IMG/VR virus record: IMGVR_UViG_3300014205_000170
Location: 288,001 to 352,000 of that record
DNA length: 64,000 bases
Reading direction: 5' to 3' (one strand)
Source: a virus
Taxonomy: Duplodnaviria > Caudoviricetes
Numbering within the stretch: position 1 is the stretch's first letter; each line of letters opens with the position of its first letter. Below the pieces are notes generated by a model. That model searched no databases. It was given only the letters and a program-made list of their open reading frames with translations, and was not told the origin of the DNA. A program made the translations under genes and the position numbers. This document shows, piece by piece, positions 1 to 64,000 of the stretch.

Positions 1-509
1 GGTCGTATTAAAGAAGTATCGCCATATATATTACTTAATCTAACATTAATTACTGGAACCTTATCTTTATAAAATTCTACTACTTGCTCTGCTAAATATT
101 TACTGAACAAGTATTCATTTTGATATGGATACACTTCATCACTTTCATTGACTGCTCTTTCTTTTGGTTCATTTCCATAAAGAAGGATACTCGTAAAACA
201 AACAAACTTCTTAAGCTTACGTGTTTGCATATAATGAAGAGCCTGTTTTAAAGGAATCACATTATAGTCAATACTTTTCATACATTCTGAATTCAATAAA
301 TGATGATTTGAATTGCCTATTAAAAATATAACCTTATCAAATTCTACATCATCTAATTGTGATAAATCACTCATATCAGATATGTGAATATGTGTATTTT
401 TAACACCTTCAAAAGGTGATGTTCGTCCAACAGAAATCATATCCGGATACTCACGTAAAAAAACGTTACCTAGAAATCCACTTCCTCCAAATAATAAAGT
501 TTTTGACAT
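1..509 (-). CDS. NAD-dependent epimerase/dehydratase (partial, runs off window start)
   Basis: Manual translation from ATG at 509: MSKTLLFGGSGFLGNVFL..., a Rossmann GGSGFLG motif; absent from the ORF track because it is truncated. Confidence 0.8.
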   Translation of the reverse strand, partial: MSKTLLFGGSGFLGNVFLREYPDMISVGRTSPFEGVKNTHIHISDMSDLSQLDDVEFDKVIFLIGNSNHHLLNSECMKSIDYNVIPLKQALHYMQTRKLKKFVCFTSILLYGNEPKERAVNESDEVYPYQNEYLFSKYLAEQVVEFYKDKVPVINVRLSNIYGDTSLIR

Positions 510-1372
510 TACGATACAAAATGATTTTTAAAATATTTTTCCCACATATAATCTTCTGGAATTACGAATTCTTTAGCTTTTTCAAAGTTTTCTTTGATTG
601 CATCTAAACTATCAATATAATTTTGTTCTGTAGCTTGTAACAAAATTGGCTCCAATTCACTTATATCATCAAAAGACAAAATACCTTTAGGATTAAAAAA
701 ATCTGAAATAGATTTACAACCCCAATAAATAGGAATTGTTCCAGTCATTAAACAATCGATTAATTTTTCACTAAATAAAGCATCACAATTATCTTGTTCA
801 ACAATAATAGAGTATTTAAAATCTTTTAAAGCTTCTATTTTATTTTGAACAAATTGATAACCACCTCCATATAGCCCCTCAATGTGAGTGCCATACTTTT
901 GAATAATTTCATGTCTCAATCTATGACCGGTAGTAGTATTTTTAGAAGATGCGATAATAGATATGTTTTTACTTTTAGGATAAATAAATCTTTCATTAGG
1001 AAGAATCCAACAACCTCCAAATGCATAAAACTTAAATTTATCAGGATTTAAGTTAATTAAATTTTTGTTAAAAGTCAATATGTAGCTAAACTTATTATAG
1101 TTATCTGGATTCGAAATAAAATCATATGGTTTTTGATTGCTTCCAGGGGCTTCAATAATAAAACCTACCTTAAATTTTTCATCGAATTGGTCAACATATT
1201 CTAGGGTATCCTCTGAAAAAACAATTAAATCTCCTATTTTTTGCGTACCTCTATACCAATCAAAATTAACCGGTGGGATATTTAAATCTCCAGTACCAAA
1301 ACTCTTTCCATGTGCAAATTGATTATCAATTAATTTAATTTGTAAACGATTATTTTCTGTCATTTCACTCAT
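509..1372 (-). CDS. Glycosyltransferase family 10 (fucosyltransferase-like)
   Basis: FKYSIIVEQ...FSEKLIDCLMTGTIPIYWG matches the GT10 motif. Confidence 0.75.
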   Translation of the reverse strand: MSEMTENNRLQIKLIDNQFAHGKSFGTGDLNIPPVNFDWYRGTQKIGDLIVFSEDTLEYVDQFDEKFKVGFIIEAPGSNQKPYDFISNPDNYNKFSYILTFNKNLINLNPDKFKFYAFGGCWILPNERFIYPKSKNISIIASSKNTTTGHRLRHEIIQKYGTHIEGLYGGGYQFVQNKIEALKDFKYSIIVEQDNCDALFSEKLIDCLMTGTIPIYWGCKSISDFFNPKGILSFDDISELEPILLQATEQNYIDSLDAIKENFEKAKEFVIPEDYMWEKYFKNHFVS

Positions 1373-2258
1373 AATAAAATTCTTTTAATATTTGTTCTTT
1401 TAATGTAATAATTTCTTTTTTTTCGTCTTCTGTACTGTCTTTAAACACATTATAAATATTGGTCATGTGTTGAATCATTGGATTGTCGTAGTAAGTAGGT
1501 GGATGATTTAAATGAAAGATATCAATTTCAGGATTATCTGATACTTCCATTTTGTGAGTTAAATCCACTTTGCTCCAAAAAAATATATCTTCCGGAGCAT
1601 TAGCTTTAAAAAGTTCTGGGTCATAACCTCCAACTTTGAAGAATAAATCTTTTTCTATAAAGATTGAACCTCCTGGTGCACCAATAAATTGAGGTAAATT
1701 AATGCCTTCTGTGCCTAATTTAAATGAATCAATATTGATAGCACCTTGAATAACTTTATCTGTTAAATCTTGATTTAAATATAATACTCTACGACCATGA
1801 AAACATTGAATAGCTTTACAATTTTTAGTAGCAATATTTTGAAACAATTTCTCAAAAAAATCGCTTTGTATCAAACAATCAATATCATGAAACAAAAAAT
1901 ATTTAGATTTAACTGTAAATAAAGCGCCAACATTAAGACATAAGCATTTGTTAAATAATTCATTCTTCTCTGATTGAATCCAGACATAATTAATTTTATG
2001 ATTCTTACAAAATTTAGAATGTTCCGGTATGTCAGAGAATTCAACAATAGTATAAGCAATCTTTAAATTAGATTTTTCTTTTGCTTTTAAAAAACTATTA
2101 TACATAGGGGCGGCAAAATTCATCCTTCCCCTAACAGGAATAATGAAATTCACATCAAACAATGTATCTTCATTATATAATACTGAAACATTGTTGTTTA
2201 TTACTTTTTTATAATCAACACTATTTCTAGATAATTCCTTTTTTATAAAATCAATCAT
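1365..2258 (-). CDS. Glycosyltransferase (GT2/GT7 galactosyltransferase-like)
   Basis: FNKCLCLNVG, FHDID (DxD), GGYDPELF...PEDIFF. Confidence 0.8.
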   Translation of the reverse strand: MIDFIKKELSRNSVDYKKVINNNVSVLYNEDTLFDVNFIIPVRGRMNFAAPMYNSFLKAKEKSNLKIAYTIVEFSDIPEHSKFCKNHKINYVWIQSEKNELFNKCLCLNVGALFTVKSKYFLFHDIDCLIQSDFFEKLFQNIATKNCKAIQCFHGRRVLYLNQDLTDKVIQGAINIDSFKLGTEGINLPQFIGAPGGSIFIEKDLFFKVGGYDPELFKANAPEDIFFWSKVDLTHKMEVSDNPEIDIFHLNHPPTYYDNPMIQHMTNIYNVFKDSTEDEKKEIITLKEQILKEFYYE

Positions 2259-2276
2259 ATAATAATTTAAATTACT

Positions 2277-2801
2277 TTAATCGTTTTCACCATATTTTTT
2301 AATGAGCCATTCTGAAATAAAACCTTTATATTTTTGTCTATTTTCTAATGGTAAATTTTTATACGACCCTATTTTTTTTCTACAATTCTCAGCTCCACAA
2401 TTACAATTTAAAACCCAATAGTAAAACGAATCTGGATTTTCAGTATCATTATCCTCGCTCATTTCATAATCCCAAGTTATTTCTTCATCAACTTCAATAT
2501 CTCTCATTGCTACTATTTGAAATAAATTTTTAATCCCGCAATTAGGTTCACACGAATGATTTAAATAAATTGCAAGATTGGTAGCGTATTTCCACTTACC
2601 ATCTTCAAATTGAATACAATGGTCATTTAAATGTTCAGTCCAATCTTTTTGTCCATTTGCCGGAACATTACTTACCACATTTTCATCTGTATATATAGAG
2701 CCTTCAAATTCACTTATGATTTCTCCAGCATTTATTTTGCTTTTGGCAAAAACACCTTTGCCAAATTTAGATTCTCTTAATTCAACTTTTAAATTATCCA
2801 T
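2277..2801 (-). CDS. SET-domain protein-lysine methyltransferase
   Basis: GKGVFA, YLNHSCEPN, EEITWDY and post-SET CNCGAENCR. Confidence 0.9.
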   Translation of the reverse strand: MDNLKVELRESKFGKGVFAKSKINAGEIISEFEGSIYTDENVVSNVPANGQKDWTEHLNDHCIQFEDGKWKYATNLAIYLNHSCEPNCGIKNLFQIVAMRDIEVDEEITWDYEMSEDNDTENPDSFYYWVLNCNCGAENCRKKIGSYKNLPLENRQKYKGFISEWLIKKYGEND

Positions 2802-3124
2802 TATATTCGTTTCTCTGTTATTACATTTCTACTTTCCGCTTCTGCATTAAAGTAAGAAGAAATTCTATCTAATTTTTTATCAATAAATTTTATTCTATCT
2901 AAAAAATGTTTTTGTTGTTTTTCAGTTGTTAAAATAGTTGGGACATTTAAACATTCTACTTTTGTGGGCATATCTCTTACGGGTACAAAAATACTTAATA
3001 CTTGGTCTTCATCCCCATCTTTTAATTGAGCTTCTTTTTTAACACGTCTTATATAATTTCCAACGTCTTCTTGGCTCATATTTCCAACATTCATATAAAA
3101 AACAAGTATAGTTTTGTCCAACAT
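2801..3124 (-). CDS. Hypothetical protein (C-terminal RNVITEK motif)
   Basis: ORF in operon; carries the recurrent motif. Confidence 0.6.
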   Translation of the reverse strand: MLDKTILVFYMNVGNMSQEDVGNYIRRVKKEAQLKDGDEDQVLSIFVPVRDMPTKVECLNVPTILTTEKQQKHFLDRIKFIDKKLDRISSYFNAEAESRNVITEKRI

Positions 3125-3135
3125 TTTAAATCGTA

Positions 3136-3939
3136 TTATTTTTCTTGTTGTGTTTCTTCTTCTTTTTTAACCTCTCTACTAGGCTTAGAAATATGTGCCC
3201 AACATCCATCAACATTTTCAAAACTCATTTCTGATAATTCAATTGGCTTATCATTTAGGTACATTTCGTTGATTTGTTTTTGGTCAGGCCCAGCAATATC
3301 TTTCACGATAACATTATTTGTAAACGAATACATTATGTTCTTCGGAAAAAATTCAAACACTTCTGCCATTTTTTCTTCCAATTCATCAAAATTATTAAAA
3401 GATACTTGTTTTAATAATTTCATAAATTCTTTTGTTCTAAAAATATGACCTTCAGTAGAAAAAGGGAATCCATAATCTAAATAATGCTTTAACCAATCCC
3501 ACTTCATAATTTTATCATCCATAAGAAATGTTTCACCAAATAAAGTATTATTAGTATTCATATTTCTACATACTTTTGTATTTTTTCCTAATCGTAAAGA
3601 AAAACAAAACGCATCTTGGTCTGCATTTAAAATATCAGGGATTGCTGCAAAATTCTCTGGCGAATATAAAATATCATCATCTCTTAAAAACATACTGAAT
3701 TGAGCATTACTTTGAAATAACCTTAAAATACCTTCTTTAAAATTAGAATATCCTGTCCAATTAATATTTAAATCTGAAAATTCTTCTTTTACTTTTTCAT
3801 ATAAAGGTTCAAAATCAGAATTGGCAGAACGATGCATTACATTCAAATTGAATGAGTTTAAAGAATTTTTTCTAATGCTTTGTAGTAAAATCCTTAATCT
3901 CGCTGGATTATTTTCACTTAAAATTACTGTGTTTATCAT
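3136..3939 (-). CDS. Glycosyltransferase-like protein
   Basis: GT-A-like N-terminus, FLRDDDILY, FCFSLRLG; located in the GT cluster. Confidence 0.6.
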   Translation of the reverse strand: MINTVILSENNPARLRILLQSIRKNSLNSFNLNVMHRSANSDFEPLYEKVKEEFSDLNINWTGYSNFKEGILRLFQSNAQFSMFLRDDDILYSPENFAAIPDILNADQDAFCFSLRLGKNTKVCRNMNTNNTLFGETFLMDDKIMKWDWLKHYLDYGFPFSTEGHIFRTKEFMKLLKQVSFNNFDELEEKMAEVFEFFPKNIMYSFTNNVIVKDIAGPDQKQINEMYLNDKPIELSEMSFENVDGCWAHISKPSREVKKEEETQQEK

Positions 3940-3959
3940 ATTGTTTTTTTATATTAATA

Positions 3960-4424
3960 TTACTTATCCAAAATCATATCAAAAGAGATAATATTATGAA
4001 ATTGCACTACATCATTTTCAATAGTTCCTGTTGCTCTCAACGAAGTCCTAATTAAGTTATTCAAATATAATTCATGAATAAATTGAGACTTATCAGTATT
4101 TAAAAATTGAATTGTGCCATACACAACTTTATCTTGAATATATATATTCTTTATTATGTGAGTACTATTTTTAAGGTCAACAACAGTTCCGCTACCACCC
4201 TGTAATTCTTGTGCACCAAAAAATTCTCCCAACAAAAAGTCTGTTGATGTGTTTTTTATACAATCTTCTAATGAAATCCAATTAACTTCTCCATAACCCC
4301 AATAAGGAGATTTAAAATCTGTTAAAAAAACATTTTTAAAAACATTATTGTATTTTTCAAATAAAACTTTTCTATTACCCAAATGCCTATCAACATTTAA
4401 AGTAGTGATTGGAAACATTCCCAT
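3960..4424 (-). CDS. Degenerate prohead protease (T4 gp21-like) paralogue with RKVLFEK tag
   Basis: LLGEF...VDLKNSTHII...VYGTIQFLNT...TSLRATG...IISFDMI follows the gp21 layout, but GELDHP and SSRG are altered. Confidence 0.55.
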   Translation of the reverse strand: MGMFPITTLNVDRHLGNRKVLFEKYNNVFKNVFLTDFKSPYWGYGEVNWISLEDCIKNTSTDFLLGEFFGAQELQGGSGTVVDLKNSTHIIKNIYIQDKVVYGTIQFLNTDKSQFIHELYLNNLIRTSLRATGTIENDVVQFHNIISFDMILDK

Positions 4425-4762
4425 TATAATTCCTCCCTCTCAATCCATTTCCAACCCAAAAAGAAAGCAATTGCAAATCTGTTAAATCTAGTTGGTCTTT
4501 TATTTGACATTAATAAAAGTTGTTTATTTCCACCAGTAACATCATATCCACCTTTGGTATCTTGTGTTTTATTTAAAACGACTCTATCTTGAGTAACCAT
4601 TATTCCACAATTTTGATTAACATTGTTTTGAACAGCAAAAAATACATGATTTGCAACAATGGGATTTGGATTATATTTTTCAAATAATACAATGTTTTTA
4701 CGCTTATTTTTAAGCATCTTTCTTGAAACTTCAAATTTCCTTTTTAAAATCTTGAAAATCAT
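4424..4762 (-). CDS. Hypothetical protein (NIVLFEK motif)
   Basis: ORF in operon. Confidence 0.55.
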   Translation of the reverse strand: MIFKILKRKFEVSRKMLKNKRKNIVLFEKYNPNPIVANHVFFAVQNNVNQNCGIMVTQDRVVLNKTQDTKGGYDVTGGNKQLLLMSNKRPTRFNRFAIAFFLGWKWIEREEL

Positions 4763-5445
4763 TTTTTTAGTTTTTTATATTTCCAAACAAAATTGTTGGA
4801 AGTTTTTAATATACCGCGACAAGCTCTTGAGATACCTGTTGGATTTATATTTAAACCTCTACCCGCTTCTCTAATGCTATTCCACTCTTTTATTAATATT
4901 TTATTTAAATCATATTGCAAAATTGGTTTAGATTTTATTTTTATATTATAATTTGACAAATCCTTTCTAATATTTCCTCGATTAACACTCTTTCCTGTAA
5001 TTGCATTTTTGTGTAATTGTCGCCATTTTTTTTCTCTTCTACATGCTTCTTCTGCTCCATATTTCTCATTCCAAATTTTTAATATCATTGCAACAGAGGG
5101 AGCATTTGCCTTTTTATTGATATTGTACCCATGTTGACTAGAATAAGATTGTTTATAGTTAAGCCAATAATCTTCTCTATTCAACAATAAATTTTCAGAT
5201 ACTGTTTCTAATATTTGAAATTCAAATACTTCTGACCCATATTTATTCCAAGCACGTTGAAGTTTATAATTATTGTGTTTATTTTTAATAAGGGCACGTT
5301 TATGCTGTTTAAATCTCTTGTACATATCATTTGAACTGCCAATATATAATTTTTGACTTAACACATTTATGATAGCATAAATTCCCACTATTTTATTTGT
5401 AACTTTCAATTGTATTAAACTTATTTTTTTTAGTAATTGCTTCAT
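4759..5445 (-). mobile_element. GIY-YIG homing endonuclease with C-terminal NUMOD1-like DNA-binding domain
   Basis: VGIYAIINVLSQKLYIGSS; KPILQYDL...WNSIREAGR...ISRAC; overlaps the 3' end of the upstream GT; start uncertain. Confidence 0.85.
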
Positions 5446-6241
5446 GGCAACTCCATTGTAAATTTTGGTCAACTTTATCATCACTTATAGGATTGTTCCT
5501 ATTATATACATATAAAGCTTTGTCATTATGTTTAGTTTTTTCAAATCCAGCTATTTCTAACAAAGGTAAGAACATACAAACATCATATGCTGATTTATAC
5601 CATTCTCCAGTTGCATCTTTAAAACAATTAAAATCTGGGTCTTGTTTACCAATTTCATGATAAATTCCAGCTCTAAATGTTCTTATATGAGATACTTTAA
5701 ATGGTACTTTTCTTAAGCGCGGAAACTCTTCTTTAGTATATGGTGCTGAACAACACTTTCTTCCATCAGTCCACTTTGAACTTCCGTACATTATCCAACA
5801 ATCATGTTCATTATAATACTCATTGATATATGAAAGTGCATTTTTATTTAATAACCAATCGTCTCCATCTAAAATAACTACAATATCATCAGGGTCAGTA
5901 CAAAAATTCATTACTCCATTATGAATATTGGCAAGTGCTGTATTTCTTTGACTAGAACGCCAAGCCAGTACATTACTACATTTAGTAATTTCCAATAAAG
6001 GATGTTTTTCTATAATAACAGGTTTTCCTTCCTCATCCAATTCTGGAGTTCCATCAGCCTTAGTTTTAAATTTACAATCCGGTATTTTACTATAAGACCC
6101 ATCAGTTGAACAATCATCTATAAACAAAACCTCGTAATTTTCATAATTCTGTGTTAATATAGAATTAATGCACATATCCAAAAATTCGCCTGGATTATAG
6201 AAAGGTACAACAATTTTGATTTTATTTAACTTCTTTTCCAT
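5393..6241 (-). CDS. Glycosyltransferase family 2
   Basis: IVVPFYN, FIDDCSTDGS, LDGDDWL. Confidence 0.9.
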   Translation of the reverse strand: MEKKLNKIKIVVPFYNPGEFLDMCINSILTQNYENYEVLFIDDCSTDGSYSKIPDCKFKTKADGTPELDEEGKPVIIEKHPLLEITKCSNVLAWRSSQRNTALANIHNGVMNFCTDPDDIVVILDGDDWLLNKNALSYINEYYNEHDCWIMYGSSKWTDGRKCCSAPYTKEEFPRLRKVPFKVSHIRTFRAGIYHEIGKQDPDFNCFKDATGEWYKSAYDVCMFLPLLEIAGFEKTKHNDKALYVYNRNNPISDDKVDQNLQWSCHEAITKKNKFNTIESYK

Positions 6242-6346
6242 TTTCGTATTCTATTTTAAACAAAAATATCCTATTTATATATCAAAGTCAAGTTGAAAAA
6301 GGAATATTAAATTTTCCTTCATATTTAATTAAAAGTGTTTAAAAAA

Positions 6347-6769
6347 ATGGCTAAAAATAAAATATCTAAAGACAATGTTCTTCAACTAATAAAAGAAGAA
6401 GCTTACATTTTAACCAGAAAAAATGAACTTTTCAAAGAAATTCAAAAAATCGAAGAGGAATTAAAAAACATCAACGAATGTATGGGTATGGCAGGACAAG
6501 GTCTTGTAGGAACTTTCGGTTTTAATAGCCCAACTGATGGTGGAAACAAAAATCATACTGGATTTGTAAATCCAATGAGTATTTCTCATATCGAGCAACT
6601 TGCTAAAGATATGGGTATGGAAAATCCATATAACGATAAAAACAGTGTTGGTTTTGGTGACGAAATTAACCCTGCTCAAAAAGAAGATTCAGCAGCTATT
6701 CAGCAAGAAAATGAACTTCTAAGAAAAGAATTAGGCGAACTTAAAGCTTTGCTTGGTAAAAACAAATAA
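6347..6769 (+). CDS. Putative head-associated protein
   Basis: LIKEEA/INE motifs shared with the next gene; TATTTA promoter-like motif upstream; start placed at MAKNK. Confidence 0.5.
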   Translation: MAKNKISKDNVLQLIKEEAYILTRKNELFKEIQKIEEELKNINECMGMAGQGLVGTFGFNSPTDGGNKNHTGFVNPMSISHIEQLAKDMGMENPYNDKNSVGFGDEINPAQKEDSAAIQQENELLRKELGELKALLGKNK

Positions 6770-6794
6770 ACAAACAACTATAAAAAAATAAAAA

Positions 6795-7526
6795 ATGGGA
6801 AAAATCACTATCACAAAATCAGAACTTAGTAGAATTATCAAAGAAGAAGCTTTGAAATTCAAAAAAGCAATTACGCTTAAAGGCGAGCTTGATAAAATCA
6901 ATAGCGAACTTAAAAAGCTTAATGAAAATGAAGAAATTAGCGAAGTAACAGCTGGTTCAGAAATGAATGCAACCGAAAACGGTGGAGTTCATGCTGGACA
7001 AAGAAAGCCTAACTTTAGCACAAAAAATGGCAATCCAAGCCTTAAAATGGAAGATGAAGAAGAAATCACAGATGTTGAAGCAGATGTAGAAACTGATGCT
7101 GACATGGATGTTGATTCTGACACAGTAAGTAAAGCAGATTTAGTTAAAGCACTTGATGACCTTAAAATGGCATTAGGTTTAATTGAAGGGCCTGCTGATG
7201 ATATGTCTCCAGAAGAAGCTCCAATTGAAGGTGGTGATGATTTAGAAAATGACGAACCGGCTAATGAAGAAGGTGATGAAATTTTCGAATTTGACACAGA
7301 AAGCTCTAAAAAAGAAGAAGGAGCTCCAAAAATGGAAGAATGTGGTATTAAAGAAAACCTTGACGAACCTATCGAAGGGGAGAGTGTTGTTCAAAATGCA
7401 ACAGAAGACAAAGTTAACGATAATATGAAAAAAGATACTCATGTTAGCGAAAACACCGAAGTTAATTCTTTGATGGAGTCTGAAAAGAAGAGAATGGCTC
7501 AACTTGCAGGTATTGTTAAAGGCTAA
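6795..7526 (+). CDS. Acidic putative scaffold/head protein
   Basis: IIKEEA, very D/E-rich, many (I/L)xE sites, C-terminal RMAQLAGI. Confidence 0.5.
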   Translation: MGKITITKSELSRIIKEEALKFKKAITLKGELDKINSELKKLNENEEISEVTAGSEMNATENGGVHAGQRKPNFSTKNGNPSLKMEDEEEITDVEADVETDADMDVDSDTVSKADLVKALDDLKMALGLIEGPADDMSPEEAPIEGGDDLENDEPANEEGDEIFEFDTESSKKEEGAPKMEECGIKENLDEPIEGESVVQNATEDKVNDNMKKDTHVSENTEVNSLMESEKKRMAQLAGIVKG

Positions 7527-7552
7527 TTTTTTAAAAAATAAAGTTGTTTGTA

Positions 7553-7589
7553 AAAAAACTCCGGTAAAAAACATCCGGGGTTTTTTTTT
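7553..7589 (+). terminator. Intrinsic terminator
   Basis: aactccgg...ccggggtt stem followed by a T-run. Confidence 0.75.
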
Positions 7590-7667
7590 AAAAAAAAATT
7601 TTTATCAAAAGTACAATTATAGATTTCAAAACACTATTTATAACAAAACAAATTTAAAACCAAAACG

Positions 7668-8333
7668 ATGATTACATTTTTTAATCCAAAAGCAGGAAAT
7701 CCATTTAGTGTACAATACACAAATGGTAGTAAAGTTTATAAAAAAGAAATCGTACCCAACATGCTTGTTGCAATGAAAGACTTGAGTACATTATCTCAAA
7801 TCAAAAACTTCAGCGCTCTAACAAGAGAAGGTATTACGATTTATGATTATACTAGAAACGTATATGCTTTTAGTGCAGCTACATTCAGAACTGGTTTCAA
7901 AGGAGAAACCAACATGACTGGTATGACTTTTATTACTCCTTTGGTAAGTGTATCAACAGGTTGGACATTTGTTACTTCTGCTGCAACAGCTGGAGTTGCT
8001 TTAAACACAATTACGGCAAACACATTAGGTAATACTATTAGGTTCGCTTATAGTGGCGCAGGTGTTTCAACTACTGCCTGGTTAAATGCCCTTAGAACAA
8101 CAGCGTTTAGCGGAATTCCATTTACAATATTTGGAGAAAGTCCGTTGAATCTCATAACGTCCGGTGCTGCAACAACAGTAGTATTATCAGCTGCAACAGC
8201 AAGTTCTACTCCTTATCAAGCTGTATTTATAGGACATAATGATAAGAAAAATCAATACACTACACTATATGCAATGAATTATGCCACTACACTTTCCGCT
8301 TTACGCGCATTAGTGACTGGAGCAACATCTTAA
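7668..8333 (+). CDS. Putative virion protein (Thr/Ala/Ser-rich)
   Basis: Composition resembles the fibre proteins; TATTTAT motif upstream. Confidence 0.5.
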   Translation: MITFFNPKAGNPFSVQYTNGSKVYKKEIVPNMLVAMKDLSTLSQIKNFSALTREGITIYDYTRNVYAFSAATFRTGFKGETNMTGMTFITPLVSVSTGWTFVTSAATAGVALNTITANTLGNTIRFAYSGAGVSTTAWLNALRTTAFSGIPFTIFGESPLNLITSGAATTVVLSAATASSTPYQAVFIGHNDKKNQYTTLYAMNYATTLSALRALVTGATS

Positions 8334-8350
8334 TTATAGACAACAAAATT

Positions 8351-8440
8351 AAAACCACTAAGAAGACATTTTTAGTGGTTTTTTTATTTCCTTATATGCC
8401 CTAAAATAAAAAAACCGTTAAAAATTATTTAACGGTTTTT
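8351..8440. terminator. Pair of terminator hairpins between convergent genes
   Basis: aaaaccacta/tagtggtttt and aaaaaccgtta/taacggttttt. Confidence 0.7.
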
Positions 8441-8461
8441 AAAATAAGACTGATTTATGTC

Positions 8462-8680
8462 TTACATAATCATTCTACCATTTGAAGTTGAAGGTTGATG
8501 AGATTCAAAACTTCTTCCACAACAAGAACAATTATATACTTTTATCATTTCAGTTAATGCTGGTTGTGATTTTGTAGAATCTAATAATAAGTTAGAGCCT
8601 CCTACAGAAACTCTTTTTACTGATTCGCTCATTATGGAATTTACACATCCAAATGGGCAATTTACTCTTTCTAATAACAT
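8462..8680 (-). CDS. Small zinc-ribbon protein
   Basis: CPFGC...CSCC. Confidence 0.55.
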   Translation of the reverse strand: MLLERVNCPFGCVNSIMSESVKRVSVGGSNLLLDSTKSQPALTEMIKVYNCSCCGRSFESHQPSTSNGRMIM

Positions 8681-8719
8681 AATAATATAGTTTTTAATAT
8701 AAATATGCAGGCAAAAATA

Positions 8720-9445
8720 TTATTCTTTATCCTTATAACGTTCTAAAACTTCTGTAATAAGAGGATTTCTAACCACATCTTGCTCGTTAAATTTAAAAAT
8801 ACCTATTTTTTCTATTCCTTCTAAACGATTTAAAGCATCATACAAACCACTATCTGTATTCTTTTTATATCTATCAGATTGTTCTAAATAACCACTAATA
8901 ATGAATTTGGAATGATGGCCTATACGCGTAATAAGCGTTTTAACTTGTCGAGGAGTTGCATTTTGAAATTCTTCTGCAATAACAATAGAATTATCAATAT
9001 TAATACCTCTCGCATAAGCTAAAGGAAGTATTTGAAGATAACCATTCTCTCTTAATTGATTTGTTCTTTCTTCTCCTATTAATTTATTAAACAAATAAAG
9101 AGTTGAAAATATATAAGGTTGTAATTTTTCATCCGCAGTTCCTGGAAGGAATCCTAATTTCTCATCTGCTTCTACCGCTGGCGTACAGATAATGATTTTA
9201 TAAAATTCATTTTTAGAAGATTTTAAAAGTTCTAATGCTTTCAAAACTGATATCATTGACTTACCAACTCCTGCCGGACCAGAACAGATAATAATTTCTT
9301 TTTGGTCTAAGAGTTCATAAAATATTTTTTGATTATCATTTTTGGGCTTAAAGTAAAGGTCGCCTAATATAACTTCAATTACTCTCTTGGTCTCATTCTT
9401 ATAATCAGAATTACCAGTTTTGTGTTTCTTGTTTTTACCTGCCAT
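8720..9445 (-). CDS. phoH: PhoH-like ATPase
   Basis: GPAGVGKS, LGFLPG, PLAYARG, EEFQN, DVVRNPL. Confidence 0.93.
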   Translation of the reverse strand: MAGKNKKHKTGNSDYKNETKRVIEVILGDLYFKPKNDNQKIFYELLDQKEIIICSGPAGVGKSMISVLKALELLKSSKNEFYKIIICTPAVEADEKLGFLPGTADEKLQPYIFSTLYLFNKLIGEERTNQLRENGYLQILPLAYARGINIDNSIVIAEEFQNATPRQVKTLITRIGHHSKFIISGYLEQSDRYKKNTDSGLYDALNRLEGIEKIGIFKFNEQDVVRNPLITEVLERYKDKE

Positions 9446-9514
9446 TCAAGGGGTTTATCTATAAATATGCTGTTTTTTATAGCTATTTATGTTAGAGCGA
9501 AAAATTTAACAAAA

Positions 9515-10405
9515 ATGGGTCAAAAAATAAATTCTGCTGAAATTGAAGCTTTAATCAGAACAAAGATTAAAGAAAAGGGTCTTTCTGATGATATTACTGA
9601 AGTAAAATTCAGTGAAATTAAAAATGCTATAAAATCTCATTTAAAAAATACAAATACTCAACCAATAGAAGAACAAGCTCCAATAGCACCAGAAGAAACT
9701 ATAAATAACAATATCACACCGGCACAACCAACTGCTAATGCACCTGAAACTATTGCACAAACAATCACTGTTAGTAAAGAAGCAACAGAACTAGCTAAAA
9801 AAGAAGGTGAATTAACACAAAAAGAAAAAGAAATTTCCGACAAACAAGCAGACCTTGCAAATAGAGAAGCTGAATTTCAAAGAAAGCAAGATGAATTAGC
9901 ATATAAACCTCAAATACCAGCTATTTTAAACAATATTGGCAATGAGCAGTTATTTGTTTTTAGTGAAAACGAAATTAGCCTTGGAGCAGAAGCATTATCT
10001 AATACTTATTTCAGATTGATGTCAAATCCTGATGAAAAAAGAACCATGTTAGAATTGTGGACAACTGATGGTAAGAAAAGTGCTGATTTATACATTGTAA
10101 AATTTGAAAAATTAGGTGAAATAACCTTCAATCCTTTCGAAGGAATATCTAAATTTGAAAGCAAACCTATTAGTGATGGACAAAATCCATCAGAAGTACC
10201 AGTTGATGGACTCACACCAGAAGAAGCACAAGCTAGTCAAGAGCCCTCAGAAACAGTTGTAGATGCAATTGAACCGGTGGCTGATGTTTCTTTACCTCTA
10301 TCTAATGATATGGGCTTAAAACCAATAGAATTAGATGGTATTATTAAAAAACGTGTTGAAGATATGATGAATCAATACTTTGCAGAAAAGTTTCCTAAAA
10401 TGTAA
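9515..10405 (+). CDS. Hypothetical coiled-coil protein (possibly head-associated)
   Basis: Start placed at MGQK after a CTATTTAT motif; coiled-coil segment. Confidence 0.55.
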   Translation: MGQKINSAEIEALIRTKIKEKGLSDDITEVKFSEIKNAIKSHLKNTNTQPIEEQAPIAPEETINNNITPAQPTANAPETIAQTITVSKEATELAKKEGELTQKEKEISDKQADLANREAEFQRKQDELAYKPQIPAILNNIGNEQLFVFSENEISLGAEALSNTYFRLMSNPDEKRTMLELWTTDGKKSADLYIVKFEKLGEITFNPFEGISKFESKPISDGQNPSEVPVDGLTPEEAQASQEPSETVVDAIEPVADVSLPLSNDMGLKPIELDGIIKKRVEDMMNQYFAEKFPKM

Positions 10406-10406
10406 T

Positions 10407-10886
10407 ATGACTATTTCAGAACAATATAAAAATCATTTAATAAAATTAGCTGGATTAGTTAAAGAAAATGTTCAATTTAAGGCAACTCAAGGAAGAAGCG
10501 AAGAAAGAACATTAAGCTGGTATTGCGAAGAATATATTTTGGACTTCGCAGAAGATATAGTTAATACACTTGATTTTAACATTTCTAAAATGGAAGGATA
10601 TTTACTGCAAATCAGTAAGGGTTACACAAAAATATCTTCTAATACTTTTAGCACAAAATTAAACATTAAAAAAACAGATAATTCAATAGAACCATTTGAA
10701 TTTCTTTTAACTATTACTGTAAATTTTGAACAAAATTCTAATACTACCGTATCTGTTACATTAAAAGGGGTGACCAATAAATTCACCATGAATTCTAAAC
10801 ATTCAGAAGCTGACCTTTTCGATTTAAAAAATCAGGCAGTAAATTCCTTTTTAAATTCCATTACATTAATCCAAAAGGTTAATTAA
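10407..10886 (+). CDS. Hypothetical protein
   Basis: LIKLAGLVKE resembles the RMAQLAGI motif of 6795..7526. Confidence 0.55.
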   Translation: MTISEQYKNHLIKLAGLVKENVQFKATQGRSEERTLSWYCEEYILDFAEDIVNTLDFNISKMEGYLLQISKGYTKISSNTFSTKLNIKKTDNSIEPFEFLLTITVNFEQNSNTTVSVTLKGVTNKFTMNSKHSEADLFDLKNQAVNSFLNSITLIQKVN

Positions 10887-10944
10887 ATAATAAGAATTTA
10901 CTTTTTCTTACAAAAAAGTACTTTTAACATAAAATAAAACAAAC

Positions 10945-11355
10945 ATGAAAATTTGGAAAATTGAACATTCAAACAAAACAACGGATGGAGCAAAAATTGC
11001 TGTATCTATTTCTTCATCAGAATCAAAAGGTTTAATATTGAATCAAGGCGAATTCGTTTTGTGTCAAGAACAAATTACAGCTGCTCTTGATTCTCAAAAA
11101 AGAAGAGGATTTATCATAATTGAAAATTTTGACAATTCTTCTTTAAGACTTGAGCTAGGAGTAACGTATCCAACTAGTCTTTTAAAGAATTTAGCTGCTC
11201 AAAAAGCTGCAAGTGTAGAAAAAGCAACAGCAGCAATAATTTCAGAATCTTCTGTTAAAGAAGAAGATGAAGAGAATGCTCCGGACATGATAAATAAATT
11301 AGAAAGAGCAAAAAAAGATGCGACTGATTATATAAATGACAACGATAATATCTAA
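10945..11355 (+). CDS. Hypothetical protein
   Basis: ORF with A-rich leader. Confidence 0.55.
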   Translation: MKIWKIEHSNKTTDGAKIAVSISSSESKGLILNQGEFVLCQEQITAALDSQKRRGFIIIENFDNSSLRLELGVTYPTSLLKNLAAQKAASVEKATAAIISESSVKEEDEENAPDMINKLERAKKDATDYINDNDNI

Positions 11356-11360
11356 GTAAC

Positions 11361-12017
11361 ATGCCATCTGAAAACAAACAAGTAACTACATCTGCACAAT
11401 CTTGTGGAGAACCAATCACTGTGACTGGTGCACTAACAGGAACAATAGGTAATTTAGCGTCGTACAATATTGGTAATCCAGTACAACAATCATTAACATA
11501 TACTGCGCCATCTATAAATTATTTTCAAACAGTTAGTTCACCCGCTACTCCTTTAACTTTTTCAAATCTTTCTACTGATTACAGACTTTCTAAAGAAGGA
11601 GAAATTTATATCGATTCTTCAACAAATGACTGTTTTATATACTTAACAGAGTATGGTGGATGGCTTAGATGTGATATTCAAAAGATTAAAAAATCTTTTA
11701 ATAATAAAGGAGAACAAATAAATACAGTTAAAGTGTCTTTTGATTTTAGTGTAGCTAATCTTAAAAAATATTATCAATTAAGAACAGTATTAACAGAAAA
11801 ATATTCAAAATCAAAAATAGTTATTTATGATTTTGCTAGTAGTTCTACAATTACAAGTGCTTATTCTACATATGTACAACCATCATATATATTAAGTACT
11901 CCACTAGCCGGAACTGCAATTGATTGCACTGCCGGATATATTACCACTGATATTTCAACGGTAATTGGTACAAATTATGTTAATTTCAACAATGCACAAA
12001 CGAGCTGTTTAGCTTAA
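11361..12017 (+). CDS. Hypothetical protein (RTVLTEK motif)
   Basis: ORF in operon. Confidence 0.55.
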   Translation: MPSENKQVTTSAQSCGEPITVTGALTGTIGNLASYNIGNPVQQSLTYTAPSINYFQTVSSPATPLTFSNLSTDYRLSKEGEIYIDSSTNDCFIYLTEYGGWLRCDIQKIKKSFNNKGEQINTVKVSFDFSVANLKKYYQLRTVLTEKYSKSKIVIYDFASSSTITSAYSTYVQPSYILSTPLAGTAIDCTAGYITTDISTVIGTNYVNFNNAQTSCLA

Positions 12018-12028
12018 AATTTAAACTT

Positions 12029-13342
12029 ATGAAAAACGATAAAAAATACAGAATTTTAATTATGCCTAGCGACTTAGCAGGTGTAGGACATTTTAGGTCA
12101 ATCTGGTTGGCGCAACAAATTGATAAAGATTTTGCAGATGATTTCTATGTAGAAATTAATGTAATGCCTGATTTTAATGATGTTCATTATTTTAAAAGTT
12201 TTGATTTAATCCATTTTCATAGACAATTAGGTCCTCACGAAAACATGGATGTATTTTTTAAAGATTTAAAAGATGCCGGCGTTATTTTAGTAATGGATTT
12301 AGATGATTATTGGGCACCTCCAACTACTCATCCGTTATATGGAATAGCAGTTAAAGAAAAGCTATCTGAAAAAATCACAAAGACATTAAGAATGTCAGAT
12401 TATGTATCTACCACAACAGATATATTTGCAAAACAAATTATGGCATATAATAAAAATGTTGTTGTTATGCCAAATGGTTTAGATATGAATCAGCAAATGT
12501 GGAAAGATGAAGATACTAGAATAAATGATAAAGTAAGAATTAGTTGGATAGGCGGCTCTAGTCACCAACATGACCTTATGTTATTGAAGCCTTCGATGAA
12601 ATTATTACACAATGATGAAAGTCTTAAAGGTAAATACCAAATCGTTATGTGTGGTTATGACACAAGAGGACACGTTACCATCGTAAATGAAGATGGAGTA
12701 ACACAAGAAACTAGAAAAATTACTCCTGCTGAAACTATTTGGAATAAATTTGAAGAGATTTTTACAGACAATTATAATCCAAATATCATTTCTGCTGAGT
12801 ATCAAAAATGGTTGAAAAAATATAAAAATGAACCATATCCACATGGAAACATATTAGATGAGACATATGTAAGAAGATGGACATTGCCTTTGACTCAATA
12901 TGGAAAACACTATAACTATTGCGATATATGTTTAGCTCCTCTAGAAGAAGAAGAAAAGTATATTAACGAAAAAGGTAAAGAAGCAAAAAGAAGACATTAT
13001 TTTAATGAAGTAAAATCTGAATTGAAAATCATTGAGGCCGGTATGAAGAAAAAAGTTTTAATTGCCCAGGACTTCAGTATTTATAAGGATTTGATTAAAC
13101 ATAACGTAAATGGTCTTCTTGTCAACAAACCAATGCATGAAAAAGGATGGTATGGTCAAATCAAGAAAGTAATTGAGAATAAAGACCTAAGAGAAACATT
13201 GGCCAACAATTTACATCAATTTGTGAAAGAAAGATATAACTTAGAACGTTTAACAGAAGAGAGAATTGACCTTTATTACAAAATGTTGGATGAAGGGAAA
13301 TTAAAAAAAGAAGAATTACAAAAAGAATTACAAAAAGCTTAA
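12029..13342 (+). CDS. Glycosyltransferase (GT-B/GT4-like)
   Basis: GVGHFRS, MDLDDYW, SWIGGSSH, DICLAPL, FNEVKSELKIIEAG. Confidence 0.85.
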   Translation: MKNDKKYRILIMPSDLAGVGHFRSIWLAQQIDKDFADDFYVEINVMPDFNDVHYFKSFDLIHFHRQLGPHENMDVFFKDLKDAGVILVMDLDDYWAPPTTHPLYGIAVKEKLSEKITKTLRMSDYVSTTTDIFAKQIMAYNKNVVVMPNGLDMNQQMWKDEDTRINDKVRISWIGGSSHQHDLMLLKPSMKLLHNDESLKGKYQIVMCGYDTRGHVTIVNEDGVTQETRKITPAETIWNKFEEIFTDNYNPNIISAEYQKWLKKYKNEPYPHGNILDETYVRRWTLPLTQYGKHYNYCDICLAPLEEEEKYINEKGKEAKRRHYFNEVKSELKIIEAGMKKKVLIAQDFSIYKDLIKHNVNGLLVNKPMHEKGWYGQIKKVIENKDLRETLANNLHQFVKERYNLERLTEERIDLYYKMLDEGKLKKEELQKELQKA

Positions 13343-13406
13343 AAAGCTATATTAATTTTACTTCAAATCCACTTTTTAGAAGCTATTTATTGGTAAATCA
13401 AGTACA

Positions 13407-14215
13407 ATGAAACAAATCAGCCTCAATTATGGAGCCATAAGAGATACTATTTTTAAGTATTCTGGAAAACAATTAGTATCAGAAGGTGGTAAATCATCTA
13501 GTATATTAAATTCTTTCTTAAAAAGTGTAAAAGAAATACCAGCACTTAAGCTTCAACATATTGTATTTAAAAATTTAGAAGAAGGTCATTTCACAAAAGA
13601 AAGATTAGCAGAAAGATACATTGCTGAAAATCTAAAAATAATGGAAAGCGTTTCTTGGGATAAGCTTATTGAAGCTAATCGTAATATAAGAATAGGTTTA
13701 TTAGAAAATTGTCACGTAGAAGGAAAAAAGGGTGAATTATACGAAAGTATTCACACTCTTATGGAATCCATATGTAGAAAGGGTTTTACTAATGTAGACC
13801 AATCCAACAAAGCCTATGATGACGTTTTAAATTATCTTTTAAGAGAAATGTTTCAGAAACTACAGCAATTGAGCCGGAAACAGAAGAATTTCCAAAATTA
13901 TTATCCTGGAACTTTGTTACTAATTTAGCCGTAAATAATTTTAACCAAAGATATGCTCATTTGAATGAAAATGAAAAACAACTTTTAAAAGTTCTTCTTT
14001 CAACTAATGAAAATAAAACAAATCACTTAGAAGACCTTAAAAAAGAAAATATTGATTTAATCAACTCTATTTTAAAAACAAATATTGATGAAGAAAGTCA
14101 AAAAGTTCTAATCGGTTTTAAAGAAAATATTGAGTCTAATCTAGCTGAAAACATTGATGATAACATCATTCATTTAGCAGAATTAAGGGACACTTTAATG
14201 GATTTTCAAAACTAA
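13407..14215 (+). CDS. Hypothetical phage protein split by an apparent frameshift near 13845
   Basis: The -1 frame at agagaaatg reads NVSETTAIEPETEEFPKLLSWNFVTNLAVNNFNQRYAHLNENEK, continuous with ORF 13961..14215. Confidence 0.65.
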
Positions 14216-14658
14216 ATTTTCATCTCAATCACATGAGTGGTTGATGTACCACTTACAGTTTGATATATAGGCGTTTGCCAAAAAGAGATTCTTTGTGTTG
14301 TGGAGGTTCCAATACCAATCCCATAAGTCCATAAATCATTAAAATCTTTTACACGAACTTTAAAGGTTTTTTCAACACATACTATTCTAGTTAAAGGCAT
14401 CATATACAATTCCCATTCACAATATTCATTAAAATATGCATTAGAATATAGAGAGCTCTTCTTAATTATATATTTTATTTCATCATTTTCATAAATAACT
14501 GATTCAATAACTCCTTCTCCTGTATTAAAACCTTTAAACCCAACCACATCACCTACTTTAAAAAAAGGTTTTGGCATTCGTTTAGGCATGAAACTTTTAA
14601 AATGATTTTTTTTATCTTTTAAAATTAATTGTTTTTTATTAAACTTAGATTTGTTCAT
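14212..14658 (-). CDS. Hypothetical protein (KOW/SH3-like; RIVCVEK motif)
   Basis: FKVGDVVGFK. Confidence 0.5.
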   Translation of the reverse strand: MNKSKFNKKQLILKDKKNHFKSFMPKRMPKPFFKVGDVVGFKGFNTGEGVIESVIYENDEIKYIIKKSSLYSNAYFNEYCEWELYMMPLTRIVCVEKTFKVRVKDFNDLWTYGIGIGTSTTQRISFWQTPIYQTVSGTSTTHVIEMKI

Positions 14659-14879
14659 TTTTTTTCAAACAAAATCATTCTTTTTAAAGGTTGTGCGATA
14701 AAATATTCTGCTGCACCAAACGTTTCTGGTTCTGGTTGTTGAAAATAAAATACATTATATGAATTAATTCTTTGAAACATATAATAATCTTCAACTTTAT
14801 TATACTCTTTCGTCACTCTATATAGATGTTTTTGATTGTCTCGACTTAAAACAATATCTCCAAATTCAAATCTACCCAT
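14655..14879 (-). CDS. Hypothetical protein (C-terminal RMILFEKK)
   Basis: Start placed at MGRFEFGDIV. Confidence 0.5.
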   Translation of the reverse strand: MGRFEFGDIVLSRDNQKHLYRVTKEYNKVEDYYMFQRINSYNVFYFQQPEPETFGAAEYFIAQPLKRMILFEKK

Positions 14880-15483
14880 TTTCAATAAATGTTGAATATT
14901 GCATAGCCATAGCCTTCGCAATACCCGGAAAAGTTTTACTTCTTAATTTAGCGCGGTCTTCTGTTGGTGATAAACGATGTAATCTTTGTTCTCTACCAGC
15001 TACTATATTAGTAGGGGTTAATAATGGTAAATTTTTTAACCATAAACAAGTTGCTTTAGTTTCTCCATGTCCAAACATCCAAGGTTGTAATACTTGGTCT
15101 GGCTTTCTAAATTCACTGCTCATTACACCAATAGGATTTTCAATTGCAATTCTTGGAATTTCACAATTATACAAATCCATAAAAAATTTTATTGCTTCTA
15201 CTCTTGCTGCTCTTCTTTCTGCACCAACTAAAGTACCGGATTTTCTTGGAGGTTGGTCTTTGTACCATTTATTAGCACTAATAGTCAAATAAGTGCAAGG
15301 TGGAAAAAATATTGCCAAATCCCATTGTTTCATTCTTATTGCTTCAAACACATCCATTTGTAAATGCCACTCAGGATGCCCTCCGGAACATTCTAACATA
15401 TCATTACTATATGCTTCATGTCCTAATGCTCTAAACGCTTTGCACACTTCTTGACTCTCTTCACAGCCTAATAATACTTTCAT
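14872..15483 (-). CDS. DNA cytosine methyltransferase-like protein
   Basis: VLLGCEES, FPPCTY, IENPIG, RSKTFPGIA. Confidence 0.75.
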   Translation of the reverse strand: MKVLLGCEESQEVCKAFRALGHEAYSNDMLECSGGHPEWHLQMDVFEAIRMKQWDLAIFFPPCTYLTISANKWYKDQPPRKSGTLVGAERRAARVEAIKFFMDLYNCEIPRIAIENPIGVMSSEFRKPDQVLQPWMFGHGETKATCLWLKNLPLLTPTNIVAGREQRLHRLSPTEDRAKLRSKTFPGIAKAMAMQYSTFIENG

Positions 15484-15497
15484 CGTTGTTGTTGTTA

Positions 15498-16316
15498 TTA
15501 AGGATTTTGTTCTACGTGTAGATTAACTAAATTTTGAATGATTCTTTTTGTGTCAGAACAAAAATCACCATTTTGAATCCAAGTATGATATTTAGTGTCT
15601 TTAGCAAGTGAACTAGCCACTGGAAGACCTTGATATTTTCCGAAAGTAAAACAAGGTACGCCGGCGTTATTCATTTTAACTTTACCTTGAAAATCTAATT
15701 CATTAGGGTCGTTTACAAAATCATGTAAAATTTGAATATCATTTTGTATTGGAGAATCTATTTGAGTTCCATCTTCCTTATCATACTTAACACCTTCATA
15801 TTTCTGTATTTGTGCTTCTAGAACCTTAATTGTTCCTCGTGTATCAGCCAATGCATCATGTGCATTATCTAGTGTTTCATTACAATAAAAACGAACAGCC
15901 GCTTTCAATGTTCTTGGCTCCATTTGATGAAAGATTCGTTGAACATCCACACATCTTCTCTCTGACATGTCTAATTGTATTCCACAACGTTCAAATTCTT
16001 CCATTAAAATTGGAATATCAAATCTATTAGAATTATAGCCACAAAAATCAGCATCGCCTATCAAAGCCAATAAACCATTTGCAAGAGCTTGAAATGTTGG
16101 TTGTCCTTGCACCATATCATTAGTAATTCCAGTCAATTCAGTAACTTTTTCCGGAATAGGAATTCCTGGATTAATATATCGAACTCTTTCAATTGGAGGT
16201 CTGCCATCGGCAAAATATTTAATTATTGCTAATTGAATTATTCTATCCTTGGAAACTGACAATCCTGTGGTTTCGCAATCTAGAATTACTAAATCTTTTA
16301 TTAAATTTAATTTCAT
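15498..16316 (-). CDS. DEDDh 3'-5' exonuclease (DnaQ/Pol III epsilon-like)
   Basis: LDCETTG, YNSNRFD, HDALAD, FTFGKYQG. Confidence 0.9.
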   Translation of the reverse strand: MKLNLIKDLVILDCETTGLSVSKDRIIQLAIIKYFADGRPPIERVRYINPGIPIPEKVTELTGITNDMVQGQPTFQALANGLLALIGDADFCGYNSNRFDIPILMEEFERCGIQLDMSERRCVDVQRIFHQMEPRTLKAAVRFYCNETLDNAHDALADTRGTIKVLEAQIQKYEGVKYDKEDGTQIDSPIQNDIQILHDFVNDPNELDFQGKVKMNNAGVPCFTFGKYQGLPVASSLAKDTKYHTWIQNGDFCSDTKRIIQNLVNLHVEQNP

Positions 16317-16326
16317 GTTTTTTGTT

Positions 16327-16797
16327 TTATTTTTTTAAAAAATACATATAAGTAGAAGTGGGGAACAAAGATTTTTCGAACAAAACTGTACGACTATTCA
16401 TTGTGGAAACGATAGATTTTATTGTATTAATAATAGAATCAATTTTAAAACCAGAAAGATATCCTGATACAGGAGTGCCTCCAATAACATAAGCACCACA
16501 GTGCTTAATAACACTATAATCAACATCATCTAAATAAGTTTCATAATCAGAAGAAGTCACATCTTCATTCACAACAATAGTTCCTTTATTGTTATAATAA
16601 ATTAATATTTCAAATTCATCATAGTCTGTTAATAATTCTAACGTTTTTCGTGGGTTTGAGTAATGACCTGAACTAGCTTGAATAGAAATAACAAATCCTT
16701 CTCCTAAATCTACATGAGAATTCATTCCATAACCATGTTCAATTTTACGCTCTTTTATTAGAGGAATGAAATCAAATTTATTTATTTCTGGTATCAA
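16327..16797 (-). CDS. Hypothetical protein (RTVLFEK motif)
   Basis: ISIQASSGHYSNPR; motif near the C-terminus. Confidence 0.55.
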   Translation of the reverse strand: MIPEINKFDFIPLIKERKIEHGYGMNSHVDLGEGFVISIQASSGHYSNPRKTLELLTDYDEFEILIYYNNKGTIVVNEDVTSSDYETYLDDVDYSVIKHCGAYVIGGTPVSGYLSGFKIDSIINTIKSIVSTMNSRTVLFEKSLFPTSTYMYFLKK

Positions 16798-17164
16798 TTA
16801 AAGGTAAATTTTTAGCAATTACTTCAGCTTTTAATTCTAAATTTTTAAATTCAAAAGCTGTGTTAATGTTTTTATGTTTTTTATCAGTGATTTTTATTCC
16901 TGGATATAATGATAAAGTATATTTAAATAATCCTTGAGAGATTTTAAATACTTTCTGTTCAGCAATATAACCATCCCAAATATACGAATTATCTTTTTGC
17001 TTCCAAGTAATTAAACCAGAAGAATGTTCTTTTAAGTTTTCAAAATACAATCTGGCTTTGAGTTTATCGGATTCTATTTTTTGTTTCCTTTTAACTCTCT
17101 TTTTTTGAGCTTCGTCTTGTTCTTGCTTAACTCTTTTGTTGTATTTGTTTTGATAGTCATCCAT
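16778..17164 (-). CDS. Hypothetical protein
   Basis: ORF in operon. Confidence 0.5.
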   Translation of the reverse strand: MDDYQNKYNKRVKQEQDEAQKKRVKRKQKIESDKLKARLYFENLKEHSSGLITWKQKDNSYIWDGYIAEQKVFKISQGLFKYTLSLYPGIKITDKKHKNINTAFEFKNLELKAEVIAKNLPLIDTRNK

Positions 17165-17517
17165 TTTTCATTTATAGATTTATGATGTAATCTAACTTCT
17201 TCTATTGGCCAATGCTCCAGAGAAGTTTGTATTTCTGAAATTTCTGCTTTATCAACCCAAAAAAATATTTTCGAATTCATTGCAGTTGAACAAACATTGA
17301 ATTTGTCTGTTTCAATACAAAAACCCACAACAATAAGTGGGTCATCAGAATAAACAATATTATCTTTTCCTAATGTTTTATCTTTAAGCAAAAAAGCATA
17401 TGATACATGTATCGATACGCTGTCTGTGTCCCAGTTAATGTCCGTATTAAATAACGCATCATTATATTTTACATGACCTTTTTTGGAAAATAATATTTCA
17501 TCTGCATTAGGCATCAA
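17074..17517 (-). CDS. Hypothetical protein
   Basis: ORF in operon. Confidence 0.45.
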   Translation of the reverse strand: MMPNADEILFSKKGHVKYNDALFNTDINWDTDSVSIHVSYAFLLKDKTLGKDNIVYSDDPLIVVGFCIETDKFNVCSTAMNSKIFFWVDKAEISEIQTSLEHWPIEEVRLHHKSINEKWMTIKTNTTKELSKNKTKLKKRELKGNKK

Positions 17518-18376
17518 AATGTTGTCTTAAAATAGAACTGTTAACGCGACATTTCAATATTTTTAAAGCGCCATCTTTAATTTGTCTTACTCTTTCTCTT
17601 GTTAACTCAAAATATTCACCAATTTCTTCTAAAGTCATAGCCTGTTGACCTAATAAACCAAAATACATACATACAACAGATTTTTGTCTTGGAGTAAGTC
17701 TATCCAACACTTTTTCTAAGTCCGCTTTCATAGACTCTTTATTTAGGTCACTATCAGGACTGATGCTATCTTTGTTTGGTATAAAATCCATTAACGTTAA
17801 AGCGCCATCATCTTCTGAAATAGGAGTTTCTAATGAAACCGTTCTACCGGTCATCATTCTTACATCCTTAACTTTAACATCAATGCCTTCTAAGGATTGT
17901 TGCACTTCATCATCTGTTGGTTCTCTTTCTAAAATTTGTTCAAGATTAGAAATTGCTTTATTTACTTTATATATGGATGAAGTTTGATTGCTTGGAATAC
18001 GAATTAATCTGGATTGCTCTGCAAGTGATTGCATTATAGCTTGTCTAATCCACCAAACAGCATAAGAAATAAATTTAAATCCACGATTAGAATCAAATTT
18101 TTTGGCTGCTTTTATTAAACCCAAATTACCTTCATTCACCAAATCTTCTAAAGGAAGACCACGATTTTGGTATTGTTTTGCGACGGATATAACAAAACGA
18201 AGGTTACCACGAACTAATTTATCTAAGGCTTTATCATCACCGCTAGTAGCTTTTTTGGCTAAATCAATTTCCTGGGTATCAGTAAGGAGAGGAATCTTAC
18301 TGATTTCATTAAAATATTTTGTAATGGATTCACTATCTCTATTAGTTATCCTTTTGGTAATCTTAAGTTGTCTCAT
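17507..18376 (-). CDS. RpoD/SigA-like sigma-70 factor (Bacteroidota type)
   Basis: MRQLKIT, NLRFVISVAKQYQ, GFKFISYAVWWIRQ, TRERVRQIK. Confidence 0.95.
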   Translation of the reverse strand: MRQLKITKRITNRDSESITKYFNEISKIPLLTDTQEIDLAKKATSGDDKALDKLVRGNLRFVISVAKQYQNRGLPLEDLVNEGNLGLIKAAKKFDSNRGFKFISYAVWWIRQAIMQSLAEQSRLIRIPSNQTSSIYKVNKAISNLEQILEREPTDDEVQQSLEGIDVKVKDVRMMTGRTVSLETPISEDDGALTLMDFIPNKDSISPDSDLNKESMKADLEKVLDRLTPRQKSVVCMYFGLLGQQAMTLEEIGEYFELTRERVRQIKDGALKILKCRVNSSILRQHFDA

Positions 18377-18452
18377 TATTTATTTGCTCTATTGCAAATA
18401 TAATAAATTGACAAGTAGTGAACCAAATTTTAGGACAAGAGAAAAGTAGATA

Positions 18453-19328
18453 TTAGTTTAAATACTTACGAAGCAAGTTCGAACTACTAAACCTTCGCAA
18501 TCTTCTTAAAGCTTTTTCTTTGATTTGTCGAACACGTTCTGCAGAACAATCATATTTCAGTGCTATCTCTGAGAAAGACAAGGGTTGGCGACCATTTAAA
18601 CCAAAAAATAATTCAACCATTTCTCTTTCTTTTTCTGGTAATGTAGCAATGGCTCTATTCACATCTTTTTTAATAGATTCTGTTAATAACAGTGGCTTGT
18701 CTGGAGAGTAAATGTCACTGTCAAGAGGTTGTATAACATCTAATAATGATGGAGAAGTTTCATCATCAGAAAGAGGAGAATCATACGATTGAACTCTTTG
18801 CATAATTTTCATTAAATCACTTATCTCTTTTTGACCCAGACCCATTTTCTCCATTACTTCTTCATCGCATGGTGGTCGACTCAAATCTTGTTCTAATTTA
18901 GAATAAGCAGTTAAAAATTTATTTTGTAAAGAGATTTTATTTAAAGGGATTCTAATTAACCGGCTGTTATCTGCGATATTTTGAAGGATGGATTGTCTAA
19001 TCCACCAAACAGCAAACGAAATAAACTTAAAACCTCTAGTTTCATCGAATTTATAGGCAGCTTTAATAAGCCCTAAATTGCCCTCATTAATAAGGTCTTG
19101 TAAATCAATTCCACGATTCTGATACTGTTTGGCCACAGAGACAACAAAACGTAAATTAGCGCATACCATTTTGTTTAAAGCAGCTTTATCACCCTCTCTA
19201 ATTTTCCTTGTAAGCTCAATTTCTTCTTCATGTGTTATCATGGGAAGTTTGGCAAGTTCAGTAAGATATTTTTCAACCGATTTAGAACTTCGATTGGTAA
19301 CAGAGGGAGTAATTTTTAATTGTCTCAT
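18453..19328 (-). CDS. Second RpoD/SigA-like sigma-70 factor
   Basis: MRQLKIT, NLRFVVSVAKQYQ, FISFAVWWIRQ, SAERVRQIK. Confidence 0.95.
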   Translation of the reverse strand: MRQLKITPSVTNRSSKSVEKYLTELAKLPMITHEEEIELTRKIREGDKAALNKMVCANLRFVVSVAKQYQNRGIDLQDLINEGNLGLIKAAYKFDETRGFKFISFAVWWIRQSILQNIADNSRLIRIPLNKISLQNKFLTAYSKLEQDLSRPPCDEEVMEKMGLGQKEISDLMKIMQRVQSYDSPLSDDETSPSLLDVIQPLDSDIYSPDKPLLLTESIKKDVNRAIATLPEKEREMVELFFGLNGRQPLSFSEIALKYDCSAERVRQIKEKALRRLRRFSSSNLLRKYLN

Positions 19329-19387
19329 ATAGGTTTAAAACGTTGGTCTCATTTTAAACGAATCAATATAAATTTTGTTACAAAAAA

Positions 19388-20188
19388 TTACTTTGTTAGT
19401 AAAAATTGCAGTCTATCTCTGATTTTAGCGCAAAATTCATAGTTTTCCTTATCAATAGCTTTGGTCAACAATGAATTCAAAAATTCCACACTTGTAATTC
19501 TATCCAGATTTTGGTTAAACACTTCTTCAATTTTAACTCCACTATATCCACTTAAAGATTCTGTTTTGTTGTGAATAGCTGGATAATAAAAAAATTCAAC
19601 AGAACCTGTAGTTGCATTTTGTAAAATATTATATAAAATAATATCTTGTTCTTCAAAACTTAATTTGTTGAATCTTTTAAATTCTTCTTGTTCTCTATTT
19701 ACCAGTTCAGATTTTGCTTTATAATAATCATCACACATGTGCTCAACTTCTTGTGGCATATGAGCATAATTCATTCTGATTGAAATTGTGTTCTTTGTAT
19801 TTTTAGTAGAAAGATTTTTAATATCTGATTTTCTAGTCGCAATTAAAAAACAACCGGTTACTTCATGAATTAATCCTAATTTATGAAACATTTTAGGATA
19901 TAACTTTCTCTTATTAATGTGTTGAATAACTTTATCTTGTTCATTTAAAAGACCTTCAACATCTACAATAAAATCATCATTTGGGAAAATTTTGGAATAA
20001 TCTATTTTTTCAGCCATATTAACATATTCTAAAACAATAAAATAATTTAATTTGGATATAGAATCGATTCTCGCAATTCCTTCTTTACCACCCTTACTTT
20101 TAATTTCAAAAAATTTTTCTTGAACTAATTTGTATTCTTCCAACAGGGATTTTGCTCTTCTAAACGAAACTTTTTTAATTATTTTCAT
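19388..20188 (-). CDS. Hypothetical protein with C-terminal UvrB/UvrC motif
   Basis: LTKAIDKENYEFCAKIRDRL. Confidence 0.7.
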   Translation of the reverse strand: MKIIKKVSFRRAKSLLEEYKLVQEKFFEIKSKGGKEGIARIDSISKLNYFIVLEYVNMAEKIDYSKIFPNDDFIVDVEGLLNEQDKVIQHINKRKLYPKMFHKLGLIHEVTGCFLIATRKSDIKNLSTKNTKNTISIRMNYAHMPQEVEHMCDDYYKAKSELVNREQEEFKRFNKLSFEEQDIILYNILQNATTGSVEFFYYPAIHNKTESLSGYSGVKIEEVFNQNLDRITSVEFLNSLLTKAIDKENYEFCAKIRDRLQFLLTK

Positions 20189-20236
20189 CGTCCAAGAATT
20201 ATATGTTATACATAAATATATTAGAAAAATACACTC

Positions 20237-20479
20237 CTATATATTCCAGTCTAATTGATTAAAAAACGCTTTAATCACACCAAAAGATTCTTGGTCAAAA
20301 GTCTTAGCCGTAACCTCTCCTTTTTCATTAATAAAATTAATAGATAAAAACTTAATTTGTTGTCCTTTTTCTCTAAAAGTAACCAAATCAACTTCAAATT
20401 TACCTCCACCCTCTCCATCTGCTAAATGCAAATATGTGGTTTTTTCATTTCCTTGTCCTTGTGTATTGGTACTTTCCAT
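20237..20479 (-). CDS. Hypothetical protein
   Basis: ORF. Confidence 0.5.
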   Translation of the reverse strand: MESTNTQGQGNEKTTYLHLADGEGGGKFEVDLVTFREKGQQIKFLSINFINEKGEVTAKTFDQESFGVIKAFFNQLDWNI

Positions 20480-20533
20480 TATTAAAAGTATTTTTTTTTA
20501 AAATTAAATAGAGATTGTCAAAAAGTAAACAAC

Positions 20534-20767
20534 TCAAAATGAAACAACACCATATAGATTATGGTTCACTTGAATTTTAGCATATCTAGAAGTTACTTTT
20601 TTAGATGGAGTAAAATCATCCACAATAATTGACGTATTATACATAGGTATATAAGGAGCAAAAATATAACCTGCCTCATATTCAAATCGTTTACGTTTTT
20701 TTTCAAACAATACTTTTCGAGTATATGAATCTTTATTTTCTTTTATAATATTATGATGGAAATTCAT
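20534..20767 (-). CDS. Major-capsid-protein C-terminal fragment homologue with RKVLFEK tag
   Basis: EAGYIFAPYIPM...FTPSKKVTSRYAKIQVNHNLYG resembles the C-terminus of gp23-family capsid proteins. Confidence 0.65.
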   Translation of the reverse strand: MNFHHNIIKENKDSYTRKVLFEKKRKRFEYEAGYIFAPYIPMYNTSIIVDDFTPSKKVTSRYAKIQVNHNLYGVVSF

Positions 20768-21113
20768 TTACTTTTTCCTTTTTTAAATTCAAAACTTACA
20801 CTAGTATTTCCTTCAAAAGCAACTATCGTATTTTTTGGAGACAAAACAACTAAATTAAGGTCATTTGAGATTTTTTCAAATAAAACCATTTTTTTATATA
20901 ATGTTGTTATAGTTCCTTCCACTATTATTTTGTTTTAAAAATATTTATTGCGTCTAATGTTAAAAGTAATAATTTTCTTGTCATTCCCCAATAGATTTTC
21001 ATTCTTTTCAAAAAACTAATTGAAATTTCTTCTGTCTTCTCAATAATAACAAAACGCGTATTGTCATGCATTATTAAATCAAAATCTTCTGGCTTTTCAA
21101 CAAAATCTCTCAT
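20764..21113 (-). CDS. Hypothetical protein with apparent frameshift near 20935 (two VxxEK motifs)
   Basis: ORF 20925..21113 continues in the -1 frame as KIIVEGTITTLYKKMVLFEKISND...KKGKSK*. Confidence 0.45.
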
Positions 21114-21328
21114 TAATATTGACTCTTATTATCTTGCCTTTGCTTTTGTATACTTAATCTAAGAGGCAAGATTAATTCTTCAATCAATTTCAATTTTTTT
21201 CGAGCCCTAACAGAAGCTGTATCATTTTTAGTTTTACCTATAAATTTATACAACTCAGATTCACTTTCGTTTAACAGCTTTCTGATTTTTTGAAATTGCT
21301 CATCTATATTATAATCGTCATAAAACAT
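21113..21328 (-). CDS. Histone H1-like (Hc1-family) small protein
   Basis: KNDTASVRARKKLKLI...LRLSIQ pattern. Confidence 0.55.
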   Translation of the reverse strand: MFYDDYNIDEQFQKIRKLLNESESELYKFIGKTKNDTASVRARKKLKLIEELILPLRLSIQKQRQDNKSQY

Positions 21329-21339
21329 TTTTTATTTTT

Positions 21340-23235
21340 TTAATCTAAAATTTCACCTTCTTTTTTATTGATTCCATCTTCAAGGCTCTTGAGATGATTT
21401 TCAATATTTTCCATTAGCATTTTTGTTCTATGATTTACAGCTGCATTATTTTTTTGTAACTTCGTAGGTTGGTTTTTTTTAGGTGCTCCTTCTGAAAGTG
21501 GTTCTTCCGGAATCGTTTCTTCTCCTCCTTCACCACCTTCTGCACCAGCTTCTGCTCCTAAGTTTTCTCCTCCGGCTTCACCGCCTAAGCCTCCCATATC
21601 AGCTCCGCCACCCATATCAACTCCACCACCTAAGCCACCGCCAAGACTACTGCTTATTCCTGCACCAGCACTTGCTCCCATATCAGCTCCACCACCCATG
21701 TCACCATTAGCTGCATCAGGTTGTGCTCCTGGTACAAAATCTGGTCTTCTGAATTTTTTATCAAGGTCTACAAATATTCCAGTTTCAATATATTCAGCAG
21801 CAGCGCCCTCAATTTCAGAAAACATCTTACGTTCAATTTTCTTCTGTCTAATAATTTGTTTTATTTCAGCCTCAGAAAAACCCATAATATATTGCATTGC
21901 CCAAGTATAAGACACTGGAGAAGTAGGTTCAGGAGTAAACATAGCTTGAAACACTTCTAAACGTGCTTTCATTGTTTCCAACTTAAGCAACTCTTGTTGA
22001 GTTGAAGGATTTGCTAATGTTAATTGAAAATTATCTATTTCATCTTCTAGACCTAAAAAATATAAATGAATATTTGCAACTCTTCTTAATTCTATAATAA
22101 TGAATTGTTGAAGTCTGTTTATAGTTCTTGAAAATCTTAAATCCGCTTGAGAAAGTGCTGAACCTCCCGGAATAGTTTCTGCATAATTTAAATAAGGTTT
22201 TGGAACTTTTAAAGCCGCAAATAATTTATTTTGTAGATATTCAATATCCGCAATATCATTTAAATTAGATGCACCTGGTAATGTTTCAATTCTAGAACTT
22301 TTATCTCCTCTTACTGGTAAAAAATAATCTTCTTCATAAGTAATAGGACTATATTTTAAATTTATATTTCCAGTTGTCGGGTCTACTAAAGGAGCTTTTT
22401 TAACTTGCGCTTTAGTTTTCTCCATAAATTGAGGCACATCTGCAGGGTCTATATTTCCAACTTCAATAAAATATACTCTACGCTCTGGTGCTCTTACTAA
22501 TCTATAAACCAACATAGCATCTTCCGCTAATTGTAATTGTTTCCACAATTTTCGAGCTGGTTCTAAAACAGAACGACCATATGGTAATCGACTACTATCA
22601 GAAAGTAATCTAAAGTGTGCAATTTGCCATTCCTCAAAGAACATATTGCCAACATCCCATCTAAATCTACATTTACCCAATTCATTCGTTGGAGATTCTT
22701 CTCTATGAATTTCTCCAACTGGTAATTGAATAATATCATAAACACCTCTTTCTTGGTCTATTTCCAATTTTAAAAATAAATCACCAAATTTTAACAATTC
22801 TCTAGACCAAAAACCAAGATTATAATTTACATTAAGAACATTATAAAATAAATCTTTTAAAGTCTTTTTTACTCTCGAATTTTCACTGTATATAGTTAAA
22901 ATTTCACCTTGTTCAGAACGCGTTACACATTCATCAGCTAAAATATCCAATGCCGCAGAAACTTCCGGAGATTGGTCCATTGCTCTATAATCTTGATAAG
23001 ATGTAAATCTATCTGCTTCATAATATAAAGAACGTGAATATAAATCTTGTGCAATTTTTGAAGATTGTATATCTAAAAATTCTTGTTGTTTTTGTTGTTT
23101 GGATGCAAAAGGATTACTTAAAGCCGGTGTGCTTACAAGTATGTTTTTATTGGTTTCTTCCGCGCTTTGAGGTCGCTGTCTTCTCAGAGCTCTAAACACC
23201 CCTGCGAATATACTATCATCATATTTTTCAGCCAT
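21340..23235 (-). CDS. Portal protein (T4 gp20-like)
   Basis: AEDAMLVYRLVRAPERRVYFIEVGN, EEDYFLP, IETLPGA, ALKVP; Gly-rich C-terminal tail. Confidence 0.95.
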   Translation of the reverse strand: MAEKYDDSIFAGVFRALRRQRPQSAEETNKNILVSTPALSNPFASKQQKQQEFLDIQSSKIAQDLYSRSLYYEADRFTSYQDYRAMDQSPEVSAALDILADECVTRSEQGEILTIYSENSRVKKTLKDLFYNVLNVNYNLGFWSRELLKFGDLFLKLEIDQERGVYDIIQLPVGEIHREESPTNELGKCRFRWDVGNMFFEEWQIAHFRLLSDSSRLPYGRSVLEPARKLWKQLQLAEDAMLVYRLVRAPERRVYFIEVGNIDPADVPQFMEKTKAQVKKAPLVDPTTGNINLKYSPITYEEDYFLPVRGDKSSRIETLPGASNLNDIADIEYLQNKLFAALKVPKPYLNYAETIPGGSALSQADLRFSRTINRLQQFIIIELRRVANIHLYFLGLEDEIDNFQLTLANPSTQQELLKLETMKARLEVFQAMFTPEPTSPVSYTWAMQYIMGFSEAEIKQIIRQKKIERKMFSEIEGAAAEYIETGIFVDLDKKFRRPDFVPGAQPDAANGDMGGGADMGASAGAGISSSLGGGLGGGVDMGGGADMGGLGGEAGGENLGAEAGAEGGEGGEETIPEEPLSEGAPKKNQPTKLQKNNAAVNHRTKMLMENIENHLKSLEDGINKKEGEILD

Positions 23236-23294
23236 TTTGTATCAAGTTTTATATTACAAATAAATTAGTTTTTTAGTCAAAGTAAACCATTAGG

Positions 23295-24980
23295 TTAGGT
23301 GGAAATAGGTCCATATAGCCACCCTAAATCACTATCTGGAGTTTGTATATTTTTCTTTATTTCCTTTTGTATATTAGCAGAAGGCGCATTAGGATTACCA
23401 TTTGTTTGATAGCTGATGGATTCAATCATAGCTTTAAAAAATTCTTTACTTTTAAATACATTATCAAATTCAGTATCTCTCATAAATAATGCTATCGCAA
23501 ATGCAAAAATAAGGTCATCATTATATCCATCAGCATGCTCAGGTTTATCGCCTTTATGGATGAATGTTCGAAATTCAGTCAATAGTCTTTTTGAATAAAT
23601 TTTTACTTGTGTTTCTCTCATATATTTTGCTACACAACTCATTAGTAAAGGTCTAGTTTTTGAAGTTGTTTGAAAACCTGGAATTTCACTATCTTGGTCT
23701 ATAAAATCAAGTCCACCATATCTTACATAGATTTTTTTAATTGATTTAGAATGATGAATTTTATCAGAAGGATATCCTAAAGTATTTTTAAGCGCAAGTG
23801 TCGTTACTAAACCATGGTTATTTCCTTCAATCGCAACAAAGGCCATATTATAATCAATTGCTACCTTCATCACTAATTGTGCAAAAACATCTGGAGGGAT
23901 TTTACCTTGATATTCTGCTACTTGAGTTAAAGTATCTGCATTAATTACTTGTAAAGTTGAAAAGTCAGCACTATCTCCACGGGCAACATCCCCTCCTATA
24001 ATATAATTTGCTTTAGGTTCTGGTTTTTCCCAAACATAAAATGTAGTTTCTCTTTTAATAAATCGCTCTGCTGGTTCTTTGTAATCGTAATACCAAACAG
24101 GTTTAATTGTAGAAATATTATTTTCATATTTGTCAATAATCCAATTTTCAATTACAACAGCAGAAGAGCCTTCAAATGATAAATCTAATTCTTGTGCGAT
24201 TTTAATTTTATCATATTTCATCAATGCGCATTGTTCTTCATACCAAGGACTCCACCAAAATCTTCTTCCATGTTCATCTACTCTTTCTTCTAATCCTCTT
24301 GCATAATAAGGATGTTTACTCCAATGCACTTCTGTTCCAACAAAAGCTTTTTTATCTGTCTTTTGTTTTTTAATTGTTTCTGTCCAAGTTGTATGATATA
24401 AACCACCAGTTCCATTTGGAGTAGAAATCATAATACACTTAGCACTTTCAGCAGATAAAGCCAAACCTGCAGCCATCCAAATTTCTTCTGCGTTTTCAAT
24501 AAACGCAGTCTCATCTAAAATTAACATTGTTAATGTTTCTCCACGTCCAGCATTTCCACCGGAAGCTACCGCCTTACACCAACTACCATTAGATATGATA
24601 ATTTGTTGTGTATTATTTGTAGGAATGCTATCAGGTAAAAGAAAAGGAGGTAAGTAATCTAAAAATTGTTTTACCGATGCTAAAAATCGTCTTGCTCCAG
24701 CACCATCATTTGCTACAATAAGAATTCTTTCATTCTCATTAAAAAGCATTTTCCAACATACATATCCAGATGTAATTACACTAAGTCCTGTCTGGCGAGC
24801 TTTAAGTATAATGTTATTTTTATGATTTGTGTAATTACTTAAAACTTCTTTTTGATATTCGAAAAGAGTTAATCTATCAATAGTATTTTTGGTAATATCA
24901 AAAATATAACCATACGTATTCATAAAATACACAGGGTCTCTAGCACATCTTATAAATTCTATTGTTTCTTGTTGTGTCAT
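23295..24980 (-). CDS. Terminase large subunit (T4 gp17-like)
   Basis: LKARQTGLS, LILDETAFI, ISTPNG, GGDVARGDSADFST, NDDLIFA. Confidence 0.95.
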   Translation of the reverse strand: MTQQETIEFIRCARDPVYFMNTYGYIFDITKNTIDRLTLFEYQKEVLSNYTNHKNNIILKARQTGLSVITSGYVCWKMLFNENERILIVANDGAGARRFLASVKQFLDYLPPFLLPDSIPTNNTQQIIISNGSWCKAVASGGNAGRGETLTMLILDETAFIENAEEIWMAAGLALSAESAKCIMISTPNGTGGLYHTTWTETIKKQKTDKKAFVGTEVHWSKHPYYARGLEERVDEHGRRFWWSPWYEEQCALMKYDKIKIAQELDLSFEGSSAVVIENWIIDKYENNISTIKPVWYYDYKEPAERFIKRETTFYVWEKPEPKANYIIGGDVARGDSADFSTLQVINADTLTQVAEYQGKIPPDVFAQLVMKVAIDYNMAFVAIEGNNHGLVTTLALKNTLGYPSDKIHHSKSIKKIYVRYGGLDFIDQDSEIPGFQTTSKTRPLLMSCVAKYMRETQVKIYSKRLLTEFRTFIHKGDKPEHADGYNDDLIFAFAIALFMRDTEFDNVFKSKEFFKAMIESISYQTNGNPNAPSANIQKEIKKNIQTPDSDLGWLYGPIST

Positions 24981-25060
24981 TGTATTTAACTAACAATAAA
25001 TAGCTTAATTTTTACCTATTTTGGCAAAAAATCAACTATTTTCCTTAATAAAATGATATT

Positions 25061-25504
25061 TTATCTTTCGAAAGAAAAAGCGAAAAAATTAATTATAATT
25101 GATGGTTTACCATCAATAGATGTAATTGAATTTAATTGACATCCACGTAATGATAAAAAATGTTTATAATATTTAGAATTTAAATAAAAAAAAAACATAT
25201 CAACTCCTTTGGTGTTTTTGCCTTGTTCAAACTTACGAAGCCATTTAATGAAATTAGCAGATTGAGTTTTATCATAAGAATCAACTATATTAATAGTAAT
25301 GGGTTCTAGAATTTCAATCCACTTTTCTTCTTCATTCATTTCTAATGTCATTTTTGTACTTACTGTTGGGTCAAATTCAACTAATAACATAGTTTCTAAA
25401 TGTGAATTGTAATCACAAAATTTCATTCCAAATAAATTTTGATTTGATTTTTTTTCAAATAGAACTTTTCTTTTATTAAAATTTTGTAATAACGTCTTTA
25501 TCAT
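25061..25504 (-). CDS. Degenerate tail-tube (gp19-like) paralogue with RKVLFEK tag
   Basis: EPITINIVD...FIKWLR...LSLRGCQLNSI aligns by eye with tube 34977..35465 (ETIDIEFID...VMEWVR...TMVGCQITS). Confidence 0.5.
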   Translation of the reverse strand: MIKTLLQNFNKRKVLFEKKSNQNLFGMKFCDYNSHLETMLLVEFDPTVSTKMTLEMNEEEKWIEILEPITINIVDSYDKTQSANFIKWLRKFEQGKNTKGVDMFFFYLNSKYYKHFLSLRGCQLNSITSIDGKPSIIINFFAFSFER

Positions 25505-25815
25505 AAACCAACATAAACAGTTGCTCCTCCGGCCAATTCGCTGTCAGGCTTAACAATATATGTATCTGACATATAAACAACATTACTTATATCATTTAAT
25601 AATCTATATTGATGATATCCATAAGTTGTAGAAGAAAAAGAAGCTGTAAAAGTTCCGGTTGATGCTTGTGAAAGAGCAATCGTTAAAGTAATTGCTGTTG
25701 TTACAGAACCATCAATAAAAAAAGAAGTTGTAAAAGTAGCAGCAGACAAAGGATTTCCATCTACGTCTAAAGACATAATATTATCATAAACTGTTACTCC
25801 GGTTCTTATATCCAT
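25501..25815 (-). CDS. Putative virion structural protein
   Basis: Thr/Ser-rich; located in the structural operon. Confidence 0.5.
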   Translation of the reverse strand: MDIRTGVTVYDNIMSLDVDGNPLSAATFTTSFFIDGSVTTAITLTIALSQASTGTFTASFSSTTYGYHQYRLLNDISNVVYMSDTYIVKPDSELAGGATVYVGL

Positions 25816-25818
25816 TTT

Positions 25819-25968
25819 TTAAATAATAAATATGCAACTTATTTCTCCAGAAGTTGTAAAATCATAACTAGACCCATCCATTGAGAATGATTCAATATTA
25901 CCTCCAGCATCACCATAAGGTAATTCTAAAATAAAATCTGTTACATCAAAAACTATATCATCAATCAT
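25819..25968 (-). CDS. Small hypothetical protein
   Basis: MIDDIVFDVTDFILELPY...; overlaps the stop of the upstream small ORF. Confidence 0.4.
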   Translation of the reverse strand: MIDDIVFDVTDFILELPYGDAGGNIESFSMDGSSYDFTTSGEISCIFII

Positions 25969-26134
25969 TATAAATTTCTCCTGTTTTAATAAAACATGCT
26001 TGATATTGATAATCTGGTTGTATACTACCATCTTTTATAACTAAAACTAAGTCGCAATTATCAAATATCCCTCCTTCAAAAACTCTTAAAGTTTCATCAT
26101 GTAATAGTTTTTGGTTTGTTTCTAATTGTATCAT
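25961..26134 (-). CDS. Small hypothetical protein (57 aa, not in ORF track)
   Basis: MIQLETNQKLLHDETLRVFEGGIFDNCDLVLVIKDG...IYND*. Confidence 0.5.
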   Translation of the reverse strand: MIQLETNQKLLHDETLRVFEGGIFDNCDLVLVIKDGSIQPDYQYQACFIKTGEIYND

Positions 26135-26136
26135 AA

Positions 26137-28254
26137 TTATCCTTGTGTTAATAATGCCCTAACTCTTATTCCATTTGGAAGAGATGTTGCGGTATATCTT
26201 ATATAATTCCCAACTGCATCTTGACTAGAATCCCATGTCAACCAACTACTTCCACCATTTGTTGAATATTCAAATGTTCCATAACCAGATGTTAAAACAT
26301 CATCATCTAAAACAAGTACTGCTGTTTCTGCGTTATAAATTCTAATTCTCATATTAGGAATAATGCTAGACCAAAGAGTTCCTTGTCTATAGCCAAATAT
26401 TCTATTGGTAACAGATGAGTTGGCAACTGATGGTTCATAATGACTATCTGTTGTATTATCTTCATATGTAAATGTTAATCCCATAATTCTAGCTGGAATA
26501 CAGGTTGTACCTAATATTTTAAATATAAACATAAACTGAATCTCAGTTGCATTAATACCACTCAAATCACCATATTCATCTAACTCTGTCCAATTACCAG
26601 TATTATCATCTATACCACTAATTCTATAATGTGATTTAAATGGTTCTGTCGGTAACGAGAAAGTATCCGTACCTAATTTATTAACAGCTTTAACTGAAAG
26701 ATTATATAATTTATTAGAATCACTAATATCAAATTTAGGTGTGATTAACATTTGATTATTAGCTTCAGCATATCTCTGATGAGCGCCAATTGGTAATGTA
26801 TATAGTTGATTTAATGCTGACGTTGTACCAATTCTTGCAAGATACAATATACCATTTTCTGACCAAATCGACATTGCACTCGCTAAAATTGCTGGATGGG
26901 GTACACCACCACTATCACTAGTTGTGATGTCTTCTTGTTTATCATCATTTAAGAAAATATGGTCGAACGGATTTGAAACCGTGTTATATTGTGTTACATA
27001 ACTTCTAATACCAGCAGCACCAGTTGATGCAATTACTAATCTATCAATAGTACCTGATATTTCACATGAATTCATAGCAGAGCCAGCTAAATAAGTAACC
27101 GTTCCACCAGGTGGAATCTCTACCATAACATCACTTTGCCATGTTGTTGAGCCAGCTGTAATACCAGATATAGCTGCTCTATAAACCCTTGTAGTTGTAA
27201 CAAAATACAGTGATTCAACTCCCGCTCCTGGTCCATGTTGAAGAGTTCCTAGACGACCATTATTAGCTTGAGAGATTGTGCCAGTCACAGCTTGGTTACC
27301 AGTTTTAATGACATTTGTTGTTGTGTCCTTACCAGATGCTAGAGTTAATGCTTTTCTGAAATTATAAGCAAAAACTTTTACAGTAGCTGTATCCAAAACA
27401 TAGGTGTTTCCACTAATCCAAGAAGATTTATCTTGGAGTGTAACTCCACATGCTGCTGTATTAGTGACCACAGCAGCATCAGCAAGCCAATAAACAGCTC
27501 TTATATTATCAGTACCAACTGCTGCTGGAATTGTTGTTCCAACAGATGTAAATATTTCTGGTCGAATACCTTTAGCAACAAACAGACCACCATTTGCAGC
27601 TGTTGCATTTGTTGTTGTCGTTAAAACCATCATGTCTTCAATAACATAGGATGTACCTGTTGAGTATGTCTCACTTAAAGAAGTAGAAAGAGTTAAACCA
27701 GAATTACTTGAAATTGCGCTAATTTCTGCCCACTCAGTTACTAATGTTGGGTCAGAAGAGCCAAATCCAATTCTACATCCTACTGACATCCTATCAGTAA
27801 CCCAAGCAGTGCTTGTTCCTGATACTGTAGTACCAGTTGCACCTATTGTACCAGTAGTATATAATTCTCTAACAATCCTAAATCCTCTAATTGTATGGTT
27901 TGTTACTGTTGGATATGTTAATGTAATAAATCCTTTCCAGTTAAAATCTGATGTATCTTTATTATATTCATACATAATAATTCTTCTTGTTGCAGAAGCT
28001 GTTGCATTTTCAGCTAAAAAACACCAATCAATTTCATTAGAAAAAGTAATTACGTGTGGATAAAAACCAGCAATAGATGTTGATTGTTCGACTGGTCTAG
28101 CCATACCAATCTTTGCTGGTCCAGCAAATACATCTGATACAGTTGCTCCAGAATACTGTTTAATATTAGAACCTAAATTAGTAACACTTGAATCATACGT
28201 TGTGATTCCTGTAGTAGTACCATTAAATCTAAAATTTTTTGCTTTTATTGCCAT
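26137..28254 (-). CDS. Virion structural protein (fibre/baseplate-associated)
   Basis: 705 aa, Thr/Ser/Gly-rich, beta-rich; structural operon. Confidence 0.65.
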   Translation of the reverse strand: MAIKAKNFRFNGTTTGITTYDSSVTNLGSNIKQYSGATVSDVFAGPAKIGMARPVEQSTSIAGFYPHVITFSNEIDWCFLAENATASATRRIIMYEYNKDTSDFNWKGFITLTYPTVTNHTIRGFRIVRELYTTGTIGATGTTVSGTSTAWVTDRMSVGCRIGFGSSDPTLVTEWAEISAISSNSGLTLSTSLSETYSTGTSYVIEDMMVLTTTTNATAANGGLFVAKGIRPEIFTSVGTTIPAAVGTDNIRAVYWLADAAVVTNTAACGVTLQDKSSWISGNTYVLDTATVKVFAYNFRKALTLASGKDTTTNVIKTGNQAVTGTISQANNGRLGTLQHGPGAGVESLYFVTTTRVYRAAISGITAGSTTWQSDVMVEIPPGGTVTYLAGSAMNSCEISGTIDRLVIASTGAAGIRSYVTQYNTVSNPFDHIFLNDDKQEDITTSDSGGVPHPAILASAMSIWSENGILYLARIGTTSALNQLYTLPIGAHQRYAEANNQMLITPKFDISDSNKLYNLSVKAVNKLGTDTFSLPTEPFKSHYRISGIDDNTGNWTELDEYGDLSGINATEIQFMFIFKILGTTCIPARIMGLTFTYEDNTTDSHYEPSVANSSVTNRIFGYRQGTLWSSIIPNMRIRIYNAETAVLVLDDDVLTSGYGTFEYSTNGGSSWLTWDSSQDAVGNYIRYTATSLPNGIRVRALLTQG

Positions 28255-28275
28255 ATCTATTTTAAGTAAATATTA

Positions 28276-29268
28276 TTAATTTTTAATTGTTCTCACGCTT
28301 AAAGTAAGTTTAGAAATTGTAGTTGCTGAAATTAAATTAAATACTATAATTTCACCGTTAGTAACACCAGTAATCCAGGTATTTAATGAGCCAGTATTAG
28401 ATTGAAACTGAATATTATTCAACATAGGTTTTTGAGTTCCAGTTATTGAATCTGATACTGTTGGAAAAGTTGTATTTTTCCAAATATCTATCGCACAATT
28501 TCCACTTGTATTTGCAACAATATCCCAGCCAGTTATTCCTAAATTATATGGTACTATAAAGAAACCTTTTTGACCAGTAGTCAAAACATTTCCATTACCA
28601 TCAATTGTAATTCCAAACGCACCTGTAATTCCAGTTAAATTACCTCCATTACCTAAATATGTTGTAGCTGATAAAGTATTTGCTGTTAATGTGTTTACAG
28701 TTGTATTACCAGTAACAAAAAAATTAGATTTTATTGTTGTTAATCCAGATGTGGTTAAACTATTAATAGATGGTGAATCAATTACATTTATTGTGGGTGC
28801 ACTAGCTGTTCCTCCTGTAGTAATATTTGAACCAGGTTGAACTGATGTTGAAGACCCGTCACCACCTACACCGATTTGTTGGAAAATAGAATATAAATTT
28901 GTATTCCCTGAATAAATTGTGCCTCCAGAAATTGTATTAGCAGAAACAGAATTAAATAAAGTATTGTTGTTTACACTAACAACAGGATTGAAATCAGAAC
29001 CAAATATATTAACATTTGTACCAGCAGATAACTTTACACTATCAACTCTATTAGAATTATATATAATATTATTATGTTCATCTTTTGCTGTAATATACCC
29101 ATTATCAATAGCACTTTGAACAGATTTAGAATTTGTAATTTGAGTTAATGTAAACTCAGAAGTTAAATTATAATTAAGTGTAGTTGCAGTATAAAAAGCT
29201 CTATAACCTAAGTCTGAAAAAACAACTGGGTCTAATGTACCTGTAGTATTTATTATAAAATGTGCCAT
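28276..29268 (-). CDS. Tail fibre-associated protein
   Basis: SANT/LSATT repeats; C-terminal GITIDG...TTGQKG...IDIWK module. Confidence 0.65.
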   Translation of the reverse strand: MAHFIINTTGTLDPVVFSDLGYRAFYTATTLNYNLTSEFTLTQITNSKSVQSAIDNGYITAKDEHNNIIYNSNRVDSVKLSAGTNVNIFGSDFNPVVSVNNNTLFNSVSANTISGGTIYSGNTNLYSIFQQIGVGGDGSSTSVQPGSNITTGGTASAPTINVIDSPSINSLTTSGLTTIKSNFFVTGNTTVNTLTANTLSATTYLGNGGNLTGITGAFGITIDGNGNVLTTGQKGFFIVPYNLGITGWDIVANTSGNCAIDIWKNTTFPTVSDSITGTQKPMLNNIQFQSNTGSLNTWITGVTNGEIIVFNLISATTISKLTLSVRTIKN

Positions 29269-29274
29269 ATATTA

Positions 29275-32200
29275 TTATCCTCTTTGTTTAAAGTAAACAT
29301 CTACTCTTGGGTATGCAATGCTTGAACCACTCATTCCAATATACAATGTTTGACCTGAATTAATATTAATGTTATAATCTGTTTTTGCAGAATACACATT
29401 TGAAGACATTCCTAAAATCGCAACAAAGTCAGTTGCTAATGTTGTTCCTGTAGTAATAAAAGCTTGCCATGTTTCAGATACAGAACCTGCCATTACCAAT
29501 TTTGTTATTGTAGCATCATAAGGAACTCTAAATGGAGTTGTACTATAAAACATTCCATCTTCGTAACTTAAAAATTGTGTAGTTGCACTACTATTTCTTG
29601 CGCCAGTTAATCTTTGTTCACTAGATGATAACCATTTTGTTCTAACACCATCATATATAAATTGTTCATAATCTGTATTTCTAGTCCATGTATTGCCTGT
29701 ATTTATTGGAGCAGTAGCTTTTATAACATTTCCAAAAATTTGTTCTGTATCATTATAATATGTAGTTGCACTTACAGTTGCTGCTGTTAAATTATTTACA
29801 TAAACATTACCACCAACAGTATCAACACGAAATACAGCTGTTGTACCTGTTGAATTAAATACAGATAACCCAGAAGTTGAATTACTTCTAAATAAAGTAT
29901 TTCCACTCACATCTAATTTTGCTAAAGGAGCAGCAAAAGAACCTAAACCAATTCCAATGTTCCCACCTGATAAAATCAAATGTGCAACACTAGCACCAAT
30001 TAATCCAACAGCATTACTAGAAAAACCAATTCCCATTTGATTACTTGCAGTAGATGTAACGCCAGGATAATCCAAACCTCCATTACCATAAAATTGTGAT
30101 TTTAAATCACCGTTATCCATTAAAAATCCTGTATTACCAGCAGAATTTGTAATTCTAAATAAAGAACCAGATGTTGTTCCACTTACATGTAATTGTCCAT
30201 TAGGTGCAGAAGTTCCAACTCCAAGTGGATGACTAAAATACGAAGTTAAACCTGTAGCAATTAAACCAGTCTCGCTTAATACTTTATTGATAGAAGTTCC
30301 ACTTGTAGGTTGTATAATTGGTGTTGCATTCCAAAAAGATAAAAATTGAGAATTAGCAGTTCCTATTCTAGTTCCAGTAGAACCGGTAGAAATTGTAATA
30401 TTATATCCAGCACTAAATTGTAAATCGCCTGCTCTAACTCTAAACACTGCTGCACTAGCACCAATATCAAATATTGTATCTGCACCTGATGCTGCTACAA
30501 TCCTTAAATTTCCAACTGTGTTTCTTAAATATGCATTTGTAGATGTACCATCAAAATCAATAATAGGCCCAGCAACTGTTAAACCAGAAACTTTTGTCAT
30601 TCCTGTTAAGTTGGTTTGAAAACCTGTCATTGATTGCAAACCATTAGAAATACTAGTAGCAGTAAATGCACTTGCGCTTGTAGGAACATTAATAGAAAAA
30701 ACGTTATTAGTTGATAATCTCATTTTTTCAATAGTAGAAATACTAAATATATAATCTGCATTAGTTACATTTAAAGTAGCATTAGAATTCGCATCTGCTC
30801 CTAAAGTTAAACAAGGCGTAACAGTTGCTCTTCTATTAACAATAATTCCTTCTGTTGTGTTTGGTATGAAAACAAAATTTCTACTAGCACTTTGTGCTGC
30901 TAAATCTGAATTCACTACAATACCACTACCCGCTACATGAACACCACCATTAACACCAAATGCATAACCTGCTGTAGCGGAAACATTCACACCTACTCTA
31001 CTATTTAATGTATCTACTACAAACACATTAGTAGTTGAAGTTAATGATTGAACTGTAAATCCAGTTGTGGACATTGACCTAAATACAGTATCTCCAGAAT
31101 CTTTTATTCTTAATGTAGAAACAGCTCTTGTGTAGAAATCAAAACCACCTGTTGTTGATTGATAAAAATTTAAAGCGTTTGGTGTATAATTACTATTTCC
31201 AGTAGATGCTTGCAAAATTTTTGCATCATTACTATTATTTAAAAACTGTAAACTCGCAGCTGCTCCTGCACCTGCATTGGTGTTTTGAACATATATTTTT
31301 GTTTCACCATTTTGAGCTCTAGAAATATTTATTGGTATTGTTGTCGCATTTGGAGTTGCACCAATTCCCAATCCCGTTGATGCAAATATTGTATCAGCAG
31401 AAATTGTTGTTGAAGAAATTGGCAAATCAAAATAAGCAGCAGTAGCACCAGTTCCAATTAAACCAGTATCACTTAAAACTCTATTTAAAGAAGTTCCACT
31501 TGTTGGTTGTATTATTGGTATATTATTCCAAAAAGCAAATTTTGCTGTTGTTGATAAGCCAATTCGAGTTCCTGTAGATGTGCCAAAACTCAAATTTGTT
31601 CCTTCAGCAAAAGTTAATGATGTGCTTGTAAACTGAGCAGCTGTTACATTTGCTATTCTAAAATGAACTGCTGATGCTGCATTAAGATATGTATTAATGT
31701 TGCTAACATCACCTAATAAAGTATAGTTTGTACTTGATGGGACTACACCCATATAGATTGCTCCTAATGTATTTCCAGCAGTCCAATCTCTAATAACAAT
31801 TCCTTGATTAGCTATTGAACCAGCTAATACTTGTACGTTCCCACTAAATGCTCCAGCAAAATTATTTGTGGCACCACTCTGGGCATGTGCAAATATACCA
31901 TATGAATTTGTTACAGCTGTACCAACATATCCTCTTTCAATTAATAAAGCTGATGTTGAAGATAAATAAGTATTTGTTGAAGCAGATGGAGCTCCTGCAA
32001 TTGCTATTGTGGAAACTGATGTTGCAGTTGATGGTGTTGTAAAAGTATAAAGAGGCTGTGTGTAATATACTTCATTTTGATTATCAGTAATATTTCCACC
32101 AACCCATTGTCTTGACCCTAAAGTGTGTAATAAACCATTAACGCTAGTTCCAGAAGTTTGATTTGTATTATTTGGTTTTGTAAAATTATATGAAGTATAA

Positions 32201-34116
32201 GAACCAAACGTAACAGCAATCGGTGAAACATTCCAACTATTCCAATTAATAGAACCTGCTGAAGTACCATTGTGTCTAAAAACAATATCGCCACCGTTAG
32301 GTGAATTAATATTTATAGATGAACCAACTAATGCTAATGAATAATTACTAGCATTAGGAGTTGCAGTATTGAACCAAATTCCAGGATTACCAGTTGAAAG
32401 TGGTAATGAACCAAAATCCATATAAGCTGTATCTTGACCTATCCTAACAATTCTTTGATTTGTTGATGTTGCATTACCAATATTTGTTAAACCACTTATA
32501 TAAAGTGTTGTTGCACTTACAGTATTTGCTGATAAATTAAAAGTGCCTAGGTTAACATTACTAACAGCTCCACTATAAGGAACATATCCTGTTGAACCTG
32601 TTAAATCACTTATATAAGCAAGTTGATTTCTAACAGAAGAATTATTTGTTATAAATAAATTTGTACCATTCCATTCTGTTGCACCAGATTCTGGTAAAGT
32701 TAAAAGAGAACCATTTGAAAATTTTAAAGGTGCAGTAGCTGTTGTACCAACACCTAAATGAAGTTTTGCTGTTGCTGATGTTCCACCACCTATAAATATT
32801 AAACCACCATTACTGATATTCATGTTAGCAGCACCATTATTTCTACTAAAAGTTATAGAACCTTCAGTATTCATATTTAACACTTGGTTATTTGAACTAT
32901 ATTGAAGCGTGTGATTTGTTGTAGATGGGGTTCCAACTCCTAGATATATAGCTGCTTGATTTGCTACAGCTATACTTTCTCTTATTGTTGTTTTAGTAAA
33001 TATATTTGATGTTGGATGAATTATTGTATTACCGCTAATTGTTGCAGTTGTTGCAGTTAATCCACCACCAATTAAAGTATTTCCTGTAACATGTAATTGT
33101 TCTATTGGTGTAAGAGTTCCTAAACCAAACTTACCGTCATCTAATAATCTTGCTCTTACAATATTATTAGATGTTGTTATCCATGCAAATCCTCCATTGG
33201 CAAAATTTACATTACTAACTGAATTTACGGGAAATGTTACGTTAGAACTAGAAAGTAAAGCGATTAATGCATTACCACCATTACTTCTAAATTCAACACC
33301 AGCTCCAGCTGCACTACCTGCTTGTGAATTATCTAATCTTAAAGCTGTTCTGGCATTTTGGTCTATACCAACAAAAATTGGGAAAGGACCAGTTGGTGTT
33401 GTAGCTAATCCAATAGATAAACCGGTTGTTGCACTTAATGTCGATGCTGTTAAATTACCACTTATATAAGCACTACCATTAATTTCAAATCTTTCTCTTG
33501 GAGTATTTGTATTTACACCAAGTCTTGTGATATTAGTTGTTCCAGCAGTATTGATTGTAAAGAAATTAGCAGCATTATTGGATTGAGTTCCAAATCCTAT
33601 ATTTCCATAACCAGCGCCACCTCCAAATGCTTGTGTGTGTAAAAACCATTCAGCATTTGTGTTATTATCATGAAATAAAATCCTTTGATTATAAATTGAC
33701 TTAATACTTAAATCTGGATTTGCAGTCAGAGTAATGTCATCATCAAGATTTAACATGCCTTTTATAGTCATTCCTGCACCACTATAAGTGGTGGCACTTA
33801 ATGTAGAGGCTGTTAAGTTTTGTAAATTAGAATTCCCTGAAACTGTTAAGTTATCTAAACTTGCTCCTGTAATATTTACAGATGCATTCGAAGAAGTTCC
33901 GGCAGTAAATGTGTTGATACCATTACTAATAGATGCTCCACCTGAAGTTGTAGAACCCGTAACGATACTTGTTATAATATTATATAAATTTGTACCTCCT
34001 GAAAATATTGTTGTTGCTGAAAGATTCGCTGTAAACAAAGTATTTCCAGTAACAGTGCCACCACTGAGATTTAAAAATTCCCTTTTTATAGGATAAAAAT
34101 AATTACCATCTCCCAT
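29275..34116 (-). CDS. Long tail fibre / receptor-binding protein
   Basis: 1613 aa with repeated GxGTxxPxxxLHVxG fibre motifs and an internal duplication. Confidence 0.8.
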   Translation of the reverse strand: MGDGNYFYPIKREFLNLSGGTVTGNTLFTANLSATTIFSGGTNLYNIITSIVTGSTTSGGASISNGINTFTAGTSSNASVNITGASLDNLTVSGNSNLQNLTASTLSATTYSGAGMTIKGMLNLDDDITLTANPDLSIKSIYNQRILFHDNNTNAEWFLHTQAFGGGAGYGNIGFGTQSNNAANFFTINTAGTTNITRLGVNTNTPRERFEINGSAYISGNLTASTLSATTGLSIGLATTPTGPFPIFVGIDQNARTALRLDNSQAGSAAGAGVEFRSNGGNALIALLSSSNVTFPVNSVSNVNFANGGFAWITTSNNIVRARLLDDGKFGLGTLTPIEQLHVTGNTLIGGGLTATTATISGNTIIHPTSNIFTKTTIRESIAVANQAAIYLGVGTPSTTNHTLQYSSNNQVLNMNTEGSITFSRNNGAANMNISNGGLIFIGGGTSATAKLHLGVGTTATAPLKFSNGSLLTLPESGATEWNGTNLFITNNSSVRNQLAYISDLTGSTGYVPYSGAVSNVNLGTFNLSANTVSATTLYISGLTNIGNATSTNQRIVRIGQDTAYMDFGSLPLSTGNPGIWFNTATPNASNYSLALVGSSININSPNGGDIVFRHNGTSAGSINWNSWNVSPIAVTFGSYTSYNFTKPNNTNQTSGTSVNGLLHTLGSRQWVGGNITDNQNEVYYTQPLYTFTTPSTATSVSTIAIAGAPSASTNTYLSSTSALLIERGYVGTAVTNSYGIFAHAQSGATNNFAGAFSGNVQVLAGSIANQGIVIRDWTAGNTLGAIYMGVVPSSTNYTLLGDVSNINTYLNAASAVHFRIANVTAAQFTSTSLTFAEGTNLSFGTSTGTRIGLSTTAKFAFWNNIPIIQPTSGTSLNRVLSDTGLIGTGATAAYFDLPISSTTISADTIFASTGLGIGATPNATTIPINISRAQNGETKIYVQNTNAGAGAAASLQFLNNSNDAKILQASTGNSNYTPNALNFYQSTTGGFDFYTRAVSTLRIKDSGDTVFRSMSTTGFTVQSLTSTTNVFVVDTLNSRVGVNVSATAGYAFGVNGGVHVAGSGIVVNSDLAAQSASRNFVFIPNTTEGIIVNRRATVTPCLTLGADANSNATLNVTNADYIFSISTIEKMRLSTNNVFSINVPTSASAFTATSISNGLQSMTGFQTNLTGMTKVSGLTVAGPIIDFDGTSTNAYLRNTVGNLRIVAASGADTIFDIGASAAVFRVRAGDLQFSAGYNITISTGSTGTRIGTANSQFLSFWNATPIIQPTSGTSINKVLSETGLIATGLTSYFSHPLGVGTSAPNGQLHVSGTTSGSLFRITNSAGNTGFLMDNGDLKSQFYGNGGLDYPGVTSTASNQMGIGFSSNAVGLIGASVAHLILSGGNIGIGLGSFAAPLAKLDVSGNTLFRSNSTSGLSVFNSTGTTAVFRVDTVGGNVYVNNLTAATVSATTYYNDTEQIFGNVIKATAPINTGNTWTRNTDYEQFIYDGVRTKWLSSSEQRLTGARNSSATTQFLSYEDGMFYSTTPFRVPYDATITKLVMAGSVSETWQAFITTGTTLATDFVAILGMSSNVYSAKTDYNININSGQTLYIGMSGSSIAYPRVDVYFKQRG

Positions 34117-34475
34117 TATACGTCATTTACATCTTTTAAAATATTCACTTCAATAACCCCTAAAGTTGGTACTGTTAATTTTTTCCCATCACTAAAAAAT
34201 AATTCAAATTCTGCTCGATATTTTCCAGCAGTATCAGTATCTCCTGTTACCCAATCATATTGAATACATCCTCCTGAATAACTTGTTATAAAAGCAGACA
34301 TTGAAGAAATTTTTAAATTTCCACAATCATCTGCCATAGAAAAAGTACAAGCAGTTACAGCACTTAAATTAAAGGCAATAACAGAATCTAAACACCCTCT
34401 TGTTTTCACATTAATTTCTAATGCTGGTAGGGTGTCATTTTGTTTTAGTTGAAATGTTTTTATATTCTGTTGCAT
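34116..34475 (-). CDS. BppU-like baseplate protein
   Basis: LKQNDTLPAL, YDWVTGDTDTAGKYRAEFE, LTVP. Confidence 0.75.
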   Translation of the reverse strand: MQQNIKTFQLKQNDTLPALEINVKTRGCLDSVIAFNLSAVTACTFSMADDCGNLKISSMSAFITSYSGGCIQYDWVTGDTDTAGKYRAEFELFFSDGKKLTVPTLGVIEVNILKDVNDV

Positions 34476-34485
34476 TTTATATATT

Positions 34486-34878
34486 TTATAATATTTCTAT
34501 TTCAATTCCATAGGCTGGATAGGCTACTTCCACATCAAACATTTGTGACATTGCTTCAACTTCCACTGAACCGCTTATGTTTGTTAAATTCAATCTAAAT
34601 CTCGTTGTCAAAGTTTTAACCGGTGACATTGAATTATATATAACATACCATTTTAATTCATAAGTAGAATCTACTGCATATCTAGTCGGTGTAATATTTA
34701 CATAATACTTTCCAACAGCTTCATTATAAATTGTACAAGTTTCTATAACAGTACTTGAACTTGCGATATAAGTAATAGCAGAGAGACTTAATGGATTGAA
34801 TAAAGTATAAGTGTCTGCACTATTCAACAACACATGGTCAATACGATAAAAATCCTTAGATATAGTCAAATTTGCCAT
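34486..34878 (-). CDS. Putative virion protein
   Basis: Structural operon; TATTTAT upstream. Confidence 0.5.
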   Translation of the reverse strand: MANLTISKDFYRIDHVLLNSADTYTLFNPLSLSAITYIASSSTVIETCTIYNEAVGKYYVNITPTRYAVDSTYELKWYVIYNSMSPVKTLTTRFRLNLTNISGSVEVEAMSQMFDVEVAYPAYGIEIEIL

Positions 34879-34920
34879 GAGAAATTATACAAAATATTAC
34901 TTTGAGATAAATAGATTTCA

Positions 34921-34951
34921 AAAAAAGAGACCGGTGTTTTTTACCGGTCTC
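34921..34951 (-). terminator. Intrinsic terminator after tail tube
   Basis: gagaccggt/accggtctc stem, T-run on minus strand. Confidence 0.8.
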
Positions 34952-34976
34952 ATTACAATTTAATATGTATCTTAAA

Positions 34977-35465
34977 TTACGCTAAAAGACATCTGTCTGG
35001 TTGAACAGTAATTTTACATTTAATTACATCATCTGAACCGTAATCGAAGGAATCAAAATCAGCAGAAGTGATTTGACAACCAACCATTGTCCATTTTTCA
35101 ACATCAACACCAACTGGGTCAAGTGCTTTAAGAACAAGGTTTTTCTTGTATCCTACGGCATATCCCATTTTTCCGGTAGCTGATTCAGCATGTAAGCGAA
35201 CCCACTCCATTACCTTTTGTGTTGTAGAAGGACCAATTACATCAATAAATTCAATATCAATAGTTTCCCACTTATAACGACCAGCAACGAATGTTGAGGT
35301 ATTCATAAAAGGAATTTCTGTACTATTAATAGTGATTTTTGGTTTCCCGGATGTTTGAACTAGATAAGATTCAAAACCAAGCTCGGTTGGAAATTCTAGA
35401 TAAAATCTATTTTTACGTTTTGGTTCTTGTTCAACAGGAACCGGTCTAAACATTACTACGCCCAT
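34977..35465 (-). CDS. Tail tube protein (T4 gp19-like)
   Basis: EPKRKNRF, VAGRYKWETI, VMEWVRLHAESATG. Confidence 0.9.
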   Translation of the reverse strand: MGVVMFRPVPVEQEPKRKNRFYLEFPTELGFESYLVQTSGKPKITINSTEIPFMNTSTFVAGRYKWETIDIEFIDVIGPSTTQKVMEWVRLHAESATGKMGYAVGYKKNLVLKALDPVGVDVEKWTMVGCQITSADFDSFDYGSDDVIKCKITVQPDRCLLA

Positions 35466-35531
35466 GTGTTATTAAGTTTTTATATAAATACGGAAGAAAA
35501 AAAAACTTAATAATCTATTAAAAAATATTTT

Positions 35532-35885
35532 TTATATAAATGGGTTTCCTGCTTTTTTTAAATTATCAATAGTATTTTCTATGCTATTACATAGGGGTAA
35601 AAAATCTAAAACGTCTTTTGGAGCCAAATTAAACCATTCACCTTTTAAATATTCAAAATCATAATTAAAATTATCAGTGACTTTTTTTGAATTTAATTTG
35701 TTATGCAATGATTTTTCTGTTTTAAAGGGGTATTTGCTGTTAAAAATAGAGATTATATTGAGTTGTTGAGGAGTTCCAGTTTGTAATTGTTTTACACGTT
35801 TTCCTGGATTTACAGAAATGCCAATTTTATAAAAACTTGTATTGTGGATGTTTATCAAATATAATTTATATTCTCGTTTTGACAC
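35532..35885 (-). CDS. GIY-YIG/T5orf172-family nuclease
   Basis: YKIGIS, RVKQLQTG, EKSLH, GEWF. Confidence 0.8.
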   Translation of the reverse strand: MSKREYKLYLINIHNTSFYKIGISVNPGKRVKQLQTGTPQQLNIISIFNSKYPFKTEKSLHNKLNSKKVTDNFNYDFEYLKGEWFNLAPKDVLDFLPLCNSIENTIDNLKKAGNPFI

Positions 35886-35921
35886 CCTATAAAATAAAAA
35901 GATTTAATTTTAAATTACAAC

Positions 35922-35954
35922 AAAAAAGGGATATATTTTTAGTATATCCCTTTT
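35922..35954 (-). terminator. Intrinsic terminator after tail sheath
   Basis: aaaagggatata/tatatcccttt. Confidence 0.75.
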
Positions 35955-35973
35955 AATTTTTATGATTCTTAGT

Positions 35974-38295
35974 TTAGAAATCTTCGAAATTTGCTCCTTG
36001 TGGTAAAACTTGGAACGTTAAATCGATAAATTCTAAAGTTGGAGTAGGTTTCAATTGAATTTTTCCAGTTAAAGTATTTGGGTCAGCAGCAGGGCTACTA
36101 TCTAAAACCACTTTAAACGCATCTAAACCTCTTTGATTTTGAATTTGTAATAAGATAGGTTCAACTTTTTGTAAGAATTGGTCTCTAACAGTTGCATCAT
36201 TTTGTTCAAACAATAACGTTTGAGATGCAGCAGCGATTAACCTTCTAACTTGAAGTAAAAGCCTTCTAACATTTACTCTATCAAGAGCAGATTGTTTAAT
36301 TTGTAAAGTTTTTTGACCATAAATAACAACACCTTGTTGAACAAAAGTTGCTACCGGATTAATTCTATCTTGATATAATGTATCTCTATCATCTTGAGTT
36401 AATTTCACATCAGCTTTTTGAACCATAGAAGATACTAGACCTCTATTAAATCCAGCCGGTGCAAACCAAGGATAAGCAACATTATCAGTTAAAGCAATCG
36501 CTCTTACAATTTCCATTGTTGGAGACACATATACAAACTTATTAAAGTTTGAATCGTTGATTTGAACCCATGGCCAATATGTAGCAGCATAGTTAGAATC
36601 AATTCCAGTATCTTGAAGGTCAGATACAGCCTCAGAAGCAGTTCCTTTTACAAGACCTTCTGTGATTCTTGGAGAGTCAACAATATAAATTGAATCAGCT
36701 CTGTTTTCAACAGTAGTAAGTGCATATTTTACAACAGCTTCATGATTTTTATAATCAATTCCAGGAACAGCAAATAAATTTATATCTACTTTTTCAGGAT
36801 TTGACATTTCATCAATTGCATCTTCCATTGCAATTACGTTATTCGCATCAATTGCAGCAGAAGTAAAATCAGGGTATCTAAATTTATTCCAACCATCAAA
36901 ACCACCTGCTGGAACCAAAGTAAATTTACGTTCTGATTTTGTATAAGCGCTTACAGCGATTTCATTACCAAGAACATAACTTGCAGAAGGCGCAGTGCTT
37001 TCCATGTGGAATCCTTTAACAGTAGTTGTACCAGTTGGAGTAGCTCCAAGATATTGCCACAAATCAGTTTCTAAAGTTTTAATTGAATTGCTTACAGAAA
37101 CTTGACTTGAAGTAAAGCCGGTATAACCCAATTCAGAAACACCAAGATAAGTTTTAAATACAGAATCTCCAGAGAAATACACAGTTTTGTAATAAACTTG
37201 TGGACTTGTAGAACCGCTTATTGCAGAACTTCTAAAAGTATATCCTTTAAATCCGGCAGGAACTGTATCAGTTGGATGATTTTCTGCTAAATCCAAAGTC
37301 ACATAATTTGACCTTCTTGGATATTCTTCATCTGTTGTACCAATTGCTTTTGCAATATAATTTGGTTGTGTAGAATCTAATGTAAGACTTCTAAATCTTT
37401 CTAATGTAACAATTGCAGCATCAGTATCATTGTAATCTCTAATGATAACATCAAATGTTTTTGTAATATCATCAATGTTCGCAATAGAAATTTTAATTTC
37501 TGAGTTTGCACTATCTCCATCAGAGATAGAAGTAAATTTAAATAATTCTCTAACAATACCACCTGCAACTTTAGATACAATATAAGGTGTTACTGGAGTT
37601 TGATACCCATCTAAATAATCAGTATAAATAGCATCAGTAGAATAAGTAATTGCAGTATTGATAGTTAATATGTTACCTCTTTGAGCAGCTTCTCTTGTGA
37701 AGTGTGGATAAATAGTTTCAACATATAAACCAAGGTCATTTGTAAATTTCTTAGGATTTTTTCCTAAAACTTTTACGATATAATCATCTCTTGTTTCATC
37801 TAAAGAAACAGTGATAGCACTTAAAGTTTGAGCAGTTAAAGGTCCAGTAGTAGCACTTAAAGTGAAAGGAAGTAATATTCCTGTGATGTTTGCAATTTTT
37901 ACAGCACTCTCAGCAGTTGCTAAGAAAGAAACTCCTTCGTTAGCAGATTTACTTCTAATAACACATAAAGGTGAACCACTAAATGTTCCACCACTAGCTT
38001 GAATAATCCAAGCAGCAGAGTTAGTAAAACCTTCATTACCAAGAACTCTTGTAATAGTAAGTTCTTGTGATTGTTTTAAAAATGAATTTGCAACATACGG
38101 CAATTGAATTCTAGTGTCGGTTGTACCGAATCTAGCCAAATATTCGTCTGTACTTGAAATTTTGATAGGTTCAAAAGCTGGTCCTTTTGTTGTTTCACCA
38201 ACAAGACCCAATCTTGTGATACCTATTTGAGATGCAAAAACTGAGAAATCTTGTTCTCTTGTGTAAACACCGGGTGATACGAAAACTGTTGCCAT
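35974..38295 (-). CDS. Tail sheath protein (T4 gp18-like)
   Basis: FVSPGVYTREQD, PWFAPAGFNRG, RINPV, GQKTLQ, DRVNVRRLL. Confidence 0.95.
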   Translation of the reverse strand: MATVFVSPGVYTREQDFSVFASQIGITRLGLVGETTKGPAFEPIKISSTDEYLARFGTTDTRIQLPYVANSFLKQSQELTITRVLGNEGFTNSAAWIIQASGGTFSGSPLCVIRSKSANEGVSFLATAESAVKIANITGILLPFTLSATTGPLTAQTLSAITVSLDETRDDYIVKVLGKNPKKFTNDLGLYVETIYPHFTREAAQRGNILTINTAITYSTDAIYTDYLDGYQTPVTPYIVSKVAGGIVRELFKFTSISDGDSANSEIKISIANIDDITKTFDVIIRDYNDTDAAIVTLERFRSLTLDSTQPNYIAKAIGTTDEEYPRRSNYVTLDLAENHPTDTVPAGFKGYTFRSSAISGSTSPQVYYKTVYFSGDSVFKTYLGVSELGYTGFTSSQVSVSNSIKTLETDLWQYLGATPTGTTTVKGFHMESTAPSASYVLGNEIAVSAYTKSERKFTLVPAGGFDGWNKFRYPDFTSAAIDANNVIAMEDAIDEMSNPEKVDINLFAVPGIDYKNHEAVVKYALTTVENRADSIYIVDSPRITEGLVKGTASEAVSDLQDTGIDSNYAATYWPWVQINDSNFNKFVYVSPTMEIVRAIALTDNVAYPWFAPAGFNRGLVSSMVQKADVKLTQDDRDTLYQDRINPVATFVQQGVVIYGQKTLQIKQSALDRVNVRRLLLQVRRLIAAASQTLLFEQNDATVRDQFLQKVEPILLQIQNQRGLDAFKVVLDSSPAADPNTLTGKIQLKPTPTLEFIDLTFQVLPQGANFEDF

Positions 38296-38346
38296 TTATA
38301 TATGTTGTTTTTTATTTCCAATAAATAGTGAAGAAATTCTCAAAAC

Positions 38347-39057
38347 TTAGAGTTCCTTTATGTCTATTTTTATTTTAGTAATTGTTGGTACTCTTTCAAA
38401 ATTTGTAGGGTCAACTAACTTGCCATAAACAGAAAGTGGAAAAACAATTTGAAATCTTCTATCAGAAGAAATATCATCCATTGTATTTTCTTCACTTGGG
38501 TCTGATAACATCAATGGAATATGATAACCATTGATGTTCATATAACCTTGACCATCTGAAAAACCATCCATAATTATTCTTTCGTAAGAAATATTTGCAT
38601 CTTGCAAATAATGAGTTAAGAATCTTAATTCAAATTGAACATCTACTCTTGGAGGTTGAGGTATTTTATATAAATCATACCCCTTTAAGGTTCCATCAAA
38701 AAGAGGAACCTTAACAAAAGTAAAATTCTTCTTTTTTGGTATAGTTCTTTTTAAAGGATTTTGTCCTGGTTTTACTGTTGTTCTTTTAATAGCCATAAAA
38801 GGCATATTAAGCTCTTCACCACTTTCATCTTTTAAAAATTTCCAATTTAACTTGAATTCTGCCCATCTTTCTTGATTTAAGAATATGAGTGGTACTTTCA
38901 CAAGAACACCATCCGCATTAATCACTGAAATATTTAAAGAATTAATATAATCTACAACTCCTTGGTCAATATCCTCTAAAAGTAGTTTTTTAGGAAGGTA
39001 ATCGTTGTTTTCAAAGCTTTGATTAAGAAGATTATTTATGTTTTTTTGAATTGACAT
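38347..39057 (-). CDS. Tail completion/terminator protein (gp15-like)
   Basis: KVPLIFLNQERW, MPFMAIKR; position between neck and sheath genes. Confidence 0.6.
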   Translation of the reverse strand: MSIQKNINNLLNQSFENNDYLPKKLLLEDIDQGVVDYINSLNISVINADGVLVKVPLIFLNQERWAEFKLNWKFLKDESGEELNMPFMAIKRTTVKPGQNPLKRTIPKKKNFTFVKVPLFDGTLKGYDLYKIPQPPRVDVQFELRFLTHYLQDANISYERIIMDGFSDGQGYMNINGYHIPLMLSDPSEENTMDDISSDRRFQIVFPLSVYGKLVDPTNFERVPTITKIKIDIKEL

Positions 39058-39133
39058 ACCCAATAACAATTTTTAATAAATAGTTTATTTTAAACAAAAC
39101 TTGCTTTTTTTAAAGCTCCCAATTATGTTTACT

Positions 39134-39435
39134 GGTCATAGAACAGAAGTAATTGGACGGGATATATAAAAGACACGCCAATTTTTGGCCTTTGCAGCGA
39201 TTACTTCTTAATGTGTTACTGGGGGTTTCTACTCAACACAGCGCCGGCACTAAGCGGAGAGGCGTACATAGAACGGAGGGCTATACCTTTGAAAGTTGAC
39301 CGCAACCTAAAGCACTATAGTGTTTGACTTTAGGCATACGATAGATACTTGGCTCCGAGAAAAAGGAATAGTAATCAATCAATGGTGGGTGATAATAAAG
39401 GTTTTACAAAATCTTTATTAGGACTCACTATGCAA
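39134..39435 (+). ncRNA. Candidate structured non-coding RNA (about 300 nt)
   Basis: ORF-free, GC-elevated intergenic region with several stems containing G-U pairs on the + strand. Confidence 0.55.
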
Positions 39436-39521
39436 ACTCCTGAAAACTTTCTCCTTAGAAATTCCAATAGATAAATTTAGAAATAAAGTATTATTACGAA
39501 TAAAGATTTTAGATAAGAATA

Positions 39522-40061
39522 TTATCTAGCATTAAATACATCATCCTTAACTCTAATTCCAACAATTTTTATAGAGAAAGCTATATCTCCTGCATAAGAT
39601 TGTTGATTTGCAATATTAGAAGAACCATCATCAATAACTTCATAATAATGACCTTTAAAATAAGTATAATCACCTATTCTGATATTTACGTTTAATTCAG
39701 CTAAATGTGTTCTGTATACACTTGCTGTAATTTTTCCATATCCTTTTTTGATAATTCCACCAGGAACCATGTATTCCGGAGAATCAGATTCTACATTTAT
39801 TCTTCCAAATACTTCTACTGGAGTTAAGTAAACTTTTTTCTTTGATTCACCGTAAAGTTTATGAGTATTAGTTTTTTGATAATCAACTCTATATAAAATG
39901 AAACTTTCCTTTAAAATATCATTGGTTATTTCTCTTCCTACAGTATCAAAAAAAGCTCTTTCTTTTTCTCCAAAGAACAAATCAATACCTTTTTTAGAGA
40001 TATCTTGAGATTTTGCTTCTTCAGGCTTTTCTTCGCCTTCATTATAAGGAGGATTTGCCAT
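39522..40061 (-). CDS. Neck/head-closure protein (gp14-like)
   Basis: HKLYGESKKK, IRIGDYTYF...YYEV; follows the gp13-like gene. Confidence 0.65.
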   Translation of the reverse strand: MANPPYNEGEEKPEEAKSQDISKKGIDLFFGEKERAFFDTVGREITNDILKESFILYRVDYQKTNTHKLYGESKKKVYLTPVEVFGRINVESDSPEYMVPGGIIKKGYGKITASVYRTHLAELNVNIRIGDYTYFKGHYYEVIDDGSSNIANQQSYAGDIAFSIKIVGIRVKDDVFNAR

Positions 40062-40067
40062 AATTTA

Positions 40068-41249
40068 TTATCCTTTCCAAATACTTAAAGGACTATATAT
40101 AAATGTTTTATTAATACTTTCTTGAATAGCAGCATTATTTTCAAGAATTGCTTTATAATTTAATCTTTCTAATGTAGCCTTTAATTCTTCGCGTAACGCA
40201 TCCATATCAGCTCTACCGTTAGTTATTAAAGCATCAGCATTTAATGTAACAGTAGCGTCAGGAATAGGTAATTCACCACTAAATTTACCTCTAATACCTA
40301 ATCCTAATAATTCTTTAGCATTTGCTTGAGAAAATCTTTTCACCCATCTTTTTGCAGGGTCATTAAGTTCACTATAAGTTAAGTTATATAATTTCGCATC
40401 TGATGGTCCGGAAACTAAACCATTACCTTGACTTATATTTCCAAAAACATCAGTTGTTCCAGTAAATCCTGGATTTGCTGTATAACCAGACAAATCAGCA
40501 TTACCACCAACTCCTATTGTGTCATAATAATTATAAAACACAGTTCCTGGTGTATAAAACCCAGGACTTACCAAAGAAGAATTTGCTGAATTAGTTGGAA
40601 TAGGATATAAAGTTAATTTTTTTGTACCATTTGGTCCACCAACAATTCTATATGAATATTCAGAACCTCTTACTTTATTTCTAACTGTTGCTGCTTGAGA
40701 AGTTAGTAATGTATCATAAATTGGCATTACAGATGCTAAAGGAGCACCTGCGAAACTGGCTCCAAATTCAGTAAAGGCAATATTTGCGTTTGAAAATGGG
40801 TCTAACCCATATAAATTTATAAAACTTGGTGTGTGCCATAAAACTTCGATTATTTCTCGATTTGCTTCGATATAATAATTTTGAGTTCCGGCAGTTAAAA
40901 TTATAGCAGCTGTTTTTAATTCTCTTAAAGACATAGAAGAAGTTCCTTCTATATCGGAATATGCTCTTGCAAAAGTTCTTTCAAAACCAAAATTATTTGA
41001 AACAAATTTTAAAGTAAAATCAATATTTTTTGGCAAACCAAGCATTTGAGACATTCTATTTTCAAGTGCCCAATCATTGATATATGTTGAATATTCTTCA
41101 ATAGCTTCGCATACACATTCTTGTAATTGTTCATCACGTAATTCAACACCCATAACAGGTTCACCAAGCTTTCTTCGTATTCTACGATAAAGCCTTGCAA
41201 TGTCGGAAGTTGTCATTCCGGTTAAACAATTATCTGCGCAAATTTCCAT
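40068..41249 (-). CDS. Neck protein (T4 gp13-like)
   Basis: IRRKLGEPVMGVEL, AKELLGLGIRGKFSG, VTLNADAL. Confidence 0.8.
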   Translation of the reverse strand: MEICADNCLTGMTTSDIARLYRRIRRKLGEPVMGVELRDEQLQECVCEAIEEYSTYINDWALENRMSQMLGLPKNIDFTLKFVSNNFGFERTFARAYSDIEGTSSMSLRELKTAAIILTAGTQNYYIEANREIIEVLWHTPSFINLYGLDPFSNANIAFTEFGASFAGAPLASVMPIYDTLLTSQAATVRNKVRGSEYSYRIVGGPNGTKKLTLYPIPTNSANSSLVSPGFYTPGTVFYNYYDTIGVGGNADLSGYTANPGFTGTTDVFGNISQGNGLVSGPSDAKLYNLTYSELNDPAKRWVKRFSQANAKELLGLGIRGKFSGELPIPDATVTLNADALITNGRADMDALREELKATLERLNYKAILENNAAIQESINKTFIYSPLSIWKG

Positions 41250-41263
41250 TTATAATCAATTAA

Positions 41264-41545
41264 TTAGAATTGAGTTGTAGTATAAGAAATACCTTGATTT
41301 TTTGCTCTGAAACCTATAAAAGTCCCAGAATTGACAGTAAGAGTAGCTGGAACAACATCAATATATGAATTGGTTGTACCAGACCAAATAAAATTACCAC
41401 CACCCATTGGGTTTATAGTTATAGTTCCAGTACTTAAACAATAAATTTGATGTACTGTATTTGCTGTAATACCATTACCTAATTGGAATGTTGTCATTGT
41501 ACCACTTAAAGATATTGCTTCGAAATTTTTTGATTGAAGTCCCAT
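41264..41545 (-). CDS. Small virion protein
   Basis: Structural operon; TATTTA upstream. Confidence 0.5.
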   Translation of the reverse strand: MGLQSKNFEAISLSGTMTTFQLGNGITANTVHQIYCLSTGTITINPMGGGNFIWSGTTNSYIDVVPATLTVNSGTFIGFRAKNQGISYTTTQF

Positions 41546-41627
41546 GATTCTTTTTTATTGTAAATAGTCTTCAAAAAACATCTAAAAAGTGTTTTATATT
41601 GCAATTTTAATAATTACCTTTACTATA

Positions 41628-42342
41628 ATGCATTTTGAAGAAAAAAACTTAAACCAAAGGTTAATTAATCTAACAAAAGGGTTCACTCATGAAGATAAAT
41701 TTTCATATAGAAAGGACAGAAATTGGGAAAAGTTTGACAAACTTACATCAATAGAAAAATTAAAAAGCATAATTAAAGAAATTCAAGAATATAAGAATGG
41801 TTATATTGAAGAAGAATATTATTAATTGTAACGCTTATTTATATATAAAAGAATGAAATCAACTACACAAATAAATACGGAAATGGGAATAGAAACAGCA
41901 AAAACTCATTTTGAAAAGAATCTTTTACCTATGTTGGAAGAAGGCTATAATCAAGGAATAATTGAATTTAAATTAAGAATGTTTAATTCTACTAGTTTTT
42001 ATATTCACCCTTACGGTAAAGATGGAAAAACTATAAATATTGATTGGTCTCCATCTAAAGAACCAATTATTGATATTAATGTGGATGAAAGTGAAAAATA
42101 AAAATGTATTATTCTATTTATAAAATACTATGAAAAATGAAGGAATATCACAAGATGTAAAAGATTTTGTAAAAAAAGCAATGTCAGAAATTCGTTTAGA
42201 TGTTGATATTGAGTATTGTAAAAAACACAATATCAAATTTAAAGACACAGTAGATAAAGAAACAGAAGATGAATTGTGGGACAGATTAGCAGATTCTAAA
42301 AGAACAAAAGCAGCTTTTGATATAGTTACAAAAAATTGCTAA
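41628..42342 (+). CDS. Three small hypothetical proteins (41628-41825, 41853-42101, 42130-42342)
   Basis: Consecutive short ORFs. Confidence 0.45.
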
Positions 42343-42770
42343 TTACTTACACCAGTAAGATTTATTGTCTTCTGCAATATAATAATAGTTACGCGTTACA
42401 TCATCATAAATGATATTGTAATAATATCCATTATTATAATAAAAAATAATTTACCATCTGAAGTTTGTTTAAATCTAATATTGTTGTGCATATAATCATA
42501 TAATTGATTATTCATAAAATCGAATACTGGCTCTAAGTGTATTTTTAAAGAAAATATTTCTGCTTTTAATTTTTCATTCTCATTTCGTAAACTATCCATA
42601 TCATTTTTAAATGACATAACTTGTTCTTTTGTAAATTTCACATCTTCTTTCTGAGTATTATAAGTGTGAATTTCCTTGAAAATAATCCAAGAAATTGAGC
42701 AAATTGCACAAACAGCCGTTAAAATTGTTGAAACAGCCTTAAATTTATCTGATATTATATTTAATCCCAT
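42343..42770 (-). CDS. Membrane-anchored coiled-coil protein with apparent frameshift at about 42445
   Basis: N-terminal transmembrane segment and coiled coil; the -1 frame continues YYNGYYYNIIYDDVTRNYYIAEDNKSYWCK*. Confidence 0.5.
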
Positions 42771-42824
42771 AATATGTAAATATTCAAAAAATCACTATAT
42801 TTGTCTCAAATTAAGGAGTAAATA

Positions 42825-43415
42825 ATGGAAACCCCAGAATGGATTCGTACTTATAGTGGAAAAAAATTTTACGTTTTTAACCCACGTTTAAAAGATATTT
42901 CAATAGAAGATATTGCACATGCTCTAAGCTTAATGTGTAGATTTACTGGACATACAGAAGAATTGTATTCAGTAGGTCAACATTCACTTATAGTAATGGA
43001 ATTATGCCCAGAAGAATTTAAATTAGAAGGTTTAACTCATGATTTTCCGGAAGCATATATTACAGATTTAGCTACACCAGTCAAAAGAAGAATGCCAAGT
43101 TTTAAAGAATGTGAAGATACTCTTCATACAGCAATAGCTAAAAAGTTTCATTTGCAATTTCCAATGCCTAAAATTATTAAAGAAATTGACCAAGAAGTTT
43201 TTAAGATGGAGTGGGCATATTTGATGGAAAGGAATAAAACTTTGAAAAATAATAAATTTCGCATGAGTAAAGAGGAATTTAAGATTTTATCTCCAAAAGA
43301 AGTAGAAAGAAGGATAATTGAGAGTTTTAATCAGTTGTATGCCAAGAGATTAACAAAAGTAAAAACCGAATCGATTTATAGTAACATTTTAACGAAAAAA
43401 TCGTTAAAACAATAA
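42825..43415 (+). CDS. HD-domain nucleotide phosphohydrolase (YfbR/YfdR-like)
   Basis: IEDIAHALS, RFTGH, YSVGQHS, LTHDFPEAY. Confidence 0.85.
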   Translation: METPEWIRTYSGKKFYVFNPRLKDISIEDIAHALSLMCRFTGHTEELYSVGQHSLIVMELCPEEFKLEGLTHDFPEAYITDLATPVKRRMPSFKECEDTLHTAIAKKFHLQFPMPKIIKEIDQEVFKMEWAYLMERNKTLKNNKFRMSKEEFKILSPKEVERRIIESFNQLYAKRLTKVKTESIYSNILTKKSLKQ

Positions 43416-43424
43416 ATACCTACT

Positions 43425-44207
43425 ATGAAAAATGTCTTATTAATCATTGACCCTCAAAATGATTTTTGTTTACCAACCGGAAGTCTTTATGTTAAAGGAG
43501 CCGATAAGGATATGGAACGATTAGCTTCTTTTATATTAAAAAATATAGAACATATTGACGAAATACATGTTAGTCGTGATATGCATAATTATGATGACAT
43601 TGCTCATGCAAGGTATTGGAAAAATTTTAATGGAGAACTTCCAAAACCTTTTACTAATATCACAGTAGATGATATGAAAAATGGAATTTGGACAACAGCA
43701 AAAGAAGAAGATTATGAAATTGCATTGAAGTATCTTCAAACATTAAAAGATAAAAATAAATTTACACATACAATTTGGCCAGACCATTGTGTTCATGGGA
43801 CAACAGGATTTCAACTTTTCCCTGCTTTAAATGATGTTTTGAATATTTGGGAAGGAAAAACCGAAAAATCTTATATCGTTTATGTTAAAGGAATGAATAG
43901 AAATACGGAACATTTTGGAATGTTTCAAACAGAAGACGATTCAGAAGAATTTAATGAACAAGCATTTAGAAATATTTTTTCAAAAGCGGATAATGTATTT
44001 GTTTCTGGGGAAGCAAAATCACATTGTGTTGCAACTTCTTTACAACAAATAATGGAGCGTGATTCCGAGATGATTTCAAAAATTACCTTATTAACTGATG
44101 CAACATCAGATGTTGAGGGGTTAGGGCATTTAGCAAGTCCTATCTATAAAAAATTACGCGCAAAAGGAATGAAAGAAAATACTACAATAGAAATCACTCT
44201 TGATTAA
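43425..44207 (+). CDS. Nicotinamidase/isochorismatase-family hydrolase
   Basis: IIDPQNDF, WPDHCVHGT, GEAKSHCV. Confidence 0.88.
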   Translation: MKNVLLIIDPQNDFCLPTGSLYVKGADKDMERLASFILKNIEHIDEIHVSRDMHNYDDIAHARYWKNFNGELPKPFTNITVDDMKNGIWTTAKEEDYEIALKYLQTLKDKNKFTHTIWPDHCVHGTTGFQLFPALNDVLNIWEGKTEKSYIVYVKGMNRNTEHFGMFQTEDDSEEFNEQAFRNIFSKADNVFVSGEAKSHCVATSLQQIMERDSEMISKITLLTDATSDVEGLGHLASPIYKKLRAKGMKENTTIEITLD

Positions 44208-44958
44208 TCCATTTACTATAATACAAGGATTTGACGCAAACTTAGCTGAAAACGGTAAAGTAATTGCTATTGCTTCTAGTGCAGCAGGTGGTAGAACTAC
44301 TACTGCTAGTTCTTTAATATATCATTATATAAATCTAGGAATCAATGTTTTTTTATTTTCAGAAGATAAAAAACATTCTGATGTTTTGTTAGAAGAAATT
44401 AAAAATCAAAAAACAGAAAATCAAAATATAGGTTGTTTAATTACGTTTTCTGTTGAAAATTTAAATTATTACTATATTAATGAAAATATTAGAAAAAATC
44501 TACGTTTTTTAACAGGCAATAGTATTGTTGTTATAGATAATAGCTTTTATGAAATATCATTAAAATTTTTTAGCGAAAGGCCAGAAAATGTATTTAGTCG
44601 TTTTGTGTTAACTGAAAAAACTATTATTCTAGATGAATCAAAATCAGATATATTTTATCAAACTCTTTTAAATAAAAAAAGATTTTTGGAACATATAAGA
44701 AAAATAGCATATAACTTTAATATACCAGTTATATTAACAGCCCAGCAAATAAGAACTACAAATAGCAATACTGATTATTTTGGTACTACATTAATGTATA
44801 TGTGTGATGTGTATCTACAATCAGAGAAACTAACAAACAATAGAAAATTTAATTTAAAAGTTATAAAAAGCAGATACGCATCAGCTGCCCAAAATGTTAT
44901 TTGTGAAATTGATGCGAAAAAGTTAATGTTTGTAACAAATTCAAGGATTTTACGTTAA
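44200..44958 (+). CDS. Degenerate RecA/DnaB-like P-loop protein (RFVLTEK motif)
   Basis: Decayed Walker A (AGGRTT), IVVID, IPVILTAQQ, VIKSRY. Confidence 0.55.
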   Translation: MINPFTIIQGFDANLAENGKVIAIASSAAGGRTTTASSLIYHYINLGINVFLFSEDKKHSDVLLEEIKNQKTENQNIGCLITFSVENLNYYYINENIRKNLRFLTGNSIVVIDNSFYEISLKFFSERPENVFSRFVLTEKTIILDESKSDIFYQTLLNKKRFLEHIRKIAYNFNIPVILTAQQIRTTNSNTDYFGTTLMYMCDVYLQSEKLTNNRKFNLKVIKSRYASAAQNVICEIDAKKLMFVTNSRILR

Positions 44959-44976
44959 AATTAAAAAACACAAAAA

Positions 44977-45663
44977 ATGGCAAAGAAAAGATGGACAGAG
45001 TTATTTGTAACAAAGAATGAAAGCTCAGAAGAGCAAAATACTTCTAATTCAAATAATGAGAAGAATACTACTCAAAATAATACCGTTATAAATACTACTA
45101 ATACTAGTAATTTTTTACAAAATTCTACAACTAACAGCAATTCTGGAGCTGTAGACCAAAATTTGATAAATAAATTACAGAGCATTTTTGATAGTGCGAA
45201 TATGCCTGGCCCAGACCTGCATGAATTTATTGTTGCAGTAAAAAAATTAGAAAACAAATCAATAGATGATAAAACCAAATATGAAATGGTTTTTGATGCA
45301 CAAAGTTCAGTAGGTTTAACTAAACAAAAACTTATTGATAGTGGAAAATTTTATATCGACACTTTTAATGATGTAAAGTCTGAATTTGAAAAAGAATACA
45401 AAACAACCTTACAAAATTCAGTAACCAGTCTCAATACTCAGGCAGATAATGTAATTAAAGAAAATGCAGATTTCCAAAAAAGTATTGAAGATATAAATAA
45501 AAAAATTCAAGAAAACTTAATAAGAATGCAAAAACTTAGAACAGACGCATCTGTAAATGAAAATAAGTTGATGCAAGAAAAAATGGCTTTTGAAGGGACT
45601 TTCTCAACATTTTTATCAGGTATTCAAAAATACATTGATGGAGTAAATGTGCATATTAATTAA
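44977..45663 (+). CDS. Coiled-coil protein of the ABC cassette
   Basis: ANMPGPDLHEF followed by a long coiled coil. Confidence 0.6.
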   Translation: MAKKRWTELFVTKNESSEEQNTSNSNNEKNTTQNNTVINTTNTSNFLQNSTTNSNSGAVDQNLINKLQSIFDSANMPGPDLHEFIVAVKKLENKSIDDKTKYEMVFDAQSSVGLTKQKLIDSGKFYIDTFNDVKSEFEKEYKTTLQNSVTSLNTQADNVIKENADFQKSIEDINKKIQENLIRMQKLRTDASVNENKLMQEKMAFEGTFSTFLSGIQKYIDGVNVHIN

Positions 45664-45693
45664 ATCGTAAATTAAAAAACAAAACAAAATAAA

Positions 45694-46710
45694 ATGAATC
45701 TACCAGTTGTTCAATCAAATGATTCTTCAAATAAGAAGAAATTTAAACCGGAACATATCACTCAAGTTTTAGTAGGTGGTGCTCTTATTTATGCATTATA
45801 TTCCGCTGTACCTTTTTTACTTGGAGCTATCCATGGTGCAGTATTGTTAGGAATATTAGGTGCAATACTTTGTATTACGTTTGGAGTGGGTAAAATCGGC
45901 GGAGGCATTCGAAGACTTATTACAACAGCGTTTGTTATTGGTATTAGAGCTTTAACATCGGCTTTTGTAAAAGTTAATCCTTGGGCCATAGTTAAAAATC
46001 ATATTAAAAATATGAAACAATCTCGCGAAGAGATGGATGCTCAAATTACAAACTTAAATGAAGCTGTTGGAAACAATGAATTGCTCATTGAAAAAAATAC
46101 TGCTGAAATGAAGGATGAAAAAGACTGGGGCAGAAAAGAAATTGAGAAAGGAAATAAAGAGAAAGCGGCAGTACATGCAAATCAAGTTGGTCGTCTTGAT
46201 AAATTCAATTCAAAATTAATTACCTTAACTGGTAAAATGCGTTACTTACTTGGATTTTTGGAAAATTTACATGAAAAAGTAGGATACTCAATTACTGATT
46301 TGGAAAATGACCTTAAAGTTCAAGAAATGGAGTATAAGTCTTTATTAGCCGGTACTAATGCTTTTCAAAAGGCCATGAACATTTATAAAGGAAATGTAGA
46401 TGAACTTGAATTGAAAAATATGGCGATTGAAGAAATTGAAACTAAAATAGGTAACTTCCGTGGTCAAATAGATAAAGCATTGCGTGATTCTTCTAAATTT
46501 ATGGCAAGTATGGAAACTATGGATGAAGTAAATATTGAAAGAGGTTTAAAATTATTAGAAAATTTTGACGACAATCAATATGATGACATTTTAAAACAAT
46601 TAGATGCTAATCCGGTTAACTCAGCAGTTAAAATACAGGCCAATCAAGGACAAAACAAATATGGTTCTTTTTTAAATAATAATGTTAAAGACGTAGAAAT
46701 TCAAAAATAA
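45694..46710 (+). CDS. Membrane-anchored PspA-like coiled-coil protein
   Basis: N-terminal transmembrane helices, long coiled coil. Confidence 0.6.
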   Translation: MNLPVVQSNDSSNKKKFKPEHITQVLVGGALIYALYSAVPFLLGAIHGAVLLGILGAILCITFGVGKIGGGIRRLITTAFVIGIRALTSAFVKVNPWAIVKNHIKNMKQSREEMDAQITNLNEAVGNNELLIEKNTAEMKDEKDWGRKEIEKGNKEKAAVHANQVGRLDKFNSKLITLTGKMRYLLGFLENLHEKVGYSITDLENDLKVQEMEYKSLLAGTNAFQKAMNIYKGNVDELELKNMAIEEIETKIGNFRGQIDKALRDSSKFMASMETMDEVNIERGLKLLENFDDNQYDDILKQLDANPVNSAVKIQANQGQNKYGSFLNNNVKDVEIQK

Positions 46711-46764
46711 AACAAAAAATAAATCCAAAACAAAAACAAATAAAAAACAAAAAAAACAAAAATT

Positions 46765-48300
46765 ATGGGAAAGTATACACTTGGGCCAGCGACTAAAATA
46801 TTAGGAATCGTGGCAATCTTAGCAGCAGTATGGTATTTTACACCTTCAAGCTGGTTTTCAAAAACTTCTGGTAAATCCTCAAAAGGAGAAGATATTAGCA
46901 CACCATTATCCGCAGACGAAACAGAAGATGTAATTACAATCGCTGTTCCTACTTGGGGTGGTTATGCCGGTGCGCAGTATTTTAATAACGGATTTAAAGC
47001 AAATAAAGAATCTCGTTTTTATACTGAATATGGGATTTTGGTTGAATTTAAATTAATTGATGATTTCAATGATTCTCGTAATGCATGGAAAAGCGGAGAT
47101 ATTGATTTATTATGGGCAACTGCTGATGCATTCCCAACCGAAGCCGGTGGATTATCAGAATTTAAACCACAAATTTTCTTTCAATGTGATTGGTCTCGCG
47201 GTGGTGATGCTATTGTAGTGCGTCAAGGTATTAAAACTGTATCTGACCTTAAAGGTAAAAAGATTGCAGTTGCACCTATGACTCCATCACATACTTTTTT
47301 ACTTAATTTATTTAAAGCAGGTGAAATTGAAATGAAGGATGTAACTATTATAGAAGTTGCAAATGCAATTGATGCTGCTGATTTATTTAAAAAAGGAGAA
47401 GTTGATGCAGCAGTTTGTTGGAGTCCAGATGATGAAGATTGTGTTGCTAAAGTAAAAGGCTCAAAAGTATTAGTTAATACAAAAACAGCTACAAATATTA
47501 TTGCCGATGTATTTGTTATTAAACAAGATTACTTAGATAAAAACGCTAAAAAACTTGCTAAACTTGTTGAAGGTTGGTTAAAGGGTAATGCTGAGTTAAA
47601 CGCATCAGAAGAAAAATGTAAAGATGCTGCAAAAATTTTAGCAGATGGTTTAAATCAACCAGAAGATTTTTGCTTAACAGCTATTAAAAATGCAAGATTA
47701 TGTACATTTGGAGATAATCAAAATTTCTTTAATGTTACAGGTAAATTTACAGGAGTAACTGGCGAAGCCCTATATAACAACATGAGTATTTTATATTCAA
47801 AAGTGGGTTATTTAAAGAAAAATGTTTCTTGGAGAAATGTAGGTAATTCAGATATTATCAACATGGTTGATTTATCAAATGAAAAAGGTCAGGAAGCAGA
47901 AGTTGATTTTAAATTTACAGCTACTACTGATAAAATGAAGACCGAAGAAGCTATCTCTTCTAAAAAAGTTAGCATTTCTTTTGCGACTGGCCAATGGGAG
48001 CTTGATGATAATACAAAATATATTATCGACCATGAATTTATCGACATTGCAAAAGGATTCTCTAATTCACGTATAAGGATTGAAGGAAATACTGATAATA
48101 CCGGTAATACTTCTCAAAACAAATCTTTATCTTATAAGAGAGCACAATCAGTTGCAAATTATCTTCAAACAACACATGGATTTGATTCTAATCGTTTCGT
48201 GATTGTAGGTAATGGTCCTGATAAACCGGTTTCCGATAATCATACGGAAGAAGGAAAAAGAAAGAACCGTCGTACTGATTTCGAATTGTTACCTAATTAA
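46765..48300 (+). CDS. ABC substrate-binding protein (NMT1/SsuA-like) fused to an OmpA peptidoglycan-binding domain
   Basis: DWSRGGDAIV, DLKGKKIA; IEGNTDNTG...LSYKRAQSV...NRRTDF. Confidence 0.88.
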   Translation: MGKYTLGPATKILGIVAILAAVWYFTPSSWFSKTSGKSSKGEDISTPLSADETEDVITIAVPTWGGYAGAQYFNNGFKANKESRFYTEYGILVEFKLIDDFNDSRNAWKSGDIDLLWATADAFPTEAGGLSEFKPQIFFQCDWSRGGDAIVVRQGIKTVSDLKGKKIAVAPMTPSHTFLLNLFKAGEIEMKDVTIIEVANAIDAADLFKKGEVDAAVCWSPDDEDCVAKVKGSKVLVNTKTATNIIADVFVIKQDYLDKNAKKLAKLVEGWLKGNAELNASEEKCKDAAKILADGLNQPEDFCLTAIKNARLCTFGDNQNFFNVTGKFTGVTGEALYNNMSILYSKVGYLKKNVSWRNVGNSDIINMVDLSNEKGQEAEVDFKFTATTDKMKTEEAISSKKVSISFATGQWELDDNTKYIIDHEFIDIAKGFSNSRIRIEGNTDNTGNTSQNKSLSYKRAQSVANYLQTTHGFDSNRFVIVGNGPDKPVSDNHTEEGKRKNRRTDFELLPN

Positions 48301-48307
48301 TTTTAAC

Positions 48308-48335
48308 AAGAAGGGCTTTTAATCGAGCCCTTCTT
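48308..48335 (+). terminator. Hairpin after the binding-protein gene
   Basis: aagaagggct/agcccttctt. Confidence 0.6.
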
Positions 48336-48348
48336 AATTTTAAACAAT

Positions 48349-49134
48349 ATGTCAAACAAACTTTTTAAACTTAGAGGAGTCGTTGATAAACGATGGGTAA
48401 TTGCTTTAGAAACTGGAGGAATAATCTTATTTTTATTAATATGGCAACTCTTATCTTTTAGATTTCCAGCAGCAGTATTACCATCTCCTGGAGAAGTTTT
48501 ATCTTCTTTTGGAGAATTAAATACACAAGATTTTCTTATTGAAAATACGATGTATTCAATTAAATTAAATTATTATGGTTATTTTGAGGCGATTCTAATT
48601 GCAGTACCATTAGGTTTTCTTATTGGATTATTTCCATTTTTTAAACATATTGCAAGTAAACATGTAGATGCAACAAGATTTATTCCATTAACTGCAATTA
48701 CCGGACTTTTTATTGCTTGGTTTGGCATTCAAGATGGAATGAAAATCCATTTCTTAGCATTTGGTATTATTGTTTATTTGTTACCAGTTGTAGTTCAGCG
48801 AATTTCAGAAGTTGAAGAAGTATATATTCAAACTATACACACTTTAGGTGGTTCTACATTACAAAAGATTTTTCTTGTTTTTGTTCCTGCTGTGTTATCA
48901 AAACTTTTTGATGATATTCGCGTATTAGTTGCTATTAGCTGGACTTATATTATCGTTGCAGAAATGATAAATAAAGAACACGGTATAGGAGCAATGATTT
49001 TTACAGCAGCAAGACAATCACGACTTGATAAAGTATTTGCTATTTTATTTGTGATTATTATAGTAGGTTTTTTACAAGATAAATTATTTAAACTTGTTGA
49101 TAACATGATTTTTAGACACAAATACCAAAAATAA
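48349..49134 (+). CDS. ABC transporter permease (SsuC/TauC-like)
   Basis: LPSPGEV, multiple transmembrane helices, WTYIIVAE. Confidence 0.9.
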   Translation: MSNKLFKLRGVVDKRWVIALETGGIILFLLIWQLLSFRFPAAVLPSPGEVLSSFGELNTQDFLIENTMYSIKLNYYGYFEAILIAVPLGFLIGLFPFFKHIASKHVDATRFIPLTAITGLFIAWFGIQDGMKIHFLAFGIIVYLLPVVVQRISEVEEVYIQTIHTLGGSTLQKIFLVFVPAVLSKLFDDIRVLVAISWTYIIVAEMINKEHGIGAMIFTAARQSRLDKVFAILFVIIIVGFLQDKLFKLVDNMIFRHKYQK

Positions 49135-49937
49135 TGGAAACAGTTAAATTTATAAATACAGAATTACCTGACCTTATTGAGTTAAAAGGCATTAAACAAA
49201 CTTACGATAACAACAAGAAAATAGTTCTTGATAATTTAGATTTACTTATAGAAGACAAACCAAATGCAGCACAATCAGTAGCTATATTAGGAGAGTCCGG
49301 ATGTGGTAAATCAACACTTTTAAGATATATTTGTGGTTTACAAATACCAACAGAAGGAGATGTTTTAATTCGTGGTAAAAAAATCGAACGCAAAGATAGA
49401 ACCGGAATGGTATTCCAACAATACTCGTCTTTGCCTTGGTTAACGGTTTTAGATAATGTTGCACTCGGATTAAAAATTCAAGGAATTGCAAGAAGCGAAA
49501 GAGAAGACCGAGCCATGGAAATGATACGTACTGTAGGTTTAGAAGGTCATGAAAATAAGTATGCAATGTATCCTTCTTTATCTGGAGGTCAATTACAAAG
49601 AGTAGCCATTGGAAGAAGTTTATTGACCAATCCTGACATGATTGTAATGGATGAGCCATTTGGAGCTTTAGACATTAACACTAGGTCTAAAATGCAGGAT
49701 ATGATGCTAAAAATATTGGAAAAATATCAACCAACAGTTGTGTTTGTAACACATGATATTGCGGAAGCTGTATATGTAGCTGATGATGTTTTTATTATGA
49801 AAGCAAATCCTGGACAAATTGTAAAACATATAAAAGTAAGCGAAATGATTTTGGGTCCAAAAACTCGTTTAACAAAAAGAAGCAAAGAATTCATTGATAC
49901 TGTTTGTATGATTGAAGATTTTATGACAAGTATGTAA
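49134..49937 (+). CDS. ABC transporter ATP-binding protein (SsuB/TauB-like)
   Basis: GESGCGKST, LSGGQLQR, MDEPFGALD, VTHD. Confidence 0.95.
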   Translation: METVKFINTELPDLIELKGIKQTYDNNKKIVLDNLDLLIEDKPNAAQSVAILGESGCGKSTLLRYICGLQIPTEGDVLIRGKKIERKDRTGMVFQQYSSLPWLTVLDNVALGLKIQGIARSEREDRAMEMIRTVGLEGHENKYAMYPSLSGGQLQRVAIGRSLLTNPDMIVMDEPFGALDINTRSKMQDMMLKILEKYQPTVVFVTHDIAEAVYVADDVFIMKANPGQIVKHIKVSEMILGPKTRLTKRSKEFIDTVCMIEDFMTSM

Positions 49938-49938
49938 T

Positions 49939-50706
49939 ATGCAAAAAATCTTTTTTATCATATTGTTTTTTATATCCTTATCAGGATATTCAAACAAAGA
50001 TTCAATTAATGTTGATACAACTAAATGTAAAATCGAAAGTTTTTATGAAGTAAATTTATCAAGTAGAAATATTTGGAGAGGAATCGATTTTGGAAATTAC
50101 AGTCCTTGTGTGTTTGGATTAGTTGGAATTACATATAAAAAACTTGAAATAGGTGCTTATGGAATTACATCTCTAACTGGAACTAACATTGGATATGGCA
50201 ATACTTTTAATGTTTATTCAGCATTAAAATTTAAATACATTTCTTTCTATATTGAAGATTATTATTTTAACGGTGATATTTCTAATATTCAAACAGATTA
50301 TCTAGATTGGAATAATACACATTTTCTTGAAAATAGAATAAAAATTGAGCATAAAGGATTTCATCTTATAGGTGGTTATACACTTGCCGGTGGTAAATTT
50401 TACAACATAACTTCACCTTTTAATAATACACAAGCAGTATATTTAGAAGTTGGATACAAACTTAAACATTGGTCTTTATCTATTGGTGGAATTACTGGAC
50501 CTAGCGCTTTAAATTTTCACGACAAAGAGGGGATAACAAACATTCTTTTAAAACATAAAAGTGAGATACAAAAATTAGGAAACCTACCAGTTGAAATTGG
50601 AATGTGTTATAATCCTAATTACAATAATATTGCACCAAAAGGTATTCCTCGTTATGGATACGGAAATAATGCATTTAATTTTTTAATAACAATCATATTA
50701 ATTTAA
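49939..50706 (+). CDS. Putative outer-membrane beta-barrel protein
   Basis: Signal peptide, SRNIWRG, alternating beta pattern. Confidence 0.6.
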   Translation: MQKIFFIILFFISLSGYSNKDSINVDTTKCKIESFYEVNLSSRNIWRGIDFGNYSPCVFGLVGITYKKLEIGAYGITSLTGTNIGYGNTFNVYSALKFKYISFYIEDYYFNGDISNIQTDYLDWNNTHFLENRIKIEHKGFHLIGGYTLAGGKFYNITSPFNNTQAVYLEVGYKLKHWSLSIGGITGPSALNFHDKEGITNILLKHKSEIQKLGNLPVEIGMCYNPNYNNIAPKGIPRYGYGNNAFNFLITIILI

Positions 50707-50708
50707 AA

Positions 50709-51464
50709 ATGGAAAAACGCATAAAAGAGTTAAGAAGTCAACTAGAAGCAGTTGGTCTTACAAGAAAAACTAATTTCTTTTCACTTAATAAAGAACAATT
50801 AAGTGCAGAAACATTATCTTGGACAATTAAAGAATATTCGGCATTATCAAATTCTGCCATCCATCTTTTAATGGATTCTGCAGTAAGAGTTCATGATTGG
50901 GAAAAATTAAAAAATGAAGTTTTAGAAAACATTAATGAAGAAATGGGACTTGAAACAAAAAAAGTTCCTCATCTTGAAATGATGCGAATTGGATATATGA
51001 AAGAATTAGGTATTATTACAGATGAGGTGATACCATCTGATGTTACTAAATCTTTTTTAAATCACATTACAAAAGTTTTCAAACACAATGATAACGCTTT
51101 TCAGGCCGGCGCGTTATTAGCTTTAGAAGGAAGTGCAGTAGAAGAATTTCATATTATGGATGAAATTATTCAAGAATATGCGAAGAAAAGTAAATTAGAT
51201 TTTCAAAAAAATTGGTTAACCAACCTTTATATAGATGGTCATAAGACTTTCGAAATTGGTCATGAGCAACATTTGTTAGATGCTATGTTGCCATATATTA
51301 CAGAAGAAAATTTTTCTAAATTTGAATTAGGATATTCAATAGTAGTAAAATTATTTTCAACTTGGTGGCAACAATTATCTTTAGAAACAGAAGTGTTTCA
51401 ACTAAACAGGAAAATCGCTACAATAAACACTGAAGAACCAGATTTACATAAAGTCTTCGCATAA
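50709..51464 (+). CDS. Heme-oxygenase-like/TenA-PqqC-fold protein
   Basis: NINEEMG...PHLE, ALEG, HKTFEIGHE. Confidence 0.55.
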   Translation: MEKRIKELRSQLEAVGLTRKTNFFSLNKEQLSAETLSWTIKEYSALSNSAIHLLMDSAVRVHDWEKLKNEVLENINEEMGLETKKVPHLEMMRIGYMKELGIITDEVIPSDVTKSFLNHITKVFKHNDNAFQAGALLALEGSAVEEFHIMDEIIQEYAKKSKLDFQKNWLTNLYIDGHKTFEIGHEQHLLDAMLPYITEENFSKFELGYSIVVKLFSTWWQQLSLETEVFQLNRKIATINTEEPDLHKVFA

Positions 51465-51466
51465 AC

Positions 51467-52495
51467 ATGGGTAGTTGGTCAGTCAATTGTGGTATAAGTA
51501 ATATTGCAATAACATCAGGAAATAAATGTGTATTGTTACCTTTAAAAGAAAATAAAGGTGATGAGTCAAAAAAATGGCAAGCAGCCACATTACCAATTTT
51601 TGGTCAATATAATGACTATGGAGGGATTGATGCAATTGAGATTGATGATAATACAAAATTAATTGCAGAGCACTTCGGTGTTAGTATAGAAGAGTTTGCA
51701 ACATTCCTGGTAGACGGTAAATTTACTTATAATAGAGATGAAGCGCAAGAAGTTGCTGCAAAGATTAAAAATCTAGATGAATGTAAAAAATGGAGATTCA
51801 TGTGGATTGATAGACAAGTTTATGATTTTATGATTATAAACTATAGTAAACACAATAAAGGTTATTTAGATTATGGTACACCAGAAATGTTGAAACTCTT
51901 AGGGTTTAAATTAATTGCAGAATCAGATGATTTTAAAAATTATGACCCAAAAAGATTTAATCAACTATGGAAAAAAGGTAATGTTGAAATGTTTAGTGAT
52001 AGCACAACTTTATTATCAAAGAACGGTAAATTTGTTTATCATTATGGAAAAGGAGATGAGTCGAGTATTGAAACGTATTTTGAAGTTCCAAAAGAGCTAG
52101 AATATCTTAAAAACAAAACGAAAAATGAAACATGGAGACTTTTAAGTACTAAAGATGCAAAGGCAATGCTTAGTCCTATTCTAGGAAGTAGATATGATTT
52201 TAATGGGTTATCTGAAATGGTAGAAGAGATAAGACTTAAAAATATAATTGCACCTACTATTTTATATAAAAAATATTATGCAAATCTAGAAATGTTTGGA
52301 GATAAAATTGTTCATCTTATAAACATGATACATAATTTATATCCAATGTCCGGACAATTTGTTCCACATGTATTATATTTAACTCCACAATGTGGTGAAT
52401 ATAAAAAACATCAATCAATACTGGAAAAGTTTGCAGAAATCAACAAAACCTACATTGAACCAGATGATGACACAGATGATTATGATATAGAGTAG
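51467..52495 (+). CDS. Hypothetical phage protein
   Basis: MGSWSVNCGIS...PIFGQYNDYG. Confidence 0.6.
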   Translation: MGSWSVNCGISNIAITSGNKCVLLPLKENKGDESKKWQAATLPIFGQYNDYGGIDAIEIDDNTKLIAEHFGVSIEEFATFLVDGKFTYNRDEAQEVAAKIKNLDECKKWRFMWIDRQVYDFMIINYSKHNKGYLDYGTPEMLKLLGFKLIAESDDFKNYDPKRFNQLWKKGNVEMFSDSTTLLSKNGKFVYHYGKGDESSIETYFEVPKELEYLKNKTKNETWRLLSTKDAKAMLSPILGSRYDFNGLSEMVEEIRLKNIIAPTILYKKYYANLEMFGDKIVHLINMIHNLYPMSGQFVPHVLYLTPQCGEYKKHQSILEKFAEINKTYIEPDDDTDDYDIE

Positions 52496-52608
52496 CAATA
52501 GCCAGTACTTTAAGAGTTACAAAAAGCCAGATATGTGTTGATAATTTTTTTTGTTACTTCGAAAAAAAATATTATATTTGAAAACTTAAAATCACAAAAA
52601 CCATAAAA

Positions 52609-52911
52609 ATGAAAGCAAAAAAAACAAACAATCGCAAGCAGATTAGAAAATCTGTTTCAAAAACAACAAAAAGGAACACGACCAACACTGACAAAACAGT
52701 ACAAAGTGTTGAAAATGGAATTAAAATTGTACAGTATGCAATCAGAAAGAAAACATCTCTTTCAAAAGCATCAGATGATAATGGTCGCGGAAGAAATTAC
52801 GTGTCTGATATCAAAGCTCGTATCGAAAATAACTATAAAAATCGCAGCATCAATCGCGAACTTTATACTACTTTCAAAACCACTTTGAAAAATTACGAAA
52901 GTCAACGATAA
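52609..52911 (+). CDS. Basic small protein, possibly nucleic-acid binding
   Basis: K/R-rich; preceded by TATATTTG (Bacteroidota -7 box) and followed by a terminator at 52934-52964. Confidence 0.55.
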   Translation: MKAKKTNNRKQIRKSVSKTTKRNTTNTDKTVQSVENGIKIVQYAIRKKTSLSKASDDNGRGRNYVSDIKARIENNYKNRSINRELYTTFKTTLKNYESQR

Positions 52912-52969
52912 TATTTCAAAAACAACGACAGAGAAAGGGAATAAATTTATTTATTCCCTTTTTTATTAA

Positions 52970-53248
52970 ATGAAAACATTCATTATAAAATATAAATGTC
53001 AATTTTGTTCTCGGTTAAACTTTGAAAAACCGATGCCTCATAAATGTGTTGGTGGTTATCGAAGAAGAAAACTCATTTGGCACCAATATTTAGTACCTAA
53101 CCAAATTGTTCTGGTTGAAAAATTTTTCCCCGATAATCCAAGAAAAAACGATTATTATTTCATTTTAAAAAACACATTACCATTTTTTTCTTTAAATTCG
53201 TATCTAATAAAACGAAAAGGAGAAAAAAATAATGAAGAAACTATTTAA
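52970..53248 (+). CDS. Hypothetical protein (QIVLVEK motif)
   Basis: CxxC...HxC. Confidence 0.45.
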   Translation: MKTFIIKYKCQFCSRLNFEKPMPHKCVGGYRRRKLIWHQYLVPNQIVLVEKFFPDNPRKNDYYFILKNTLPFFSLNSYLIKRKGEKNNEETI

Positions 53249-54056
53249 AAATGACTGGGTTTCATTTTACATTGGTATTGACAGAAGTAGGTTTACTTTA
53301 AGTCCAGCTTCTTATTTTGATGAAAGATTCTACATCATTTTAACCCCAACTCTATTAATTCCTATTATAGGTGTGTTTTTTACCGGTTTAAGCTTCTGGT
53401 CTCTTGTATGGTTATTATTCATTCCATATGGTTATGGATGTCTATATATTCATCTTCCTATATATTCAGGTCTTGACGAATGTGACCCTCCGGAATATGG
53501 TTTTTATTTTTTTGGAGAAAATCTTTTAAGAATAAATTCATTTGTTGTTTGTAGGGGGAAAACTAGTAATAAATACTTTAACATGCCATGGTATTGGGTT
53601 TGGGAACGAACTAGTAAATTAAAAAAAGATGGTACTTGGCAACATGATTTGAGAAAAAAGAAATTTGATTTTTATACTAAAGAATGGGAAAACGAAGTTT
53701 GGAAAGAAGAATATCCGTTTACTTATATTTTAAAGAATGGTAATATACAACAAAGACTAGCGATAATTACTGTGCATGAAATGGAATGGCGTTGGAAAGC
53801 TTTAAAAATTTTACCATTTCCACGGATGATTCGTAAAAGTATCGATATTCAATTTGAATATGGGGGTCCAATTGAAAGAGAAATATTTTTTGAAAAACAA
53901 GGAAATAAATCCAAGTATTTAGAAAAATACACCGGAGAAGTTGGTGAAAGAACTGGAGGTTGGAAAGGCGGAACCACTGGGTGTAGTTACAGTATGCGAC
54001 AAAATGAAACTCCTCTTGAAACTTTAAGAAGAATGGAAAAAGAAAGAAAATTTTAG
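53232..54056 (+). CDS. Hypothetical membrane protein (REIFFEK motif)
   Basis: Transmembrane segment; GEVGERTGGWKGG. Confidence 0.6.
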   Translation: MKKLFKNDWVSFYIGIDRSRFTLSPASYFDERFYIILTPTLLIPIIGVFFTGLSFWSLVWLLFIPYGYGCLYIHLPIYSGLDECDPPEYGFYFFGENLLRINSFVVCRGKTSNKYFNMPWYWVWERTSKLKKDGTWQHDLRKKKFDFYTKEWENEVWKEEYPFTYILKNGNIQQRLAIITVHEMEWRWKALKILPFPRMIRKSIDIQFEYGGPIEREIFFEKQGNKSKYLEKYTGEVGERTGGWKGGTTGCSYSMRQNETPLETLRRMEKERKF

Positions 54057-54128
54057 TAAAAGCTTTAAATTTTAAAACTTTTTCTTAACTTTAACGTATA
54101 ATAAGAAAAATAGACTACTTATAATTAT

Positions 54129-54215
54129 ATGATTACTAAAAATACATATCACTATTTGACACTTAATGTGGTCGTGGCGCACTTTTTACAAGTCGTCCAG
54201 CCGGACTATATTTAA
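54129..54215 (+). CDS. Val-rich attenuator leader peptide (28 aa)
   Basis: MITKNTYHYLTLNVVVAHFLQVVQPDYI*; Val codons GTG GTC GTG...GTC GTC. Confidence 0.8.
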   Translation: MITKNTYHYLTLNVVVAHFLQVVQPDYI

Positions 54216-54240
54216 ACTTTAGTGTATTATAATACATTCA

Positions 54241-54275
54241 GACTCCGGCTAAACAAGTCGGAGTTTTTTATTTTT
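54241..54275 (+). terminator. Attenuator terminator upstream of ValRS
   Basis: actccggct/agtcggagt plus T-run; the 5' arm can alternatively pair with agccgga in the leader. Confidence 0.85.
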
Positions 54276-54289
54276 AAAAAATTAATTTT

Positions 54290-55642
54290 ATGAAAACAGA
54301 TAATAAATACAAAATAGATATGCCACCACCAACGATAAGTGGTAAATTACATATGGGTCACGCTTTTTCTTATACACAAATGGATTTTATAGCGCGATAT
54401 CAACGAATGAAAAATAAAGAGTTGATTTACCCATTTGGTTATGATAACAATGGAATACCAACAGAAAAGTTTGCTTACAAAAAAAGAATAACAGATACAC
54501 AAAAGATAATCGAACTTTCAAATGAAACTTCTAAAATGTATATGGAATTTTTCAATAATATAAATATGGGGTTTTCTAATCATAGTTATAACACATTTGA
54601 TAAGCTTTCCACTGAAATTGCCTTACTGTCTTTTTATGACCTCAAAGAGAAAGGGTTGCTTTATAAAGGAAAAGAAAATTATTCTTTTTGTACTTCTTGT
54701 AATAAATCGATTCCTAATTCTGAAATTGAAAATAATAAACACATTAGAGATAATGGTGATATTATTGAAAAAGAAGGGGAAGGTTATTTTATTAAAACCA
54801 AAGACTTTAAACAAGAACTTATAGAACAAATTGAAAAAATAGAATGGAAACCTGAAAAATTCAAGAATAGAATTTTAAGTTGGATTAATGATATGGATAG
54901 AGATTGGTCAATTGCTAGACGCAGAGATTATGGAATTTCAATTCCAGGAGAATCTGAACTAAAGTTTGATACATGGTTTACCTCTTCTTTAACTCCTCAA
55001 ATAGCATGGGCATCTCATACCGGTATTGCTTCTTTAGAATGTCCTATTTTTGATTTAAGATTTCAAGCACATGATATTATTAGTACTTGGGCGCTATATA
55101 CCATCATTAAATCTTATCACCACAATAAACAAATACCATGGAAACAGATTATTATCACTGGACATGCGCTTGATAAAAATGGTGATAAACTTGCAAAGAG
55201 TAAAGGAAATTGTACCACCACTGATTATTACATAAAAGAATTTGGTGGAGAAGGAATAAGATATTGGGCAGCTCAAACTCAAATTGGAACCGATACATTA
55301 TTAGATGATGAAACAATGAAAAATTGTAAAAAGCTTATGATTAAACTTAAAAATGCATATAAATTCATAGAGTTTCAAAAATCCAAAGAATGGCTTGGTT
55401 TCAATAAAGAGAAAGAAATTGAGTGGGGAACAATTAAAATAAAAATAGAAGAATATTTTGAACAAGGAGATTGGGCAAAAGCATTTGAAGAATTGTTTAA
55501 TTTCTTCTGGAAAAGATTTTGCGATATTTTTATTGAAGATTCAAAAAAAGAGAGTTGTTCACAAAGCTTAGAGCTAATTTTAAATGAAATGATGATTTAT
55601 TGGCAAATTTTCTTCCCAAAAATTCAAGAAAACATAAAATAA
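54290..55642 (+). CDS. valS: Minimal valyl-tRNA synthetase
   Basis: PPPTISGKLHMGHA (HIGH), DFIARYQRM, FDTWFTSS, QAHDII, KLAKSKGN (KMSKS); Val leader upstream. Confidence 0.85.
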   Translation: MKTDNKYKIDMPPPTISGKLHMGHAFSYTQMDFIARYQRMKNKELIYPFGYDNNGIPTEKFAYKKRITDTQKIIELSNETSKMYMEFFNNINMGFSNHSYNTFDKLSTEIALLSFYDLKEKGLLYKGKENYSFCTSCNKSIPNSEIENNKHIRDNGDIIEKEGEGYFIKTKDFKQELIEQIEKIEWKPEKFKNRILSWINDMDRDWSIARRRDYGISIPGESELKFDTWFTSSLTPQIAWASHTGIASLECPIFDLRFQAHDIISTWALYTIIKSYHHNKQIPWKQIIITGHALDKNGDKLAKSKGNCTTTDYYIKEFGGEGIRYWAAQTQIGTDTLLDDETMKNCKKLMIKLKNAYKFIEFQKSKEWLGFNKEKEIEWGTIKIKIEEYFEQGDWAKAFEELFNFFWKRFCDIFIEDSKKESCSQSLELILNEMMIYWQIFFPKIQENIK

Positions 55643-55826
55643 AACTGAAATTATTCTATTGATTTATAGAGAATTAAGAAAAAAAACATAAAAAAACTTT
55701 GTTTTATTGAAACTTTACCTTAAATTTGACGTTAGAATATAAAATTGTACTATTTATTATAAGTTGAACCCCATATAAATGGGAGATACAGTGCGGGGTC
55801 TCTCACAGCTTATTTAGAATTAGAAA

Positions 55827-55928
55827 ATGAAAAATGTAAATACATACACGGTTAATACACTAAGACAATTAGTGTTAGAACAACTTATAGAAAGTTGTCC
55901 AGCTGGGATATGTTCGTTTACAAGTTAA
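55827..55928 (+). CDS. Attenuator leader peptide (33 aa) of the tRNA array
   Basis: MKNVNTYTVNTLRQLVLEQLIESCPAGICSFTS*; contains the antiterminator agctggg. Confidence 0.7.
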   Translation: MKNVNTYTVNTLRQLVLEQLIESCPAGICSFTS

Positions 55929-55951
55929 TTATATATAACTAAACGTTCTTC

Positions 55952-55984
55952 AAGAACCCCGGCTTTAAAAGGTCGGGGTTTTTT
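55952..55984 (+). terminator. Attenuator terminator upstream of the tRNA array
   Basis: aaccccggct/ggtcggggtt plus T-run, ending about 14 nt before the first tRNA. Confidence 0.85.
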
Positions 55985-55998
55985 GTTTTATTGATATT

Positions 55999-56070
55999 GC
56001 CTTATTAGCTCAGTTGTAAGAGCGCTCGTTTCGTAAACGAGAGGTCATCAGGTCGAACTGATATGAGGCT
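55999..56070 (+). tRNA. tRNA-Thr(CGT), atypical T-loop
   Basis: Acceptor gccttat/atgaggc; ctcgt-ttCGTaa-acgag. Confidence 0.75.
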
Positions 56071-56081
56071 CAAAAAAATAT

Positions 56082-56168
56082 GCCTTCGTGGTGAAATTGG
56101 ACAGAGACACAAGGGTCTTAAAAACCCTCGGATTTAATTCCATGCGGATTCGAGTTCCGCCGAAGGTA
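56082..56168 (+). tRNA. tRNA-Leu(TAA)
   Basis: agggt-ctTAAaa-accct; long variable arm. Confidence 0.9.
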
Positions 56169-56181
56169 CAAAAAAAGAGAA

Positions 56182-56349
56182 ATGGGAAAAGTAGAAAAGA
56201 AAAAATTAAGATTACAAGAAAGGATTCAAACTTTAGAAAATGAATTAAGAACTTCTTTGACAAAAAAAACATCTGATGTAAAAGAAATCAATGTTGCTGT
56301 TCATCAAAGAAAAATTTATGATTTAAAATTAGAATTACAAAAAATGTAA
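56182..56349 (+). CDS. Small coiled-coil protein within the tRNA array (55 aa)
   Basis: MGKVEKKKLRLQERIQTLENELR...LELQKM*. Confidence 0.55.
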   Translation: MGKVEKKKLRLQERIQTLENELRTSLTKKTSDVKEINVAVHQRKIYDLKLELQKM

Positions 56350-56355
56350 CAACAC

Positions 56356-56429
56356 GCCTTCGTAGCACAACGGATTAGTGTCTCTGTTTTCTAAACAGGT
56401 GGGTGGAGGTTCGAATCCTCTCGAAGGTA
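56356..56429 (+). tRNA. tRNA-Arg(TCT)
   Basis: tctgt-ttTCTaa-acagg; ggttcgaatcc. Confidence 0.88.
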
Positions 56430-56449
56430 CAAATGGTTCTTTGACATAT

Positions 56450-56534
56450 GCCAGAATGGTGAAATCGTGTAGACACACCATCCTCAAAAGATGGCGCTAT
56501 AAAAAGCGTGAGAGTTCGAATCTCTCTTCTGGTA
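56450..56534 (+). tRNA. tRNA-Leu(CAA)
   Basis: ccatc-ctCAAaa-gatgg; variable arm. Confidence 0.9.
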
Positions 56535-56539
56535 CAATA

Positions 56540-56614
56540 GCTCCCTTAGCTCAGCTGGTTAGCAGCATCAGACTCATAATCTGAGGGTCGTTGGTTCGAG
56601 CCCAACAGGGAGCA
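56540..56614 (+). tRNA. tRNA with CAT anticodon (Met or Ile2)
   Basis: tcaga-ctCATaa-tctga. Confidence 0.9.
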
Positions 56615-56619
56615 CAAAT

Positions 56620-56704
56620 GTTACGGTATGCAAACTGGCTGAAGCACCTAGATTTTCAATCTAGTTTCGAAAGAAAATTGCAGGTTCGAACCCCGTCCGT
56701 AATA
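56620..56704 (+). tRNA. tRNA with TTC (Glu) anticodon and long variable arm
   Basis: ctaga-ttTTCaa-tctag; extra arm tttcgaaagaaa. Confidence 0.75.
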
Positions 56705-56709
56705 CAAAT

Positions 56710-56784
56710 GGCCACATAGCTCAATCGCGTTGGAGCAGGATGCTTATATCATCAAGGTTGGGAGTTCAAATCTCTCTGTGGCTA
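56710..56784 (+). tRNA. tRNA-Ile(TAT)
   Basis: gatg-ctTATat-catc; acceptor ggccaca/tgtggct. Confidence 0.8.
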
Positions 56785-56797
56785 CAAAAAAATAAAT

Positions 56798-56879
56798 GCT
56801 CCGTTGGCGGAATGCAGACGCACTTGGCTTAGGACCAAGCTCTCGAAAGGGAATGAAGATTCGAATTCTTCACGGAGTA
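56798..56879 (+). tRNA. tRNA-Leu(TAG)
   Basis: cttgg-ctTAGga-ccaag; variable arm. Confidence 0.9.
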
Positions 56880-56959
56880 CAAAATTGTTCTTTGAATATT
56901 TGAAATACATGTTATTTTAGAAATATAGTGTGTATAACATTTTTTGTCTATTTATAATC

Positions 56960-57421
56960 ATGAGAAATGATATAATAAAACAAAAAAAAATAATTTTGAA
57001 ATTAATAAATGAAAATAGACCAAAATCATTTATTTGTAAGTTTTTAGATTGTAGACCTCTTACGTTAGATAATTATTTAAAAAAGTGGAACATAAATTAT
57101 GTTGGGAATAAAGGAGGAAAGGGATATAAAATTTCACCGATAAAAAAAACAGCTATTCAATATATGAATAGCACTGGACATATAAGTTCTTATAAATTAG
57201 GGAAAAAACTTATAGAAGATGGATTAAAAGAAAAAAAATGCGAATGTTGTAATTTAACAAAATGGATAAATAAAGACATACCTTTAGAATTACATCACAA
57301 AGATGGAAATAGGTTTAATAATGAATTACAAAATTTACAATTATTATGTCCTAATTGTCATGCTTTAACTGAAAATTATGGTAGCAAAAATAAAAAAAAT
57401 AAAAATGGCCCATTCGTCTAG
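56960..57421 (+). mobile_element. HNH homing endonuclease inserted in the tRNA array
   Basis: CECC...LELHHKDGN...NLQLLCPNCH; 3' end overlaps tRNA-Glu. Confidence 0.88.
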
Positions 57422-57479
57422 GGGTTTAGGACGCTGCCCTTTCACGGCAGAAACACGGATTCGAATTCCGTATGGGCTA
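57407..57479 (+). tRNA. tRNA-Glu(TTC)
   Basis: ctgcc-ctTTCac-ggcag. Confidence 0.92.
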
Positions 57480-57488
57480 CAATAAAAT

Positions 57489-57561
57489 GCTCTTATCGAC
57501 AAGTGGTTTAAGTCACCGCTTTCTCAAAGCGGAGTCACGGGTTCAAGTCCCGTTAAGAGTA
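57489..57561 (+). tRNA. tRNA-Glu(CTC)
   Basis: ccgct-ttCTCaa-agcgg. Confidence 0.88.
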
Positions 57562-57566
57562 CAAAT

Positions 57567-57645
57567 GCCGATGTGATGTAATGGTAGCCATACTGGTTTA
57601 AGAAGCCAGTGCGAAAGCGTTTCGGTTCGAGTCCGAACATCGGTA
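57567..57645 (+). tRNA. tRNA-Leu(AAG)
   Basis: ctggt-ttAAGaa-gccag; short extra arm gcgaaagc. Confidence 0.85.
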
Positions 57646-57661
57646 CAAAAAAAGGAAAAAA

Positions 57662-57991
57662 ATGGAAACAACAGAAGTAAAAATTAATGCAATCGAAGTA
57701 AAAAAAGAACTGTATAAAAGTAAGGTAAATGCAAAATTAAGTCATTTTGACAAACCAAACTTGTATTACACAGTAGAATTGTCTACGGGAACATATCAGT
57801 TTCCTATTGCAACTACTGTAAAAAAAACATTAACTCTAATGGATGGAGATGAAGTTATTTCAATGTTTGACATTGATAAAGCTGCTCCGGACTTAGCAGG
57901 CGCTAACTTTGGTTTAGAGGTAAAAGCCTCTGATTTGAACCGTTGGATTGAGAGAGCAATAAAGAACGACGATTTTATAAAAATCAGTTAG
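57662..57991 (+). CDS. Hypothetical protein
   Basis: ORF. Confidence 0.55.
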   Translation: METTEVKINAIEVKKELYKSKVNAKLSHFDKPNLYYTVELSTGTYQFPIATTVKKTLTLMDGDEVISMFDIDKAAPDLAGANFGLEVKASDLNRWIERAIKNDDFIKIS

Positions 57992-58028
57992 TAGATTTTT
58001 TTGTGTTTATATTTATATATAAACGCAA

Positions 58029-58442
58029 ATGAAAAAATTTCTGTTAATATTTTTTATAGTTTTAAGTTTAGCGTGCAAATCTCAAACTAAAAATTTGTGG
58101 CAAAAAATTCCAGATGACGCAAAACATGTTTATTCTGGTGTGATAATTACAATGGTAACTGGTGATTTAGTTTATAAATATTCAAAAGGAAGAACAGGAT
58201 TAGCGGTAGGAGTTGGTTTTTTATCAGGAGTAACCGCAGGAGTGGCAAAAGAATTGATATGGGACAAGTGGATGGGAAAAGGCGTTCCGAGTAAGTGGGA
58301 TGCATTTAGTACTGCGTGGGGAGCAGGAATAGGCACTATATCACTTAGGGTAATGATAGATGTTAGAGAACGAAAGCAGTATGATGAATACTCAATAGAA
58401 AAATTAGGTAAAAAGAAAAAAAGAAGACATAGAAATGGTTAA
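58029..58442 (+). CDS. Putative lipoprotein/membrane protein (YfiM-like)
   Basis: Lipobox-like SLAC, DDAKH, GVAKELIWD, WDA. Confidence 0.6.
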   Translation: MKKFLLIFFIVLSLACKSQTKNLWQKIPDDAKHVYSGVIITMVTGDLVYKYSKGRTGLAVGVGFLSGVTAGVAKELIWDKWMGKGVPSKWDAFSTAWGAGIGTISLRVMIDVRERKQYDEYSIEKLGKKKKRRHRNG

Positions 58443-58515
58443 CATAACAATTAATATTCAACAACAACAGCAACAACAAACTCTAAATAAGGGTTCCGGA
58501 ATTGCTTTGTCTTGA
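58435..58515 (+). CDS. Poly-Gln attenuator leader peptide (26 aa)
   Basis: MVNITINIQQQQQQQTLNKGSGIALS*; 6 CAA + 1 CAG. Confidence 0.88.
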   Translation: MVNITINIQQQQQQQTLNKGSGIALS

Positions 58516-58537
58516 CGTTATTAATTTAACAAATTAC

Positions 58538-58571
58538 AAAAAGCCTGGAACTTAAAGTTTCAGGCTTTTTT
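58538..58571 (+). terminator. Attenuator terminator upstream of the tRNA-Gln cluster and GlnRS
   Basis: aagcctggaact/agtttcaggctt plus T-run; the 5' arm can pair with ggttccgg in the leader. Confidence 0.88.
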
Positions 58572-58577
58572 ATTTAT

Positions 58578-58648
58578 TGTCCTATAGTGTAATGGCAGCA
58601 CAAGAGATTTTGACTCTCTTAGTCTAGGTTCGAGTCCTAGTGGGACAA
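58578..58648 (+). tRNA. tRNA-Gln(TTG)
   Basis: agaga-ttTTGac-tctct. Confidence 0.92.
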
Positions 58649-58653
58649 CATAT

Positions 58654-58725
58654 TCCTCGTTGGTCTAATGGCAATGACGTTGGTTTTTGACACCAAAAGT
58701 GGTAGTTCGATTCTATCACGAGGAA
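58654..58725 (+). tRNA. tRNA-Gln(TTG)
   Basis: ttggt-ttTTGac-accaa. Confidence 0.88.
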
Positions 58726-58730
58726 CAAAT

Positions 58731-58803
58731 TGCTCCATAGTATAATGGCCTATTATCGCTGCCTTTGAAGCAGAAGACCTTGGTTCGATTCCAAGTGGAG
58801 CAT
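58731..58803 (+). tRNA. tRNA-Gln(TTG)
   Basis: ctgc-ctTTGaa-gcag. Confidence 0.88.
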
Positions 58804-58810
58804 CTAAAAT

Positions 58811-58883
58811 TGCCTTATAGTATAATGGTTATTATTCTCGTTTCTGAGACGATGAGATGTTGGTTCGAATCCAGCTTAGGTAA
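58811..58883 (+). tRNA. tRNA-Gln(CTG)
   Basis: tcgt-ttCTGag-acga. Confidence 0.82.
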
Positions 58884-58906
58884 CAAACAAAAAAAATCGT
58901 AACTTT

Positions 58907-59392
58907 ATGGTTATGAAAACGAGAGAAGAACAAATAAAAAATGCTACAGTTCAAATAGGCAATACTGTTAAGGTTAATAAGCGATTATTGGATAAAAAAC
59001 TATCAATAGAACTTTTTAAAGAAACTGCGGAAGAATTATTTAAAGAACATTCAGAATATTATAAGCCAAAACATTTTAATACTATTGTTTATAAATTGTT
59101 TTCTATGAAAAACGTTTTTGTTGCAACAGCTCCATGTGAAGATTTTTTTGATAAAAAAGGAAAATGGATTACAGAAATACCAACTCGTTCACACAGAAGC
59201 TTAGAAGCATTTGATATTATTGATTCTATTCAAAATTATTTAAATGAAGGAGCATTGGTATATTTATATACATTTTATAGTATGAAACAGGATATTGTTA
59301 CAGGTTATAGAAATAATGATTTTACAGACACAATAGTAGAACCAAATGTTGATACATATTGGTGGAGATTAATAGTAAAAAAAGAAGAATAA
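58907..59392 (+). CDS. Hypothetical protein in the Gln operon
   Basis: ORF between the tRNA-Gln genes and GlnRS. Confidence 0.55.
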   Translation: MVMKTREEQIKNATVQIGNTVKVNKRLLDKKLSIELFKETAEELFKEHSEYYKPKHFNTIVYKLFSMKNVFVATAPCEDFFDKKGKWITEIPTRSHRSLEAFDIIDSIQNYLNEGALVYLYTFYSMKQDIVTGYRNNDFTDTIVEPNVDTYWWRLIVKKEE

Positions 59393-59394
59393 TT

Positions 59395-61011
59395 ATGAAT
59401 TTTATTGAAGAAAAAATAATTGAAAAAGGAAATGTTGAGAAATTTAAACTTAGATTTCCACCAGAAAATAATGGCCACCTTCATGTTGGTCATGCGAAAT
59501 CCATATGTCTTAACTTTGGGTTGTCTGAAAAATACAATAGACCTTGTAATTTAAGATTTGATGATACAAATCCTTCTAATGAATCAGATGAATATACAAA
59601 GTCTATTATAAAAGATATTGAATGGTTAAATTATAAGCCGGCAGAAATTTTACATACTTCTGACTATTTCTCTTTTCTTTATGAATCAGCCATAAAATTA
59701 ATCAAAAAAGGATTGGCATATGTTGACGATTCAACATCAGAAGAAATTGCAAAATTAAAAGGTACTCCAACTATGTCTGGAAAACCGTCTCCTTATTATT
59801 CGCGTACCGTTGAAGAAAATTTAGATTTGTTCGAAAGAATGAAAAACGGAGAGTTTACAGAAGGTTCAAAAATTCTTAGAGCTAAAATTGATATGGCTTC
59901 TCCTAATATGATTTTAAGAGACCCAGTGATGTATAGAATTATAAATACAACACATCATCATACAGGAGATGTTTGGAAAATTTATCCAATGTATGATTTC
60001 GCACATCCTTTATCAGATTATACTGAAGGAATCACAGATTCTTTATGTACTTTAGAATTTGAAGTTCATAGACCACTTTATAATTGGTTTTTGGAAAATT
60101 TGAATTTACCAAATCCATTGCCGGAAGAAACAGAATTTGCTCGTTTAAACATTGAATATACAGTACTTTCAAAACGTAAATTAAAAAGATTGGTTGAAGA
60201 GAAATTTGTTTCAGGATGGGACGACCCAAGAATGCCAACCATTTCAGGATTAAGAAGAAGAGGATATACTCCAACAGCTATTAAAGATTTTTGTGAACGA
60301 GTTGGCGTTACAAAAAAAGAATCTTTAATAAGTTATTTGCTTTTAGAAGAATGTTTAAGAAATGACTTAAATAAATCTACCAATAGATTTATGGGAATAA
60401 TGAATCCTGTTAAAATAACAATTACAAACTGGAATAATGGCGTTGAAATGGTTGAAGTTGAGAACAATCCAGAGGATGAAACTGCCGGAAAAAGATTAAT
60501 TCCTTTTTCAAAAGAATTGTGGATTGATAGAGACGATTTTAGAGAAGAAGCTGATAATAAATTTTTCAGATTAAAATTAGGGAGTGAAGTTAGATTGAAA
60601 GGTGCTTATGTCATAAAAGCAGAAGAAGTGATTAAGAATGGAGATGTTATTACGGAAATAAAATGTACATATGACCCTTTAACGAAATCTGGATTAGGCA
60701 CTAACAGAAAAGTTAAAGGAACAATTCATTGGGTTTCTTGCGAACATGGAGTTAAGGCAGAAGTTAGAGAATATTCAAAATTATTCACTCATATCACACC
60801 GGATAAGTCTGAAGATGATTTTGTAAACTATATTGATGCCAACTCTTTGGTTATTAATAACAATGCAATATTTGAACCGGCTGTTTTAAATTGTATTCCT
60901 GGAAAACCAGTTCAAATGATAAGAGTAGGTTATTACGTAAGAGATACGAATGATGAATCTCTTATTTTTAATAAGACCGTGTCTCTTAAGGAGGATAAGT
61001 ATAAATCATAG
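59395..61011 (+). CDS. glnS: Glutaminyl-tRNA synthetase
   Basis: RFPPENNGHLHVGHAKS, LRFDDTNP, IYPMYDFAH, SLCTLEF, LSKRKL, WDDPRMPTISGLRRRG; start placed at MNFIEE. Confidence 0.95.
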   Translation: MNFIEEKIIEKGNVEKFKLRFPPENNGHLHVGHAKSICLNFGLSEKYNRPCNLRFDDTNPSNESDEYTKSIIKDIEWLNYKPAEILHTSDYFSFLYESAIKLIKKGLAYVDDSTSEEIAKLKGTPTMSGKPSPYYSRTVEENLDLFERMKNGEFTEGSKILRAKIDMASPNMILRDPVMYRIINTTHHHTGDVWKIYPMYDFAHPLSDYTEGITDSLCTLEFEVHRPLYNWFLENLNLPNPLPEETEFARLNIEYTVLSKRKLKRLVEEKFVSGWDDPRMPTISGLRRRGYTPTAIKDFCERVGVTKKESLISYLLLEECLRNDLNKSTNRFMGIMNPVKITITNWNNGVEMVEVENNPEDETAGKRLIPFSKELWIDRDDFREEADNKFFRLKLGSEVRLKGAYVIKAEEVIKNGDVITEIKCTYDPLTKSGLGTNRKVKGTIHWVSCEHGVKAEVREYSKLFTHITPDKSEDDFVNYIDANSLVINNNAIFEPAVLNCIPGKPVQMIRVGYYVRDTNDESLIFNKTVSLKEDKYKS

Positions 61012-61146
61012 GAGAAAAGTAGTTAATTCTATAAAAATCATATTTTTTTGAACATTTTCAATGTTAAGTTTTTTATATATTGCTTTTTTTCATATATTTG
61101 TTTATATTTATCTAACATACAGATAACAATTTAATAACACAGAAAT

Positions 61147-61542
61147 ATGAAAAAGCTAATATTATTATTAATCTTCTTTGTAACATTTACATCATTTGCT
61201 ACAAATATTACTGAGAAAAACATTGATTATTATTCTAATGGTAATGTGAAAACTAAACTTTTCAAATATGAAGAATATTCTACATTAGTTAAGTATTATG
61301 AAACTGGCAAAATTCAAGAAATTGGATATTTTGATTTATCTGGTAATAAAACCGGTCATTGGCTTAGTTTTTATGATAATGGAAGAATGATGTCAGAAGC
61401 TAATTTTAAAAATGGCAGAAAGCATGGAGAGTGGAAATCTTATGACACTAATGGAAAAATGATTGTTTTTATTAAATATAAACGTGGTCAAAAAATTCTG
61501 GGTTGTCTTGTAAATGATAAAAATGAATTGGTAGTTCGTTAA
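61147..61542 (+). CDS. Secreted MORN-variant repeat protein
   Basis: Signal peptide; YYSNGN, YYETGK, FYDNGR, KHGEWKSY. Confidence 0.75.
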   Translation: MKKLILLLIFFVTFTSFATNITEKNIDYYSNGNVKTKLFKYEEYSTLVKYYETGKIQEIGYFDLSGNKTGHWLSFYDNGRMMSEANFKNGRKHGEWKSYDTNGKMIVFIKYKRGQKILGCLVNDKNELVVR

Positions 61543-61558
61543 TGCTAAAACATATATT

Positions 61559-61593
61559 TAAAAGGGTTAAAATTAAGGTTTTAACCCTTTTTT
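61559..61593 (+). terminator. Intrinsic terminator
   Basis: aaagggttaaaa/ttttaacccttt plus T-run. Confidence 0.75.
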
Positions 61594-61669
61594 ATTGTAA
61601 TAAACTTTTAGCTGGGTTTTTCGTTTAAATTATATTGAAATATCATTATTTTTTAGTATTTTTGACATC

Positions 61670-61978
61670 GTGGAGCAGATAAATAATTTCCAACCTAAAG
61701 TAGTGTGGGATAATAATTTTTTTTTAAACAAACTTACAAGGGAAGTTTTTATAGAAAAGATTTTTTTGCACATAAAATATGCTGTTTTAAATGAATGGAA
61801 ACGAGAAAATGGAATACTTTCTTTTTCTATAAAAACAAAATGTGATTTTTGTAAAAAAGAATCAACTGCAATTTTTGATTATGGTTCTAAAAAGAGTAAT
61901 AAAACATTAGGAGTTTGTATTTATTGTGATGAATTAATTATATGTTGGAGTAAATATTTTAATGGAAGAATCAACTAA
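61670..61978 (+). CDS. Zinc-finger hypothetical protein (REVFIEK motif)
   Basis: CDFC...CIYC. Confidence 0.45.
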   Translation: MEQINNFQPKVVWDNNFFLNKLTREVFIEKIFLHIKYAVLNEWKRENGILSFSIKTKCDFCKKESTAIFDYGSKKSNKTLGVCIYCDELIICWSKYFNGRIN

Positions 61979-62765
61979 ATATTCACGTACATTACACTTT
62001 CCAATTTCGAAGGGAACAACTTCGGATGATAGAATATTGTCCGCTGGGTACTTAGATATTGTTTCTAAGATGAATCTAATTGTTACTGAAAAATTAGATG
62101 GTCAAAATGATTGTTTAAAAAAAGATGGAGTTTTTGCGAGGTCACACACAGCTCCTAGTGCGCATCCTTGGGATAAACCTTTGTGGGATAGATGGAATTT
62201 AATTAAGAACGATTTAAAAGACCTTGAAATATTTGGAGAAAACATGTATGGAATACATTCAGTGGCTTATAGTAAACTTGAATCATTTTATTATGTTTTT
62301 GCAGTAAGAGAAAAAGGAGTTTGGCTTTCTTGGGAAGAAGTTAAATTTTATGCAGCAATGTTGGATTTTCCAGTTGTACCTGAGTTAAAATATGATAATA
62401 CACTTTCTTCATTTGTTAATCCTAAAAAATCAGAGAATGATTGTTTGAAAGAATGGTTACAATCGTTTTTAAAAATGGATTGGGAAGATTACACAAACAC
62501 TTCCGGAGCATTAGGTGGTTATAATCCAAAAAACAATAACAAGCCAGCATGTGAAGGTTTCGTAATTAGAAATTCAACTGCATTTAAAACAAATGATGGA
62601 ATTATAAAAACGCAACCAAATGAATTTCGCAATGTGTTTAAATTAGTTAGAGGAGGCCATGTTCAAACAGATGAACATTGGACTAAAAATTGGCAACCAG
62701 CTACATTAATTAACGGTGAAAAATATGGTTGGTATGGATATGAAAACAATTATAAAAATAAATAA
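61962..62765 (+). CDS. ATP-dependent RNA ligase family protein
   Basis: KYSRTLH, TEKLDGQN (motif I), FGENM, EGFVIR, FKLVR. Confidence 0.85.
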   Translation: MEESTKYSRTLHFPISKGTTSDDRILSAGYLDIVSKMNLIVTEKLDGQNDCLKKDGVFARSHTAPSAHPWDKPLWDRWNLIKNDLKDLEIFGENMYGIHSVAYSKLESFYYVFAVREKGVWLSWEEVKFYAAMLDFPVVPELKYDNTLSSFVNPKKSENDCLKEWLQSFLKMDWEDYTNTSGALGGYNPKNNNKPACEGFVIRNSTAFKTNDGIIKTQPNEFRNVFKLVRGGHVQTDEHWTKNWQPATLINGEKYGWYGYENNYKNK

Positions 62766-62767
62766 AA

Positions 62768-63273
62768 ATGAAAATAAGTACACTTTTTAAATATATTGCA
62801 CTTGTGTGTTGTATTACGAATTTGATTTCATCAATTATTTGGTCTTTTGTAGTACATGATTATAATAAAGCTTATGAAAGGTCAGAAATGGCAATGGTCT
62901 TTTTGCTATTTTATGGTGTTTTATATACTATAGATAAAAATAAATGTCAGAAACCATAATTAAAACAATTCATAAAGTAAGAGTTTCTGGTAGATGGGTT
63001 GAGTTTTGGTTTAAAGAAAATTTATCTAAAGACAAAAATTACAAAAGTGAATGGGGAGAGTTTATAGGAGAAGAGTGTTTCCATGCTTGTGTAAAAATTA
63101 GTAAGTTATTTCAGGTTTTGAACGAAAAAGAAAATGAACCCATAAGAGAAGAAATGGTAGCAGCAAAACTTAAGAACATTAAGACGGTTTGGGTACATAG
63201 TCACTTTAAAGGTAATTTAGAATTTGTAAGTTTTTTAGAGGGGGTACGAACAGTTTTAATAGAAAAAAAATAA
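62768..63273 (+). CDS. Two small hypothetical proteins (62768-62959 membrane protein; 62944-63273 ending RTVLIEKK)
   Basis: Overlapping ORFs in operon. Confidence 0.5.
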
Positions 63274-64000
63274 TGAATGATAAAATAGATATATTGAAAT
63301 CTTTAGAATCATATTGGAATTGGGATGATGAAGCTTTAGGGTGCATCTCAGCCCTAAAAGGTTGTCAGCAAAGCAAGATTCATCATGCTGAAGGAGATGT
63401 TTATGTTCATACTCAAATGGTGACCAACGAAATGGAACAAGCTCTTAAAACAAAAAACTTTAATCAAACTCAAAAAGATACTTTATTATTATCAGCTCTT
63501 TTACATGATATTGCAAAACCAGACACAACTTATATTGATGAAGAGTCTAAGGATTGGGTAAGTCCGGGTCATGCAAAATTAGGAGAAAAACTTGCAAGAG
63601 AATTGTTGTTTAAAAAATTCCCCTTTTTACAGAGAGAAGAAATTTCTGCACTTGTTCGATATCACGGTTTACCTATTTGGGCAGAAGTAAAACCTAATCC
63701 GGATAAAGCTATTATAGAAGCTTCTTTAAGATGTAATTTAAATGAACTTTCATTATTGGCTGAATGTGATTTTAAAGGAAGAATATGTCAAGATTTAGAT
63801 GATATGCTTCTTCGTATTGAAATATTTAAAGAGAGAGCAGAAAAGCTTAATTGTTTAAATCAACCATATCCATTTGCAAATGACTGGTCTAGATTACATT
63901 GTTTTCGTAGAGATAGTTATCATGCTGCCGAAATATGGGAACCCAAAAAAGGTTGGTTAACAATAATGTGTGGTTTGCCTGGTTCTGGTAAAAACACATG
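63273..64000 (+). CDS. HD-domain plus P-loop kinase protein (PNK-like RNA end-healing; partial)
   Basis: Manual translation: HHAEGDVYVHT, LLHDIAK, GHA, ECDFKGR, then MCGLPGSGKNT at the window end. Confidence 0.8.
   Translation, partial: MNDKIDILKSLESYWNWDDEALGCISALKGCQQSKIHHAEGDVYVHTQMVTNEMEQALKTKNFNQTQKDTLLLSALLHDIAKPDTTYIDEESKDWVSPGHAKLGEKLARELLFKKFPFLQREEISALVRYHGLPIWAEVKPNPDKAIIEASLRCNLNELSLLAECDFKGRICQDLDDMLLRIEIFKERAEKLNCLNQPYPFANDWSRLHCFRRDSYHAAEIWEPKKGWLTIMCGLPGSGKNT

Follow-up and report, generated by a model that had tools for sequence, protein, structure and literature searches.

A candidate ribosome-mediated glutamine attenuator upstream of the tRNA-Gln and glutaminyl-tRNA synthetase genes of huge phages

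A short leader rich in glutamine codons and the intrinsic terminator that follows it are predicted to form a ribosome-mediated Gln attenuator, in which stalling at CAA/CAG codons under Gln-tRNA scarcity would result in read-through into phage tRNA-Gln genes and glnS (estimated probability about 0.8). The unit lies in a stretch of 64,000 nucleotides (hereafter the window; positions 288,001 to 352,000 of IMG/VR record IMGVR_UViG_3300014205_000170) of a 519-kb phage genome, and the operon that it would most likely gate consists of the tRNA-Gln genes and glnS with a variable insert, ORF161, between them (Table 1). The leader-terminator unit was found in 26 distinct related huge-phage loci, each time just upstream of tRNA-Gln and/or GlnRS, and every copy is laid out in the four segments expected of a ribosome-mediated attenuator. 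Three hallmarks of such a switch can be recognized in the sequence: an ORF of cognate codons, a terminator before the putatively regulated genes, and an antiterminator that would exclude the terminator. The initial annotation of this region had listed a Gln7 leader, a terminator, three tRNA-Gln(TTG) genes, one tRNA-Gln(CTG) gene, an ORF, and GlnRS, and each was recovered where it had been placed. Its suggestion that the genes are induced when Gln-tRNA runs short also gains support from the comparison of sequences, in that the 26 loci preserve a leader, a terminator, and a competing antiterminator, which change in step with one another. The attenuator reading builds on directly observed sequence elements, conservation, alternative pairings, and co-variation.

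Table 1. Positions in the window of the predicted Gln attenuator and of the genes around it.
Feature	Positions	Strand	Remarks
Upstream 137-aa ORF	58029..58442	+	signal-peptide-like N-terminus; without family match
Leader ORF	58435..58515	+	26 codons; ATG at 58435; stop TGA 58513-58515; Q at positions 9-15
Regulatory Gln run	58459..58479	+	CAA CAA CAA CAG CAA CAA CAA (six CAA, one CAG)
Hairpin of segment 1 and start of segment 2	58479..58495	+	AACUCU / AGGGUU, -3.8 kcal/mol; directly 3' of Gln run
Segment 2 (antiterminator 5' strand)	58490..58509	+	duplex with terminator 5' arm, -15.6 kcal/mol
Intrinsic terminator	58538..58571	+	15-bp stem-loop and T-tract; 6 nt short of first tRNA
Terminator, segment 3	58538..58552	+	
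Terminator, loop	58553..58555	+	
Terminator, segment 4	58556..58570	+	followed by T-tract
tRNA-Gln(UUG) no. 1	58578..58649	+	U1:A72, A73
tRNA-Gln(UUG) no. 2	58654..58726	+	U1:A72, A73
tRNA-Gln(UUG) no. 3	58731..58804	+	U1:A72, U73; anticodon loop CU-UUG-AA
tRNA-Gln(CUG)	58811..58884	+	U1:A72, A73
ORF161	58907..59392	+	161 aa; lineage-specific insert between tRNAs and glnS
GlnRS	59395..61011	+	538 aa; HIGH-type HVGH and KMSKS-type VLSKR motifs in translation

As had been noted before, the leader ATG overlaps the end of the upstream gene (...AAT GGT TAA). Because the stop of the 137-aa ORF overlaps the leader start, the leader is probably co-transcribed with this ORF and translationally coupled to it. 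No Shine-Dalgarno sequence was found at the window leader, translation of which is predicted; the lack of such a sequence is usual for Bacteroidota. All 26 leaders open with an ATG, carry the Gln run in frame, and end in a stop, each with 3-7 Gln codons within a short, mostly consecutive stretch (127 CAA and 27 CAG when pooled). By frame, these leaders hold 154 Gln codons in the leader frame versus 37 and 11 in the other two. That the run reflects chance or low complexity was considered and rejected: Gln accounts for 3.3% of codons in the 483 long ORFs of this genome, none of which has a Q run of five or more, and the leader-terminator unit was found at none of 134 bacterial-type GlnRS loci (~700 kb) searched by the same rule. 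The presence of CAG codons in a leader showed no association with the presence of a tRNA-Gln(CUG) (Fisher p = 0.31).

Two other ways of setting termination can be weighed against this conservation. As with pyrBI or ermC, the switch could respond to the overall capacity for translation or to its coupling with transcription, rather than to Gln-tRNA specifically, since any slowing of the leading ribosome would favor the antiterminator. This is very unlikely given that no other part of the peptide is as well conserved as the Gln run among leaders that otherwise diverge, and that sister units carry other amino acids matching their own tRNA arrays. Alternatively, autoregulation similar to that of thrS, with GlnRS or another RNA-binding protein acting on the CAA repeats or on the conserved UAUUGUCUAAA element, would set termination without translation. 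The motif GUAUUGU(C/U)UAAA, conserved after the stop codon in most leaders, would suit such a protein; its only explanation is as a partner of codons upstream of the Gln run. Protein-mediated control is nevertheless scarcely probable, because the leaders have kept their ATG, frame, and stop, CAA and CAG are swapped synonymously among them, and nothing tRNA-like is present in the leader.

The pairings expected of a Gln attenuator differ in strength among subfamilies. The segment 1:2 hairpin is weak in the window (6 bp), which also has a longer helix between the leader 5' half and positions 58504-58526; the main subfamily has a clear AUUAAUC/GAUUGAU (1:2) hairpin that is 79% paired. The window stop codon lies 3 nt past the end of segment 2, whereas in the main subfamily it lies inside segment 2, so masking by a terminating ribosome would be less direct in the window. 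Terminator energies range from -11.7 to -20.6 kcal/mol across the 26 loci. In 9 of 13 sequences, the terminator 5' arm pairs with the segment around the leader stop once the 3' arm is left out of the fold. The terminator is always favored when the full length is folded, as is normal for kinetic switches, and the ON state is thus one that we infer.

Column-wise counting of pairs was not feasible on the poor MAFFT alignment of all leader subfamilies together, so per-sequence duplex tests and a 17-sequence alignment of the main subfamily were used instead. Antiterminator duplex energies beat dinucleotide shuffles in all 26 loci (mean z -3.5; z -3.8 for segment 2 with the terminator 5' arm in the window), and the leader paired better with its own than with dissimilar terminators in 17 of 17 comparisons (Wilcoxon p = 1.5e-4). 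Moreover, segment 2 matches the terminator where the terminators of subfamilies differ, for example in the window and in loci L016/L017, L012, L011, L001, and L010. For the main subfamily, pairing reaches 81% in the OFF structure versus 29-46% with the partner slid, and 83% in the antiterminator versus 18-51% when slid. Co-variation is seen in the middle of the main-subfamily terminator, where two pairs have each undergone nine double changes, and the terminator top (UCAAU/AUUGA) is conserved, this being the part that must pair with two partners. The antiterminator is conserved without co-variation inside this subfamily, and the co-variation evidence for it therefore comes from between-subfamily comparisons of related sequences.

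For the attenuator to operate as proposed, the leader must be translated, the terminator must work with the polymerase in use, and read-through must answer to Gln-tRNA charging, all of which we infer from sequence. Transcription would come from upstream and the 26-codon leader would be translated while being made. When Gln-tRNA(Gln) is plentiful, the ribosome would pass the seven CAA/CAG codons and reach the stop, where segment 2 would be covered or re-captured by segment 1; the terminator could then form and RNA polymerase would halt before reaching the first tRNA gene. When charged tRNA-Gln is scarce, the ribosome would be stuck on the Gln run with the segment 1:2 hairpin melted, and the freed segment 2 would pair with the terminator 5' arm upon its emergence, thereby blocking the terminator and permitting read-through into the four tRNA-Gln genes, ORF161, and GlnRS. 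The added tRNA and synthetase would restore charging and switch the unit off again, closing a negative feedback loop.

The composition of the downstream operons matches the codons of the leader. In 24 of 24 loci, every tRNA typed by ARAGORN between leader and GlnRS is a tRNA-Gln, in one to four copies; one further gene, in L025, received a four-base anticodon that could not be read. No tRNA separates the leader and terminator from GlnRS in L011. The operon interior is free of terminators in 23 of 24 loci, and no further terminator was detected in the window at 58571-61011, hence none between the tRNAs and GlnRS. The distance from T-tract to first tRNA is 2-14 nt in nearly all loci (72 nt in L015), and the first tRNA-Gln follows at 2 nt in 10 of the first 13 loci. 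These distances bear on the possibility that there is no regulation, such that the hairpin ends the upstream gene, the poly-Gln ORF is a conserved micropeptide or a low-complexity spacer, and a separate promoter drives the tRNAs. The window terminator does come after a protein-coding gene, and a scan for sigma-70-type promoters is uninformative in this AT-rich DNA (33 sites vs. 34.8 expected). However, a gap of 2-14 nt leaves no room for a promoter, the leader is preceded by other tRNAs and not by a gene in most relatives, segment 2 changes together with the terminator, and the unit occurs exclusively with tRNA-Gln/GlnRS, all of which makes an unregulated operon very improbable.

GlnRS proteins of leader-bearing loci are 57-77% identical, and the phage GlnRS form one clade (SH-like support of 100) apart from Flavobacteriales, with leaders present on its deepest branches; the closest records are LR756502 (642 kb) and LR745206 (635 kb). 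Inheritance of the attenuator along with a captured host glnS was rejected, as the 134 loci without the unit are of the Flavobacteriales type. Nor does a leader precede the native tRNA-Gln pair of a Flavobacterium.

By its sequence, the synthetase of the window is a genuine GlnRS, scoring 654.8 bits with TIGR00440 glnS (cut-off of 425.8) and being full-length with all three Pfam domains (PF00749, PF03950, and PF20974). The four tRNA-Gln genes were found by ARAGORN and score 46-65 bits with the Rfam tRNA model (cut-off of 29); they have the cloverleaf, UUG/CUG anticodon, U1:A72, U35, G36, and A37 of bacterial tRNA-Gln, and the Flavobacteriales tRNA-Gln genes examined likewise have U1:A72 and A73. 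A role in stop-codon recoding was rejected in view of the standard UUG/CUG anticodons, and ARAGORN called no stop-codon-reading tRNA in the genome, where three calls have unreadable anticodons. Because the four genes are 62-68% identical among themselves while their counterparts in other phages are 80-94% identical (77% for the best match of the CUG tRNA), sequence comparison identifies them as old paralogues, in line with the earlier view that they are not recent duplicates. Copy no. 1 is the most host-like (72-78% identity to Flavobacteriales tRNA-Gln) and has orthologues of 94% identity in other phages.

ORF161 had been put forward as an accessory or anti-defense factor, with structure prediction and neighborhood analysis as the way to check it; that proposal is not supported, as the confidently predicted fold has no clear PDB match and related Gln operons lack the ORF. 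The ORF161 family is a small phage family with 18 representatives. ORF161 is absent from every related Gln operon (GlnRS starts 14-33 nt past the last tRNA in 15 of 24), tblastn of the related loci and the genome gave no second copy, and homologues sit in other gene contexts. Searches of Pfam and PHROGs and a word-based homology search returned only ORF161 itself. A single-sequence fold was unusable (pLDDT 39), and the ESM Atlas yielded no usable match. A 15-sequence alignment gave a confident model (pLDDT 96), for which Foldseek against the PDB gave nothing at E <= 0.001, and the best VIA-align hits (Z 5.3), to parts of HK97-type capsid proteins, were within background. ORF161 is a variable insert with a confidently predicted fold without known match. 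Elsewhere in the window, an Acb3-like CBASS inhibitor is encoded at 53232-54056, an RNA ligase at 61962-62765, and, from 63273 onward, an ORF with an HD domain and, after it, a P-loop-like GxxGxGK motif read from the translation.

The shortage that the attenuator would sense could be caused by a host nuclease or toxin that cleaves tRNA-Gln, in line with the initial annotation, with the three divergent UUG isodecoders and the CUG tRNA switched on as resistant replacements; such a function would extend the attenuator model rather than compete with it. In other systems, changes in the anticodon loop let phage tRNAs evade anticodon nucleases (PMC10264068, PMC11555353, PMC11464382), and the window loops (UU-UUG-AC twice, CU-UUG-AA, and UU-CUG-AG) differ from those of Flavobacteriales tRNA-Gln (UU-UUG-GU and UU-UUG-AU) at positions 32, 37, and 38. 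Each tRNA-Gln paralogue is separately conserved across phages, and the RNA ligase, the HD-domain ORF with its GxxGxGK motif, and the Acb3-like inhibitor lie nearby. However, divergent duplicates with the same anticodon, mostly 49-70% identical, occur for at least ten anticodons in this genome (Lys UUU in four copies; Phe in three; Asn, Val, Ile, Asp, Ala, Glu, and Arg in two each), so that diversification to escape a nuclease would not be specific to Gln, and sister attenuators for nearly all amino acids fit a general control of supply equally. A counter-defense function of the Gln unit is considered unlikely.

The same geometry, with the stop codon 44-66 nt ahead of the T-tract, is seen in another five leader-terminator units of this genome and in about 30 from five relatives. 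Across the tRNA arrays of these six genomes, the leaders show an enrichment of the amino acids carried by the downstream tRNAs and jointly cover nearly all amino acids. Judged from these sequences, such units form a wider family in which the Gln unit represents the single-amino-acid case. It is possible, if somewhat doubtful, that huge phages operate a codon-resolved 'tRNA-on-demand' network, in which attenuators gate nearly every tRNA array, sense depletion of host tRNAs, whether by defense nucleases or by shut-off of host translation, and release divergent isodecoders that may be nuclease-resistant. Each leader peptide would be composed of the amino acids carried by the tRNAs downstream of it, and in the Gln case the unit would also control its own synthetase. 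If true, the viruses would encode a private decoding system under feedback control, with composite multi-amino-acid leaders of which no description was found in the literature searched.

Leader-peptide attenuation is textbook knowledge for bacterial amino-acid operons and pheST. In Escherichia coli pheST, a run of cognate codons in the pheM leader and an intrinsic terminator control the synthetase by ribosome stalling. The phage Gln unit likewise has a short leader ORF with cognate codons and then a terminator ahead of the cognate synthetase, but pheST is chromosomal, senses Phe, controls no tRNA genes, and has no sequence similarity to the Gln unit. The trp, his, leu, and thr attenuators similarly consist of regulatory codons, anti-antiterminator, antiterminator, and terminator; these regulate biosynthetic enzymes, whereas the Gln unit would regulate tRNAs and synthetase, i.e., the sensed molecule itself. 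The Rfam Thr_leader model (RF00506) aligns end to end over 58443-58574, but membership was rejected because the score of 31.3 bits is below the gathering threshold of 55, and no curated cis-regulatory Rfam family reached threshold in 55500-61300. T-box riboswitches also sense tRNA charging at synthetase genes through a choice of terminator or antiterminator; they bind uncharged tRNA directly without translation, unlike the Gln unit with its conserved, predicted-translated ORF, and Rfam scans of the region, including matches up to E = 1, gave no match to the T-box model. The His leader peptides that Naville and Gautheret (2010; PMC2965389) predicted for bacilli, ahead of hisS paralogues, would also form attenuators before a synthetase-family gene, but they are bacterial, His-specific, and control no tRNA genes. 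The tRNA sets with which phages counter defenses that target tRNAs (those of T5 versus PARIS and retrons, and those of mycobacteriophages) are likewise phage-encoded, some with non-host anticodon loops; charge-sensing control of phage tRNA genes is not described in those studies. Huge phages with predicted Bacteroidetes hosts, the four largest genomes being 634, 636, 642, and 735 kb, encode up to 67 tRNAs and 15 synthetases each (Al-Shayeb et al., 2020; PMC7162821), and the main text of that study does not mention attenuator or leader regulation. In the literature searched, no attenuator that is Gln-specific, virus-encoded, or regulates tRNA genes was found.

If it works as read, the Gln unit would be a compact natural sensor of Gln-tRNA charging, and huge phages would regulate the tRNAs and synthetases that they carry by feedback on the supply of charged tRNA. 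This bears on why phages carry tRNAs, whether for on-demand supply and rescue or for constitutive codon compensation. The sister units suggest a design rule whereby the composition of the leader matches the content of the downstream tRNA array, and this rule could be applied when annotating regulation, both of bacterial tRNA arrays and in megaphages that have not been cultivated.

All features that the initial annotation had placed in the glutamine (Gln) unit of the window were recovered in position (58435-61011). A 26-codon leader ORF, the ATG of which overlaps the stop codon of the preceding 137-aa ORF, carries seven Gln codons as codons 9-15 (CAA CAA CAA CAG CAA CAA CAA) and is followed by a terminator consisting of a 15-bp hairpin and a T-tract. 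Downstream of this terminator lie four tRNA-Gln genes (three UUG and one CUG), a 161-aa ORF (ORF161), and a GlnRS of 538 aa, which matches the glnS equivalog at 654.8 bits (cut-off 425.8) and in which all three GlnRS Pfam domains were found. No terminator was found within window positions 58571-61011. The coordinates of these and other features are collected in the table.

Features of the glutamine unit, its neighbourhood, and further leader units (G000, the whole phage genome; L001, L016, and L025, phage GlnRS/tRNA-Gln loci with leaders)
Feature	Sequence	Position	Description
274-aa ORF	window	53232-54056	CBASS inhibitor family Acb3 match (PF25187, 128 bits)
Val unit	window	54129-54266	28-codon leader, five Val codons (VVV + VV); terminator 54240-54266
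ValRS-like gene	window	54290-55642	450-aa class I synthetase, most like ValRS
Third unit	window	55827-55983	33-codon leader, terminator 55952-55983; tRNAs from 55999
First tRNA of third unit	window	55999-56070	missed by ARAGORN, 56 bits with Rfam
163-aa ORF	window	56930-57421	weak HNH endonuclease match; interrupts tRNA array between tRNA-Leu(UAG) and tRNA-Glu
Gln leader ORF	window	58435-58515	
Gln codon run	window	58459-58479	
Segment 1	window	58479-58484	
Segment 2	window	58490-58509	
Gln unit terminator	window	58538-58571	
ORF161	window	58907-59392	
RNA ligase (PF09414)	window	61962-62765	just downstream of GlnRS
HD-domain ORF	window	63273-63998	just downstream of GlnRS; P-loop-like GxxGxGK motif visible in translation
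tRNA-array leader unit	G000	419729-419871	
tRNA-array leader unit	G000	422198-422320	
tRNA-array leader unit	G000	427205-427405	
Odd-loop or long tRNA gene	G000	4818-4892	
Odd-loop or long tRNA gene	G000	17799-17873	
Odd-loop or long tRNA gene	G000	37497-37586	
Odd-loop or long tRNA gene	L001	3917-4001	
Odd-loop or long tRNA gene	L016	1589-1678	
Odd-loop or long tRNA gene	L025		

The window spans positions 288001-352000 of a phage genome that is 518,809 bp long, bears direct terminal repeats, has a G+C content of 30%, and carries 51-55 tRNA genes. Its closest public relatives, LR756502 (642 kb) and LR745206 (635 kb), both labelled 'uncultured phage', show the same order of elements: a short ORF containing seven codons for Gln leads into a strong terminator, 2 nt separate the T-tract from the start of tRNA-Gln, and GlnRS follows. 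A scan of the GlnRS protein against IMG/VR and JGI metagenomes yielded about 40 phage-type loci and 26 distinct leader sequences were recovered; under the same detection rule, the leader-terminator unit was found in none of 134 bacterial-type GlnRS loci. Gln accounts for 3.3% of the codons of this phage, and no run of five Gln residues occurs in any long ORF of its genome. Across the leaders, the frame defined by the ATG and stop holds 154 Gln codons and the two alternative frames 37 and 11, and CAA (127) interchanges with CAG (27), as would be expected of selection on the codons. At 55-58% identity, the closest cellular GlnRS proteins come almost exclusively from Flavobacteriales, among them Chryseobacterium and Flavobacterium. 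Al-Shayeb et al. (2020; PMC7162821) predicted Bacteroidetes hosts for the largest of the huge-phage genomes in their study. The GlnRS proteins of the phages group in one clade, the deepest branches of which include leader-bearing members, which argues that the leader element is old in this lineage.

In all 24 leader-bearing loci, the typeable tRNAs between terminator and GlnRS are tRNA-Gln, in one to four copies; locus L025 has one extra tRNA gene with an unreadable four-base anticodon, and in locus L011 the leader and terminator directly precede GlnRS with no tRNA. The last tRNA ends 14-33 nt before the GlnRS start in 15 loci, and 23 of the 24 are devoid of an internal terminator. Together, the tRNA-Gln content, the spacing, and the missing internal terminators point to a unit composed of leader, attenuator, one to four tRNA-Gln, an optional insert, and glnS. 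The proposal that ORF161 is an accessory factor of this operon was not supported, since ORF161 is not conserved there; in relatives it is either absent or replaced by unrelated inserts of 65-291 aa. An exhaustive HMMER search returned 18 relatives of ORF161 (best 1e-41, 48-55% identity), located in other phage-like contigs with neighbours that include a GatB/YqeY-domain protein, RtcB, and ADP-ribosylglycohydrolase. An AlphaFold model built with the alignment of these relatives is confident (pLDDT 96), and its comparison with solved structures gave no convincing match. ORF161 is best described as variable cargo riding on the regulated transcript.

Four segments of the leader region can pair in alternative ways, as a 1:2 hairpin, a 2:3 antiterminator, and a 3:4 terminator. 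In the commonest subfamily, segment 1 (AUUAAUC) lies directly 3' of the Gln run and pairs with segment 2 (GAUUGAU), within which the UGA stop codon of the leader is located. The alternative partner of segment 2 is UCAAUC at the top of the terminator 5' arm (segment 3), which normally pairs with the AUUGA of segment 4 in the 3' arm. Codons 5' of the Gln run form a further helix with a GUAUUGU motif that is conserved 3' of the stop. Within the main subfamily, the aligned terminator stems co-vary freely in their middle; the stem top, with its two alternative partners, is constant. Of 13 transcripts folded without the terminator 3' arm, 9 showed the 5' arm paired with segment 2, and across all 26 leaders the 2:3 duplex beats dinucleotide shuffles (mean z -3.5). 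Further, a leader is fitted better by its own terminator than by dissimilar ones in 17 of 17 cases, and unrelated terminators go with a matching, different segment 2, as in the window and loci L016/L017, L012, L011, L001, and L010, among others. The antiterminator duplex of the window has an energy of -15.6 kcal/mol (z -3.8) and its terminator -17.6 to -18.8 kcal/mol. The window leader aligns over the full length of the Rfam Thr-operon leader model, yet with a score under threshold, and the element is thus an analogue rather than a member of that family; no family in Rfam 15 matched the window leader.

Ribosome-stalling attenuation by shortage of Gln-tRNA(Gln) is the most likely mechanism of the Gln unit, with a probability of roughly 0.8. 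When Gln-tRNA(Gln) is scarce, the leading ribosome would stall on the CAA/CAG run, which would leave segment 2 free to form the antiterminator and allow transcription to reach the tRNA genes and glnS; under ample supply, transcription would terminate. The sequence comparisons show the elements, their conservation, and the alternative pairings; we infer that the leader is translated, that the terminator functions, and that the unit responds to charging.

The initial annotation had further judged that the tRNA-Gln genes are not recent duplicates, and the mutual identity of the four copies is indeed only 62-68%. Counterparts of the three UUG copies occur in other phages at 82-94% identity, and the best match of the CUG copy is 77%; the four are old paralogues, each maintained separately. 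All four carry U1:A72, as is typical of bacterial tRNA-Gln, and three of them A73, which is found also in the Flavobacteriales tRNA-Gln genes examined. Escape from tRNA nucleases has been suggested as the reason for this divergence, as an addition to attenuation, and phage tRNAs can evade tRNA-targeting defences (PMC10264068; PMC11555353; PMC11464382). The phage anticodon loops are unlike those of Flavobacteriales tRNA-Gln, and the neighbourhood of the unit includes an Acb3-like gene as well as an RNA ligase and an HD-domain ORF, a pair that recalls phage tRNA-repair gene sets. However, divergent same-anticodon duplicates are a genome-wide habit: there are four such copies for Lys, three for Phe, and two each for Asn, Val, Ile, Asp, Ala, Glu, and Arg, and duplicates for these amino acids, Gln, and Pro are only 49-70% identical (Pro, 84%). 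As such an addition, nuclease escape is considered rather unlikely. Separately, anticodon loops of unusual form, either four-base ('agaa' or 'ttga') or two-base, occur in several tRNA-like genes, and several tRNA-Gln genes of relatives are unusually long (82-90 nt).

The putative attenuator of the Gln unit has sister elements in the same genome. There are six leader-terminator units in all, each with 49-60 nt from the leader stop codon to the T-tract: one stands ahead of a truncated ValRS-like gene, three ahead of mixed tRNA arrays, one, with a KKKKK leader, ahead of a tRNA-Lys cluster, and the sixth belongs to the Gln unit itself. A terminator at most 12 nt upstream was seen for just two of the ARAGORN-called tRNAs of this genome, the first tRNA-Gln and the first tRNA-Lys, and the leaders of both carry cognate-codon runs. 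Addition of the tRNA regions of five relatives (loci L189-L208) gave 36 units over six genomes, in which the amino acids of the tRNAs behind a leader are over-represented in its peptide (mean z 3.15 for the own array versus -0.48 for dissimilar arrays; p <= 2e-4 when leader-array pairing was shuffled). In 28 of the 36 units, the leader matches its own array better than at least 90% of dissimilar arrays. The units are orthologous across genomes and thus not 36 independent events, the effect being shown by about eight unit types. For example, a leader containing SRSRSSRS stands before tRNAs Ser, Arg, Ser, Ser, Arg, and Ser. The Gln unit, confined to a single amino acid, is the cleanest of them, and no other unit seen includes an intact synthetase. 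The stop codon of the Val leader lies 49 nt before the T-tract (antiterminator z -2.8), directly upstream of the ValRS-like gene. The product of that gene scores far under the family cut-offs, and its alignment to the ValRS models covers just the stretches that flank their middle third, so that the editing (CP1) domain is probably missing. The third unit of the window precedes an array of Thr(CGU), Leu, Arg, Leu, Met, Glu, Ile, Leu, and more; its antiterminator has a z of -4.3, and its leader composition matches the array weakly.

The same layout was observed in a 16-tRNA array on the chromosome of Chryseobacterium sp. KCF3-3 (locus L209, 2764500-2770500), where 47 nt separate the end of a 41-codon ORF from the T-tract and the terminator (locus position about 2310) stops a few nt short of the first tRNA. 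This leader is rich in amino acids carried by the tRNAs of the array (H, N, I, F, R, Y, L, Q, E, P, T, and C). The leader-attenuator design may extend to Bacteroidota tRNA arrays, perhaps on mobile elements. The terms 'attenuat' and 'leader peptide' are missing from the huge-phage paper (PMC7162821) and from a 2026 jumbo-phage review. Leader-peptide attenuation is already known as a class of mechanism; as far as our literature search reached, an attenuator specific to Gln, one encoded by a virus, and one that gates tRNA genes are new.
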